Of a stretch of 64,000 nucleotides of DNA, positions 1 through 64,000 are shown one piece after another. The position numbers were made by a program, and so were the translations under genes. Source of the DNA: Eledone cirrhosa (Eukaryota); the NCBI GenBank assembly GCA_964016885.1, contig OZ024741.1, positions 58,900,001 to 58,964,000 on the forward strand, in the 5' to 3' direction. The notes under the pieces were generated by a model, which had not been told where the DNA came from, did not search any database, and saw only the letters and a list, made by a program, of their open reading frames with translations. Position 1 is the stretch's first letter. Each line of letters opens with the position of its first letter.

Positions 1-3000
1 GTGTCTTACCTTACAGGTGTGTATGTATATGACAAGACTAAGACTCTAATGCTACCTGTGTCTTACCTTACAGGTGTGTATGTATATGACAAGACTAAGA
101 CTCTAATGCTACTTGTGTCTTACCTTACAGGTGTGTATGTATATGACAAGACTAAGACTCTAATGCTACCTGTGTCTTACCTTACAGGTGTGTATGTATA
201 TGACAAGACTAAGACTCTAATGCTACCTGTGTCTTACCTTACAGGTGTGTATGTATATGACAAGACTAAGACTCTAATGCTACCTGTGTCTTACCTTACA
301 GGTGTGTATGTATATGACAAGACTAAGACTCTAATGCTACTTGTGTCTTACCTTACAGGTGTGTATGTATATGACAAGACTAAGACTCTAATGCTACCTG
401 TGTCTTACCTTACAGGTGTGTAGGTATATGACAAGACTAAGACTCTAATGCTACCTGTGTCTTACCTTACAGGTGTGTATGTATATGACAAGACTAAGAC
501 TCTAATGCTACCTGTGGCTTACCTTACAGGTGTGTATGTATATGACAAGACTAAGACTCTAATGCTACCTGTGTCTTACCTTACAGGTGTGTATGTATAT
601 GACAAGACTATGTCTCTAATGCTACCTGTGTCTTACCTTACAGGTGTGTATGTATATGACAAGACTGTGACTCTAATACTACCTGTGTCTTACCTTACAG
701 GTGTGTATGTATATGACAAGACTGTGACTCTAATGCTACCTGTGTCTTACCTTACAGGTGTGTATGTATATGACAAGACTAAGACTCTAATGCTACCTGT
801 GTCTTACCTTACAGGTGTGTATGTATATGACAAGACTAAGACTCTAATGCTACTTGTGTCTTACCTTACAGGTGTGTATGTATATGACAAGACTAAGACT
901 CTAATGCGACCTGTGTCTTACCTTACAGGTGTGTATGTATATGACAAGACTATGTCTCTAATGCTACCTGTGTCTTACCTTACAGGTGTGTATGTATATG
1001 ACAAGACTAAGTCTCTAATACTACCTGTGTCTTACCTTACAGGTGTGTATGTATATGACAAGACTGTGACTCTAATGCTACCTGTGTCTTACCTTACAGG
1101 TGTGTATGTATATGACAAGACTAAGACTCTAATGCTACCTGTGTCTTACCTTACAGGTGTGTATGTATATGACAAGACTAAGACTCTAATGCTACTTGTG
1201 TCTTACCTTACAGGTGTGTATGTATATGACAAGACTAAGACTCTAATGCTACCTGTGTCTTACCTTACAGGTGTGTATGTATATGACAAGACTATGTCTC
1301 TAATGCTACCTGTGTCTTACCTTACAGGTGTGTATGTATATGACAAGACTAAGTCTCTAATACTACCTGTGTCTTACCTTACAGGTGTGTATGTATATGA
1401 CAAGACTAAGACTCTAATGCTACCTGTGTCTTACCTTACAGGTGTGTATGTATATGACAAGACTAAGACTCTAATGCTACCTGTGTCTTACCTTACAGGT
1501 GTGTATGTATATGACAAGACTAAGACTCTAATGCTACCTGTGTCTTACCTTACAGGTGTGTATGTATATGAAAAGACTAAGACTCTAATGCTACCTGTGT
1601 CTTACCTTACAGGTGTGTATGTATATGACAAGACTATGTCTCTAATGCTACCTGTGTCTTACCTTACAGGTGTGTATATATATGACAAGACTAAGACTCT
1701 AATGCTACCTGTGTCTTACCTTACAGGTGTGTATGTATATGACAAGACTATGTCTCTAATGCTACCTGTGTCTTACCTTACAGGTGTGTATGTATATGAC
1801 AAGACTAAGTCTCTAATACTACCTGTGTCTTACCTTACAGGTGTGTATGTATATGACAAGACTAAGACTCTAATGCTACCTGTGTCTTACCTTACAGGTG
1901 TGTATGTATATGACAAGACTAAGACTCTAATGCTACCTGTGTCTTACCTTACAGGTGTGTATGTATATGACAAGACTATGTCTCTAATGCTACCTGTGTC
2001 TTACCTTACAGGTGTGTATATATATGACAAGACTAAGACTCTAATGCTACCTGTGTCTTACCTTACAGGTGTGTATGTATATGACAAGACTATGTCTCTA
2101 ATGCTACCTGTGTCTTACCTTACAGGTGTGTATGTATATGACAAGACTAAGTCTCTAATACTACCTGTGTCTTACCTTACAGGTGTGTATGTATATGACA
2201 AGACTAAGACTCTAATGCTACCTGTGTCTTACCTTACAGGTGTGTATGTATATGACAAGACTAAGACTCTAATGCTACCTGTGTCTTACCTTACAGGTGT
2301 GTATGTATATGACAAGACTAAGACTCTAATGCTACCTGTGTCTTACCTTACAGGTGTGTATGTATATGACAAGACTAAGACTCTAATGCTACCTGTGTCT
2401 TACCTTACAGGTGTGTATGTATATGACAAGACTAAGACTCTAATGCTACCTGTGTCTTACCTTACAGGTGTGTATATATATGACAAGACTAAGACTCTAA
2501 TGCTACCTGTGTCTTACCTTACAGGTGTGTATGTATATGACAAGACTAAGACTCTAATGCTACCTGTGTCTTACCTTACAGGTGTGTAGGTATATGACAA
2601 GACTAAGACTCTAATGCTACCTGTGTCTTACCTTACAGGTGTGTAGGTATATGACAAGACTAAGTCTCTAATGCTACCTGTGTCTTACCTTACAGGTGTG
2701 TATGTATATGACAAGACTAAGACTCTAATGCTACCTGTGTCTTACCTTACAGGTGTGTATGTATATGACAAGACTAAGACTCTAATGCTACTTGTGTCTT
2801 ACCTTACAGGTGTGTATGTATATGACAAGACTATGTCTCTAATGCTACCTGTGTCTTACCTTACAGGTGTGTATGTATATGACAAGACTAAGACTCTAAT
2901 GCTACCTGTGTCTTACCTTACAGGTGTGTATGTATATGACAAGACTAAGTCTCTAATGCTACCTGTGTCTTACCTTACAGGTGTGTATGTATATGACAAG

Positions 3001-6000
3001 ACTAAGACTCTAATGCTACCTGTGTCTTACCTTACAGGTCTGTATGTATATGACAAGACTAAGTCTCTAATGCTACCTGTGTCTTACCTTACAGGTGTGT
3101 ATGTATATGACAAGACTAAGACTCTAATGCTCTCTGTGTCTTATCTTACAGGTGTGTATGTATATGACAAGACTAAGACTCTAATGCTACCTGTGTCTTA
3201 CCTTACAGGTGTGTATGTATATGACAAGACTAAGACTCTAATGCTACCTGTGTCTTACCTTACAGGTGTGTATGTATATGACAAGACTAAGACTCTAATG
3301 CTACCTGTGTCTTACCTTACAGGTGTGTATGTATATGACAAGACTAAGACTCTAATGCTACCTGTGTCTTACCTTACAGGTGTGTATGTATATGACAACA
3401 CTAAGACTCTAATGCTACCTGTGTCTTACCTTACAGGTGTGTATGTATATGACAAGACTAAGACTCTAATGCTACCTGTGTCTTACCTTACAGGTGTGTA
3501 TGTATATGACAAGACTAAGACTCTAATGCTACTTGTGTCTTACCTTACAGGTGTGTATGTATATGACAAGACTAAGACTCTAATGCTACCTGTGTCTTAC
3601 CTTACAGGTGTGTATGTATATGACAAGACTATGTCTCTAATGCTACCTGTGTCTTACCTTACAGGTGTGTATGTATATGACAAGACTAAGTCTCTAATAC
3701 TACCTGTGTCTTACCTTACAGGTGTGTATGTATATGACAAGACTAAGACTCTAATGCTACCTGTGTCTTACCTTACAGGTGTGTATGTATATGACAAGAC
3801 TAAGACTCTAATGCTACCTGTGTCTTACCTTACAGGTGTGTATGTATATGACAAGACTAAGACTCTAATGCTACCTGTGTCTTACCTTACAGGTGTGTAT
3901 GTATATGACAAGACTAAGACTCTAATGCTACCTGTGTCTTACCTTACAGGTGTGTATGTATATGACAAGACTAAGACTCTAATGCTACCTGTGTCTTACC
4001 TTACAGGTGTGTATGTATATGACAAGACTAAGACTCTAATGCTACCTGTGTCTTACCTTACAGGTGTGTATGTATATAACAAGACTAAGTCTCTAATGCT
4101 ACCTGTGTCTTACCTTACAGGTGTGTATGTATATGACAAGAGTAAGACTCTAATACTACCTGTGTCTTACCTTACAGGTGTGTATGTATATGACAAGACT
4201 AAGTCTCTAATACTACCTGTGTCTTACCTTACAGGTGTGTAGGTATATGACAAGACTAAGTCTCTAATGCTACCTGTGTCTTACCTTACAGGTGTGTATG
4301 TATATGACAAGACTAAGACTCTAATACTACCTGTGTCTTACCTTACAGGTGTGTATGTATATGACAAGACTGTGACTCTAATACTACCTGTGTCTTACCT
4401 TACAGGTGTGTATGTATATGACAAGACTAAGACTCTAATGCTCTCTGTGTCTTACCTTACAGGTGTGTATGTATATGACAAGACTAAGACTCTAATGCTA
4501 CCTGTGTCTTACCTTACAGGTGTGTATGTATATGACAAGACTAAGACTCTAATGCTCTCTGTGTCTTACCTTACAGGTGTGTATGTATATGACAAGACTA
4601 AGACTCTAATGCTACCTGTGTCTTACCTTACAGGTGTCTATGTATATGACAAGACTAAGACTCTAATGCTACCTGTGTCTTACCTTACAGGTGTCTATGT
4701 ATATGACAAGACTAAGACTCTAATGCTACCTGTGTCTTACCTTACAGGTGTGTATGTATATGACAAGACTAAGACTCTAATGCTCTCTGTGTCTTACCTT
4801 ACAGGTGTGTATGTATATGACAAGACTAAGACTCTAATGCTACCTGTGTCTTACCTTACAGGTGTGTATGTATATGACAAGACTAAGACTCTAATGCTAC
4901 CTGTGTCTTACCTTACAGGTGTGTATGTATATGACAAGACTAAGACTCTAATGCTACCTGTGTCTTACCTTACAGGTGTGTATGTATATGACAAGACTAA
5001 GACTCTAATGCTACCTGTGTCTTACCTTACAGGTGTGTATGTATATGACAACACTAAGACTCTAATGCTACCTGTGTCTTACCTTACAGGTGTGTATGTA
5101 TATGACAACACTAAGACTCTAATGCTACCTGTGTCTTACCTTACAGGTGTGTATGTATATGACAACACTAAGACTCTAATGCTACCTGTGTCTTACCTTA
5201 CAGGTGTGTATGTATATGACAACACTAAGACTCTAATGCTACCTGTGTCTTACCTTACAGGTGTGTATGTATATGACAAGACTAAGACTCTAATGCTACC
5301 TGTGTCTTACCTTACAGGTGTGTATGTATATAACAAGACTAAGTCTCTAATGCTACCTGTGTCTTACCTTACAGGTGTGTATGTATATGACAAGAGTAAG
5401 ACTCTAATACTACCTGTGTCTTACCTTACAGGTGTGTATGTATATGACAAGACTAAGACTCTAATGCTCTCTCTGTCTTACCTTACAGGTGTGTATGTAT
5501 ATGACAAGACTAAGACTCTAATGCTACCTGTGTCTTACCTTACAGGTGTGTATGTATATAACAAGACTAAGTCTCTAATGCTACCTGTGTCTTATTTTAC
5601 AGGTGTGTATGTATATGACAAGACTAAGACTCTAATGCTACCTGTGTCTTACCTTACAGGTGTGTATGTATATGACAAGACTAAGTCTCTAATACTACCT
5701 GTGTCTTACCTTACAGGTGTGTAGGTATATGACAAGACTAAGTCTCTAATGCTACCTGTGTCTTACCTTACAGGTGTGTATGTATATGACAAGACTAAGA
5801 CTCTAATACTACCTGTGTCTTACCTTACAGGTGTGTATGTATATGACAAGACTGTGACTCTAATACTACCTGTGTCTTACCTTACAGGTGTGTATGTATA
5901 TGACAAGACTAAGACTCTAATGCTCTCTGTGTCTTACCTTACATGTGTGTATGTATATGACAAGACTAAGACTCTAATGCTACCTGTGTCTTACCTTACA

Positions 6001-7092
6001 GGTGTGTATGTATATGACAAGACTAAGACTCTAATGCTCTCTGTGTCTTACCTTACAGGTGTGTATGTATATGACAAGACTAAGACTCTAATGCTACCTG
6101 TGTCTTACCTTACAGGTGTCTATGTATATGACAAGACTAAGACTCTAATGCTACCTGTGTCTTACCTTACAGGTGTGTATGTATATGACAAGACTAAGAC
6201 TCTAATGCTACCTGTGTCTTACCTTACAGGTGTGTATGTATATGACAAGACTAAGACTCTAATGCTACCTGTGTCTTACCTTACAGGTGTGTATGTATAT
6301 GACAAGACTAAGACTCTAATGCTACCTGTGTCTTACCTTACAGGTGTGTATGTATATGACAAGACTGTGACTCTAATACTACCTGTGTCTTACCTTACAG
6401 GTGTGTATGTATATGACAAGACTGTGACTCTAATACTACCTGTGTCTTACCTTACAGGTGTGTATGTATATGACAAAACTGTGACTCTAATACTACCTGT
6501 GTCTTACCTTACAGGTGTGTATGTATATGACAAGACTGTGACTCTAATACTACCTGTGTCTTACCTTACAGGTGTGTATGTATATGACAAGACTGTGACT
6601 CTAATACTACCTGTGTCTTACCTTACAGGTGTGTATGTATATGACAAGACTGTGACTCTAATACTACCTGTGTCTTACCTTACAGGTGTGTATGTATATG
6701 ACAAGACTGTGACTCTAATACTACCTGTGTCTTACCTTACAGGTGTGTATGTATATGACAAGACTAAGACTCTAATGCTACCTGTGTCTTACCTTAGAGG
6801 TGTGTATGTATATGACAAGACTAAGACTCTAATGCTACTTGTGTCTTACCTTACAGGTGTGTATGTATATGACAAGACTGTGACTCTAATACTACCTGTG
6901 TCTTACCTTACAGGTGTGTATGTATATGACAAGACTAAGACTCTAATGCTACTTGTGTCTTACCTTACAGGTGTGTATGTATATGACAAGACTAAGACTC
7001 TAATGCTACCTGTGTCTTACCTTACAGGTGTGTATGTATATGACAAGACTAAGACTCTAATGCTACCTGTGTCTTACCTTACAGGTGTGTAT
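1..7092. repeat. 57-bp tandem minisatellite/satellite array (~124 units, continues past the left edge)
   Basis: Unit GTGTCTTACCTTACAGGTGTGTATGTATATGACAAGACTAAGACTCTAATGCTACCT repeats head-to-tail with a few recurrent substitutions and no visible indels. The 19-aa repeat ORFs result from the unit length being a multiple of 3. Confidence 0.99.
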
Positions 7093-7146
7093 GAATGTAT
7101 GTAGTGGGGGATTAGGCTATAATACTATCTGTAGTTTATCCTACAG

Positions 7147-7190
<44 letters not shown>

Positions 7191-7395
7191 TGTATATATA
7201 TGGTGTATATATACCTCTGGTGTAGTTTATAAGAGTATATATATATATATATATGGTTAATATATACCTGTGGTGTAGCTTACAAGAGTGTATATATGTA
7301 TGTATGTATATATGCTGTATATATACCTGTGGTGTAGTTTACAAGAGTGTATATATATATATGGTGTATATATACCTGTGGTGTAACTTACAAGA

Positions 7396-7435
<40 letters not shown>

Positions 7436-7466
7436 TGTATATATACCTGTGGTGTAGCTTACAAGA

Positions 7467-7512
<46 letters not shown>

Positions 7513-7650
7513 CGTCTATACATTTGTGGTTGACCTTACAGGTGTGTACATGGTGGGGGTTGACTCTAATGCTACCTGTGGTCTACCTTACAGGTGTGTA
7601 TGAATGTATGTGGTGGGGGCTCTATTGCTATCTGTAGTTTACCTTATGTG
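7093..7650. repeat. Degenerate edge monomers of the 57-bp array with (TA)n expansions
   Basis: Diverged units (GACTCTAATGCTACCTGTGGTCTACCTTACAGGTGTGTATG at ~7562) and ~5 copies of ATATACCTGTGGTGTAGCTTACAAGAGTG(TA)n at 7208-7510. Confidence 0.85.
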
Positions 7651-8196
7651 GTGAGGCTGCTAAGATGCGGCAGCATTTAAACTAAGGATACAAAGTAACT
7701 TGCTGCTACTACTAACATAACCTCTATCATAAGCACCACCATCTCTACTACTACTACCAACAACAACAACATCAAGAGCACAACAAAGTTAATGAGAGAT
7801 AGGTAGATAGATAGATTTCTTTATCTATAGATAGGTAGGTAGGTAAACAGGTAGATAGACGGAGAGAGTAAGAAAGATAGAGTAAGAAAGTGATGGACAG
7901 AGAAAGGAAGAGAAAGAGAAATTGAGAAAGAAAGCAAGAATAATAGGAAATAAAGAGATAGATAGGGAGATAGAGAGAACAATAAAAGAATAGAAAAGGG
8001 ATAGGAGAGAGAGATGGTGTGTAAATGAAGTTATCAGTTTTGTTGATCTTGAAAATGATATCAATTTTCACAGCAGTTTTTCAAAATGGAATTATCAGAA
8101 GCTCAGTTTGACTGGAGGGCTTGTAGATCAGTTCAGATTAAGAACTCCTTGTTGAAGTTCCTTCATATTAAATTGAAGCTCACATGCTAATAAAAC

Positions 8197-8197
<1 letters not shown>

Positions 8198-8248
<51 letters not shown>

Positions 8249-8305
8249 GATAGTGGCAGTAGTAGTGATAGTAGTAGTAGTAGTAGTAATTGTAGTAGTA
8301 GTAAT
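8198..8305. repeat. (AGT)n microsatellite, imperfect
   Basis: Read directly from the sequence. Confidence 0.95.
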
Positions 8306-8354
8306 TGTTATTGCTGTGCCCCTTGTTGTTGTTGGGCCTCTATTGGAACAGCTT

Positions 8355-8712
8355 TCTTAGGAAATGTATGTGCAAATGACTGAGCATTCCAAAAAGCTCC
8401 TTATATAAGTTACTTCTTATTATATTTATGCTCATAATGCAAGTTGGGTCTTTGTGGGTTCTGATCAACAGAACAGCCTGCTTGTGAAATTTATGTAGAA
8501 GTGGCTGAACATCCACAGGTGTGTGGGTTAGACCTCTATTGGTTCCAAGAATGAGTGTTCCAGTTGTTTGATCAATGGAACAACCTGCTCTTGAAATTAG
8601 CCTGCAAGTGGCTGAGAATTCTATAGATACATCTATCTTTAACATAGTTCTCAGGAAGATTCAGTGTAACACAAGCTGCAATAAAGCTGACCTTTTGAAT
8701 TACAGGTACAAT
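8355..8712. mobile_element. Fragments of an abundant SINE-associated interspersed repeat, partly inverted
   Basis: The block GTGCAAGTGGCTGAGCATTC...GTAGTTCTCAGGGAGATTCAG...AAGGCTGACCCTTTGAAT recurs at 9850-10160, 12200-12410, 59545-59620 (inverted) and 63370-63440. Confidence 0.65.
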
Positions 8713-8719
8713 TCGTCTA

Positions 8720-9404
8720 TCTCTCTCTATATAAAATTCTTTGTCTCTCTGTCTGTCTGTTCCTATGCATTGTCAAACAGCTCGACCAAATCAAATCAAA
8801 TTTTACCAGGTAATAGTATTAGACCCCAGGAGTGTCAACATGTAATATTTATTTTCCTTTGGATTAAAACAATATAACATTTTATCTAAAATAATATTTC
8901 AATAGCCAACTATTGTAAACCACCACCACAACCAATAAGTGACATTTTGTATGTGTCTGTGAGTGTGTGTGTGTTTGCGAGTTTGTTACCTTTGTTAGGC
9001 CTCAGAGAATTAAATACACACACACATCTACACATACATATAGCCTTAGTAATTTGCATACACATTATCTTCACACACAGACAATTAAACACACACACAC
9101 ACATCTACACATACAGATACATATGTGTTGACTGACAAGTAATAGATGTGCGTGAATATATGTCTGTGTGTGTCTGTCTTAGTATATGTATGTAAGTGTA
9201 TGTGAGAGTGTATGTGTGTGTGAGTGTATGTAAGAGTGTATGTATGTGTGAGTGTATGTGTGATAATTTTTATTTTCATTTGGATTAAAACAACAAGGCA
9301 ACAACATCAGATTTTGTATATGAATGTGTATGTGTCTGTGAGTGTGTGTGTGTGTGCTTGTGCATTTGTTAGCTACGTTATTAAATACAATCGCACACAC
9401 ATCT

Positions 9405-9463
<59 letters not shown>

Positions 9464-9840
9464 GCAACTGACAAAAAATGAGGTAAAAAGCTATGCGTGT
9501 GTCTGTATGAATGTATGTCTGTGTGTGTCTGTCTTAGTATATGTATGTGAGTGTATGTGTGTGTATGTGTGTATGTATATGTATGTGAGTGTGTAGCAAC
9601 AATTTATTCATTTGGACACCAACAAAAAATTATATAATGAATATTGTTTACCCTAAGGTGCTTCAGAATTGACAGAATTTCATTTCTAAATTCTATTATC
9701 ATTACAATTTTGATATTTTCTTTTATAAAACAGATATTTTGAAATAATTATGAGAAAAAAAAAACATATCTTCATATTTATTGTTTACTAATCTGAATAA
9801 GAACAGCAGTAACCCAGGCAACGCCGAGTGATTCAGCTAG
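8720..9840 (+). mobile_element. Non-autonomous Helitron-like element carrying internal microsatellite repeats
   Basis: 5' A|TCTCTCTCTATATAAAATTC; 3' imperfect GC hairpin CCCAGGCAACGCCGAG then CTAG|T at 9837-9841. Internal ~400-bp imperfect repeats begin TTTTATTTTC..TTGGATTAAAACAA (~8846, ~9268) and carry (TG)/(CA) runs. The 5' boundary is uncertain by a few bases. Confidence 0.65.
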
Positions 9841-9849
9841 TTAGAGTAT

Positions 9850-10160
9850 AAATGGCTGAGAGTTCCATAGAAATGCATACGCTCAATGAAGTTCTCAGGG
9901 AGATTCAGTGTGACGCAATATGTGATAAGTTACTGATACAGTACATCGTGTATTAAAATGCAGGTGACTGAGCATTCTATAGACACATGCATCCTTAATG
10001 TAGTTCTCAGGGAGATTCAGCACAACACAATGTGTGACAAGGCTGATCCTTTGAATAACAGGTATGACTCATTTTTTCCAGTTAAATGGAATGGAGCAAC
10101 ATGAAATAAAGTGTGTCGCTCACAGACACAAAATACTGCCGGGAGTTGAACTCACAAACC
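9850..10160 (-). mobile_element. Degenerate tRNA-derived SINE
   Basis: GGAGCAACATGAAATAAAGTGTGTCGCTCA...GTTGAACTCAC is the reverse complement of the SINE core and B box seen in intact copies at 25750 and 43133. Confidence 0.65.
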
Positions 10161-10215
10161 TAGTGAGTCTCCATCTAACTTAACCTCTGTATGTTTATTT
10201 TTTCAATTATATATA

Positions 10216-10590
10216 CCTTCTTCTTTGCCCACTTATTCCTGGAAGCGCCATGGGGTAGAGTCACCAAGCTCGCCTTCTAGTGGGTCCTGTCAGGAGCAAC
10301 TGTCTCCCATTAATTCGGCTGGATCCGCAAGTAAGACCATCTAAACTCAGGGATGTTATCCAACCATCTTGCTCATCGTCTACCATGAGTCTCCTGTTGG
10401 TCAGTTTTGCCTGTAAAATCTGTCCAGCAATTCTTTCCTTAGGCATTCTATCATTATATCAGAGCTGTGATCTCTCAATTCAGAGAGGTAGAAGCTCTAT
10501 GTGGAATGACTTCCTGATTTCCGAGCTGCACACTCTATCGAGTAACATTTCTCCAAAGACCCTTTGGAGGAACCTCATTTGGCCAATTTG
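10216..10590 (-). pseudogene. Old 3' fragment of a second RTE-clade LINE (Rex3/Expander-like C-terminus)
   Basis: Minus-strand translation QMRFLQRVFGEMLLDRVCSSEIRKSFHIELLPL*IERSQL...RMPKERIAGQIL matches the RTE C-terminal pattern EMRFLRR..G....DRVRS..IR......LL.IERSQLRWFGH..RMP, with stops and frameshifts. Confidence 0.75.
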
Positions 10591-10880
10591 TATATATCTT
10601 CTATATCTCAAATAAGATACAGAATTCATTTCTGGTACTTTAGGATTGCAGTCATCACTACAAAGCTTCAGCTTGTCAATCATTCCTAGACCTAGCAAAA
10701 TATTATTGGGAGCAGAGCTGGGAGTTGAATATTTATGAAAATGTTAATTTGATCCATACAAATCCTTTTTGTGAAGTTTAATGCTATTTAGTGTAAATCG
10801 ACTTTTAAAGTTATGTATATTGTTTTCTTGTTTTATTTTTGTTTCTCCTTACTTTTATATCTCCTTATTTTCATAGAAAA

Positions 10881-11140
10881 AAGGTGTGGTCATGTAAGTG
10901 TCACGACAAAAAGCCCCCAGCCCACACTGTAAAGTGGTCATATAGGAGACATGCCAAAAAGCACCCAGCACATACTGTAAATGTGGTTGACGTATGGAAG
11001 GGCATCCAGCCATAGAAATCTGGCCAGAGACAGTACTATATGAACAAGATATGGTCACCCAACCCAACTTGCTTCTAATGGGACAAAACTGTCTAACCCA
11101 TGCTAGCGTGGAAAATAGATATTAAATGATGATGATGATT
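10881..11140 (+). mobile_element. Solo RTE 3' UTR/tail with (GAT)n
   Basis: CCCAGCCCACACTGTAAAGTGG...GGAAGGGCATCCAGC...GTCTAACCCATGCTAGCGTGGAA...(GAT)n is homologous to 46546-46816. Confidence 0.85.
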
Positions 11141-11242
11141 ATATATCATCATTATCATCATCATTTAACGTCCATCTTCCACGCTTGCATGATATATATA
11201 TATAAAGAACGTATGTTTAGAAAATGACAAGCATAATTTAAT

Positions 11243-11449
11243 AATTAAATTAGAAGATGTTGGCGTAACTTTGAGTAAATAAAATAGTCTAATTATAACG
11301 TGGTGTATAAACTTACTGAACGGTGAAAGATGGGCATCAGCACCCATGGGTGCTGATGCCCATCTTTTTCAGTTCACTAAGTTTACACACCATGTTATCA
11401 TTAGACTATTTTATTTACTCAAAGTTACAGCAACATCTTCTAATTCAAT
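11243..11449. repeat. ~205-bp imperfect palindrome with no spacer, lying between TA runs
   Basis: Centre AAAGATGGGCATCAGCACCCA|TGGGTGCTGATGCCCATCTTT at 11346/11347; the arms pair for ~100 bp with scattered mismatches. Confidence 0.95.
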
Positions 11450-13599
11450 TTATATATATGTTTCCATTTCAGTTTTATTAGTTAATTCTTCTGCAATTGT
11501 TCTTGATTCTATATTGTGAATTCTTTATATTTCTCTATCAGATATATATCTGAAATCACTTTGATGGCTGCTAGCATGCTTCTATTTCTTCTAACAGATA
11601 TTGCAGTAAATTAGCTCCTATAATATCGATAGTTTCAATTATGTTAGTTTTCCACCAATATTTCAGAAATAGTTCATTTCCCAAGTTGAATCATAGTAGA
11701 TTTTCAATTTTTCCCCAGTTCCTAACTAGATATTGTAGCATCTCAAGACAACACAGTAGTTATTGAAAAACAACATTAGTATTCAGCCTTTGCAAATGAT
11801 TTTAAGTGTTTTGTATTTTGATTGTCAGATCAATCTGCAAGCTTGCGCAATAGTTTATGATCAGCCAGAAGTTTGTGTCCATAACTTAATATTCACCCGT
11901 CTGAAAATGATTTCCTTTCATGTTATAAATACAAATAACTAGTCAATGTTCTAATCTCCTCAGTTACTCTAAAGAGAATATCTTCATAATATTATTACTG
12001 TCTCTAAATTCTTTATAAAGATTGCAACATAAAATATATAAATGGTAGAGTTAGCTAAGATAATGATGGACAGGATTAAGCTGTTTTTTTGTTATTATAT
12101 TTTAAACAAAAGACACTGTTTATGTAATTAACCCTTTTGTTACCATGATGATGATTTCTCATGAAAGAGACTCTGTGATTTTCAAAATAATCAAGAATAT
12201 AATGTTGTTTGACATCCGTTGGTTACAATGTGTGTTTCAGTTGTTTGACCAACAGAACAAGTTCAACTGGTACAACTAGGGACCAACATGTCACGCATGT
12301 GTCTGCTCATGAAATTATTGTGCAAATGACTGAGCATTCCAAGATCACATGTACCCTTAATGTAGTTCTCAGAGTGATTTAACATGTGATGAGCCTAGTC
12401 CTTTGAATCCCACTGGCTATAGAGTTCAATGTTGGCTATGTAGTACAAAAGAGGACCAGTTTTAAGATCAAACGACCAGTGACTTGGCTGTTAATGTATC
12501 AGTTCAGTCTCCTACACACTCATGTCATGGCATTACAAATTTAGCTCAATTTTGTTTGTTTTATCAATATTGACTGTTGCCAAAATAGATATTCCTGTAT
12601 TCTTATGATTAGATTTTGATGAACCAAGTTGAAAGTAATTCTATCCCACTACTTAGGTCTTTGAGCAAGTGTCTTTTAACATGGTCCCAGGTTGAGCAAT
12701 ATTTAGTGACTTAAATTTGGTAGATGGAAACTGTGTGGAAGACTCTCCTATATCTATCTATTGGCTCCAATACTGGACTGGTACTTTATCAACTTTGAAA
12801 GGATGAAAGGTAAAGTTTACTTCAGCAGGATTTGAACTGGAACAAATGCACAAGAATTTTTATTTTGCACCCTAATGACTCTGCCAATTCACTTTATATA
12901 TAATCTGCTTATATCTGCCATGGAACATTCAAACATAATTTACATACACTATAAGCCTAACTTTAACCAATCTCTATTTTGCCCTTCATATCTTGCAAAA
13001 ATGATAAAAATTAGTACCAGGCCAAGTACTGGATTGACATTATAAATAAACGAAAAAAAAAAAAATAAAGAGGCCCTGCTCAAGAACTTAAAAATTTACT
13101 TAAATAAAATAAACAAAATCAGTCTGTTATGAAAAATTTATGAAAAACAAACAAGCTTGCAAATAAGAATAAAGGAATTTGAAATGAAAGGAAATTGGAA
13201 TGAAATATATTTAGAATGAATTAAATTTGGAATGAAATGAAGAGGTTGGAAAATAAAGAAAAGTGAATGTGAAATGACATGAAGTTGACTTTTAAAATAT
13301 GACTTAGAATTTATTAAATAATCGAATGTTGTTATGTTATGAGATAAATAATGGTGCAGAAGCAAATAGAAGAACATGACTTATTTTATCAACGAGAAAA
13401 TAGATAAAGATGTTGGGGGCAGGTCTATAAATTTTTACTGAAAATATAAATACAATCCAGAGAAAGAGAACATGACTTATTTTATCAATGTGTGTATTGC
13501 TGTTATTTTTGTTTCATATATTCTTTTGAGTAAATATATTGAAACTTCAGATGTTGGCTCTGATAACTTCATTTTCTATCATTTTTAATAATGATTTTT

Positions 13600-13795
13600 A
13601 ATTTGGCACAAGGCCAGTAATTTGGAGGAGAGGAAAAGCAATGAAATCACCTCCAGTATTTGACTGATACTTTATTTTATTGGTCCCCTAATTGAAGAAT
13701 GAAAGGCAAAGTTAGGATTCGAACTATGAATGTAAAGAGCTGTAACAAATACTACTAACATTTGTTAGATGATCTAATGATTTTGCCAATTCACG
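13600..13795 (-). mobile_element. SINE of the GCCTTTCATCC...GATAAAATAAAGTACCAG family (degenerate; another copy at ~12770-12892)
   Basis: Reverse complement of the + copies at 52128-52460. Confidence 0.7.
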
Positions 13796-14009
13796 GTCCT
13801 CTATCATTGTTAATTATGGTGTTATACCTCTTTGGCTCCGACAACATGTGTACTACTTGTTCAAACAATGGAACAGCCTGCTCATGAAATAAAAATATTA
13901 TGGGATGGTCATGGCCAGAATTCTTTTCATTATAGGTCAACTTCATTGACCCAACAAGAACCAGATATTTGTGATAAGGTGTTACATAAAATGAAATTTA
14001 CAGTTCACA

Positions 14010-14230
14010 CATATGCAGGTTTAGCTGGCCTCTTATGAGGTTACATAGAAGATTTCTAGGGTGATGACTGGCCTCAGTCCTATCATGTTGTTGAAGCTCA
14101 CACCTATACAGGTTTAGCTATCCTAAGGTTACATGTCATAGGTTTCTGGGGTGTTTTAATGATGGGGCCCTAGTCTTGTGTTGTTACAGCTCACCTATGT
14201 AAGTTTAGCAGGCCTCTTATGAGTTTACAT
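14010..14230. repeat. Three diverged ~90-bp tandem units
   Basis: Recurrent GCTCAC(AC)CTAT.CAGGTTTAGCTGGCCTCTTATGAG.TTACAT. Confidence 0.7.
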
Positions 14231-14457
14231 CTCCTGTCATGAAAAGCAATGTGAAACAAAGTAACTTGCTCAAGAAAACAACACACTACCCAGTTCAGGA
14301 ATTGAACCAACAATGATATGATTGAGATTCCAACATCCTAACTGCTAGGCAACATGCTTTCACATGAAATAGACACCAAAGAAGTCTTTGTGCTGCAAAT
14401 AGCAGAGAAATCTCCTTCAAAACTGATCTCTTTAAAAACAGATGAGATATTGATGGA

Positions 14458-15590
14458 ATACCTTCGATTGGGGCAAGGTATAGACATAAATTTAACACAT
14501 CTTTGATTGGGGCCAAGCATAGACATAAAATAAACAACACACCTTTGATTGGAGCCAGGTAGAAACATAAATTTAACACACCTTTGATTGGGACCAGATA
14601 TAGACATAAATTAAACACACCTTTGATTGGAGCCAGGTATAGACATACATTTAACACCTTTGATTGAGGCCAGGTGTAGACTTACATTAAATACACTTTT
14701 ATTGGGACCAGATGTAGACATAAATCTAAACTATAATAAAGTAAGAAGCTAGGGACTGCGTACGGTTTATAATTTTTTATCCCCTTAGTAAAATAAGTTA
14801 GATTACTTTGAATAAATAATGTTGGATTACTTTGAATATTAAATAATTTATCCACTAAATTTCGTGGCTGTTCATTAAATATATTCTATTACTTATTTAA
14901 ACATTCACCGTCTAACCCATGCTAGCGTGGAAAATGGACGTTAAACGAAGATGATGATGATGACTTCTTTAAAATTTTCAAATGTCAACACTTCCGGTTA
15001 GTGATCGTTTAAATAAACATTCCTAATTTCTGTCACTAATTTTCTCCTAATGCGGTTTATATATAATATCGTTTTTTTTAAATGTATCATGGATTACATT
15101 ACTGATTACATAAGAGAGTGTAACACAGTCTTCGTTTAATTTCTGTGTATATTGTCAATTACGATTTTATTTGATGTATCATATCTACATGTATATATAC
15201 TTGCGTATAATATCAATATACACACTACACATGCTAGCAGAAAACCACCGGGGTGGTTTTCTGCTAGTACACTTAATTTTAATTGGATCCAGGTGTAGAC
15301 ATTTTTCAAAGACACCTTGATTGGGGCCAGGTGTTGACATACATTAAACACACCTTTGATTGGATCCAGGTATAGACATAAATACACTTAATTTTAATTG
15401 AGGCCAAGTATAGACAAATTAAACACACCTTTGATTGAGGCCAGGTATAGATATAAATTAAACACACCTTTGATGGAGGTCAGGTATAGTTATACATTTA
15501 ACACACCTTTGATTGGGGGCAGGTGTAGTTATACATTTAACACACCTTTGATTGGGGCCATGTATAGATTGGGGCCAGGTATAAATCAAA
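14458..15590. repeat. ~39-bp minisatellite split by a Helitron insertion
   Basis: Unit ACACCTTTGATTGGGGCCAGGTATAGACATAAATTTAAC occurs ~7x at 14458-14724 and ~8x at 15268-15590. Confidence 0.95.
14725..15267 (+). mobile_element. Non-autonomous Helitron (543 bp) containing a nested RTE tail at ~14907-14963
   Basis: Starts A|TCTAAACTATAATAAAG and ends hairpin + CTAG|T, with no TSD. Removing it restores GACATAAA|TACACTTAATTTTAATTG, which is present uninterrupted in a neighbouring unit at ~15375. Confidence 0.9.
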
Positions 15591-16110
15591 TAAGCTAGTT
15601 ACACAAGATCACAGAACATTTTTTTTATTTATAAGTTTCTTTATAATTCATATTTAAGTAATGGTTTAACCTAATTAGCCTAATTAGCAACAATTAACAT
15701 CTAAACAAATTAGCCTCATTTATCATAAAAGATCGTTAATTACACGAGTCGGTAAGATTTGGTCATTTTCATAATTATGCTTAAATATCAATTCTTATGA
15801 TATTTAATTACATTTGTTTATGTTACTTAGGTCTCTCTCTCTCTTTAAATATATATATATATATGTTTTATAAATGTTTGTGTATACATATATATATATT
15901 TATATATATATATATATATGCATGTATTTATGTACAAACACATGTATATAAATATATGTGTATATATATATGTGTGTATATGTATATAAATATATGTGTA
16001 TATATATATGTGTATATGTGTATATATATGTGTGTGTGTGTGTATGTATATATATATGTATATGTGTGTATGTATATGTGTGTATATGTGTATATGTGTG
16101 TGTCTGTAGA

Positions 16111-16147
<37 letters not shown>

Positions 16148-16151
16148 GTAT

Positions 16152-16502
16152 ATCATTTCATCATCATCATCATTTCATTTTAGGTCTGCTTTTTCCCTGC
16201 TTGCAAGGGTGGGATGGGAACTGATTCTGGCTTGATTTCTACAGCTGGATGCCCTTCCTAACACACACCTCATTTACAGTGAATGCTGGGTGCTTTTTTT
16301 TCGTGGCACCTCCACGTCCACTTTGCAGTGGAATGATAGAGACTCCAGTCCTTATCATCTCATTTCTACAGCTGAGTAAGCTGGAGCAATGTGAAATAAA
16401 GTGTCTTGCTCAAGGAAACAATACATCACCTGGTCTGAGAATTGAACTCACAACCTTTCGATTGCAAGGCCAATGCTCTAACCACTAAGCCATGTGCCTC
16501 CA
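16152..16502 (-). mobile_element. Full-length tRNA-derived SINE with RTE-derived 3' tail
   Basis: Head TGGAGGCACATGGCTTAGTGGTTAGAGC (A box), GAGTTCAATTC (B box), central TTTCCTTGAGCAAGACACTT resembling a MIR/CORE segment, 3' part shared with the RTE 3' UTR, (GAT)n tail. Confidence 0.9.
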
Positions 16503-16561
16503 TCATATGGGAGTATATATACATGTGTATATGTGTGTGTATGTATATGTGTATATGTGTG

Positions 16562-16940
16562 AATATTATTATTATTATCATTTTTACGTCCGCTTTTCCC
16601 TGCTTGCAAGGGTGGGATGGGAACTGATGCTGGCTTGATTTCTACAGCTGGATGCCCTTCCTAACACACACCTCATTTACAGTGAGTGCTGGGTGCTTTT
16701 TTGCCGTGGTACCTCCACGACCACTTTGCAGTGGAATGATATGGACCCCAGTCCCTATCATCTCATTTCTACAGCTGAGTAAACTGGAGCAATGTGAAAT
16801 AAAGTGTCTTGCTCAAGGAAACAACACATCACCTGGTCTGAGAATTGAACTCACAACCTTTCGATTCTGAGTAAACTGGAGCAATGTGAAATAAAGTGTC
16901 TTGCTCAAGGAAACAAGACATCACCCGGTCTGAGAATTGA
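16562..16940 (-). mobile_element. Second, 5'-truncated copy of the same SINE with a 74-bp internal duplication
   Basis: Near-identical to 16152-16502; CTGAGTAAACTGGAGC...GAGAATTGAA is repeated at 16867-16940. Confidence 0.9.
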
Positions 16941-16977
16941 ATATATATATATATATATATCCTGAATTGAATATATA

Positions 16978-17029
<52 letters not shown>

Positions 17030-17033
<4 letters not shown>

Positions 17034-17443
17034 GTCGTATAGGTGTCACAACAAAAAAACACACAGCCCACACTGTAATGTGGCCGTGTAGGTAACACTG
17101 TAAAAATACACTGTAAATGTGGTTGGTGTTAGGAAGGGCATCCAGCCGTAGAAAACCTGCCAGATAGTCCTATACAAGCGAGACGACCAATCTTGCCTCA
17201 AATGGGACAATTGGCGTCTAAACCCATGCTGGCGTGGAAGATAGACGTTAAATGATGATGATGATGTGTATATGTGTGTTAGGAAGGGCATCCAGCTGTA
17301 GAAACCAAGCCAAATCAGTTCCTGTATGAGCAAGGCATGGTCAGCCGACCAGACACTGCCCACAACAGGACAACCCGTCTAACCCATGCTAGCGTGGAAG
17401 AACAGACGTAAAACGGTGATGATGATGATGATGATGATGATGA
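17030..17443 (+). mobile_element. Two tandem solo RTE 3' tails (17030-17266, 17277-17443)
   Basis: Both contain GTTAGGAAGGGCATCCAGC...AACCCATGCT.GCGTGGAAG and end in (GAT)n; the second is nearly identical to 46659-46816. Confidence 0.9.
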
Positions 17444-17505
17444 TATATATATGTGTGTGTATGTGTGTCTATATATATATGTGTATATGTGTGTATATAT
17501 ATATA

Positions 17506-17536
<31 letters not shown>

Positions 17537-17855
17537 GTGTATATGTGTATATATATATATGTGTATATGTGTATATATATGTGTATATGTGTATATGTGT
17601 GTATATATATGTGTATATGTGTGTGTGTATATATATATATATATGTTTATATATATATATATGTGTATATGTGTGTATATATATATGTGTGTATATATAT
17701 ATGTGTATATATATATATGTGTGTATATGTGTATATATATGTATGTATATGTGTATATATATGTGTGTATATGTGTATATATATGTATATATGTGTGTGT
17801 GTATATATATATGTGTATGTGTGTGTATATATATATGTGTATATGTGTGTATATA

Positions 17856-17886
<31 letters not shown>

Positions 17887-18161
17887 GTGTATATGTGTGT
17901 ATGTATATATGTGTATATGTGTGTATACATATATGTGTGTATATGTGTATATGTGTGTATATATATGTGTATATGTGTGTATATATATGTGTATATGTAT
18001 ATATATGTGTGTATATATATATGTGTATATATGTGTGTGTGTATGTGTATATATATATATTACTTGTGTATATATGTGTGTATATATGTGTGTGTGTGTA
18101 TATGTGTGTATATGTATATGTGTGTATATGTGTATATATATATATGTGTATATATATATAT
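17444..18161. repeat. Mosaic (TA)/(TG) microsatellite
   Basis: Read directly; it produces the Y/I/C/V-rich spurious ORFs. Confidence 0.98.
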
Positions 18162-19008
18162 ATCATCATCATCATCGTTTAACGTCCATCTTCCACGCGT
18201 GCATGGGTTTGGACGGGAGTTTCCCACTTGAGGCAAGATTTGTTGTCCTGCTCGTATAGGACTGTCTGGCGGGTTTTCTACGGCTGGATGCCCTTCCTAA
18301 CACCAACCACGTTTACAGTGTAGACTAGGAGGTTTTTACCGTGTTACCTACACGGCCACATTACAGCGTGGACTGTGTGTATTTTTGTCGTGACACCTAC
18401 ATGTTTGGCGGGTTTTCTACTGCTGGCTGCCCTTCCCAACACCAACCACGTTTATAGTGTGGACTGGGAGGTTTTTACCGTGTTACCTACACGGCCACAT
18501 TACAGCGTGGACTGTGTTTTTTTGTTGTGACACCTATACGACCTCATTTGATTCGGACTGGATGTTGTGGTACCAACATAACTTCACATTTAAGGGGGTG
18601 GTGTGGATGGGGTGGGGGTAGTGGGACGGGGGTGTATTTTGTTAGAGGTGCCTACTGACTGTAGTAGGTTTCACTTTGTACTTAGGTAAGGCGGGTCTTC
18701 TCTATTACTGTGTAGCGCCAAACATCTCGGTCCAGTGACATTGTCTTGGAGAAGTGTAAGTGTGTGAGGTCGGAATTTATCAAGTCATCCCAAGTTTTTC
18801 TGGGTCTGCCTACTCGGTGGCTACCGTCTATTTTTATCGCCCTGCACTTTTTTATACAGCTGTCGTCTTTCATGTGCATCACATGACCATACCAACGTAG
18901 TCTTCTCTTGAGTAAACAACATCTGATCCCTCTTAATCCTAATTTCTCCCTTAGTTCGTTTATGCTTTGCCGTTCACGTATATTAGTATTACACATCCAG
19001 CGGAGCAT
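18162..19008 (-). mobile_element. 5'-truncated RTE LINE (subfamily ending ...KTRLT)
   Basis: ORF 18682-19008 MLRWMC...RRLRWYGHVM...GRPRKTW; 3' UTR with a ~137-bp internal duplication; (GAT)n tail. Confidence 0.95.
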
Positions 19009-19126
19009 ATGTGTGTATATATATATATATATATATCTGTGTATATGCTCTCGGGAGCTTCCAACAGTAATGGTTGCATTCTTTAAGGGTATGTCAATAT
19101 TTATTTATAAAACTGCTCTATATTAT

Positions 19127-19189
19127 ATTTTATCTGATGAAAGCACACCATAATTTAACTTGGTGTCCTTGAAATATGTATAATGAAAT
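19127..19189 (+). ncRNA. Type I hammerhead ribozyme motif
   Basis: Stem I ATTTTAT/ATGAAAT (one G.U); core CTGATGA 19134-19140; stem II AAG-c-ACACCA/TGGTGT-c-CTT; GAAA 19171-19174; short near-palindromic stem III ATA-TG-TAT; predicted cleavage triplet AUA. Folded by hand only. Confidence 0.7.
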
Positions 19190-19280
19190 AAATATGGTTT
19201 TATAAATATAGTTTCCATTTGTTATTATATATATACATATATATATATATATATAGATATATATAGTTTTAATATAGATG

Positions 19281-19331
19281 AGATTCTACAGGACTAGAAC
19301 TGTTTCATTCATTAGAAATCATCAGGAATCT
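19281..19331 (-). ncRNA. Type I hammerhead ribozyme motif
   Basis: Minus strand reads AGATTC CTGATGA TTTC TAAT GAAT GAA ACAG TTCTAGTC CTGT A GAATCT: perfect 6-bp stem I, canonical core, 3-bp stem II on a U.U pair, 4-bp stem III, GUA triplet. Confidence 0.8.
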
Positions 19332-19829
19332 GGGTATCAAAAAATAAATAAATATGGTATTTATAGGTCTCTACAAGTGGTAGGAGAGGGTGGGGAGTGG
19401 GATGGGTGCAGGTCATTGGTTGATAGAAAAGGGAATTCATTAAAAGCTAATTCTACAAAGCTATAGTTTATTTTTATTTTTATTTATTTATGTTTTTAGA
19501 GTAACAAGGGCAGACAGAATTCTATAAACAGGTTCCGGATGGCATACCATTCCTTGTCATTAAGTTTCTCTTAAGCTAACAGATGTCTATAAAATCAGTG
19601 GGGGGTCAGTCATGGTCCATAGAATTAAAGAAAAGGGAGATTCTTTAAAAGCTAAAATCATTAAGGTTCTACTAAGTGACAAAGGTCTAGAGAATTCTGC
19701 AGACAGATTCAAAATACTGAGTGCATATTTTACTATTCTCTTCGAACTTCTCTTAAACTAATCAACTATATGCCAAAAATCAACAGACACATTCACAAAA
19801 AAACAAAAAAACACACATACTCACTCACA

Positions 19830-19932
19830 CACTTACGCGCAACCATAAACACACACACAAACACATATACACACATAAAAACACACACACATATATATAA
19901 AAATATATTCATGTACACACACATACATACAC

Positions 19933-19981
<49 letters not shown>

Positions 19982-20172
19982 AGTATATACACATATATAC
20001 ACACACACATATATATATACACATACACACACACATACACATACATACACACACACATATATACACAAATAAATACACTCACACGCATACATACAAACAC
20101 AAATATACATGTGTATACATATACACACAAATACATATAGACATATATACATACACATACACAGACACATAT

Positions 20173-20224
<52 letters not shown>

Positions 20225-20286
20225 ACACATACATACATACACATATACATATACACACACATACGTATACATATATATATACATAC

Positions 20287-20341
<55 letters not shown>

Positions 20342-20528
20342 CACACACATACATGCACACACACATATGTATATATATATATATATATAAAAAAAAAAAA
20401 AACCATACACACACATATATATACATATACACACACATACACACAAACACACACACACACATATATACACATATACATACATATATATACATCCATATAT
20501 ATAACCACATACATATATACATACATAC

Positions 20529-20573
<45 letters not shown>

Positions 20574-20616
20574 TAAACAAATATATATACATACAAACAC
20601 ACACACACACATACAT

Positions 20617-20677
<61 letters not shown>

Positions 20678-20721
20678 TACACACACATACACATACATAC
20701 ACATATATAAGGAAAAAGCAC

Positions 20722-20797
<76 letters not shown>

Positions 20798-20798
20798 T

Positions 20799-20855
<57 letters not shown>

Positions 20856-20941
20856 TATATATACACACATATATACACACACCCACACATATACATATAT
20901 ATATATATACACACACATACATACACACACATACACATATA

Positions 20942-20973
<32 letters not shown>

Positions 20974-21044
20974 CATACAAATATATACATATATATAAAA
21001 ATATACACACACACACACATATATACATATATATATATATACAC

Positions 21045-21117
<73 letters not shown>

Positions 21118-21361
21118 TATACACATATATATATATATATATATACGCATACAAACACACATACAAACATACATATACACATACATACATATAAACATAT
21201 ATATATACACACATATATATATACATGCATGTACATACATATATATACATATATATATATACACATATATATACATATATACAGATATACATACATATAT
21301 TTACACACACATATACATATTATATATACACATACACACACACATATATATACACATACAT

Positions 21362-21404
<43 letters not shown>

Positions 21405-21549
21405 CACACATATACATATATATATATATATATATACATACATACAAATACACACACATATATATACACGCACACACAGATATATACACACATATATATA
21501 CACACACACACACACATACACATACACATGCATATGTATAAATATCTAT

Positions 21550-21595
<46 letters not shown>

Positions 21596-21686
21596 ATACA
21601 TATACAAACATACACATACATACACAGACCTATACATAAATATACACATATATATACAGACATATAACGCATATATACACACACAA

Positions 21687-21759
<73 letters not shown>

Positions 21760-21825
21760 TATATACACACACGCGCATACACACACACACACACAAATAT
21801 ATATACACACTCTCTCTCTCACGCA

Positions 21826-21865
<40 letters not shown>

Positions 21866-21942
21866 CACACATATACACATATACACACATACATATACAC
21901 AGACATATATACATACACATATATACACATATATACACACAT

Positions 21943-21973
<31 letters not shown>

Positions 21974-21978
21974 CATAC

Positions 21979-22023
<45 letters not shown>

Positions 22024-22040
22024 AATATACATATATATAT
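19830..22040. repeat. ~2.2-kb mosaic (CA)/(TA) microsatellite field
   Basis: Read directly from the sequence. Confidence 0.98.
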
Positions 22041-23216
22041 ATCATCATCATCATCATCATGAACGTTTAACGTCCGTGTTCCACGCTTGCATGGGTTTGG
22101 ACGGGGGTAGTCCCACTTGAGGCAAGAGTGATTGTCTTGCTCGCATAGGACTGTCTGGCAGGTTTTCTACAGTTGGATGCCCTTCCTAACACCAACCACA
22201 TTTACAGTGTGGGTCTGGGAGGTTTTTACCGTGTTGCCTACACGGCCACATTACAGCGTGGACTGTGTGTTTTTTTGTCATGACACCTACACGATCTCAT
22301 TTGTTTCGGCCTCGATGGCGCGGCACCAACATAACTTTACATAGAACGGGGTGGTGTGGATGGGGTGGGGTGGTGGTGGTGGTGGGACGGGGTGTATTTT
22401 GTTAGAGATGACTACTGGCTGGAGTAGATTTTACTATATATTTAGGTAAGGCGGGTCTTCTCTGTTACTGAGTACCGCCAAAGGTCTCGGTCCAGTGACA
22501 TTGTCTTGGAGAGGTGTAAGTGTGTGATGTCGGAGTTTATCAGCTCGTCCCAGGTTTTTCTAGGTCTGCCTATTCCGTGACTACCGTCTATCTTTATTGC
22601 CCTGCACTTTGTTATACAGCTATCGACTTTCATGCGCATCACGTGTCCATACCAACGTAGCCTTCTCTCGAGTAAACAACATCTGATCCCTCTTATCTCT
22701 AATTTTTTCCTTAGTTCGTTTATGCTTTGCCGTTCACGTATATTACTGTTACACATCCAGCGGAGCATGCAAGCTTCGTTCCTCTCTAGTCTGGTTATCC
22801 TCTGCACACAATGCCCAGGTCTCACTGCCATGCAGCATTGCTGTTCGTATGCAGGCATCGTACAACCTGCCTTTCATTTTTAGGGAGAACCCTTTAGCAG
22901 CTAATAGTGGTATAAGCTCTCTGAACTTTTTCCAACCAGTTCTGACTCTAGCTACAGTACTTTCAGAGCACCCTCCCCCACTGCTGATTTTATCGCCCAG
23001 GTAACGGAAGCTGTCCACTATTTCTATAGAACCCTCTGCGCAATTGAAAGAGCTAGTATTTTGTGGGCACTTGCTGCTACTTATTGCACCAGAACACCGG
23101 CCACATGTAAAATCTATGTTCTTAGTTAGCTTACCTGTGATCCCACTACATCTTTTATGCACCCATACTTTGCATTTAGGACATAAAATGGAGTTTCTAC
23201 CTACGCCTTTTCTACA
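22041..23216 (-). mobile_element. 5'-truncated RTE LINE (KTRLT subfamily) with a frameshift near 22795
   Basis: [23 protein letters not shown]...VDSFRYLGD...MLHGSETW...RLRWYGHVMRM; (GAT)n tail; nearly identical to 36534-37730. Confidence 0.95.
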
Positions 23217-23291
23217 TATATATATATATATATACAAATACACACACACACATATATACATATATATATATATATACACACCTGCCCACAC

Positions 23292-23345
<54 letters not shown>

Positions 23346-23365
23346 GCACACACATACATACATAA

Positions 23366-23400
<35 letters not shown>

Positions 23401-23411
23401 CATATACATAC

Positions 23412-23468
<57 letters not shown>

Positions 23469-23665
23469 TACATATATACATATATATACACATACACATA
23501 CATATACATACACACACACATACATAAACATACATACATACATACACATACATACATACATACACATATATACACATATATATATATATATATATACATA
23601 TATATACACATATATACATACATATACATACATAAATATACACACATAAAACACATATACACACA

Positions 23666-23745
<80 letters not shown>

Positions 23746-23780
23746 TACATATACACACATTCAAACAAATATATACACAT
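23217..23780. repeat. Mosaic (CA)/(TA) microsatellite
   Basis: Read directly from the sequence. Confidence 0.95.
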
Positions 23781-23961
23781 ACAAATAAACAGGTACTCAA
23801 TAAATATACGCATATACGCAGGCACATAAAGACACCTCTACAGGCATAAAATGTAGATACGAAAGAGGTACTCACATAACCATAGTGGCCGTATTTCAGG
23901 TTGAGGAGGGGTGGGGGTAGGGTGGGGAGGAGGTATAGGGGCCAATAGGGGGAGGTCGTTT

Positions 23962-25297
23962 TTAGCCATCGGGCTTTAACACTGGCTTAAAGTGTTTGAA
24001 AGTTGCAAAGTTCTTGTGCATGCAGTTCGGGCAGTGTTCAGAGAGTTTGTTCAGTAGCGGGCCCTTGGCGAATAAAATTTCGTAGCTCTCTGAAATACAA
24101 AGGTCGCAGCCCTTGTGTCCTCCGTTGTAAGAGCGCGCTTTCTGGAGTATTTTCCAATTAAGCGTGAAGGGGGTGGAGTTCCTTTTGAGGTCCCAAACGT
24201 AGGAGGCGAGTGTTGTCTGATTTGATTTATCCGGTCTTCTGAAGGAGTGGGTATGGGCATACCAACGGGTCTTAAAGTTGTTGGAGGTCATGCCGATGTA
24301 AGTTTTTTTGCAATCCTCGGTGCCTGAGATGACATCGCATTTGTATACGATGTCATTTGTGAGGCATTTGTTTTCAAGTGGGCATGCTTCCTTATTTAGG
24401 CAATTACATAGAGCCCCAGTCCGGGGATTGGTTTCGGAGGTGGTTGGCTTATTTAGTTTAGAATTATGGTTGGCTATATTCCTAGCTAGGTTAGGTGTGG
24501 TGGAGTAAGACAGTCTTATAGTGTTCTTATTAAAGATGGTGTAGTACCTATGTTGTATGGGGAAGTGTAATTTCAGTAAAGTGAAGAAAATCCTAGCTAT
24601 CGGAGTAGATACCTCTCTATTGAAGGGGGGGTTGTACCAGCTAATCTGCCTATGTCTATTCCTCCTCTGCAATCTTGCGGTGGTTTCTAGGTAAGTTATC
24701 TTATCTTTAAATCCGCTACGGGCTAGGGCGTCATTGTAGTAGGAGGCAGATGCATTAAAAATATCTTTGTTTGCGGAGAGGCCAGATATTCTAATAGAGA
24801 CGCTTTTTACTAGGTTATCAGTGATGTTTTGTGGGTGGTTTGAATTAACATTAATATATTTAAGGGACTCGTTAGGTTTGTGGTACGGGTAATAGAGGGA
24901 AGTATCTAGGTCGAGAGTGACATCTAAGAAGTTGGCCCTAGTCATATTAGAATCTATAGTTATACTAAATCCTAGATTAGAGAAGAAAGAGCTTAAGTTT
25001 TTCCGAAACCCATCGGTGGTTCTGGGGCTAACCTTATGCAGGGCGAAGAGGCCGTCGTCTCGGTATAAACCTCCCGTTAGGCCGGTAAAGAGGTTCTTCA
25101 GGTTATGTAGGATGTCCAGGCCCACAAGGTCGCTAATTTCAGCCGAGTCACTCGCCCCCATGCTAACGTCAAATGGGGTCTGAGATTTCTTGTTGATCCA
25201 GTAAGATCCATCGTGGTATAGAAAGGTCTTACGAGCGTGGAGGATAATAACTTGCTCAGCATCGGTAATGGTGGTAAAATTCCTGGCAAAGTACACA
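23962..25297 (-). CDS. 5'-truncated Penelope-like element ORF: RT C-terminal part + Cys linker + GIY-YIG endonuclease, uninterrupted
   Basis: [20 protein letters not shown] (RT catalytic), NFLDVTL, HP, CNC-x5-CPL-x3-C linker, IVYKC...[24 protein letters not shown]. Homology to the second PLE stops near 25297, so the first ~44 codons of the tracked ORF appear unrelated. Confidence 0.92.
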
Positions 25298-25550
25298 CAC
25301 ATACAACTAACCGGCAGGAGACCCAAAGTAAGATGGTTGGGTAACATAAACAGGATATTAGGAAAAACTAGGCAACATTCGTTGAAGTTTGAAAAAACAT
25401 TTATTATACAATAGGGTTTTGAACACATCCATGTTACATAAACCTCAATTAGCTTACATAAAATGAATACTTCTATCTTCTCTCATATTATATATATATA
25501 TATGATACACACACGTGTGTGTGTGTGTGTGTCATATTTATACATATATA

Positions 25551-25707
25551 TGTAAATGTTGTTAGCATTAGGAAGGATATTCAGCCGTAGAAACGAAGCC
25601 AGAAACAGTTCTGACATGGCCATCTGATCTGACATTTTTCATAACAGGACAACTCAGCTTACCCATGCTAGCATTGAAAAATTGATGTTAAATGGTGATG
25701 ATGATGA
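25551..25707 (+). mobile_element. Degenerate solo RTE tail
   Basis: TTAGGAAGGATATTCAGCCGTAGAAAC...ACCCATGCTAGCATTGAAA...(GAT)n. Confidence 0.8.
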
Positions 25708-25749
25708 TATATGATATAAACATATATATATATATATGTAATAATAACA

Positions 25750-26079
25750 TGGAGGCACATGGCTTAGTGGTTAGAGCATTGGCCTTGCAATCGAAAGGTT
25801 GTGAGTTCAATTCTAAACCGGGTGATGTGTTGTTTCCTTGAGCAAGACACTTTATTTCACATTGCTCCAGTTTACTCAGCTGTAGAAATGAGATGATAGG
25901 GACCACTGCAAAGTGGTCGTGGAGGTGCCACGGCAAAAAAGCACCCAGCACTCACTGTAAATGAGGTTGGTGTTAGGAAGGGCATCCAGCTGTAGAAATC
26001 AAGCCAGAATCAGTTCCCATCCCACCCTTGCAAGCAGGGAAAAAGTGGACGTAAAATGAAATGAAAATGATGAAATGAT
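25750..26079 (+). mobile_element. Full-length tRNA-derived SINE with RTE tail
   Basis: Same A box, B box, core and tail as 16152-16502. Confidence 0.92.
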
Positions 26080-26199
26080 ATGTGTGTGTGTGTGCATGAC
26101 GTACTCAAACATGTATATATACCAAATATAATATACTCGAGCAATGTTTCCATTTGTCTTTCCAATTGCTAATACTATCTATCGGTTACAACTCCAGGT

Positions 26200-26322
26200 A
26201 GAAGGAGCAACGTGAAATAAAGTGTCTTGCTCAAGGACATAACACATCACCCGGTCTAGAATCGAACTCCCAACCTCACAATTGCAAATCCAACTCTCTA
26301 ACCACTCGGCCATGCGCCTTCA
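26200..26322 (-). mobile_element. SINE head/core fragment of a related subfamily
   Basis: Reverse complement GAAGGCGCATGGCCGAGTGGTTAGAGAG...GAGTTCGATTC...GTCCTTGAGCAAGACACTT. Confidence 0.8.
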
Positions 26323-27254
26323 GGAATTTACCTGCCCTAGATAGATAGATGTTCGAGCAATAGTCAATCTCATGTAAAAGTGGAAACCCCTACTTTTGGC
26401 CAAAAATTCTGGAATTTCCATAGACTTCATATAAAAATCAACCCTAGTATTTCTCTTATAACAGGTCAATATATCATCTTCTATGTAGAGATAACGCTAA
26501 CAAAATCGTAATGAATTTAATGCAAATTTATATTATTGAAAATACATGTCTGAAACTAAAATTTACTCAAACATATGCCTACCTAACCGTAACCTGATGC
26601 ATAAAATTGGTAATATTACTGTAATTCATTGTGATTTTGCTTTTGTTCATTTAAGATCAGTTGGGCTTTTGCTACTGATTCAATAATTTGGATTTCAAGT
26701 CCCTCAAAAGTAGTATCTATGAAATAGTCAACTCCATAAATTTAATCTTAAAAAATAGTCTAAGGTATTTGACTTTTATATGAGTATACACAGTATATAT
26801 GGATATGATATAAACACATACACACATATGTTGTTTCATCTGCTATAATGACTCATTAGTTCTTATGTTTTATAAATAATATAGTCATTGATGTTTTATG
26901 TATTTATCAGTGTTGTGTCATAGTTTCCACATTATATTTCCTTCTCTGGCAGTTAAACTGTTTATAGACTCAGTGAATTGACAGAATTATCAGAGCATTG
27001 GTCAAAATAACACGGTATTCTTTCCTTCTGTCTGCTCTCTGAGTTCAGATCCTTCTGAGGCCTTTCAAACCCTTGGGGCAGATAAATAAATTACCTTGAC
27101 AACATCAAGGACTGGACAGGTGACAACACTATTCTGTACATGACACTTGACAGAGACTAGTGGTGACTGCTGACTACACAAATGACATAAGTGTTACCCC
27201 AATGACAGGCTGTAACAGTTGTATGAACTTGATTGATTGAGTACTGGAATTAAT

Positions 27255-27286
27255 TCTTCTCTTTCGGTCTCTCCCTCTCTCCCCTC

Positions 27287-27338
<52 letters not shown>

Positions 27339-27374
27339 TCATTCTCTGTTTCTTTCTTCTCTCTCTCTCTCTCT
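27255..27374. repeat. (TTTC)n/(CT)n polypyrimidine microsatellite
   Basis: Read directly from the sequence. Confidence 0.95.
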
Positions 27375-27624
27375 GATTTAAAATGCCCCAGACATGTTGC
27401 TCCCTCTGACTCCATCAGAAGTTGCTAACCAAGTAAAAGAAGGAATCACACTGCATTAAGAAGGTATTAATAACAAGGAATTAAATACAGTTATTCAAAT
27501 GACTTTCTAGGAAGGTTATGGTCAGTGTGAGGAGTTTGGAGGTAATTAGATATTTTTCTGGAAATTAAAAGAAAAATGAAGGGAGGCTGGATTTTGGATT
27601 TACAGCTCAATCTGAAACAAATGA

Positions 27625-28240
27625 GGTACTTTATTTTATCCTCTTCAGAAGAATGAAAGGCAAAGATGATCTGAATGGGATTTGAACTCAGAACATAGAG
27701 AACTAGAATAAATCCACTCTAAGAGTTCTGCCAATCCTTAGAAGAATCACTTCTAGTACTTTACTGGTACTTTATTTATTAACCCTGAAAGGATGAAAGC
27801 AATGTTGACCTTGGTGGGATTATTTGTCCGCTTTCCATGCTGGTATGAGTTGGACCGATTGTTGCAGTCTCTGACCAGATTGGTCAGAACAATATGTATT
27901 GCTCATACGCTCCATATTTGGCATGGTTTAGGGCTGGATGCCATTCCTAACACCAACCAACTTAAAAGGTGTATGAGTGGGGTTTTTTTTTGTTGCACCA
28001 TCACCACCATTTTAAAGAGTGTGCTGTGTGTGTGTGTTTCTATGGCATCAACATAACACTTTACAGGATGTGCTGGGTGCACTTTTTGTGCCACTGACAC
28101 TAACACTTTATAGGGTGTACTGGGTGTTTTTTTTTTGGAGGGGGAACGAGAACCAACACTAACACTTTACAGAGTGTACTGGGTGTGTATCCATACAACC
28201 ATGGAAAAATGGATATTAAAAGGGTGATGATGATGATGAC
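27625..28240. mobile_element. Cluster of degenerate SINE pieces and RTE tails
   Basis: GGTACTTTATTT..GATGAAAGGCAAAG pieces at ~27625 and ~27765; minus-strand RTE tail from 27825 with UTR repeats AACACTTTACAG; plus-strand (GAT)n tail to 28240. Confidence 0.7.
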
Positions 28241-29617
28241 CATCAATAAATAGGTTATCACTTATTCCTCCAGACTGAAGGGTCATCTCAAACTCTTTAT
28301 TTTCACTATAGCCTCCAGATTCTCACTATATTTACAAGAACAAAATGCCACAAAGCATTTGTCTGATTCTCAAATGATTCTGTGAAAGCAAAATTGACTG
28401 TAGCAGGTTTTGAACACAGAACTTAAAGATACATAATTAAATACTTCAAACCAATTATTTGAATGTTTCCCTCGTACTGCACTTGCCTTCTCTGATAATG
28501 TGTTATTGTGTTGAACGAGGAAGAATTTAGAAGAAATATCGAATTTCTTTGATTTCTTTCCAAGCATTGTTTTGGTTTTGCATCCTTACATTTACTGCAC
28601 AATGCCTCCAGCAAATTACCATATGTGTGGGTTTATGTATGTATAGATATATATATAAGGATATGAATGTATGTATGTATCTATCTGTCTAACTGTCCTT
28701 AGATGGTATCAAATGTTACATTATACCACTATCTTTCAGAGGCAACAGTCACTGAATCATTTGTGAAATTTCGTACTTCCCTTCAGGGATATATTGATGA
28801 AGAACATCATGAAATAGAAGCTGTATTGAACACACACATGCACATGCACACATACGCACATGCACACATGCACAAGCATATATATAAAGTAGTGGTACCA
28901 TGATAAAATATACATAGCGCATGTTATATAGTTAATGGCACTAAGAAAGGTATCCAACCATAGAAGTCATGCCAAAAATGGAACATATGAGTGAGACACA
29001 GTCATCTGATCTCTCTAGCTTCAGAATGTCACAATCTGTTTAACCCAAGAATGGAAAATAGACGTGAAATGATGATGATGATGATGATGGGGTGATTGAG
29101 AGATCGAAGTTTCAGCAGTAATGCCGTGTTCATATATATATATATATACAGGGACATGGAAATACTTGCTTTTGTGCCTGAGTGTGCAGTTAGCCCACCA
29201 GGCCAGGAGTGAGAGACCTCAGGTCCTTGTTAGGACATCATCCTTGTTAGGAGAAGGGAAACTCTGATGTAAAACATGAGACTGGATGGCAGCCAATGAT
29301 GTCAACCTGTTCTTTTTTTTTGGATACCTATCATCGTTGTTCAGAGAGTGATATTGCTCCATTGTAAGGCCTTTCTTCACTGAAAAAAGCTTCAAGCACA
29401 TACACCACAATCTAGACATCCTTCATGTGTGTTGCATGAGTATGAGTGGCCATAGCTAAAAACTATTATTTTTGCACAGCAGCTTATTCAGAAAGGAATA
29501 TAAATTCTTGGAAGGGTTAAAATGTCATATTTGTGTCTCCCATGTGCGAGAAAAGAATCAAGTGATGGCTATTCTCAATGAAATACATCCGTCATGTATG
29601 AGTGTGTATATATAATG

Positions 29618-30175
29618 TGACCTGACCTACCCCCAACTTCCACTAGCCCCCCCCACACACACCTGACCTACCTCAACTTCCACTAGCCCCCCCCCCCCAC
29701 ACACACCTGACCTACCTCAACTTCCACTAGCACTTACTTTCAACATCGCTACTTCACCCCCCACCCCCACCTGACCTACCCCAACTTCCACTAGCCCCCC
29801 CCCCACACCTGACCTACCTCAACTTCCACTTATTCTCAACATCACTACTTCACCCCTCTCCACACACCTGACCTACCCCAACTTCCACTAGCACCCCCCA
29901 CACACACCTGACCTACCCCAACTTCCACTAGCACCCCCCCCCCCACCTGACCTACCCCAACTTCCACTTATTTTCAACATCACTACTTCACACCCCCCCT
30001 CCCTCCACACACCTGACCTACCCCAACTTCCACTACCCCCCCACACACACCTGACCTACCCCAACTTCCACTTATTCTCAACATCACTACTTCACCCCCC
30101 CCTCTACACACACCTGACCTACCCCAACTTCCACTTATTCTCAACATCACTACTTCACCCCCCCTCTACACACAC
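29618..30175. repeat. C-rich minisatellite with two alternating unit types (~36 and ~55 bp)
   Basis: Core CACACCTGACCTACCCCAACTTCCACT occurs ~11x, followed by either AGCCCCCC or TATTCTCAACATCACTACTTCACCCC. Confidence 0.95.
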
Positions 30176-30204
30176 ACATACATCCTAACAGTTTCCCCCT
30201 CTTC

Positions 30205-30600
30205 CATGAAGTTGTTGGGGATAGGAAGAGCTTTCAGCTATGGAGAGCTTTCCAAACAAACAAACAAAAGGTCGGGAAGACCCTTCAGCCACATCCAGAA
30301 CATGACAGCTTCCCTAGTGCTGATGATCTACATGATAAACGCACCTAGTACATGCTGTAAAGTGGTTGGTGATAGGAAGGGCATCAAGCTGTAGAAAGCT
30401 TGTGAGACAGAGTTGGAAGGACCCTTCAGTCGTGTCAAGGACATGACAACCTCCCTAGTGATAGTAATTTACTCAATAAATGCACTCAATATACACTGTA
30501 AAGTGGTTGCTGGTAGGAAGGGGATCTAGTAATATAAATCTTGCCAAAGAAAGGGTTGGGAGGACCTTCAGTTGTGTCAAAGGCATGACAACCTCTCTTG
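30205..30600 (+). repeat. Three ~145-bp tandem units containing RTE-tail sequence
   Basis: GTGGTTGG.GATAGGAAGGGCATC.AGCTGTAGAAA...GGAAGGACCCTTCAG...CATGACAACCTCCCTAGTG occurs three times, diverged. Confidence 0.75.
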
Positions 30601-30774
30601 AGCCCTCGATGGAACACATGCCCATACATACACAGATCCCTGGCCTGTCTGGGAGATCAGTGGTTACACTTCAGTACTGATTTGGTCTGCATGGACCTGT
30701 CCAACCCTTGCTTGCAAGGAAAGCAAATGTTAAAATGATGATAATGATGATGATGATGATGATGATATATATAT

Positions 30775-30844
<70 letters not shown>

Positions 30845-31068
30845 CATATGCATACATAAACACACACACGCATATATATATACATATTTGGTAAAATATG
30901 TGTTAATCACTGACACTATTATATGCAGAATAGAGCACTCAATGAAGTATACAAGTAGGGCTGCTTACTCAGGGATATAATTATAATAGCATATATAACA
31001 GCAATTATATAATGAATAAATAAAATAAATTCTAACCTGTTGGCTTGTATTTTCCTATTATATATATA

Positions 31069-31636
31069 CTAACTGACCCCGTGCTGTCAAAAGTTGCTAA
31101 ACGCAATATCTATACATAATATAAGAAAAGGGATGTTTGTTTCTTGGTTGGTTCCTTCACACTCACACAAGTGATACAAATACACACGCACACAGCTGTG
31201 ACAAATCTTAGAATGGTGGACATCTATAGTTTCTTACTTCCTCCTTTCTCAGTCATCACATAGATGTGTGTGTATGTAATAATTATTTTTTCTAAGTGTG
31301 TCTGTTTATATATATGTATATGTCGATGCGTGTGTGTTTGTAATTCTATTGTCTAAGTATCTTTCTAAATAAACGCACACAAATGCATATACACTCACAC
31401 AAATATTACATATAAATATAATTTACACAAACACTCACATAATCATAGCAGCCAGTGTGTGTAGCCAATTCGCTATACATATATACACACACACACACAC
31501 AGATGTAGCGAATGTTAGATGCTACTTTCTGTATTTTGTCATCACCCCCTCCTTCGTCAGTCAACGTAATCACCCCTTCCTTCCTTAGTCGAGTTCCTAC
31601 TGCATTGTGGACAAATACACAAGGCTATTATATTAG
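31069..31636 (-). mobile_element. Possible degenerate non-autonomous Helitron
   Basis: Minus strand starts CTAATATAATAGCCTTGTGTATTTGTCC and ends CAGCACGGGGTCAGTTAG|T (half hairpin, TTAG instead of CTAG); internal CA/TG runs. Confidence 0.4.
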
Positions 31637-32100
31637 TTTGCATATATATATATAGAAAGATAGATAGAGGGGTGGGGGCAGATGGATAGATAGATATGTA
31701 GCTAAAAAAGCACCTTGTTAAGAAATGCAAAGCAGTGAAGAAATACTCAATATAGTTGCCCGAGGATCAGTAAAAAAAACTCTACCAGCTAATCAAGACC
31801 CAGCTTTGAATATGTAATATTAAAATTTGACACATAATGACATATGTTAAAATTACACATCAACACAAATGTAACCTTGAAAATTACACTTTGAAAAGTT
31901 CACGTGAGCTGAAACTTGTTATTAAAAAAAAAATCAGAGATAACCATGATTCTTTCTGCAAACACCTTAAAACATTTCCATAATTTATTTATGAACTAAT
32001 TGTACGTTTTCATATATATATATATATATATATAAACACTGGTTGCACCTTCAACTTTATATATATATATATATATATATTTATTAAAATAACAGATTAA

Positions 32101-32151
32101 AGTTTAAGCAAAGAATCGCTGCTTTCACCCTTAACGGGATCTTCTGAAACT
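32101..32151 (-). ncRNA. Hammerhead-like motif with variant core in the PLE terminal repeat
   Basis: AGTTT CAGAAGA TCCC GTTAA GGGT GAA AGCA GCGATTCTT TGCT T AAACT: all three stems form, the core has A at position 4, there is a U.U pair at the stem II base, and the triplet is CUU. Confidence 0.65.
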
Positions 32152-33085
32152 AACAAAGTCAATCTGTAAATGCAGAAGTGGATATTTCAAAAAACGTAGC
32201 AACCGGAGGAAGACAGGAAGACGATACTTTGGTTTGTGGAAACATTCGCTGGCAAAGAACGGGAAAAAACGAATAAGATACGTCATTAATAGGAGCGGTG
32301 AAAAACAATTACGCGCAAAGACGGAACCACGTTTATGGTATAAAAGAGGTCGTAGACTAATGTTCTCTTAGGTGGTTCATAGAGACGTTCTCTGGCGATG
32401 AACGAAAAAAACGAAGATAATACGTCATATGTGGAGCGTGGAGAACAATAGCACGCAAAGACAAAACCACGTAAATGGTATAGCAGAGGTCGTAGACTAA
32501 AATTCTAACTAGGAGACCGAATGAATCTCCGCTACAGAGTTAAGAACAAAGTAAATAAATACAATACAGAAGTAATAGAAATAAATAAATACGTACACGC
32601 AAACAAATACGTACATACACAAGCATACGCAAAACACTTACCATAGGTATACAAAACCACGCACATATAAATATGTGTGTGTGTGTGTATGCGTGTATAC
32701 AAATAAATAAATAATTATATAAACGTATATAAATAAATAAATACGTATATAACAAGCGCACACACATACCTACATGTAAATACATAAAGTTCGGAGACGT
32801 AAGTCAACCAAAACATGAAGTACGCATATACACACACCCTACATACGTACGAACCAGCATACTCACACAGACGCAAAACTCCCGTATACACATAGCCAAA
32901 CCATATGTACCAGAATAAAAAAATTATACGCCATAACATAAACAATCAAATATACGTACGAGAAGGTATACGTACCTTCACGAAACATACCGGTAATATA
33001 TACTTACCTATGCAAATAAGTAATGGTATAAACAAAACATACTTAGCTCCCACATCAAGACGTAAATATCCACGTATAGATCGTA

Positions 33086-35180
33086 CTATCCGTTAGGGTA
33101 TAACGTGGGGCTGTAATACAGGAAAGTTTTGTGCAATTTATGTTTACAAGCCGAAATTGCCTCAGATTTTTTGTTTAAGATGTGGTCTGTGGCGTAGAGT
33201 ATTTCCAGGGCCTCAGCGGTCACATGGTCTTTTATTTCCGTTATACGATCTAGCCCTAGCTAGGATGTCCCAGTGTAACTTATATTGGGTGTGGTTGTCT
33301 TTTAGACTCCAGATATAAGCTGAAAGTGACGTCATGTTCCTTCTTAGAGGGTAACGAAAAGAATGGGTATGCGTGTAAAGACGCTGCTTGAATCTATTGG
33401 CGGTTAACCCTATGTAGGCCCTACGGGACGTGGGTGTTACAACCTTACATTTGTAGACAATGTTACTAGAGAGGCATTTCCCGGATAGGGGGCAATCAAC
33501 CCGATTCCTACAATTACAGTTAGTACTAACTACAGTGTTGCACGTGTTCCTACGGCTAGGTAGTTTAGCTAAATTTGAAGCTGTGATGTTATGTGCAAGG
33601 TTAGGAGTCGTAGAGTAAGAAATTTTAATAGTATTTCTATTAAAATTTTACTATATTTATGTGTAGGGGGAAAATGCTTCGTAATAAGGGAAAGAAAGAT
33701 CTTAGCTAATGGTGTGGCCACCTCCATATTATATGGTGGGTTATACCAACAAATGCGACAGGATCTATTTCTTCTAGGTCTATTATCGTACTCTGTATAT
33801 GCTACCTTATTGACAAATCCACTTCGAGCAAGAGCTTCATTGTAATAAGTGGAATGGTCGTTGAAAATACGCTCGTTGGTGGAAAGACGGGAAAGCCTCA
33901 ACGAAACGTTTCTTACCAGGTTCTTGGTTATGCTGGCAGGATGGTTGGAATGCTTACTTATGTAATTAAGCGTATCATTCGGCTTTCTATACGGGTAATA
34001 CAACCCATTCAATAAATTGAGGGTAACGTCAAGGTAATTAACGACCGAGAGATTGGCCTCAATCTGTATAGAGAGGGTGAAGCCTTTAAAGAAGGCTGTG
34101 AGTTCTTTTCTGAACCTGTCGCAAGCACGAGGTCCGCACTTAGTCATGGTCAAAAGACCATCGTCACGGTACAAACCCCCGCCCGCGTTGGGGAATTCGT
34201 CCTTGATAGAGAAAAGAAGGAAAAGGCCGATAAGATCAGTAACCTCCGTAAAATCACTGGCGCCCATACTCACGTCGAATGGGGTACTATTGGATTTTTT
34301 AATCCAAATAGAGTCACCGACTTTCGGGCATTGAGGATGACATCAACTTCGAAATCCTTAACCACTGTGAGTGTTTTAGCGAAATTGATAGCTCTAAGGA
34401 GAAGTGGTAAAGTGATGGAGGAGTAGTAATTGTTGATGTCGAATTGGATAAAACGGCAATGTTCCTTGTTATATATGCCGTTGAACCAATCAATCACCGC
34501 AAAAGAATTGTTCCACAGTGCGAGAGGGGCCAAACTTCTAATTTCAGGTATAATTCTATCAAGAATCGTTTTACTAAGTCTACCTAAATCGAACTTCGTA
34601 AGGTTAATAAGCCGAATAGAGGAGTTGTTCGGAAAATTGGATTTGTGATCCTTCAGGGTAAAGTGGGGAGAAATAGGGTCCAGAGGTTCGGTCCTGTCCA
34701 GGATGTTGAGATCAGATGTGATTTTAAACCAAGCATCGTTGATTTCATTGATGACGCACCGATTAGTTTTACGGTAATCCTTAGTTACAGCATTATGTAG
34801 TAGTTGATGGTAAGTACTGCGCGCCACTGGATATAGGTTGCCAGTTTTGTCGGAATGGACGTGCACGGCGTTAGAATCCTTAATAGAACGAATTCTATTC
34901 TTCAGGTCTTGCTGGAAGCAATTGCTCCTATTCCGAAATTTGATACTCCGAATGAGTTCCAAGACATCATTTTCTAAGGGTAGCAATGCTGGGTTACACG
35001 GGGGTTATTATAGGTTTTAAATCCAAATTTATCCTGTTTGTTGTCTGCTTTTCGCGGGTTATCGAAATAAAAGGCACGCCAACGCAACCTTTTAATGAAC
35101 GCGTCTGTTTTCTGTATCAGGAGTTTTAGGTATGTTTTCCTGCTTGGAACGGGTATGTTCTTTGTAGAAATATTCAGATG
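33086..35180 (-). pseudogene. Frameshifted PLE ORF (N-terminal domain, RT, GIY-YIG)
   Basis: LNISTKNIPVP...[69 protein letters not shown]...YIGLT..FKQR, LNKKSE..CKH, stop at 33086-33088. Several frameshifts, a deletion over the CxxC, and no in-frame ATG seen. Confidence 0.92.
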
Positions 35181-35364
35181 TTGTTTCTGTATGATGAATA
35201 TAAGTCAGTAGAAGATCCCGTTAAGGGTGAAAGCAGCGATTCTTTGCTTAAACTTTAATCTGTTATTTTAATAAATATTTGCTCTACGGTTCTTATATAT
35301 TTGATATATATTTATCCTTATCGAGCCCTCTTTGGATTTTAGTCTTCAAATTTATTATTATTAC

Positions 35365-35410
<46 letters not shown>

Positions 35411-35552
35411 TATATTAAAATATATTTTAATATATATTTTATTAATATTTGTATTTTAATATTAATAACTCCAGAAAATTATTTTTCGTAGAGTGCTTCC
35501 AATCTACTGTAAAATTCATTCTCTGATATACTCATTGAATCTTGTTTAACTC

Positions 35553-35594
<42 letters not shown>

Positions 35595-35822
35595 CTATAA
35601 GATGTAGGATGCTCATACACAAAAAATAGCTCATAAAAATTGGGCAAAGACCCCCAGCAAGATTTTCCTGTGTCTGAATTTCTACATTTTTTATAAATTT
35701 ATTTCCTCAGCGCTTAGTAAATTTGAAAATTTGAGCTTCACACATTACGTTCATATATATATATATATATTAGAAAGTGAGGTTTTTTTTACAAAATGTA
35801 AAATAACCGAGTGAAAGTATAA

Positions 35823-36048
35823 AGAAAAAAAGATGAAATCGAAAATGCAACTGGAGTCTTATTTAAAAAAAAAAATATATATTTATTTGGTTTCTTTACC
35901 GGTTTCACATGTAAGAAAAACCACAGACCCTCCATCTCAACTCTACTTTTGAAAACCAGAAGAACTGCGAAACCGGTAAAGGAACCAAATAAATATATAT
36001 ATTTTTTTTTAAATAAGACTCCAGTTGCATTTTCGATTTCATCTTTTT

Positions 36049-36052
<4 letters not shown>
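35823..36052. repeat. Inverted repeat, ~84-bp arms and ~62-bp spacer, between (TA)n runs
   Basis: 35823-35906 is nearly the exact reverse complement of 35969-36052. Confidence 0.95.
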
Positions 36053-36084
<32 letters not shown>

Positions 36085-36533
36085 AAATGATGAAAATGAT
36101 ATATATAGAACATCTTATACAGAACATCTTAAACATATCACTAATGGGTCGATAAAATATTGTTCTCTTGGGATATATAATATTTCAAGCAACTTATATT
36201 GAGGAGCCTGATCAAAATCCCCAACCATAAAAACAGTCTATGAATTGAAAAATAAATAAGTCAGATCAGTTCAATAGTTGATGTGGTCATCATTATCCGA
36301 TCAAATTTTTCGATTTTTTTTTTACAGTTTCTGAATCGGAGAATAATTCAAACCAATCAATAAATCGATATGTTCATCATTACCAGAATCAGTATTCTTC
36401 TTTGGAGGGAATTTTCTGATTTAGTACTAGACTAATATATACCTGTTAAGCGAGATCTTATTCCTCAGTCATCCAGCGTGGTGCACTTGAAATTAAGTAA
36501 TGATAAGGCATGCTTGCATAAATGACTACAAGT

Positions 36534-38024
36534 ATCATCATCATCATCATCAACGTTTAACGTCCGTGTTCCACGCTTGCATGGGTTTGGACGGGGGTAG
36601 TCCCACTTGAGGCAAGAGTGATTGTCTTGCTCGCATAGGACTGTCTGGCAGGTTTTCTACAGTTGGATGCCCTTCCTAACACCAACCACATTTACAGTGT
36701 GGGTCTGGGAGGTTTTTACCGTGTTGCCTACACGGCCACATTACAGCGTGGACTGTGTGTTTTTTTGTCGTGACACCTACACGATCTCATTTGTTTCGGC
36801 CTACACGATCTCATTTGTTTCGGCCTGGATGGCGCGGCACCAACATAACTTTACATAGAACGGGGTGGTGTGGATGGGGTGGGGGTGGGGGTGGTGGGAC
36901 GGGGTGTATTTTGTTAGAGATGCCTACTGGCTGGAGTAGGTTTTACTATATATATTTAGGTAAGGCGGGTCTTCTCTGTTACTGAGTACCGCCAAAGGTC
37001 TCGGTCCAGTGACATTGTCTTGGAGAGGTGTAAGTGTGTGATGTCGGAGTTTATCAGCTCGTCCCAGGTTTTTCTAGGTCTGCCTATTCCGTGACTACCG
37101 TCTATCTTTATTGCCCTGCACTTTGTTATACAGCTATCGACTTTCATGCACATCACGTGTCCATACCAACGTAGCCTTCTCTCGAGTAAACAACATCTGA
37201 TCCCTCTTATCTCTAATTTTTCCTTAGTTTGTTTCTGCTTTGCCGTTCACGTATATTACTGTTACACATCCAGCGGAGCATGCAAGCTTCGTTCCTCTCT
37301 AGTCTGCGTATATCCTCTGCACACAATGCCCAGGTCTCACTGCCATGCAACATTGCTGTTCGTATGCAGGCATCGTACAACCTGCCTTTCATTTTTAGGG
37401 AAAACCCTTTAGCAGCTAATAGTGGTATAAGCTCTCTGAACTTTTTCCAACCAGTTCTGACTCTAGCTACAGTACTTTCAGAGCACCCTCCCCCACTGCT
37501 GATTTTATCGCCCAGGTAACGGAAGCTGTCCACTATTTCTATAGAACCCTCTGCGCAATTGAAAGAGCTAGTATTTTGTGGGCACTTGCTGCTACTTATT
37601 GCACCAGAACACCGGCCACATGTAAAATCTATGTTCTTAGTTAGCTTACCTGTGATCCCACTACATCTTTTATGCACTCATACTTTGCATTTAGGACATA
37701 AAATGGAGTTTCTACCTACGCCTTTCCTACACACCGAGCACCACCATTTCCCAGAAGGGACCGCCGCCTTGTTTTCTTTCCTACAAACTAGAACTTTGGT
37801 CTTAGCCAGGTTAATTTTAAGTCCTTTTGACTCTAGGCCGTGCTTCCATGTTTGGAATTTCTTCTCTAGCTCGGCCATTGATTCCGCTATGAGTGTCAGG
37901 TCGTCTGCGTATAGGAGTTCCCATGGGCAGCCTGTCTTGAACTCCTCTGTTATAGCCTGAAGGGCAATAATAAATAGTAGGGGGCTGAGAACAGAGCCCT
38001 GATGGACGCCAACTTTTACGCTAA
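36534..38024 (-). mobile_element. 5'-truncated RTE LINE (KTRLT subfamily), disrupted
   Basis: GVHQGSVLSPLLF, LYADDL, PHD-like Cys motif with a Trp>stop at 37678, frameshift near 37220, 24-bp tandem duplication at 36777-36824, (GAT)n tail. Confidence 0.95.
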
Positions 38025-38148
38025 GTATATATTTGTATAAATGGGACAAAAAGACAGGCCTAAAATGCCACTAGAAATAGCAGTCAATACGGTCATCTTA
38101 TCAGCTCAACGTTAATTAGGAGCAGCATTATTAATTATATATATATAT

Positions 38149-38826
38149 TAGATGCAGCACTAACATAGTGAGGTTCATAATAGGAGAGTATATGAAAGCG
38201 CATATATTTATTTTTAATAAATATATGAGTCTTACTATGAATCTTTTTAAAGCCGTGATCATTTCGTAGTAGTGGTGAGAATGTCTGACAGCTGTTTCTC
38301 AATTTTATCCATGATCAGTGACATTTACTTGCTACTGAAACAAAAGTGGCATACTGTATATATGAATTTCACATATGAAACATCAGTATTTATTGGTATA
38401 TAGTGTGAACTTGACTGGTTTGAGTTAATTAGAAGTGGCACTAAAATAGTATGGTTCACCATAGGGATGTATCTGAAAGCATAAACAATATGTTTATGTA
38501 TACAATATGTTTATGTGTACAAAATATACAGAGTTTCACTCTGAAATTTTTTAAAGCTTTGGTCATGTCACAGCTGTCTCAGTAGTAGGGAGAATGCCAG
38601 CTGTTTCTGGATTTTATCCTTCACTAGTGACACTTGCTCACTGAAACAAAATAGGCTGAAGTCTGTATGGTTTTTGCATATGTAACAGCAGCTGGTGATG
38701 CTTATTAGCATTCTCACTGTTATTGAGACACCACCTGTAGTGATCACAGCTTAAAAAAATTCATAGCAAGACTCTCATATGTTTATTATACATAAACATA
38801 TCGTATATGCTTTCATATGCACCCTT
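38149..38826. repeat. Unclassified repeat: two diverged ~270-bp direct copies plus an inverted partial copy
   Basis: 38149-38388 and 38431-38695 share GCACTAA.ATAGT..GGTTCA, GAGAATG..CAGCTGTTTCT..ATTTTATCC and CTGAAACAAAA; 38705-38826 is the reverse complement of the first half. Confidence 0.75.
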
Positions 38827-38842
38827 ATGATATATATATGCA

Positions 38843-39501
38843 TAGATTGGAGAGAAATGAAGCTTGCATGCGCCGATAGATGTGTAATAGTAATATACAA
38901 GAACAGCAAAGCATGAATAAACTGAGAGAGAAATTAGGCCTAAGAGGAATCAAATGCTGTGTGCAGGAGAGGAGATTGCATTGGTATGGACATGTGATGT
39001 GTATGAAGGATGATAGCTGTGTAAAAATGTGCAGAGCACTCAAAGTCGATGGAGGCCTTGGAGTGGGGAGACCCAGGAAGACTTAGGATGAGGTGATAAA
39101 AGCCGACCTTGCCCAATTGCACCTCTCAAAGGTGATGACACATGACCAAGATCTCTGACAATGCACAGTAATACAGAAGTCCGGACTTCCCATGAGCACA
39201 AGCATATATACGGTATGCCCCATCCCACTCCACCCTCCCATACACCCTCATGAGGACAGGCGAAAGCAAAAGCATCCAGTGAAGCCCTCAGCCCACACTG
39301 TAAAGTGGTAATGTAGGCGTCACAATAAAAAGCACCCAGTGCTCACTGCAAATGAGGTTGGCGTTAGGAAGGGTATCCAACTGTAGAAACCAAGCCAGAA
39401 TCAGTCCTGTATGAACAAGATATGGTCACCCAACCTAGCATTGCCCACAACAGGGCAACCTATGCTAGCATGGAAAATGGATGTAAGATGGCGGTGATGA
39501 T
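38843..39501 (+). mobile_element. Degenerate 3' fragment of the RTE LINE
   Basis: [25 protein letters not shown] with stops; 3' UTR and GATGAT tail. Confidence 0.9.
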
Positions 39502-39520
39502 ATACGTATATATACACAAA

Positions 39521-39563
<43 letters not shown>

Positions 39564-39697
39564 TTATCATGATAAATGTAATCTGAGTTTTTTGAATATT
39601 AATAATGATATTCGATTTGTTTGCAATTATGCAAACAGCCTCTTTTATAAACCATGTGAATAGAATGAGCCCCTTATTCTTTTGTATATATATAGAT

Positions 39698-40041
39698 ATC
39701 ATCATTATCATCATCATTTCATTTTACGTCCGCTTTTTCCCTGCTTGCAAGGGTGGGACGGGAACTGATTCTGGCTTGATTTCTACAGCTGGATGCCCTT
39801 CCTAACACCAACCTCATTTACAGTGAGTGCTGAGTGCTTTTTTGCCGTGGCACCTCCACGACCACTTTGCAGTGGAATGATATGGATCCCAGTCCCTATC
39901 ATCTCATTTCTACAGCTGAGTAAACTGGAGCAATGTGAAATAAAGTGTCTTGCTCAAGGAAACAACACATCACCCGGTCTGAGAATTGAACTCACAACCT
40001 TTCGATTGCAAGGCCAATGCTTTAACCACTATATGCCTCCA
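39698..40041 (-). mobile_element. Full-length tRNA-derived SINE with RTE tail
   Basis: Near-identical to 16152-16502, with a small deletion in the A box. Confidence 0.92.
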
Positions 40042-40051
40042 TGTATATATG

Positions 40052-40088
<37 letters not shown>

Positions 40089-40089
40089 T

Positions 40090-40335
40090 ACGTTGGTACC
40101 ACAAAACATCTAGCCCACTCTGTAAGTGGTCATGTAGACATCATGACAAAAAGCACCCAGCACACACTGTAAATATGGTTGGCGCTAGGAAGGGCATCCA
40201 GCCATAGAAAACCAGCTAGAAACTGTCCTATATAAGCGAGACACGGTCACCTGCCCACCTTGCCTCTAAATGGGACAAACCCGTCTAACCCATCCTAGTG
40301 TGGAAGATAGACATTAAACGATGATGATGATGATA
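40090..40335 (+). mobile_element. Solo RTE 3' UTR/tail
   Basis: UTR repeats, GGAAGGGCATCCAGC and (GAT)n. Confidence 0.85.
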
Positions 40336-40965
40336 TATACACACACACTTGATGATTGGGCTGTGAATTGCTTTAAAAAGTGTGTACTGCATTTAGAACT
40401 CATACCAATACAATTTGATTACTTAAAACTAGTAGCTGACATAGCAGCAGCAATGGACAGACACCCTAGCAGACAACGTCTCTCCTCTTCTTCTTCTCTT
40501 TTTTTCTTCTTCCTTTCTCTACTATTCTCTGTTCTTCTCCAATAACCAACTACCATTGATTCCATTGAGAAGCTGTTAGAATGAGAAGACCAAGTGAAAT
40601 ACAAGTACAACGCTAATTTACTCTGGACAATTTAGTTCCGCTTTCTTGCTCTCAGATCCAGTTAATTAAATTTATCTGAAAGAACTATAAAAATAGTGAA
40701 ACGTGCAGATAGAAAGATTATATCAGAAAGAATATGAACAACAAAAATGAGAATCCAGTCTTGTATTTTTTTCTTTCTTTCACATATGGTCTTGTGTTAT
40801 TTTTTCCTCTCCCCACGTTTCATGTTTAAAATATTTGATATCAAATATCCTGAAACCACCACTGGTACTATGATATGAAACTGTTTATTTTAAAATGTTT
40901 ATATTTATCTAAAAACTGTTCATCATAATTTTATGTCAGAACCTTTCTTAAGTTATGTCTGAAAC

Positions 40966-41085
40966 ACCAGCTTAATAATTGTTTCTACTTTAGGCACAAG
41001 GCCAGCAATTATCCCAGAGCATTACTGGTGCTTTAGGGATAATTGCTGGCCTTGTGCCAAAAGTAGAAACAATTATTGAGCTGGT
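40966..41085. repeat. 120-bp hairpin made of an inverted SINE tail plus flank
   Basis: ACCAGCTTAATAATTGTTTCTACTTTAGGCACAAGGCCAGCAATTATCCC pairs with 41036-41085 with 2 differences. Confidence 0.92.
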
Positions 41086-41290
41086 AATGATTTTCAATAA
41101 TCTAGACTCTTGATTATTTTCAACATTATTTGAAAATCATAGACAGTGTCTTACATCAGCAATATGGTAACAGAAGGGTTAATGTAGTATTTATTATAAT
41201 GTGTATACACTATCATATCTGCAAGTCATGGTCAACTAGATTTGTTCTGCTAACAAAGTTTGCAGAACTGCAAGCAATGGTTTTTAGTTT

Positions 41291-43094
41291 TCATCATCAT
41301 CATCATCATCACCGTTTTACGTCTGTTCTTCCATGCTAGCATGGGTTAGACGGCTTGTCCTGTTGTGGGCAGTGTCTGGTCGGCTGACCATGCCTTGCTC
41401 ATACAGGAACTGATTTTGGCTTGATTTCTACAGCTGGATGCCCTTCCTAACACCAACCTTATTTACAGTGAGTGCTGGGTGCTTTTTTCCGTGGTGCCTA
41501 CATGTCCACTTTACAGTGTGGGCTTTTTTGTTGTGGCACCTCCACAACCACTTTGCAGTGGGAGAGTGTGGGGGCATATTGTCTATATGCTTCAGCTTGT
41601 ACCCATGGGAGGTCGGGTACTCTGTATTACTGCGTGACGCCAGAGGTCACGGTCGTGTGTCATCGCCTTTGAGAGGTGTAATTGAGTATGGTCGGCTTTT
41701 ATCACCTCATCCCAGGTCTTCTTGGGTCTCCCCACTCCGCGGTTTCCATTGACTTCTAGTGCTCTGCACCTTTTTATGCAGCTGTCATCCTTCATACGCA
41801 TCACATGTCCATACCAATGCAACCGCCTCTCCTGCACACAGCATTTGATTCCTCTTATGCTCAGTCTCTCTCTCAATTCATTTATGCTTTGTCGTTCGCG
41901 TATATTACTATTACACATCCATCGGAGCATGCAGGCTTTGTTTCTTTGTAATCTACGTAAGTCTTCCACCTTCAGCGCCCAGGTCTCACTACCATGTAAT
42001 ATTGCTGTTCGGATACACGCATCATACAGTCTGCCTTTCATTTTGAGGGAGAAGCCTTTTGCAGCTAGCAGTGGCAGTAGTTCCCTGAACTTCTTCCATC
42101 CCGTTCCTACCCTAGTTATTGTACTTTCTGAACACCCACCTCCGCTGCTAATTCGGTCACCTAGGTAGCAGAAGCTGTCTACTGTTTCTACAGAGCCCTC
42201 CCAGAGATTGGTGGTACTTGTTTCCTGTGGCTGTTTGCTGCTTGCTGTCCCAGCACAGCTGTTGCATGTGAAGCCTACATTCTTAATTAAGCTTCCTGAA
42301 ATCCCACTACATCTCTTGTGTACCCATTGTTTGCATTTGGGGCAGAGAATGGAGTTCCTACCTACACCTTTCCTACATACTGAGCAAGGCCATTTCCCTG
42401 AGGGGATCTGGGTTCTGTTTTCTCGTCTACTTACAAGGACCTTAGTCTTTGTCATGTTGACTTTGAGACCCTTTCTTTCTAGTCTCTGCTTCCAGGTTTG
42501 GAATTTCTTCTCTAGTTCTACCATAGATTCAGCTATAAGTGCGAGGTCATCAGCATACAGGAGTTCCCATGGGCATCTGGTCTTAAACTCCTCCATTATT
42601 GCCTGCAGGACTATGATGAACAGGAGAGGGCTAAGAACAGAGCCCTGGTGGACACCAACCTGTACGCTAAATTACTCGCTATACTCATTGCTAATCCTAA
42701 CTTTGCTGACTGCTCCCCTATACATGGCTTGTACAGCTTTCACAAGCCATTCATCTACTCCTAGTTTTCTAAGAGCCCACCAGATTACAGCACGTGGAAC
42801 TCTGTCAAAGGCTTTCTCGAGATCGACGAATGCCAGGTAGAGTGGCTTACTTTTAGCTAGGTACTTTTCCTGTAACTGCCTCACAAGGAAGAGGGCATCA
42901 GTGGTGCCTCTTCCTGGTACAAACCCAAATTGCATCTCATCTAGTTTCACCCGGTCCCTAATCAACTGTGCTATAACTCTTTCTGTTACTTTCATGACCT
43001 GGTCCATCAGCTTTATACCTCTATAGTTTCCTCTATCTAGTGCATCACCTTTACCTTTGTAGCAGTTGACAATGATGCTACTGCACCAATCTTT
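41291..43094 (-). mobile_element. 5'-truncated RTE LINE, inverted close relative of 45019-46816, with one in-frame stop (GAA>TAA at 42672)
   Basis: ORFs 42672-43007 and 41592-42596 are in the same frame and nearly identical to the C-terminal part of ORF 44035-46518; (GAT)n tail at 41291. Confidence 0.96.
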
Positions 43095-43132
43095 ATAGCT
43101 TCAGTAATATATATATATATATGTATATATAA

Positions 43133-43521
43133 TGGAGGCACATGGCTTAATGGTTAGAGCATTGGGCTTGCAATCGAAAGGTTGTGAGTTCAATTCTCAG
43201 ACCGGGTGATGTGTTGTTTCCTTGAGCAAGACACTTTATTTCACATTGCTCCAGTTTACTCAGCTGTAGAAATGAGATGATAGGACTGGGGTCCCTATCA
43301 TTCCACTGCAAAGTGGTCGTGGAGGTGCCACGGCAAAAAAAGCACCTAGCCCACACTGTAAAGTGGACGTGTAGGTGCCATGGAAAAAAAGCACCCAGCA
43401 CTCACTGTAAATGAGGTTGGTGTTAGGAAGGGCATCCAGCTGTAGAAATCAAGCCAGAATCAGTTCCCATCCCACCCTTGCAAGCAGGGAAAAGTGGACA
43501 TAAAATGATGATGATGATGAT
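43133..43521 (+). mobile_element. Full-length tRNA-derived SINE with RTE tail (one extra UTR repeat unit)
   Basis: A box TGGCTTAATGG, B box GTTCAATTC, core, RTE UTR repeats and (GAT)n. Confidence 0.92.
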
Positions 43522-43669
43522 ATATATATTTATATAAATAAACGTGTATCTGGTTTAAAATAGGCATACCATATGCCTGCATGTTGTAATAACTGTGTGC
43601 ATCTGGTTTAGAATAGATAAATCATATTCATTCATGTCATAATAACCACATATGTCTGCTGTAGCATGT

Positions 43670-43943
43670 CTGTCCAGAGTCATGAGGCTTATCAGGCCAG
43701 TGCTTAAACCTGTTTCTGTGGCGTGAAGTGACTGAGAGTACAACACTTCCCCCTGGACAGGATGCCAGTCCATCATAAGGTTAACTCCCCAGCTATTGCT
43801 GGTACTCATTTCCAGCTGAGTTTGCTGAAGCAATAGGAAAGTATTTTGCTGAAGAATGCTACATACATCCTAGTCCAGGAATCGAACACACAACATTATG
43901 ATTTTTTAGTTCAACACCCTTACCACTAGGCCATGCTTCTCCA
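43670..43943 (-). mobile_element. tRNA-derived SINE of a different family
   Basis: Head TGGAGAAGCATGGCCTAGTGGTAAGG, B box GTTCGATTCC, body ATGGACTGGCATCCTGTCCAGGGG. Confidence 0.75.
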
Positions 43944-44075
43944 CTCTGGTTTTGAATAGGTAAACTGTATCTCTGCGTGTCTAAAGAAGTGACTAAAAGG
44001 GTTGTTGTTAAAAAGGGCATCTGGCTATTAGACATTGCCTCAACCTCTGTTGGCATGGAAACATCAACATAAAAA

Positions 44076-44131
<56 letters not shown>

Positions 44132-44151
44132 TCATCATCATCTATATATAT

Positions 44152-46518
44152 AAAGCCTTCCCTAGTGAGGAATGTACATCCCAACATAGCTTAGTTGTCA
44201 GCGACCTCACGGTCAGAACTAGACGAGCCCTGAAACAGAGGCCAACCTGGAGAAGAAAGATCTGGAAGCTGAAAGTCCCCTCAACCAGTAACAGATTTAA
44301 AGATATTTTACTCAACGCCTACGACAGTAAAGAAGAACAGATAGAGACATTTAACGTAGAAGAGAACTGGGAGTTCCTAAAAAATAACTTACTAGAGGCG
44401 ACGGATGAGGTTTGTGGCTGGAGTAAGACCTCAAGCAGGAGGAGAGTGACTTGGTGGTGGAACAATAAGGTAGATGAAGCAGTCAAGGCCAAGAGACAGG
44501 CATGGAAAGAATGGAAGAACGGGGGGAGCAGGGTACATTACATAGAGACCAAGAGGGAAGCTAGGCGACAAGTATACTTAGCTAGGAGGGAAGCAGAGGA
44601 TAGAAAATTCAAGCATGTTTTACAACGTGAGGACCAGAAACAGGAGGTATTCAAGATTGCGAGGCAGTGTGTCAGAGATAGTTGTGATGTCATTGGAGAG
44701 AAGTGTATCCGGAATGATAAAGGTGAGCTTGCCCTCACAAGTGCTGAGAAGAAAGATGCATGGAAGAGTCATTATGATAGATTACTAAATGAGGAGAATG
44801 CATGGGAAGAAGAGACCCTACCCCACGTAGACCCTATAGAGGGACCAGCAGTACAAGTCAGCGGCAGCGTAGTAAGTAAGGCAATCAGAGATATGAAGAT
44901 AGGGAAGGCAACCGGTCCATCAGGTATAGCTGCCGAGATGCTGAAGGCATCTGGGTCTGTAGGTCACACTATAACCACACGTATTGTTAACCAGGTAATA
45001 CTAGAGGGGGCCATACCAAAAGATTGGTGCAGTAGCATCATTGTCAACTGCTACAAAGGTAAAGGCGATGCACTAGATAGAGGAAACTATAGAGGTATAA
45101 AGTTGATGGACCAGGTCATGAAAGTAACAGAAAGAGTTATAGCACAGCTGATTAGGGACCGGGTGAATATAGACGAGATGCAATTTGGGTTTGTACCAGG
45201 GAAAGGCACCACTGATGCGCTCTTCCTTGTGAGGCAATTACAGGAAAAGTACCTAGCTAAAAGTAAGCCACTCTACTTGGCATTTGTCGACCTTGAGAAA
45301 GCCTTTGACAGAGTTCCACGTGCAGTAATCTGGTGGGCTCTTAGAAAACTAGGAGTAGATGAATGGCTTGTGAAAGCGGTACAAGCCATGTATAGGGGAG
45401 CAGTCAGCAAAGTTAGGATTGGCAATGAGTATAGCGAGGAATTTAGCGTACAGGTTGGGGTCCACCAGGGCTCTGTTCTTAGCCCTCTCCTGTTCATCAT
45501 AGTCCTGCAGGCAATAACGGAGGAGTTTAAGACCGGATGCCCATGGGAACTCCTGTATGCTGATGACCTCGCACTCATAGCTGAATCTATGGTAGAACTA
45601 GAGAATAAATTCCAAACCTGGAAGCAGGGACTAGAGAGAAAGGGCCTCAAAGTCAACATGACAAAGACTAAGGTCCTTATAAGTAGACGAGAAAACAGAA
45701 CCCAGATCCCCTCAGGGAAATGGCCTTGCTCAGTATGTAGGAAAGGTGTAGGTAGGAACTCCATTCTTTGCCCCAAATGCAAACAATGGGTACACAAGAG
45801 ATGTAGCGGGATCTCAGGAAGCTTAATTAAGAATGTAGGATTCACATGCAGCAGCTGTGCTGAAACAGCAAGCAAACAGCCACAGGAAACAAGTACCACC
45901 AATCTCTGGGAGGGCCCTGTAGAAACAGTAGACAGCTTCTGCTACCTAGGTGACCGAATTAGCAACGGAGGTGGGTGCTCAGAAAGTACAATAACTAGGG
46001 TAAGAACGGGATGGAAGAAGTTTAGGGAACTACTACCACTGCTAGCTGCAAAAGGCTTCTCCCTCAGAATGAAAGGCAGACTGTATGATGCGTGTATCCG
46101 AACAGCGATGTTGCATGGTAGTGAGACCTGGGCGCTGAAGGTGGAAGACTTACGTAGATTAGAGAGAAACGAAGCCTGCATGCTCCGATGGATGTGTAAC
46201 AGTAATATACGTGAACGACAAAGCATAAATGAATTGCGAGAGAGACTGAGCATAAGAGGAATCAAATGCTGCGTGCAGGAGAGGCGGTTACGCTGGTATG
46301 GACATGTGATGCGTATGAAGGATGACAGCTGCATAAAAAGGTGCAGAGCACTAGAAGTTGATGGAAACCGCGGAGTGGGGAGACCCAAGATGACTTGGGA
46401 TGAGGTGATAAAAGCCGACCTTACCCAACTACACCTCTCAAAGTCAATGACACACGACCGTGACTTCTGGCGTCACGCAGTAATACAGGGTACCCGACCT
46501 CCCATGGGTACATGCTGA
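44152..46518 (+). CDS. RTE ORF: APE C-terminal remnant + reverse transcriptase with an internal PHD-type Zn finger, open for ~788 codons
   Basis: SQHSLVVSD (APE end), WWWN, KATGPSGI, NYRGIKL, QFGFVPG, FVDLEKAFDRV, GVHQGSVLSPLLF, YADD (45556-45567), FCYLG, RLRWYGHVMRM, GRP..TW. The native start is missing; the first ~39 tracked codons are flank/microsatellite. Confidence 0.93.
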   Translation, partial: KAFPSEECTSQHSLVVSDLTVRTRRALKQRPTWRRKIWKLKVPSTSNRFKDILLNAYDSKEEQIETFNVEENWEFLKNNLLEATDEVCGWSKTSSRRRVTWWWNNKVDEAVKAKRQAWKEWKNGGSRVHYIETKREARRQVYLARREAEDRKFKHVLQREDQKQEVFKIARQCVRDSCDVIGEKCIRNDKGELALTSAEKKDAWKSHYDRLLNEENAWEEETLPHVDPIEGPAVQVSGSVVSKAIRDMKIGKATGPSGIAAEMLKASGSVGHTITTRIVNQVILEGAIPKDWCSSIIVNCYKGKGDALDRGNYRGIKLMDQVMKVTERVIAQLIRDRVNIDEMQFGFVPGKGTTDALFLVRQLQEKYLAKSKPLYLAFVDLEKAFDRVPRAVIWWALRKLGVDEWLVKAVQAMYRGAVSKVRIGNEYSEEFSVQVGVHQGSVLSPLLFIIVLQAITEEFKTGCPWELLYADDLALIAESMVELENKFQTWKQGLERKGLKVNMTKTKVLISRRENRTQIPSGKWPCSVCRKGVGRNSILCPKCKQWVHKRCSGISGSLIKNVGFTCSSCAETASKQPQETSTTNLWEGPVETVDSFCYLGDRISNGGGCSESTITRVRTGWKKFRELLPLLAAKGFSLRMKGRLYDACIRTAMLHGSETWALKVEDLRRLERNEACMLRWMCNSNIRERQSINELRERLSIRGIKCCVQERRLRWYGHVMRMKDDSCIKRCRALEVDGNRGVGRPKMTWDEVIKADLTQLHLSKSMTHDRDFWRHAVIQGTRPPMGTC

Positions 46519-46816
46519 AGCATATAAACAATATGCCCCCCCCCCACCGCAAGGTGGTCGTGGAGGTGCCACGGCAAAAAAGCACCCAGCCCACACTGTA
46601 AAGTGGACGTGTAGGCGCCACGAAAAAGCACCCAGCACTCACTGTAAATGAGGTTGGTGTTAGGAAGGGCATCCAGCTGTAGAAATCAAGCCAGATCAGT
46701 TCCTGTATGAGCAAGGCATGGTCAGCCGACCAGACACTGCCCACAACAGGACAACCCGTCTAACCCATGCTAGCGTGGAAGAACGGACGTAAAACGGTGA
46801 TGATGATGATGATGAT
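44152..46816 (+). mobile_element. RTE-clade non-LTR retrotransposon, 5'-truncated, with 3' UTR and (GAT)n tail
   Basis: Starts abruptly after a (TA)n tract within the end of the AP-endonuclease region; 3' UTR 46519-46797; (GAT)n tail to 46816. Confidence 0.97.
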
Positions 46817-48614
46817 AGAGAGAGAGAGAGAGAGAATAGAAATGGCTGTGTAGTTGTTATTTAAGGTAACTTAAAATGCAGTGGGAATACGAAGAAAATA
46901 AGAATGGGGGGAGGGGGGTTCTTCATCAGTATATATATTAGGAAAATGTACAAGACCCCGACAGCAGAGCTCAAGCCGTTTTGACGGCTATTTCTGGGCT
47001 AAATTCTCTATATATAGTAAGGTAGTTTGCTTGAAGCATTTTGGAATATGAGATAATTTAATGCTTTTTTATTAAAAAATAAATCGAACAACTGCCTTCT
47101 TTGGTTTCTCTCTGAAGTCTTCCCTATGAACTTTTCTTGATAATGGATGACAAATCTGAAAATATTTGGAATCATTAAAAATTACTAAGGTAACTTCCTA
47201 TCTTCCTCACTCATTTACTTCACTGGGTTCTTTTTTCTTCTTTTACTTTCTTATTACCTTGGCATTTTTACCAAACACACATTGTCAGGCTTCCAAATAA
47301 CTAAACTCATTCCTTATTTGTATTTAAATCTCATATATATATATATAAAAGTGGACGTAAAATGAGGATGTGTATATATACCTATATAAACTGATATAGA
47401 TAGATATAGGTATAATAGCTATACACATTGTGTATACAAAATCCCTCTCTCCTCCCTCATACACTACAAGCAACTCCCTACAAACCACACTCAACCAGCT
47501 CCACTCACTCTCATTTTACTCCACTTCATCAAAAACCCCCACCTTGCTACTCTACTTCACTGCTTCTCCTGCTCCTCCTCTTCCACCTCCTCTATTGATA
47601 TTCTTATTCTTACGGCAATATGAATTTCATATCTTCCTATCTGGCATCTTTGTCAAACCATAGATTTCAGGTTGTGATACTAAATCAATCAATTGCTAGG
47701 AAGAAGTTCAGTTGTTGTGTATCAATAGTTTCCGTTTGAACACCCACCCACTCACCCAATCCTGCAGCCATTTTCAACAATATACTGTTCACAAGAGACA
47801 CATACAAATAACAACAAAAATATTCAAACAGAAATAAAAATTAAACAACAAAACACTTTTAGACACACTTGCACATGTCTGTTTATATTTAAAAAAATAT
47901 ATATTTTTATTTAATTACATATACCTTAAAGGCAGTGCCCCAGCATGGGCTGCAGTCTGATGACTGAAACCAGTAAATTAATAAAATAATTTATCTCAGC
48001 GGAAATCAAATAGCATCCTGCTTCTGTCAACATTTGAGAAAAACATAGGAAAAATTGAAATAATTATCATAATAATAAAAGAGTGAGAATGAAAGAATGA
48101 ACAAAAAGAATAAAAAAAGAGAGATTAATGATATTTTATTTCCGTATTATCAATAATAATAATAATAATAAAACGGAAGTAAAACATATGAATTGCACAC
48201 GTGTGCACATTTATTTTGTTTACTGAGCAATTAGAGACATTACCTGCATCTTTATATATTAACATATATCTTCTGGAATATATACCATAACAATTACAGC
48301 GAGGAAGAAACATTTTAGCTATTTAAACACACCCTAAAACCTGTTAACTTTACTTTATACGTATCATTTATTTTCTGGTGTCAACATTTTTATCATACTA
48401 TTTGTGACCTGGTCACTGGCACAGTTTTTGTGTTTTTAAGTGGCTAAAAGGAATCTTCCATGTTATAATTGTTTTACAGTAGTTTCAACACAGTCTCAGG
48501 TCAACTCACTTACCAAGCAAGTGTAATTCTGAAAAATACATAATGTATTTATTCAGGAGTATATTTCTAAATATATTGTGTTGTTACTACTCTTACACTG
48601 TAAACAAAATATAT

Positions 48615-48935
48615 TCAGCCCACACCGTAAAGTGGTCGTGTATGTGTCATGCCAAAAAGCACCCAACCCACACTGTAATGTGGTTGTATAGGTATCATGA
48701 CAAAAAGTACCCAGCCCACACTGTAAAGTGGTTGTGTATGTGTCATGCCAAAAAAGCACCCAGCACACACTGTAAATGTGGTTGGCGTTAGGAAGGGCAT
48801 CCAGGTGTGGAAAACCAGCCAGAAACAGTCCTATATGAGTGAGACACGGTCACCTGACCCAACTTGCCTCTAAATGGGACAAACCCGTCTAAACCATGCT
48901 AGCGTGGAAGATGGATATTAAATGATGATGATGAT
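48615..48935 (+). mobile_element. Solo RTE 3' UTR/tail with ~4 tandem UTR units
   Basis: CCCAGCCCACACTGTAAAGTGGT...AAAAAGCA repeated ~4x, then the tail and (GAT)n. Confidence 0.88.
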
Positions 48936-48939
48936 ATAT

Positions 48940-49230
48940 TATCATCATTATCATCAGTTAACATCTATTTTCCATGCTGCATGGGCGAGGCAAGCTATGA
49001 TATACTGAAGTGAGACTGATCGGGTGATACCTTGCTCATAAATTCCATTGTTAGCTTGGTTTCTATGGCTGGATACCATTCCTAATGCCAACCACTTGTC
49101 AACATGTACTGGCAGCATTTTATTGTGACTTCAGCAATACAACCTTACATGATGGATTGGGTTGTTTTTGTTGTGGCACCAGCATTGTGTCCCCGCAGTG
49201 TGGATTGGGTGCTTTCTTTTTGTGGAACCA
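48940..49230 (-). mobile_element. Old degenerate RTE tail, tail-to-tail with the previous copy
   Basis: (ATC)n..TTAACATCTATTTTCCATGC...GGTTTCTATGGCTGGATACCATTCCTAATGCCAACC. Confidence 0.7.
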
Positions 49231-49615
49231 GCATTACCTCATTACAACTCTAGGGGGCTCCCTGTAATAGGTTGGGGCGACATTGATGGGAGTCAGGTGT
49301 GTAAAAAAAGTTTTTGAGAGGTGTAGGTTATATGCTATTTGCTGGGGTGGGAGGAGACATCCCAGATCATGGGGGTGGCCTTGAAGTAAGTGGGTGGTGT
49401 CTGACATATTGTGGAATGTGCTTGGCTTTCTGTGTTGACTTGAGTTGAGCAGGAAAGGTGAATCAGCGATGTGAGTGTTAAGGGAGGAGGACTTGGGTTA
49501 GATGGGTTCAGAGAATCAGAGAAGGGTCATTCTAGCTTTCCACATTGGCAGGGGTTGGACAAATAAAGGGTGGAGGAGAATGGTATGAGTGGGCAGGAGT
49601 TAAGAGGGTGTTTAA

Positions 49616-49836
49616 CCCTTTAGCATTTGTATTACTCTATATATATTATTGTATTTTCATGGTAAAGGCTTTATCTTACATAATTATCTCACATAATATC
49701 GAATCTATGAGATTTTGATATTATTTATTTTGAGAACAATACCTTAACATATATATGAGTGGCCAGCTATGGCTGGTTTGAACAGAAAGAGGTGAGAGAA
49801 TTCTGGACGGATAAGGCCAGTTTAAATGCTAAAGGG
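49616..49836. mobile_element. piggyBac-type MITE
   Basis: TTAA on both sides (49612-49615, 49837-49840); TIR CCCTTTAGCATTT/AAATGCTAAAGGG; a second, inverted copy lies at 56913. Confidence 0.88.
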
Positions 49837-49932
49837 TTAAACTGACAAATTACGAGTATTCTACCTCTCTGCTTCTCCAGGTTTCAGGCGAGGGGTGTTG
49901 GACACACACTCTCACACTCACTCACTCACTAA

Positions 49933-49963
<31 letters not shown>

Positions 49964-50024
49964 ACTCACTAAATCTCTCTCTCTCATCAGCTGAATATTC
50001 CATCTTTACATTACAACTATTAGT

Positions 50025-50195
50025 TTCACCATGTCTCTTCAGTTAATATTCTTTAAAAAAAGATTTGATTCCTTTGGAATTGCCTCTCTCTAGTTCACTT
50101 CTTTTACCTTTATAGCAGTTGACAGTGTTGCTATTATGATAGTCATTGAGTAAGATAACTTCCTGTACTACTGGGTTTACTAAACCAGTGACTTG
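50025..50195 (-). pseudogene. Ancient RTE RT fragment
   Basis: Reverse complement encodes ..VNCYKGKRSELERGNSKG.., matching VNCYKGKGDALDRGNYRG of the intact ORF. Confidence 0.7.
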
Positions 50196-50717
50196 TCCAG
50201 GGGTCACAAACATGTTGCCTGTTTATCTTTCTCTGGCCCTCAGCAAAACAGTTTTTGTGATTAATATTTTCCTAAAACTTAATAATTTAAAAAATCTATC
50301 TTCCTATATTTTGTACTAATTTACATATCCCACTTAATGCCATATGCGTATTCATTTTGATAAAAAAAAAAAAAGCCTATCAAATGTATTGCAGATTAGC
50401 ATTAGATTACTCCTACCCCCTCATCCATCTTCCTCAGGATATGATGACCCTTTTGAATCCTTGAGTTTGAGACCTCTAGGCTAATCTATACACACACACA
50501 CACATATATATACTTTCTAAGCAACATAGCATAGATTGTAGATTTTATCGAATTTAAATAAAGTAAGTAGCTTTATCATCTTAATATTTGTATAAATATG
50601 TGACATTTTATTGATTAAAAATGTTATATTCAGTTGTATATAAACAAGAAGAGAGAGAAAAGGATGAAAGGAAAGATGGGGTGAAATGGAGAGGAGGAAA
50701 TCCACACTTGGTTGACT

Positions 50718-51063
50718 GGTGAGTTCAAATCTTGCCTAGGTTAACTTTGTTTTTTGTCCTTCTGTGGTTGATAAAATAAAGTACCAGTCATGTACCTAGG
50801 TCAATATAATTGACTTTTCCCTCCCCCAAAATTATTGGCCTTGTGCCTATAGTAGAAACAGTTATTATTATTGGAAGGATGGCAGTGGATTTGCAGTATT
50901 GGTAGATTGTTGGACCCCATGCTTCATAGCATAGAGTTATGGCCCTTTACGTTCTGGGTTCCAATCCCACTGAAGCACCAGTAATGCACTGGGTCGATTT
51001 AATCAACTTTACCCTTCCCCTCAAATTGCTTGCCTATAGTAGAAATCATTATTATTATTATTG
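50718..51063 (+). mobile_element. Two degenerate SINEs with (ATT)n tails
   Basis: GAGTTCAAATC..GATAAAATAAAGTACCAG..GGCCTTGTGCCTATAGTAGAAA.(ATT)n. Confidence 0.75.
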
Positions 51064-51346
51064 GAAGGGGGAAGGGCTGGCAGTTTTCCTCCAAGAGGCT
51101 GTGTGGTGGATGAAACTGAAATGACAGAATACATTCCTCTTTGGTCAAGCCCTCATCAACTTTTTCAAGTTTCACTTGGAAAGGAATGTGAGGGAGGAGA
51201 GAGAAATGTTTTTGCACTTACACACTATATTATAAAAAGGTGTTTGAATCTAGTGAATGGGCTTACACCAAGGGTCTCAAACATGTGGCCTGCAAGTTGC
51301 ATGTGGCTCACCAGCTACTTTTCTAATTTTGTTTTCCTTGTTTTAA

Positions 51347-51749
51347 CCCTTTCATGACTGCACTCTATTTTAATTAATTAATTGTTTCTAGTTTAGGCAC
51401 AAGGCCAGCAATTACCCAGTGCATTACTGGTACTTTATTTTATCGACCCCGTAAGGATCAAAGGCAAAGTAAACCTCGGCGGGATTTGAACTCAGACTGT
51501 AAAGGGACGTAACTATGCTGGAAAGCATGGCATCCGACTCTCTACTGATACTGCCAATCCCCCTAATTAATGAAGAATTTTAAGGGATTTACTAAAATTA
51601 TTAATTATTTCATTACTAAGATAGTAACTTAATGTAAGGTTCTTATATAAAATTATGTGGGAAGATTTTAATTTAAATTGGAAACTTTTAAAATGGGTGG
51701 TTTTATTTCATAGAAACAGTCAGTTTTGGCCGGGCCGGTAATGAAAAAG
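51347..51749. mobile_element. Probable TTAA MITE with a nested minus-strand SINE (51381-51563)
   Basis: TTAA-CCCTTTCAT ... ATGAAAAAG-TTAA; the nested SINE is flanked by TAATTAAT on both sides. Confidence 0.6.
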
Positions 51750-52127
51750 TTAATATTTATTGTACAATTTATTGCAATTTATCCACGAAATACAATAAAA
51801 TGGAATTTATCAAAAGTGAAAATGAATTAAGGTAAATTTGAAATGGATCATTTGTCCTCCTAAATTATCATATACATATTCATTTTGATAATAAAGAAAA
51901 TAGATAGCTACTGTGTTGCAGATTAGCATTATAAATGGTGGAAATCATGTATTGTCCTCATCTCCCTTTTAGGCTCTGTGCCTCTCTTCCAGGATATAAT
52001 TGCCATTTTGAATCCTTGAATTGAGACTGCTGGCTTACTCTAAGCCTGCAGACTGGAGTAGAGAGGATAGGAGTACTTGTTGTTTAGTGTTTTGGCTTTA
52101 GGGACAAATATAGAAACCATTATTATC

Positions 52128-52460
52128 GGTGGATTGGCAGTATCGTTACGTCCCTTTATGGTCTGAGTTCAAATCCTGCCGAGGTTGACTTTGCCTTTCA
52201 TCCTTACGGGGTCGATAAAATAAAGTACCAGTAATGCACTGGGGTAATTGTTGGCCTTGTGCCACGGTGGTTTGGCAGTATCGGTAGAGCATCAGACACC
52301 ATGCTTTGCGGCATAGAGTTATGGCCCTTTACGTTCTGAGTTCAAATCTGCTGAGGTTAACTTTGCCTTTCATCCTTAAGGGGTTGATAAAATAAAGTAC
52401 CAGTAATGTACTGGGTGATTGATGGCCTTGTGCCAAAACTAGAAACAATTATTATCATTA
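52128..52460 (+). mobile_element. Tandem pair of tRNA-derived SINEs (central domain resembling the Meta-SINE type)
   Basis: GGTGG.TTGGCAGTATCG (A-box-like), GAGTTCAAATC (B box), GCCTTTCATCCTT..GGGGT.GATAAAATAAAGTACCAG twice. The domain name is from recall only. Confidence 0.82.
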
Positions 52461-52470
52461 TCATCATAAT

Positions 52471-52612
52471 TCTTCTTCTTCTTCCTCCCTCTTTCTTCTT
52501 CTTCTTCTTCTTCTTCTTCTTCTTCTTCTTCTTCTTCTTCTTCTTCTTCTTCTTCTTCTTCTTCTTCTTCTTCTTCTTTCTTCCTTCTTCTTCCTCCCTC
52601 TTTCTTCTTCTT
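52471..52612. repeat. (CTT)n microsatellite
   Basis: Read directly; explains the poly-F/poly-K ORFs. Confidence 0.98.
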
Positions 52613-54016
52613 TTTGTCATCACCATCAACTGTATCATGGTGTCATAGAGGATATCATACTGTTAAGTGAGCCAGAGTTAAAAATCAGTCTTGAAATAAA
52701 TCTGTTTCAACTATTAATACGGATTACTTCTAAACGATGTAGAAGCCATCTTATTTCTGAATGGATTTATTGAATGGAAACAACAGCAGAAATCATTATC
52801 CCTTTCCAAGCAGCACAGCATTAGGTCCTCTTGTCAAACAGTGATGTGTCAGGCAATATTTACAGAGAGAGGGGGAAGAGAGAGATAGGGGGAGGGGAGA
52901 GAGAGAGGGAGAAGAGAGGGTTTGAGCAACAGAATGGAAAGGATATGATGAGATAGCTAGAGAGGGAGTGTTTATGTGAAAGTATGTGACAGAGAGAGAG
53001 AAAAAGAAAGGAAATAGTTAGAAAGACAAAGATATCACTTCCAATTTAAGTAGCATTACACACACACACACACGTTACACACACACACACACACGGTACA
53101 CACACACGTACACACACACACACCATACTACACTACACACACACACTTACACCAACACATGCTACACACACACAACATCAAACTTCTGCTCTATATGAGC
53201 CACAATGATATTCCATTATGGAAATACAGACAGCAATATTATTTCCAATTGTTATGCCTCTATTTTCGATTAACTTTTATGTTGTTAAACATGGCATCGT
53301 TCAAAATTTATTGTAAGAAAAACTTTTAAAAATCAAAATCCCATTGACATTTGATAAGTGGCTTCATTTACAAAAGTGGTTCACATCCCATGATATCCTA
53401 ATTTCCTTGGTCACGCACACCACACTAGTTTAATATTCATGAGATGTAACAGAATGTCAAGACTTCTCATAAATATTTACAACAGTTTCCAGGTATGAGT
53501 TTTGCTTTAGATAATGACTCGTAGTTTCGTTCGGAAATATAGCTTTTATTAGATGTTTGGCATTACTTCCGGATTAGATTTTCTGAATTGTGAAAACATG
53601 TTTTAGTTTAAGTAGTATATTTTATGTTTAGTCAGATGAGGGTTTATAAAAAATGTTGCTGTATATTTAGATGTGTTCTTTGTAATCTAATTTAAATCCA
53701 TCACAATCTAAAGATAGAGAAATAGAATACAATAAAACCCTCCATACTGACGTCTGCATTGTAAATCAAAAACAGCATTTTATGCAGCGATATGCAGATC
53801 TAAACAAGTAGGATACCTATAACCTACTTTTTTCTCTCTCATTTGTCAAAAATATCTGACAGGATGGGTTGAAAACCTTTGAATCATGGGTCATTGGAAA
53901 CAGCTATGTTAAAAAGCCATTTTGGTTCTTATTGTTTCTGTTTTCTTTTTTTTACTTTACTACAAACTTATTTTTTAGTGTTTATATTTATCTAAAACGC
54001 CTTCCATCACAATTCT

Positions 54017-54352
54017 ATGTAAGAACCTTTGTTATATTCCAAACCCCTACTTAATAATAAGAAAGTAATTATATTACTAAATCCCTCTAAATTCTTGATT
54101 ATTTAAAAAATTAATTGAAAATCATATACTATCTCTTCCAATAGAAATATAGTAACAAAAGGGTTAAAATGTTTATATTTATTTTAATACCATCCATTAA
54201 GATTTTACGTAAGAACCTTTATTAAGTTATATTCCCAACAACAGCTTGATAATGAGAAAGTTAGTTATATTACTAAATCCCACCAAATTATTGATTATAA
54301 AAAAAAAAAGAAATACTGAAAATCATGAGAAATATGGTAAAAAAAGGGTTAA
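54017..54352. mobile_element. Two tandem partial copies of a TTAA-MITE right end
   Basis: Both start GTAAGAACCTTT and end GTAA(C/A)AAAAGGG-TTAA; related ends at ~12128 (inverted) and ~41166. Confidence 0.65.
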
Positions 54353-54922
54353 ACATTGTTATTCAATAGCAGTTTTGTCTTTTTTACAAACTGATGAAGT
54401 GAGTCTAATATCTCCTATAGCAGTGAAGTGGCAGCATCATTAGAATGTCAAATAGAATGCTTTCAGTATTCATTCTAGTGCACTGTACTCTGATTTCAAT
54501 TCCTATTGAGGTCAACTTTGCCTTTCATCTTTTTTAGCTTGACAAAGTACCAGTCCAGTAGTGGGGTCAATTCTTCCTTTACATCTCTTTCTCATTTCCC
54601 TTGTGTAGTATTTGTTCTGGCTCTCTGTACTCTGTACTCTCTACCACTGAGGTGGTATTTGAACTCAGCTTTGCCCTTCATCCTTTCAAGGTCAATAAAT
54701 TACCAGTACAATACAAAGGTCAACAATTCTTCTATATCTCTTTCTATCTCTCTCTCTCTCCCTTCTCTGGAAGAAATTGACTGTGGAGTGATGGGTTCCA
54801 ACAGGTTTTAATTCTGGAGATACACTATATATCACTATGGTGCCCCTAAGATTCCAAAAGGAAATAAGGGCCCTTGGTATTGCGATATCTGATATATCAG
54901 AGCTGTTATTGTATTAAGATAT

Positions 54923-55043
54923 TCACTACAGATGACCATTGGCTAATTAAAATGGTCACTACAGATAACCATTGGCTAATTAAAATGGTCACTACAGATG
55001 ACCATTGGCTAAATGATTAAGGTGGTCACTATATATGACCACT
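54923..55043. repeat. 33-bp tandem repeat, ~3.5 copies
   Basis: Unit TCACTACAGATGACCATTGGCTAATTAAAATGG. Confidence 0.92.
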
Positions 55044-55267
55044 AACAGAAGGATTTTAACTGTTTAATTTTCCTGCTCTACATTCTGGGTTCAAATCACT
55101 TCAGAATTGACTTTACCTTTCATATTCCCTGCTATCAATAAAGTTGGATAAAGAAACAGGAGTATTCTTGTCACAGCCCTATTCCTTTCAAACACACTAT
55201 GACCCTCTTTCCACCAATCTCATGACTCTCACAACAGTATCTTCACAACCCCACCATAATCATCACA

Positions 55268-55765
55268 GCCATATTTCTATTAACTCCACCATGACCCTAA
55301 ATCCATCAGCCCCACCACGACCCTATCTCAACCAACCCCAGTAGAACCCTCACAATCCTATCTCAACCAACCCCACCATGACCCTCATGATCCTATCTCT
55401 CACCAACCCCTCCATGACTCTCACAACTCTATCTCCACCAACCCTACCATGACCCTCACAACCCTATCTAAACCAACCCCTCCATGACTCTCCCAACCCT
55501 ATCTCAACCAACCCCACCATGACCCTCATGATCCTATCTCCACCAACCCTACCATGACCCTCACACCCCTATCTAAACCAACCCCTCCATGACTCTCCCA
55601 ACCCTATCTCAACCAACCCTACCATGACCCACACAGCCCTATCTCAACCAACCCCACCATGACCCTCCCAACCCTATCTCAACCAACCCCACCATGACCC
55701 TCCCAACCCTATCTCAACCAACACCACCACCACGACCCTCATGACTCTATCTCCACCAAGCCCCT
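55268..55765. repeat. 35-bp C-rich minisatellite, ~13 copies
   Basis: Unit CCACCATGACCCTCACAACCCTATCTCAACCAACC. Confidence 0.95.
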
Positions 55766-55899
55766 TTTCACCCCTCATGATAATAAGAAGTCTGAGTTGA
55801 TTCAACAGGATATCTTAGTCCTGTGATTTAGCTTTGTGCCAAGTGAAAAGAAACCTATTGATATGATCAACACAGTAGAATTCTGTGTCTATCTGTCTG

Positions 55900-55953
<54 letters not shown>

Positions 55954-56526
55954 ATAATCACCATCATCATGTGTGTATGTGTGTGTGTGTGGTATAGTTC
56001 TCATTTAACCTTAAATAATTACATTAGTAAAACATTTAGAGAGAGCAAAGTGGCAAGGTGGTGGTAGTGGGGTGAACAAATAGAAGAAAGCAATAGTGGA
56101 AAAAAAGAAGAGAGAGAGAGATTGAAGGAGATGGGATGTAAAGGGCAATGAGTTGAAAGAAACCCCCCACCCCAGATGTTTAGTATTGGTGATAACATCA
56201 GGTTTAAAATGGCTTAGATAATTCATTTTTATCCATTTTAGCAGTTTATTTAAACAACTACAGGATTTCCCCACCTTCTTTTCTTATCTGTCACATTCTT
56301 CTATTTATATACATTAAATAAACATATAAGATTACATTCTATAAAAGAAGACAAATAACCATAGTTCTTTCCTCTTTTCTCCATTGAGGGTCACCTAGAT
56401 CATAGTTTCTTAAAGTGGTTCATAAAGACACCTAGTGGGGGTGAATAAAAGCTTAGGGGTTCTCATGGGGGGAATTTATCAGTTAGCACTTATTAATCCT
56501 TTTATAATGGCAGAAGAAAAATTACT

Positions 56527-56812
56527 GGATCACTGCCAGATATCATACATCTAGCAGAATATCTGATAGTTTAGTGGCCCATGTAGATTCACTGCCAGAT
56601 ATTGCACATCTGGCAGAATATGTGATAGTTTAGTGGACCATGTGGATTCACTACCAGATATTGCACATCTGGCAGAATATCTGGTAATTTAGACTCACTG
56701 CCAGATATTGTATATCTGACAGAATATCTGATAGCTTAGACTCACTGGCAGATATTGTACATCTGGCAGAATATCTGATAGTTTAGTGGATCATGTAGAC
56801 AAGCTGCCTGAT
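56527..56812. repeat. Tandem repeat (39-52 bp units) with a palindromic core
   Basis: CACTGCCAGAT-ATTGCAC-ATCTGGCAG-AATATCTGATAGTTTAG occurs ~5.5x. Confidence 0.92.
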
Positions 56813-56912
56813 ATTATCCTCCTAACAGAATACTAAACATGAGAATTCCTCAATAGATTATTTTTCCATTTGATATTGAAGTGAAAAATGCAAATTTAGT
56901 CATCTTTTTTAA

Positions 56913-57116
56913 CCCTTTTAGCATTTAAACTGGTCATATCTGGCCAGAATTCTCTCACCTCTTTCTGTTTAAACCAGCCATAACCAGCCACTCATACTGA
57001 CATTAAGGTATTGTTCTCAAAATAAATATCATCATCATCAAAATCTCGTAGATTCAATATCATGTGAGATAAAACCTTTACCATGAAAATATGATAGTAA
57101 TGTAAATGCTAAAGAG
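56913..57116. mobile_element. piggyBac-type MITE, inverted copy of 49616-49836
   Basis: TTAA on both sides; ends CCCTTTTAGCATTT and AAATGCTAAAGAG; internal homology to the first copy. Confidence 0.85.
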
Positions 57117-57604
57117 TTAAAGAAGAATTATTAAAATGACTTTCCATCTTGAAGCTATGTTAACATTTAAAGGAATTTAGTATTACTGGATGAATGAAAA
57201 ATTGCAGCAGAATATCCTAAGCTTTGTGTAACTTTTGAGTTCATTTTAATAGCCTTTCCAAGTTGGTATACAGAGGATTGTTAGTTTAGATATGTGCATT
57301 ATTTAGTAAGAAAACAGAGAAGCATTTGTAGACGGAACATAGTAATATGCAGCCCTAACTCATAAACTTGTAACTTAATATTCATGATCTTCTTTGTGTC
57401 CACCAAACAAATCCTTCACATTAAAAAATAATTCAAGTCGTAAAGGTATGTTTCCATTTATAGTTTACTGATTCTTTTCTCATGTAAGTTGTACTAAAAA
57501 CTCAGTAACTAATGATTTCAAAGTGAACATAACCATTTGACTATGCTGGATCTATGTATACTCACAGGCATACAACATATAAGCCCACAGATATACACCA
57601 TACA

Positions 57605-58400
57605 AACACACATTCATACAGCATACAACATGTACACACAAGCACATGTCACACAATCACAAGCCACACACACACACACACATTTATACAGCATACAACA
57701 TGTACACACAAGCACATGTCACATAATCACATGCCACACACACACACATTCATACAGCATACAACATGTACACACAAGCACATGTCACACAATCACAAGC
57801 CACACACACACATATTTATACAGCATATACAATGTACACACAGGGATATAACAAGCAGGCATATATCACATACACACACACATCTCACAATGTACAAACA
57901 GGCATACATCACACACACATCTCACAATGTACACTCAAGCATACATCACACACACACATCTCACAATGTACACACAGGCATACATCACACACACACATCT
58001 CACAATGTACACACAGGCATACATCACACACACATCTCACAATGTACACACAGGCATACATCACACACACACATCTCAATGTACACACAGGCATACATCA
58101 CACACACACACACACACATTTCACAATGTACACACAGGCATACATCACACACACACATCTCACAATGTACATACAGGCATACATCATACACACACAAACA
58201 TGCAGGCATACATCACACAAACACACAGGCAGATGTCATGTGACACACACAGCGGCAAAGGTCATAACATACAAATATAAAGTAATACATCACACCATTC
58301 AGGCATAAACACACTGGCACATGTCATAACACACAAACAGGCATATTTCATGACACACAAACACACAGACAAACGTCAGGTCACACACACACACACAGAG
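57605..58400. repeat. Two adjacent CA-rich minisatellites (~66-bp x4, ~39-bp x9)
   Basis: CATACAGCATACAACATGTACACACAAGCACATGTCAC.. followed by CATCTCACAATGTACACACAGGCATACAT(CA)n. Confidence 0.92.
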
Positions 58401-59370
58401 GCAAACATATCTATTATTATGATTACGTGATATTTGTCAACTGGCGTGTGTGTTTGCTTAAATATAATTCACAAAGTATTATTTAAACAATTTCATATTC
58501 AGAGCAGTTCTGAAGTGCGAATATTAAATGTGAGGAATTGTTCACACCAGGTTTTCATCACATCTGAAAAATTATAGAAATGGCTGTATTCTGGATGTGA
58601 GATTTACAAGTGACAAAGTGTTGCTAGAATGAAGAGGTGATGTTTCTGAACTATAATATTGATTTTATAACTGGTGTTGAATAAAGGAAAGGAACTAATC
58701 ATCAGATCAAACCAAGGAAACTATGTTTCCATTGGTCTTTACTTTGCTAATGCTATCCATCGGTCACAATTGCTGGCAGAAAATTGAGTTGATTGTTAGA
58801 TCAGATCAAGAAAACAATGTTTCCTTTGGTTTTCCCATTGCTGATACTAACTGCTGGTTGCAACTCTTAGCAGAAGGAGGGGGGCGATCATCAGATCGAA
58901 CCAAGGAAACTGTTTATATTTACTGTTTGTTTCTGCCCTGGAACTACATGGTTCACCAAATAGGGATCAATACAATAAGTTCCAGGCTTTAAAAAATATT
59001 TACTGGGCTCAATATGATTGACTATTACCTTCAATAGAGTACCTCAGCATAACCACAGTCTAATGACTGAAACCAATAAAAAATTAAAAAATAAGTAAAA
59101 CATACTTCACATATTCCCTCAGAACTCACCATAGAAGAGACATGCCAATTGTTTATTGGCTAAGTCCTTAAAATTCTTTTATTTGAATCCACAAATTTTT
59201 GGCCAACATCCTGCTAAAGACATGTTAGTGTGATATTCATAGCTTGTTGAAGTTGTAATCAATATTTTATAGATATGTTTCAAAATAAATACATTGAAAC
59301 TTGGACTACTTCCAGAATGGTGACAGATCTAAAAACTGCCTGGAAATTTGGCACCATATCCTTACTTCAC

Positions 59371-59625
59371 AGCACAGTATGGCTGAATGGTTAAGGCATT
59401 TGCTTTGAAATTATACAAACCCAGGTTTGATCTCACTGTGTGGCACCTTGGATATTTGTCTTTTATTAAGCCTTGGGTCAACCTATGTCTTGTGAGTGCA
59501 ATAAGTTAGACGGAAACTGTTTGGAAAGTTGTCAGATTGACTGTACATGTAATTCAAAGGGTCAGCTTTGTCACACACTGTGTCATGCTGAATCTCCCTG
59601 AGAATTACATCAAAAGTACACATAT
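59371..59625 (+). mobile_element. Degenerate tRNA-derived SINE
   Basis: TGGCTGAATGGTTAAGGC (A box), GGTTTGATCTC (B-box-like), GGCACCTTGG core; a related piece lies at ~12655-12740. Confidence 0.65.
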
Positions 59626-62166
59626 CCGTACACTATCAATAGGTAGAAGAAAGAAAGGCCGAGAATAAGAAGAGAAATGAAAAAATAAAAACAATAAAGG
59701 TGAACCATCATCATCATCGTTTAACATCCACTTTCCATGCTAACATGGGTTAGACAGGAAGTGAACCATATGCATATATCAATATAAGTGCACATGTGTT
59801 TGTATGCAGTTAGTCAGGTGATAGTTGTATGAGGTAGGTTACAATTGCTTCTCAAAGTTTCTGTACTTCCCAAGTATCTCCAATATGATATTCAAATAGT
59901 TCATGGTTATGTAGATTTTTGAGGATTTATCTTTTCTCTGCTGTGCAATCATTACAGCCTTTGCTTCTGTTTTAGTAGGAGTATTGATTATTCTATAAGT
60001 TTTCATTTAATATTATAGTTATAAACTCTTTCTTTTGTTTGCCAGATGTGGTCCCCAATTTAATTGCATTTCTTTGTTTGAATTATAAAAGTATGTTCTT
60101 TTTTTTGCCTGAACTTCTCTTCAGTTATACCTGAGAATAATGTATGTGTCACTTCAATGTTTGTATCTATTGTGTAACATCTGTTTCCTAATATTATAGC
60201 TTTGTATATACATACGAATATGAGGAAATATGTATATGGAAATCATGTATCATGTTTAATAAACATATTTAGTATCATTGTCAAAATATATTCCATGTTT
60301 ATAACCCACAGTGGCTTTAGCAGCTATAAGTATGGGTCAATCTGACAAGTTTTGTATGTATTCAAGCTCAAGAGATCACCTACCTTGCCTTTAAACTACT
60401 GAAATTAAGATTATATCTTTTCTTATAAGTATGCTAAGTAAACTATTACCAGCATAAAGAAATGTACAAAGCTGACAGCCACGGTTTAATAACAAAAGTA
60501 GCAAGGAAGTGAGGTTTTAAGTAAATATGGTTCTGTTGAGGCTAAGGAAATGGTCAATTTTGTGAGCTAGATCATTACTTTAACACATGGATATGCCACT
60601 TGGCTTGTGTTTGATGGACCACAGCTTCATTGGACATGGCTGGAAATCATACACTATGATATGCAGACTTGCCAACCTTTAAAAATCCAAATGAGGAGTA
60701 CCATACAAAAAGTGTCCCACAACGGAGAGAAATAAGGTAAAATGGGGAAATTTTACATAATGAAAGCTATACCCATTTTCACAAGAGAAGTGGGTGGGAG
60801 ATCACCATGCCAGACAGAGAGAGTTGATAGGTCTGGATATGTTTATTAAAGATGCATATGATTCCTATATACAGTGTTGGTACTTATATATACAAGTAAA
60901 CAAGGAACAGCTATATATATGTATGTAAGTGTACTAATGCATGTATTGTAAATGTATTGTATGTTGTTCAGAATAAAAAAATGTTTAATGTTGTTTTGTT
61001 AATGTATTAAAACTTTAGAAGCTAATTTGTAAATGTCAGCTGTTTTGGCGTAAATTTTGTTTGGGGAAAAAATATCATTTCATGGAGTCGTTCATACTTT
61101 GAATCTACTCACAAATCAATACAACAGTTTCAAGGACGAAATTATAAATATGTCCAGAAAATACATTAATAAATTTTTAAAAAGTAACATTACCTTTCAT
61201 ATGCACAAAATATATCTTTTGGGTATTCAGCAACCAACTGTGAATTTTGATTAGATATTACAAATATCAACAACACTTTTATTTTTAACAGATCTTAAAA
61301 CACAGCATATTATTCAAATATAATTACATTAAATAAAACTGAAATAATCTTGATGGAATGCAAACCATTTCATGCAAAGAAGAAATAGTGTTATGAATTT
61401 CAGTCAAAATGTATTTTTACTCAAAAAGTTATTGTATTTTTTTGTATAAAATATGAGAAAATTTGAACTAAAACTAAAGGCAAAAAAGTGGGTGTCATAT
61501 ACACATTTTCAAAAAATTTTCAAAAAATTTGACTGAGCTTGAAAATTCATATAGCAAGATGGAAAATATATGTTGATGATAATTGTTTTAAAATGGTATA
61601 TATTTTTACATTCTATGACATCATAAGAAACTGAGATTTGTAGTGAAATATGTGTGTAAGATAATGATTTTGATGGAAAACATGGTTCAAGTTAACAAAA
61701 AATATTTACATAGACATGGCTGTAATCAGAAGTCGTATTATACACATGGATGTAATTTCTTTTCATTTTTTCTACTTCAAAAACTGGGATCATATTTTAC
61801 ACAAGACGTATTATAGAAAGTAATATGATACATTTCATATGTATAAAATCTTTTGAGTATTCAGCAACCAGGGAACCAACTGTGTATTCTGATGAGATAT
61901 TTCAAGCATTAACATCATTCTATTTTTTACATCTTAAATCACACTATATTATTAAAATATAATTACATTAACACTTAACATTCTGTACCACAATGAAACC
62001 AAACTACATTAGCAACACATTGTTGGAAAGTACAAAACAGCATTGTGACTGCATCACATTAAATATTAAAGTCTTTAATCTAATATTACACATTTTCACA
62101 ATGATCTCTTCACTAGTAAAGATGATATAATGAATTGCAAAAAGAAAAAAACTATTTCAACATTAA

Positions 62167-62675
62167 TGAGTAAATGATAATAATATTATAATAATATTAT
62201 TAATAGTCAATTCGTTTGCAAGCAAACAGCCTCATATGACCATGCATTTTAGATGACTCCTATCATTCTTTTGTTCCAACGGTAGCAAAGAGAGAAACAA
62301 TCAACAATTGTTTCAGGGTTATTGCCCTTTGTAAAATCTGTGTATCTCTCCCTTTTCTGTCACACACTCTTGAGAATATATAGTATTCTCTAAAGTATAC
62401 ATCGATTGATTAGCCTAATTTACATACTGACCGATTTTACAGCTGGCTTTGCTGAAAATTAAAAACAAAATTTGTTTTCGCTCTAGCATAACAGATACAT
62501 AAATGCATTCGTGAGTGAATAATAATATAATATTTAATTTGTGTTTCTCTCTCTCCTACCGCTGGAACAAATGGATGATGGGAGACATCTGAAACACATG
62601 GCATTGTGAGGCTGTTTGCTTGCAAAAAAATTGAATATTAATAATATTATTATTATATTATTATTATTTATTCAC
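62167..62675. repeat. Foldback/MITE-like structure with ~135-bp diverged inverted repeats
   Basis: TTTGCAAGCAAACAGCCTCA...TTTGTTCCAACGGTAG.AAAGAGAGAAACA (62167-62300) pairs with 62542-62675. Confidence 0.85.
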
Positions 62676-62694
62676 GAATGCATTTACGTATCCA

Positions 62695-62800
62695 CTACAT
62701 GAGCAAGACATGGTCACCTGACCTGACATTGCCCACAGCAGGACACCTCGTCTAACCCACACTAGCGTGGAAGAATGGACATAAAACAGTGATGATGACT
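62695..62800 (+). mobile_element. Solo RTE tail
   Basis: GAGCAAGACATGGTCACC..GTCTAACCCACACTAGCGTGGAAGAATGGAC..(GAT)n. Confidence 0.82.
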
Positions 62801-63294
62801 ATGACTTTAGAGTGAAAACAAATTTTATTTTTCACCATTTTCAGCTAAAATCATTGCAGGATGCTAAGAGTTAAAAGTTAAACTGAAATAAACTTGATAA
62901 AATGCCAACCATCCCTTCCAAAGAAATGATGTTACAAATTTCAGTTAAAATTAATTTTTAATAAAAACAAAACAAAAAAAACAAAAACAAAAATGCTATA
63001 TTTAGTAAAAGACATTCTTGCTGAAAAGTTCTAACTCTAAAATTAAATAAGTTGTCGAGAATATTCTCAAAATAAATGTAGAAATGTATTGAAGCAAGGA
63101 ATATACAATAAAATATTTATTTTGTTTGTTAACCTTCAACATGTGGGTTGGTTTGCTAAAAATAATAATTTCAAAGTTTGTTGTTTGATGTTGTAGTTGT
63201 TGTTTGATGTTATTGATGTTACAGTTGCTGTTGTAACTGTTGTTATTGTTAGTGTTTTTGTTATACTTGTTGTTGGTGTTGTTATTGTTGTTGT

Positions 63295-63580
63295 TTAATC
63301 CCAGGTCTCACTGATTGAGCAGACCTATGATCAAAAGCATTCCACCACTGACCATCTCATCATTTCAACAGACACATGTACTCTTAATGAAGTTCTCAGG
63401 GAGATTCAGCATGAATAATAAGGCTGACCATTTGAATTATAACCCAATTTTGTCAGCTGAGTTGACTGGGTCAACATGAAATAAAGCATCTTGCTGAAGG
63501 TCACAACATGCCACCTAGAATCAAACTCACCACCTTACAATTGTAAGCCAGATACACTAACCACTCAGTCACATACCTTC
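63295..63580 (-). mobile_element. Degenerate tRNA-derived SINE next to a (TTG)n tract
   Basis: Reverse complement head GAAGGTATGTGACTGAGTGGTTAGTG, GAGTTTGATTC, core CCTTCAGCAAGATGCTTTATTTCA; (TTG)n at 63175-63294. Confidence 0.7.
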
Positions 63581-64000
63581 TTATGAGAAGTAGTATTGAA
63601 GCTAACAGTCTGAATTAGTGATATTTGAATAGTTTAAGTTATTGTGAAGGAATGCTTAATAGTGGAAAAAGTTAATTAGTCAAGAGATGTCTGGAGGTGA
63701 ATATAAGTGTGTCATGGGAAGATATGAGGTGATATCAGCTAAGGGAATGTAACAATTGGGAGCTTCTTACTTACACTTGTGAGCAATAATGATGTTGATA
63801 CTAAAATATTACTGAAGGTTATTAACTTGGTTAGAGATGTTACATCTATAACATTGGTTAATGTTTACACATATGTACACATATATACACATATACATGT
63901 GTATATATGTGTGTGTGTGTCTGTGTGTGTGTAAAATGTTGTGAGAGTAGTGCAAGCCATGTTCAGAGAAGCTGTCAGTAAAGTGGGAATAGGCAGTGAG

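What the first reader, a model, noticed from the sequence alone, without database searches (positions are those of the whole stretch)
19101..19331. Two convergent hammerhead ribozyme motifs ~90 bp apart with no ORF nearby
Seen: a + strand HHR (19127-19189) and a - strand HHR (19281-19331) with unrelated stems, separated by a TA run. The first is bracketed by a short inverted repeat TATTTATAAAAC/GTTTTATAAATA. Established: type I HHRs occur in PLE pseudo-LTRs and in non-coding retrozymes. Inference: solo pLTRs or small non-autonomous ribozyme retroelements of two families targeting the same TA tract; 19281-~19770 may be one such non-coding element. If active, either strand's transcript would be cut here.
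Basis: partly seen in the sequence, partly recalled or inferred. Interest (0 to 1): 0.72.

Follow-up and report, generated by a model that had tools for sequence, protein, structure and literature searches.

The report
Two Penelope retroelement ends sharing TA-repeat
Both predicted self-cutting RNA motifs are in the sequence, but they are the tail ends of two abundant families of a known kind of protein-coding jumping gene that likely landed independently in the same TA repeat, and one of them carries about 2.8 kb of microsatellite of its own.

Summary
Both type I hammerhead motifs sit at the stated coordinates. They are not stand-alone non-coding elements. Each is the 3' end (pLTR) of a different protein-coding Penelope-like element (PLE) family with Hydra-clade motifs, and each motif has about 3,000 exact copies in the genome. 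The minus-strand motif ends one 6-kb copy (19265-25292) whose RT/GIY-YIG ORF lies 4.6 kb away, across a microsatellite 3'UTR. The plus-strand motif is a ~178-nt 5'-truncated end whose family ORF is seen elsewhere. The same convergent pair occurs 52 times; same-direction neighbours occur 33 times; about 9 each are expected. That fits a shared (TA)n target, not a system. Close opposite-strand PLE hammerheads are in print (PMC4209133), and the scan found this before on other DNA (e1-10311802). The one unusual feature: family B carries a 1.3-3 kb TA/CA microsatellite that is homologous between copies, doubles the element's length and hosts later insertions. Cleavage is untested. Ordinary, with a modest side observation.

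The parts
19051..19228 (+). Family A PLE: 5'-truncated 3' end (solo pLTR), ending at the proximal of the family's two 3' ends
   Evidence: 93-100% identity to the 40 best-scored genomic copies; parent ORF linkage in L053, L058, L068, L071
19126..19190 (+). Hammerhead A, type I: core 19134-19140 and 19171-19174, predicted cut after 19182; self-complementary stem III suggests dimer action
   Evidence: 3,015 exact 52-nt copies
19102..19208 (+).
   Evidence: predicted fold, z -3.03
19229..19264 (.). Shared (TA)n target tract
   Evidence: sequence; family ends abut TA in most copies
19281..19331 (-). Hammerhead B, type I, U.U at the base of stem II, predicted cut after 19287
   Evidence: 3,034 exact 51-nt copies
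19265..25292 (-). Family B PLE copy, 5'-truncated inside the RT region, ending at the proximal 3' end
   Evidence: co-linear with L041, L042, L044, L045, L048, L049
19265..19796 (-). Unique distal 3'UTR of family B with the hammerhead
   Evidence: 97-98% identity to the 40 best-scored copies
19797..23809 (-). Microsatellite part of the family B 3'UTR: 2,839 nt without the nested LINE, 38 runs of (TA)5 or more
   Evidence: landmark words shared in order with other copies
22042..23215 (-). Later nested LINE 3' fragment (RTE-like, label recalled) inside the B microsatellite
   Evidence: ORF pieces at 22442-22873; absent at this place in other B copies
23962..25290 (-). Family B ORF remnant, 442 codons: RT (YRDD), thumb, CxCX5C linker, C-terminal GIY-YIG
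   Evidence: 99% identical to the intact ORF in L070; Pfam GIY-YIG E=0.0015, below cutoff
18162..19008 (-). Flanking LINE 3' fragment of the same family as the nested one (context only)

Best explanation
The two motifs are the hammerhead-bearing 3' ends of two different protein-coding Penelope-like retrotransposon families, likely of the Hydra clade, which likely inserted independently into one TA repeat. Shown: family B here is one 6-kb copy with an RT/GIY-YIG ORF remnant, a microsatellite 3'UTR and the hammerhead; family A here is a 178-nt end whose full-length relatives (3.9-4.1 kb) carry an ORF; both families end at TA repeats at one of two fixed points. Inferred: the element's endonuclease nicks (TA)n; reverse transcription starts at one of two sites just downstream of the hammerhead, runs through it and usually stops early; the hammerhead therefore lies 20-50 nt from the TA junction in every copy, and a second insertion into the same tract often faces the first. 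Predicted, untested: the hammerheads cut multimeric element RNA, A probably only as a dimer. At this locus they are most likely passengers.
For: ORF linkage in 6 of 10 extended B loci. Both anchors flank a microsatellite spacer in 21 of 22 further loci picked by anchor position. Intact 713-codon ORFs between two hammerheads in L067 and L070. For A: hammerhead, tail, then ORF start in L058; ORF end, 1.35-kb UTR, then hammerhead in L053; full units in L068 and L058/L071. Hydra motifs RWR, DKT, CxCX5C, CxxC and CxH/CxxH in B and A against section 11 of PMC8557442. Two 3' ends about 70 nt (B) and 90 nt (A) apart match the PLE 'tail'. 52 convergent and 33 same-direction A-B neighbours against about 9 expected each. 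PMC4209133 reports opposite-strand hammerheads 100-700 bp apart as truncated PLEs. In B-like subfamilies loop II varies while stem II is kept, and stem I shows two-sided changes (12 cells, 1 of 500 shuffles).
Against: 4 of 10 extended B loci showed no B ORF in the 10 kb fetched. No tree with published Hydra proteins was built, so the clade rests on motifs read by eye. B has RWR rather than RWK and two cysteines eight residues apart before YIG. Both units are longer than the '<3 kb' typical of Hydra. The hammerhead fold of B is not its minimum-energy fold (z +0.44) and stem III of A does not form as a monomer. The A-like alignment gave no two-sided change (0 of 9 pairs). Neither motif has the G10.1-C11.1 pair. 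One stem I pair of B is unpaired in 9 of 16 rows. Convergent pairs outnumber pairs that are only same-direction 52 to 21; I explain this by inverted-pair insertions, which is inference.
Confidence: 0.93

Rival explanations
1. The short family A unit is copied as a defined non-coding element of its own (a SINE-like or monomeric retrozyme RNA starting near 19051), using the family's enzyme in trans.
For: 12 of 32 A copies from loci not picked for this length stop 79-90 nt upstream of the core; the window copy stops at 83. Short copies far outnumber ORF-bearing ones among fetched loci.
Against: The sequence is co-linear with the pLTR of ORF-coding copies at 94-99% identity. A fixed 5' end is also expected if reverse transcription starts in the upstream pLTR of the full transcript and runs to its start, or stalls at a structure. 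No regular tandem A array was seen in the loci fetched.
Confidence: 0.12
2. The convergent pair is a selected or co-mobilised cassette that cuts transcripts from either strand.
For: 52 convergent A-B pairs, about 5.7 times uniform expectation; both cores are intact here.
Against: Same-direction neighbours are also enriched (33). The 10 pairs inspected have different spacers, ends, B subfamilies and flanks. Only 52 of 7,136 A words are so paired. The copies are young (97-99% identical), so intact cores need no selection.
Confidence: 0.03
3. The motifs are chance matches in AT-rich repeat DNA.
For: No Rfam hit; weak predicted fold for B.
Against: 0 of 100 shuffles reach two cores; both sit at the pLTR position expected for PLEs; stem II kept while loop II varies.
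Confidence: 0.01

Closest known systems
Hydra clade of C-terminal-endonuclease PLEs, including Hydra-1_Obim (Craig et al. 2021, PMC8557442; passages, section 11, supplement parts 1-2 and search hits seen)
   Same: Single RT + C-terminal GIY-YIG ORF, DKT, RW[K/R], CxCX5C linker, canonical type I hammerhead near the 3' end, (TA)n targets, U.U at the base of stem II as in many listed Hydra hammerheads, partial tandems and inverted 5' copies.
   Different: Both hammerheads differ in sequence from the listed Hydra-1_Obim one. Units are 5.0-6.0 kb (B) and 3.9-4.1 kb (A) against 1.1-3.0 kb for the listed consensuses. B has a kilobase-scale microsatellite 3'UTR. Tails are 70-90 nt against 30-40 nt.
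PLE minimal/type I hammerheads (Cervera and de la Pena 2014, PMC4209133; passages seen)
   Same: Hammerheads in pLTRs, mostly as single truncated ends, sometimes two within 100-700 bp on opposite strands; palindromic stem III suggesting dimers.
   Different: Here the two opposite motifs come from different families and face each other; G10.1-C11.1 is absent.
Non-LTR retrozymes (Li et al. 2026, bioRxiv 10.64898/2026.07.22.740005; first fifth and passages seen, supplements closed)
   Same: Type I hammerhead, PLE-derived; family B has produced a 12-unit non-coding tandem array elsewhere in the genome.
   Different: The two window copies are not tandem repeats, and one is joined to its ORF.
Microsatellite seeding by LINE 3' ends in squamates (Pasquesi et al. 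2018, PMC6050309; passages seen)
   Same: A retroelement spreads microsatellite DNA as cargo.
   Different: There a 3' tail of CR1-L3/Rex LINEs; here an internal 1.3-3 kb compound tract in a PLE 3'UTR, made of the motif the element itself targets.

Membership tests
Type I hammerhead ribozyme | CUGANGA / GAAA / UH core in a three-way junction, open stem I | tested here: met
   both motifs
Type I hammerhead ribozyme | Stems kept under sequence change | tested here: inconclusive
   B: two-sided changes in stem I, stem II kept (related sequences inflate this test, core fixed by the search pattern). A: none in 9 predicted pairs.
Type I hammerhead ribozyme | Self-cleavage at the predicted site | not testable with these tools
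   needs an in vitro assay
EN+ Penelope-like element | Single ORF with RT and GIY-YIG | tested here: met
   intact 713-codon ORF in L067 and L070; Pfam GIY-YIG E=2e-4 to 1.5e-3, below cutoff, and no RVT_1 hit; A seen only as frameshifted pieces, 40-42% identical to B
EN+ Penelope-like element | pLTR/partial tandems, inverted 5' copies, optional tail | tested here: met
Hydra clade | C-terminal endonuclease, DKT in place of DKG | tested here: met
   SDKTKN in B, SDKTNN in A
Hydra clade | RWK motif | tested here: inconclusive
   RWR in both families: a conservative variant
Hydra clade | CxCX5C linker; CxxC and CxH near the endonuclease end | tested here: met
   [16 protein letters not shown] in B; CNCRNKSNC, CDLC, CYRH/CCRH in A
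Hydra clade | No CCHH motif in the GIY-YIG core | tested here: inconclusive
   no CxxC before YIG/YVG in either; A has one cysteine there, B has two eight residues apart
Hydra clade | Canonical hammerhead and (TA)n insertion | tested here: met
Hydra clade | Phylogenetic placement; no IFD, no CxC motif | not tested
   published reference proteins were only read in the supplement, not aligned
Non-LTR retrozyme | Two or more tandem non-coding units, each with a hammerhead | tested here: not met
   single units in the window; met only by the B-derived array in L061-L062
Non-LTR retrozyme | Circular RNA | not testable with these tools
   no raw RNA reads available

The most novel reading that the evidence does not exclude
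Family B manufactures its own landing pads. Each long copy delivers about 20-45 new (TA)n runs inside its 3'UTR, the motif that it and sister families insert into. This gives a self-seeding loop that builds nested PLE clusters, adds microsatellite to the genome, and spawns retrozyme arrays when the tail's TA joins a TA run in the element's own UTR. Cargo homology, a B insertion inside a B microsatellite (L049) and a 12-unit array are seen; the feedback and its scale are inferred. About 600-900 copies suggest only 1.5-2.5 Mb for this family.
Probability: 0.4. Interest if true: 0.45.

Novelty: new member of a known kind. Interest (0 to 1): 0.22.

Why it matters
The finding as posed is ordinary: it is the expected footprint of TA-targeting PLEs, and it warns that short hammerhead islands in this genome look ORF-less only because microsatellite and nested repeats hide the link. 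The side result matters modestly. A young PLE family (copies 97-99% alike, intact ORFs) carries its own target microsatellite and has produced a retrozyme-like array, so it is a convenient system to test how PLEs choose TA, where they start reverse transcription, whether the hammerhead is needed, and how retrozymes arise.

Tried and rejected
Rfam at gathering and at E<=10 gave no hammerhead hit; the listed miRNA-like hits are microsatellite artefacts. The inverted repeat as element termini: rejected, copies extend past both arms and it folds as stem I. Cofolding gave small dimer gains (A -48.4 vs -45.4; B -26.2 vs -18.4 kcal/mol) but not a clear stem-III-swapped hammerhead, so it is not used. 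RNAalifold on 22 A-like rows found no two-sided change. One ORF-side counting word matched only the window because it held a private change; a conserved word gave 635. Expression: no RNA holder listed; two contig runs were laid and say nothing on expression or cleavage. The protein search gave 1,403 relatives, best 120 at 38-54% identity, none named. Earlier-finding look-ups by sequence and by relatives were empty. Paper searches showed no description of a microsatellite-cargo 3'UTR in a Hydra PLE; the library is partial, Repbase/Dfam were not searched, and bioRxiv supplements are closed, so this is weak. The O. vulgaris repeat paper (PMC13282606, passages) has no ribozyme mention.

Full report
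Observation. A descriptor scan of both strands of the window found two type I hammerheads and no others: plus 19126-19190 (cut predicted after 19182) and minus 19331-19281 (after 19287). None of 100 block-wise dinucleotide shuffles reached two cores. Rfam missed both. Motif B does not fold as a hammerhead at minimum energy (z +0.44).

Copy number. The genome is 3.0 Gb; I call it octopus-like from recall and from earlier notes, not from a test. Exact matches: 3,015 for a 52-nt word of A and 3,034 for a 51-nt word of B. Looser patterns that include sister subfamilies give 17,451 and 24,025. The 40 best-scored copies of each are 92-100% identical.

Family B is a coding element. [quoted passage not shown] In 6 of 10 extended B loci the same ORF, the stretch 23810-23902, a spacer and the hammerhead end lie in the same order; 4 showed no B ORF in the 10 kb fetched. 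L067 and L070 hold intact 713-codon ORFs between two hammerheads, and the window remnant is 99% identical to L070. Unit length is 5.0-6.0 kb in L066, L067 and L070. The sequence after the hammerhead continues through a 70-nt tail into the ATG of the next unit. So 19265-25292 is one 5'-truncated copy, later interrupted by a LINE fragment at 22042-23215.

Family A is the end of another coding element. In L058 the hammerhead is followed by a 90-nt tail and an ORF start; in L053 the end of that ORF is followed by a 1.35-kb UTR and the hammerhead. Full units of 3.9-4.1 kb occur in L068 and L058/L071; the A ORFs seen are frameshifted. A and B proteins are 40-42% identical. The window copy, 19051-19228, is a solo end.

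Clade. Section 11 of PMC8557442 defines Hydra PLEs by a C-terminal endonuclease, RWK, DKT, CxCX5C, no CCHH, CxxC/CxH, canonical hammerheads and (TA)n targets. Both families show DKT, RWR, CxCX5C and the terminal cysteine motifs. No tree was built. Their hammerheads differ from the published Hydra-1_Obim one, and the U.U pair at the base of stem II in B recurs in many listed Hydra hammerheads. Listed consensuses are 1.1-3.0 kb, so both families are long.

Ends and mechanism. Among fetched copies, A ended at the proximal site in 34, the distal site in 22, read through in 2 and was unclear in 4 of 62 rows; B gave 23, 32 and 10 of 65 (overlapping loci may not be fully de-duplicated, and the loci were not a random sample). 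Two ends match the PLE 'tail', which in an anole PLE corresponds to two internal reverse-transcription starts; there hammerhead mutants did not affect insertion in vitro (PMC11167929, passages). Inserted copies here keep the sequence 3' of the cut site, so the template was uncut or re-joined RNA (inference). Both window copies end at the proximal site against one 36-nt TA tract. 5' ends cluster: 12 of 32 A copies stop 79-90 nt upstream of the core (window: 83), and 15 of 33 B-like copies within 8 nt, about 4 of them diverged subfamilies where the stop may be only loss of similarity. This may mark transcript starts or RT stalls; it is unexplained.

The convergent layout. A 16-nt A word followed within 60-260 nt by a facing 16-nt B word occurs 52 times, this site included; the same-direction layout 33 times, 12 of them second arms of the same inverted B pairs (coordinates compared by eye). 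With 7,136 and 37,887 words about 9 are expected per orientation. Both orientations are enriched, as a shared target predicts. The 10 pairs inspected differ in spacer, ends and B subfamily. PMC4209133 already reports opposite-strand hammerheads 100-700 bp apart as truncated PLEs and low in vitro activity (passages).

Structure support. In 16 distinct B-like rows 87.5% of cells pair, with 12 two-sided changes in stem I (1 of 500 shuffles), and stem II is kept while loop II varies. The core was fixed by the search pattern and relatedness inflates the test. The A-like alignment gave no two-sided change. Stem III of A is self-complementary over 8 nt with G.U pairs, as expected for dimer action. 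Cleavage is untested.

The unusual part. The B spacer is 2,839 nt in the window, 89% purine-pyrimidine alternating, with 38 runs of (TA)5 or more. It shares 155-490 of 797 rare landmark words, in order (rho 0.89-1.0), with six spacers from five loci; six control tracts share 0-13. In 21 of 22 further loci picked by anchor position the spacer was 1.3-5.2 kb; all 21 shared 24-443 landmarks, 16 of them over 100, against 0-15 in five controls. Controls were few and shorter. So the microsatellite travels with the element. Anchor counts of 922 and 635 suggest 1.5-2.5 Mb in all, a small part of the genome. It receives insertions: the LINE here, a B inverted pair in L049, and hammerhead-like cores in 5 of the 21 spacers. 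L061-L062 hold 12 tandem non-coding units of 1.03-1.11 kb, each part of the microsatellite, the distal UTR, hammerhead and tail, attached to an ORF-bearing copy; this fits the retrozyme definition in bioRxiv 10.64898/2026.07.22.740005. Microsatellite seeding by retroelements is known from snake LINEs (PMC6050309, passages). Searches showed no such cargo described for Hydra PLEs, within a partial library.

Verdict. Real motifs, known kind of element, ordinary layout. New members of the Hydra-type PLEs; interest 0.22, resting mostly on the microsatellite cargo.

Noticed in passing
G000:C1:83679684-83692184 (L061-L062): Twelve tandem non-coding units of 1.03-1.11 kb derived from the family B 3'UTR, each with the hammerhead, joined through TA and attached to an ORF-bearing copy: a retrozyme-like array born from a PLE.
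   Followed up: partly
L049:2702-2834: A short inverted pair of family B ends inserted inside the microsatellite 3'UTR of another B copy.
   Followed up: partly
window 19051; L067 and L070 5' ends: Preferred 5' ends: about 85 nt upstream of the core in A and within about 8 nt in B, including two full-length B copies. Transcript start or RT stall; unexplained.
   Followed up: partly
window 19001-19050: GAGCATAT...ATATGCTC inverted repeat around a TA run at the 5' junction of the A copy; possibly a fold-back at insertion, as short inversions occur at other A 5' junctions.
   Followed up: no
window 33213-35004 (-): Frameshifted pieces of a third Hydra-type PLE (DKT, YRDD, CxCX5C), similar to pieces in L046.
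   Followed up: no
window 41570-46540: Inverted pair of LINE copies, 95-96% complementary; ORF 44032-46518 has RVT_1 with an inserted PHD finger. Fragments of a related family lie at 18162-19008, 22042-23215 and 37213-38070.
   Followed up: no
window 1-7100: 57-bp tandem array of about 123 units, 97-99% alike.
   Followed up: no
window 43143-43200 and about 25750-25830: tRNA-like heads, probably of a SINE family.
   Followed up: no
L006, L018, L024, L041, L051, L052, L054, L055, L061, L063, L064, L069: Many further, unrelated type I hammerhead families turned up in the fetched loci, several with long stem II.
   Followed up: no

What the first reader, a model, noticed from the sequence alone, without database searches (positions are those of the whole stretch)
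32101..32151. Variant hammerhead (CAGAAGA core, U.U at stem II base) in a PLE terminal repeat
Seen: full three-stem topology on the element's sense strand, with U4 replaced by A. The U.U pair closing stem II also appears in the unrelated HHR at 19281-19331, and CAGAAGA..GAAACCGGTA recurs at 35957. Established: canonical cores are CUGANGA/GAAA, usually with a purine-pyrimidine 10.1-11.1 pair, so strict searches would miss this. Inference: a possible lineage-specific HHR variant class in these PLEs. This is my best candidate for something undescribed.
Basis: partly seen in the sequence, partly recalled or inferred. Interest (0 to 1): 0.75.

Follow-up and report, generated by a model that had tools for sequence, protein, structure and literature searches.

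The report
Hammerhead with fixed A4 core
A jumping gene with over 21,000 copies in this animal genome ends in a hammerhead-shaped RNA that carries, in nearly all copies and in its much older relatives, an A where known hammerheads have a U; it likely still folds and cuts itself slowly, but cutting is untested.

Summary
The motif is real: a type I hammerhead fold on the minus strand (32151-32101, stem I extending to 32167/32092) at the 3' end of a Hydra-clade Penelope-like element. A4 is the family state, not a mutation of this copy: 21,645 exact genome matches with A against 240 with C, G or T. It is old: subfamilies whose upstream 3' UTR is about 42% identical keep A4, the stems and the other core bases, and differ only at N7, loops and bulges (0 of 39 against 9 of 20 positions). 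No compensatory pair change was seen within the A4 lineage. Two supporting claims fail. The U·U pair is already published (Perreault 2011; 14 of 26 Hydra rows in Craig 2021 File S2). The CAGAAGA at 35957 is not a core: it lies in stem II and loop II of another family's hammerhead, best read as the known U3-A8 variant. No second A4 family was seen. Cleavage is untested; mutagenesis data predict low activity. Verdict: new variant of a known kind, confined to one lineage. This scan already reported the same A4 family twice on other pieces of this genome.

The parts
32101..32151 (-). Type I hammerhead fold. Stem I 32151-32147 with 32105-32101; core C3-A9 32146-32140 (A4 = 32145); U10.1 32139; stem II 32138-32136 with 32130-32128; loop II 32135-32131; U11.1 32127; GAAA 32126-32123; stem III 32122-32119 with 32111-32108; U16.1 32107; U17 32106. 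Predicted scissile bond 32106/32105.
   Evidence: Sequence
32092..32167 (-). Extended motif: distal stem I (32167-32159 with 32100-32092, 9 bp) and a 7-nt pyrimidine-rich bulge (32158-32152), the likely tertiary partner of loop II
   Evidence: pairing; published loop motif; the contact itself is inferred
32077..33085 (-). 3' UTR / pLTR of the element; ends 29 nt past the predicted cut site, on a (TA)n tract; holds a two-copy subrepeat (32230-32366 and 32373-32506, 77%)
33086..35192 (-). Broken RT + C-terminal GIY-YIG ORF of Hydra type (about 700 codons; start codon reads ATA in this copy; frameshifts and stops)
   Evidence: homologues mostly 600-750 aa
35210..35367 (+). Inverted, 5'-truncated terminal piece: runs from A4 of the hammerhead through the 3' end and an extra tail of about 88 nt, then (TA)n
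   Evidence: 69 nt, 100% with 32145-32077; L030 match 35210-35367
19281..19331 (-). Comparator, not the same family: canonical U4 hammerhead with U·U, of the second Hydra family (ORF 23962-25482, 52-54% amino-acid identity to the A4 family)
   Evidence: L117 and L190 hold both ORF and motif
35946..35982 (+). Comparator: motif of another repeat family, best read as a type I hammerhead with a U3-A8 core (35949-35955), canonical U4, G10.1-C11.1 in most copies and a palindromic stem III; this copy has C at 10.1
   Evidence: 19 of 23 tabulated copies have G10.1-C11.1; 21 of 23 have the UUGAAAA core

Best explanation
This is the terminal hammerhead-shaped RNA of a Hydra-clade Penelope-like retrotransposon whose lineage has long carried A at core position 4; it likely still folds as an extended type I hammerhead and likely cleaves slowly, perhaps only with the element's protein bound (untested). 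Shown: in tandem copies the predicted cut lies 159 nt upstream of the ORF start with no AUG between, and both insertion 3' ends lie downstream of it (29 and about 117 nt). Inferred: a cut would free the 5' end of the coding RNA from a read-through transcript, while reverse transcription through the 3' copy needs uncut or re-ligated RNA, so a slow ribozyme is tolerated or favoured.
For: A4 in 21,645 matches against 240 C/G/T; 100 of the first 100 when core positions 4-10.1 are left free. Older subfamilies (copies 83-85% identical to their consensus; upstream UTR about 42% identical to the young consensus, motif module 86-87%) keep A4: 67 of 70 fetched copies and 28 of 30 with a core-free pattern. 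Young Y1 against old OB consensus, positions fixed by the search pattern removed: 0 of 39 paired or core positions differ, against 9 of 20 unpaired (counted by hand; Fisher p 1.3e-5). N7, the free core position, varies. Loop II starts with a purine in 62 of 70 and ends in A in 62 of 70 old copies, the RNnA motif of active hammerheads. A natural U4C viroid variant is slow in vitro yet works in vivo, and U·U is the best-tolerated 10.1-11.1 mismatch (Perreault 2011). The PAc element's hammerhead cleaves only with its protein (Frangieh 2024). Geometry.
Against: [quoted passage not shown] Three weakening features coincide here: A4, U·U and U17 (U17 being the slowest NUH is recalled, not from a call). 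No compensatory pair change among the A4 consensus sequences, so the conservation could reflect sequence recognition by a protein. Hammerhead catalysis is dispensable for PAc insertion in vitro. The subfamily contrast rests on few independent lineages, and old-copy consensus sequences came from 9 copies each. No direct sign of cleavage was obtained.
Confidence: 0.5

Rival explanations
1. The ribozyme is catalytically dead. The fold is kept as a binding or positioning handle for the element's RT/EN protein next to the reverse-transcription start sites.
For: CUGA-turn mutants have low activity. Catalytic mutants insert normally in vitro and unprocessed RNA is the main template. Naiads reach high copy numbers without canonical hammerheads. 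About 25 nt upstream of the module are also conserved between subfamilies, and no pair covaries.
Against: All catalytic and core bases other than N7 are unchanged between subfamilies, and N7 is the position catalysis leaves free. Loop II keeps the RNnA motif. A pure protein handle need not keep this pattern, though a folded core might.
Confidence: 0.33
2. A4 is fully compensated by its context (U·U closing pair, short stem II, bulge-loop contact), giving a fast ribozyme in which A4 is as good as or better than U4.
For: A4 has persisted through several amplification waves with no reversion subfamily seen. Tertiary contacts are proposed to offset core variants.
Against: No rescue of CUGA-turn mutants by any second mutation. 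No excess of insertions starting at the cut site (weak test). No independent A4 family seen.
Confidence: 0.12
3. A neutral relic: A4 killed the ribozyme recently and the motif is simply hitch-hiking in a young family.
For: The young family is 98.5% identical to its consensus; folding energy is unremarkable.
Against: A4 is shared with much older subfamilies whose UTR has turned over while the motif has not.
Confidence: 0.05

Closest known systems
Hydra-clade PLE hammerheads (Craig et al. 2021, PMC8557442; section 11, passages, supplement parts 1-2 and a supplement search seen)
   Same: Type I, 3'-terminal, short stem II; U·U at 10.1-11.1 in 14 of 26 Hydra rows of File S2; U17 in 10 of 26; (TA)n target.
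   Different: All 26 rows have U4. They were found with CUGANGA-type descriptors, so A4 could not have been reported. This family's motif is absent from the supplement. It has a longer stem III than those rows and a 9-bp distal stem I.
Natural hammerhead core variants (Perreault et al. 2011, PMC3088659; passages and main-text parts 2-3 seen; Naghdi et al. 2020, PMC7151607, passages)
   Same: Single core departures (U3-A8, A6C, U4C, U15.1-A16.1, insertions) and the U10.1·U11.1 mismatch occur in nature, mostly with reduced activity.
   Different: No U4A in the text I saw (Fig. 5 and Figs S6-S7 were not viewable). Those variants are rare single finds; this one is fixed in over 21,000 copies and several subfamilies.
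Minimal PLE hammerheads (Cervera and De la Peña 2014, PMC4209133; parts 1-2 of 4 read)
   Same: pLTR location, low in vitro activity, proposed processing of precursor RNA; a U3-A8 variant with about 1,300 hits in Schistosoma, the reading that fits 35957.
   Different: Those lack a stable helix III, keep G10.1-C11.1 and act as dimers; this motif has a 5-bp stem III and could fold as a monomer.
PAc Poseidon element of Anolis (Frangieh et al. 2024, PMC11167929; passages and main-text part 2 read)
   Same: Two insertion ends defining a tail downstream of the hammerhead; hammerhead near the ORF start.
   Different: Other PLE clade; its cut site lies inside the ORF, here 159 nt upstream of it; no A4 is mentioned in what I read.

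Membership tests
Type I hammerhead ribozyme | Three helices around the core in type I order | tested here: met
   The fold is 2.1 kcal/mol above the MFE and proximal stem I has probability 0.08, but a canonical U4 family scores 0.02, so the prediction does not discriminate.
Type I hammerhead ribozyme | Core C3 U4 G5 A6 N7 G8 A9 | tested here: not met
   A at position 4 in 21,645 of 21,885 matches; the other positions fit. Filed therefore as a hammerhead-like variant, not as a canonical member.
Type I hammerhead ribozyme | G12 A13 A14, A15.1-U16.1, H17 | tested here: met
   kept in old copies found with a core-free pattern (26-30 of 30 at G12-A15.1)
Type I hammerhead ribozyme | Purine-pyrimidine pair 10.1-11.1 | tested here: not met
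   U·U; a known natural exception
Type I hammerhead ribozyme | Loop II RNnA and a U-containing stem I loop for the tertiary contact | tested here: met
   Sequence pattern only. The contact itself is not shown.
Type I hammerhead ribozyme | Covarying stems | tested here: inconclusive
   Stems are invariant across four A4 consensus sequences; changes fall in loops, bulges and N7
Type I hammerhead ribozyme | Site-specific self-cleavage | not testable with these tools
   Needs a bench assay or RNA end-mapping
Hydra-clade PLE | Single RT ORF with C-terminal GIY-YIG endonuclease, element near 3 kb | tested here: met
   AYIG motif C-terminal; ORF about 2.1 kb; body 3.1 kb, slightly above the 'generally <3 kb'
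Hydra-clade PLE | RWK and DKT motifs | tested here: met
   RWR (conservative change) and DKT in the window translation
Hydra-clade PLE | CxCX5C linker; CxxC and CxH flanking the E and N residues; no CCHH | tested here: met
   L002 translation, read by eye
Hydra-clade PLE | (TA)n target, pLTR, inverted 5' piece, tail | tested here: met
   (of 124 distinct 3' ends, 63 run into TA, 39 into the tail, 22 other)
Hydra-clade PLE | RT phylogeny groups with Hydra | not tested
   Reference proteins were seen only in a supplement and compared by eye

The most novel reading that the evidence does not exclude
A4 hammerheads are a functional natural variant that this PLE lineage has kept for a long time, with catalysis tuned or switched on by the element's protein, so that the coding RNA is processed while most templates stay uncut for reverse transcription. 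CUGANGA-based searches would then be blind to a working ribozyme present in tens of thousands of copies.
Probability: 0.3. Interest if true: 0.7.

Novelty: new variant of a known kind. Interest (0 to 1): 0.48.

Why it matters
Why PLEs keep hammerheads is open: they may process precursors, be dispensable, or ride along. Here one lineage has amplified repeatedly with a change in the U-turn that mutagenesis says should cripple cleavage, yet it kept every other catalytic base, beside a Hydra family with canonical U4 in the same genome. One cleavage assay is informative either way. If it cuts, the hammerhead consensus and search descriptors need widening. If it does not, this is a hammerhead fold conserved for a non-catalytic job. 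Interest is limited by the single lineage, the single base, the already published U·U, and the lack of any activity data.

Tried and rejected
1) 'This copy is mutated': rejected. 2) A U4 sister family with the same stem II: 759 matches, but 27 of 30 fetched are fold-back junctions where the reverse complement of the A4 core joins the forward copy; the other 3 look like point mutants or a truncated copy. 3) A second A4 family: 5,489 matches against 1,690 control; the first 100, read by eye, were this lineage, scattered mutants of U4 families or apparent chance hits; the rest were not seen. 4) Cleavage footprint in genomic 5' truncations: 0 of 30 A4 copies break at the cut (nearest 2 nt away) against 2 of 31 at or next to it in the U4 control (30 loci fetched from each list of 100). 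The control shows no clear peak, so the test is uninformative. 5) An A4-U11.1 alternative fold as the attenuator: natural U4-mutant copies and the U4 control family fold the hammerhead no better, so it is not used as evidence. 6) Expression: no RNA holder listed. 7) Rfam: no hammerhead hit on 32060-32200, none among the 150 of 182 rows shown for the window. Pfam found nothing in the three Hydra ORF pieces. 8) Metagenome contigs: 0 matches. 9) The Y2 upstream consensus (5 copies, several truncated) is unreliable; its identity figures are not used. 10) Run X11 laid no contig. 11) Lünse 2017, Nelson and Uhlenbeck 2008 and Hammann 2012 could not be opened, so nothing is taken from them.

Full report
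Observation. The minus strand of 32101-32151 gives a complete type I hammerhead layout with A at position 4, a U·U at the base of a 3-bp stem II, a 5-bp stem III and U17. A 9-bp distal stem I lies beyond a 7-nt bulge. Folding energy is not better than shuffles, and the predicted probability of proximal stem I is low (0.08). The canonical U4 family in the same genome scores 0.02, so this says little either way. Rfam does not see the motif.

Host element. The motif ends a 3.1-kb element on the minus strand (35212 to 32077) inserted in (TA)n, with an inverted 5' piece and tail at 35210-35367. Its broken ORF and a cleaner fragment (L002) show RWR, DKT, a CxCX5C linker, a C-terminal GIY-YIG motif, CxxC and CxH, and no CCHH. 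These are the Hydra-clade features listed by Craig et al. 2021; no tree with reference proteins was built. In five loci (L030, L040, L045, L052, L055) the tail runs on into the ORF start. In L030 the AUG is 159 nt past the predicted cut with no AUG between. Insertions end 29 nt or about 117 nt past the cut, so any copy holding the whole motif was templated by uncut or re-ligated RNA (inference).

A4 is the family state. An 18-mer with A4 has 21,645 exact matches in G000, and the same 18-mer with C, G or T has 240; the first 30 of those are 13 G, 12 T and 5 C, as expected for decay after insertion. With core positions left free there are 18,473 matches, and the first 100 all carry A4. The 759 apparent U4 copies are mostly fold-back junctions (27 of 30). 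Contigs of seven other coded organisms cover the motif, and no letter difference was listed within 32101-32151. Nineteen rows were not shown, contigs drop rare variants, and one more run laid nothing.

A4 is old and the fold looks constrained. A pattern for older relatives gave 328 matches (control 0); 67 of 70 fetched have A4, while N7 is A 43, U 21, G 5, C 1. A pattern fixing only the flanks gave 141 matches, with A4 in 28 of the 30 fetched. Of 157 collected copies, the 65 with at least 300 nt of alignable upstream sequence entered the tree. Old copies are 83-85% identical to their consensus. Against the young consensus the motif module is 86-87% identical and the upstream UTR about 42%. Between the young Y1 and old OB consensus, after removing positions fixed by the search pattern, 0 of 39 paired or core positions differ against 9 of 20 unpaired (hand count; p 1.3e-5). 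Loop II keeps a first purine and a last A in 62 of 70 copies each (some first A's are probably CpG decay), matching the RNnA motif of Dufour et al. (passages). There is no compensatory pair change, so the evidence is constraint, not covariation, and it rests on few lineages.

What is not new. U10.1·U11.1 is described as natural and as the best-tolerated mismatch (Perreault 2011). It fills 14 of 26 Hydra rows in Craig's File S2, where U17 occurs in 10 of 26 and U4 in all 26. This genome has 106,753 matches to a U4/U·U pattern (control 1,474), from several families with different stems. The 19281-19331 motif belongs to a second Hydra family, 52-54% identical in protein, with U4; A4 is therefore probably derived in one lineage. 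At 35957 the CAGAAGA letters are stem II and loop II of another repeat. Its copies read best as a U3-A8 hammerhead with a palindromic stem III and only 3-4 bp of stem I, a variant already in print; that reading is by eye and untested.

Mechanism. Best supported (0.5): a slow, possibly protein-assisted ribozyme. For: all other catalytic bases and the tertiary-contact pattern are kept; a U4C viroid variant works in vivo; the PAc hammerhead needs its protein. Against: CUGA-turn mutants are weak and unrescued in Roberts 2023 (passages; per-mutant values not seen), and catalysis is dispensable for PAc insertion. Rivals: dead but conserved protein handle (0.33), fully compensated fast variant (0.12), neutral relic (0.05). 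Genomic truncation points gave no usable signal.

Novelty. Eight full-text searches, judged from listings and the passages cited, showed no natural A4 hammerhead, and the family motif is absent from Craig's supplement. Lünse 2017, the paper most likely to list PLE hammerhead variants, could not be read, nor could figures or Repbase, so prior mention is not excluded. This scan's notes e1-10304421 and e1-10330111 report the same family. I had reached the A4 consensus and Hydra placement before seeing them; they lean to a weak or dead ribozyme, while the old-subfamily conservation found here moves me somewhat towards retained activity. Verdict: new variant of a known kind, interest 0.48.

Noticed in passing
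L121-L149; window 35210: Inversion (fold-back) junctions recur at hammerhead core positions 3-5 (27 of 30 fetched from 759 matches, a set selected by the pattern), and the window's inverted piece also ends at A4. May reflect a micro-palindrome or an RT pause at the folded core.
   Followed up: partly
window 35818-36057; L228-L247: Abundant short (TA)n-inserted repeat with an apparent U3-A8 hammerhead; many copies share one 5' boundary about 50 nt upstream of the core. Hydra-like ORF pieces lie nearby in L235 and L237, link unproven.
   Followed up: partly
window 19126-19200 (+): A third type I hammerhead with canonical U4, 8-bp stem I and a long stem II; similar motifs in L057 and L101.
   Followed up: no
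G000 genome-wide; L091-L120: About 100,000 U4/U·U hammerhead-core matches from several families, some in tandem arrays of 310- and 490-nt units.
   Followed up: partly
window 23962-25482 and 19281-19331 (-): Second Hydra family whose ORF and 3' hammerhead are separated by LINE fragments and microsatellite.
   Followed up: partly
window 44032-46518 (+), inverted copy 41570-43094: LINE ORF with RT and a PHD finger forming a large inverted repeat; fragments also at 22044-23216 and 36534-37731.
   Followed up: no
window 1-7100: 57-nt tandem satellite, about 123 copies, with long open frames.
   Followed up: no
window 43143-43200 and 16435-16492: tRNA-like Rfam hits inside a dispersed repeat, probably SINE heads.
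   Followed up: no
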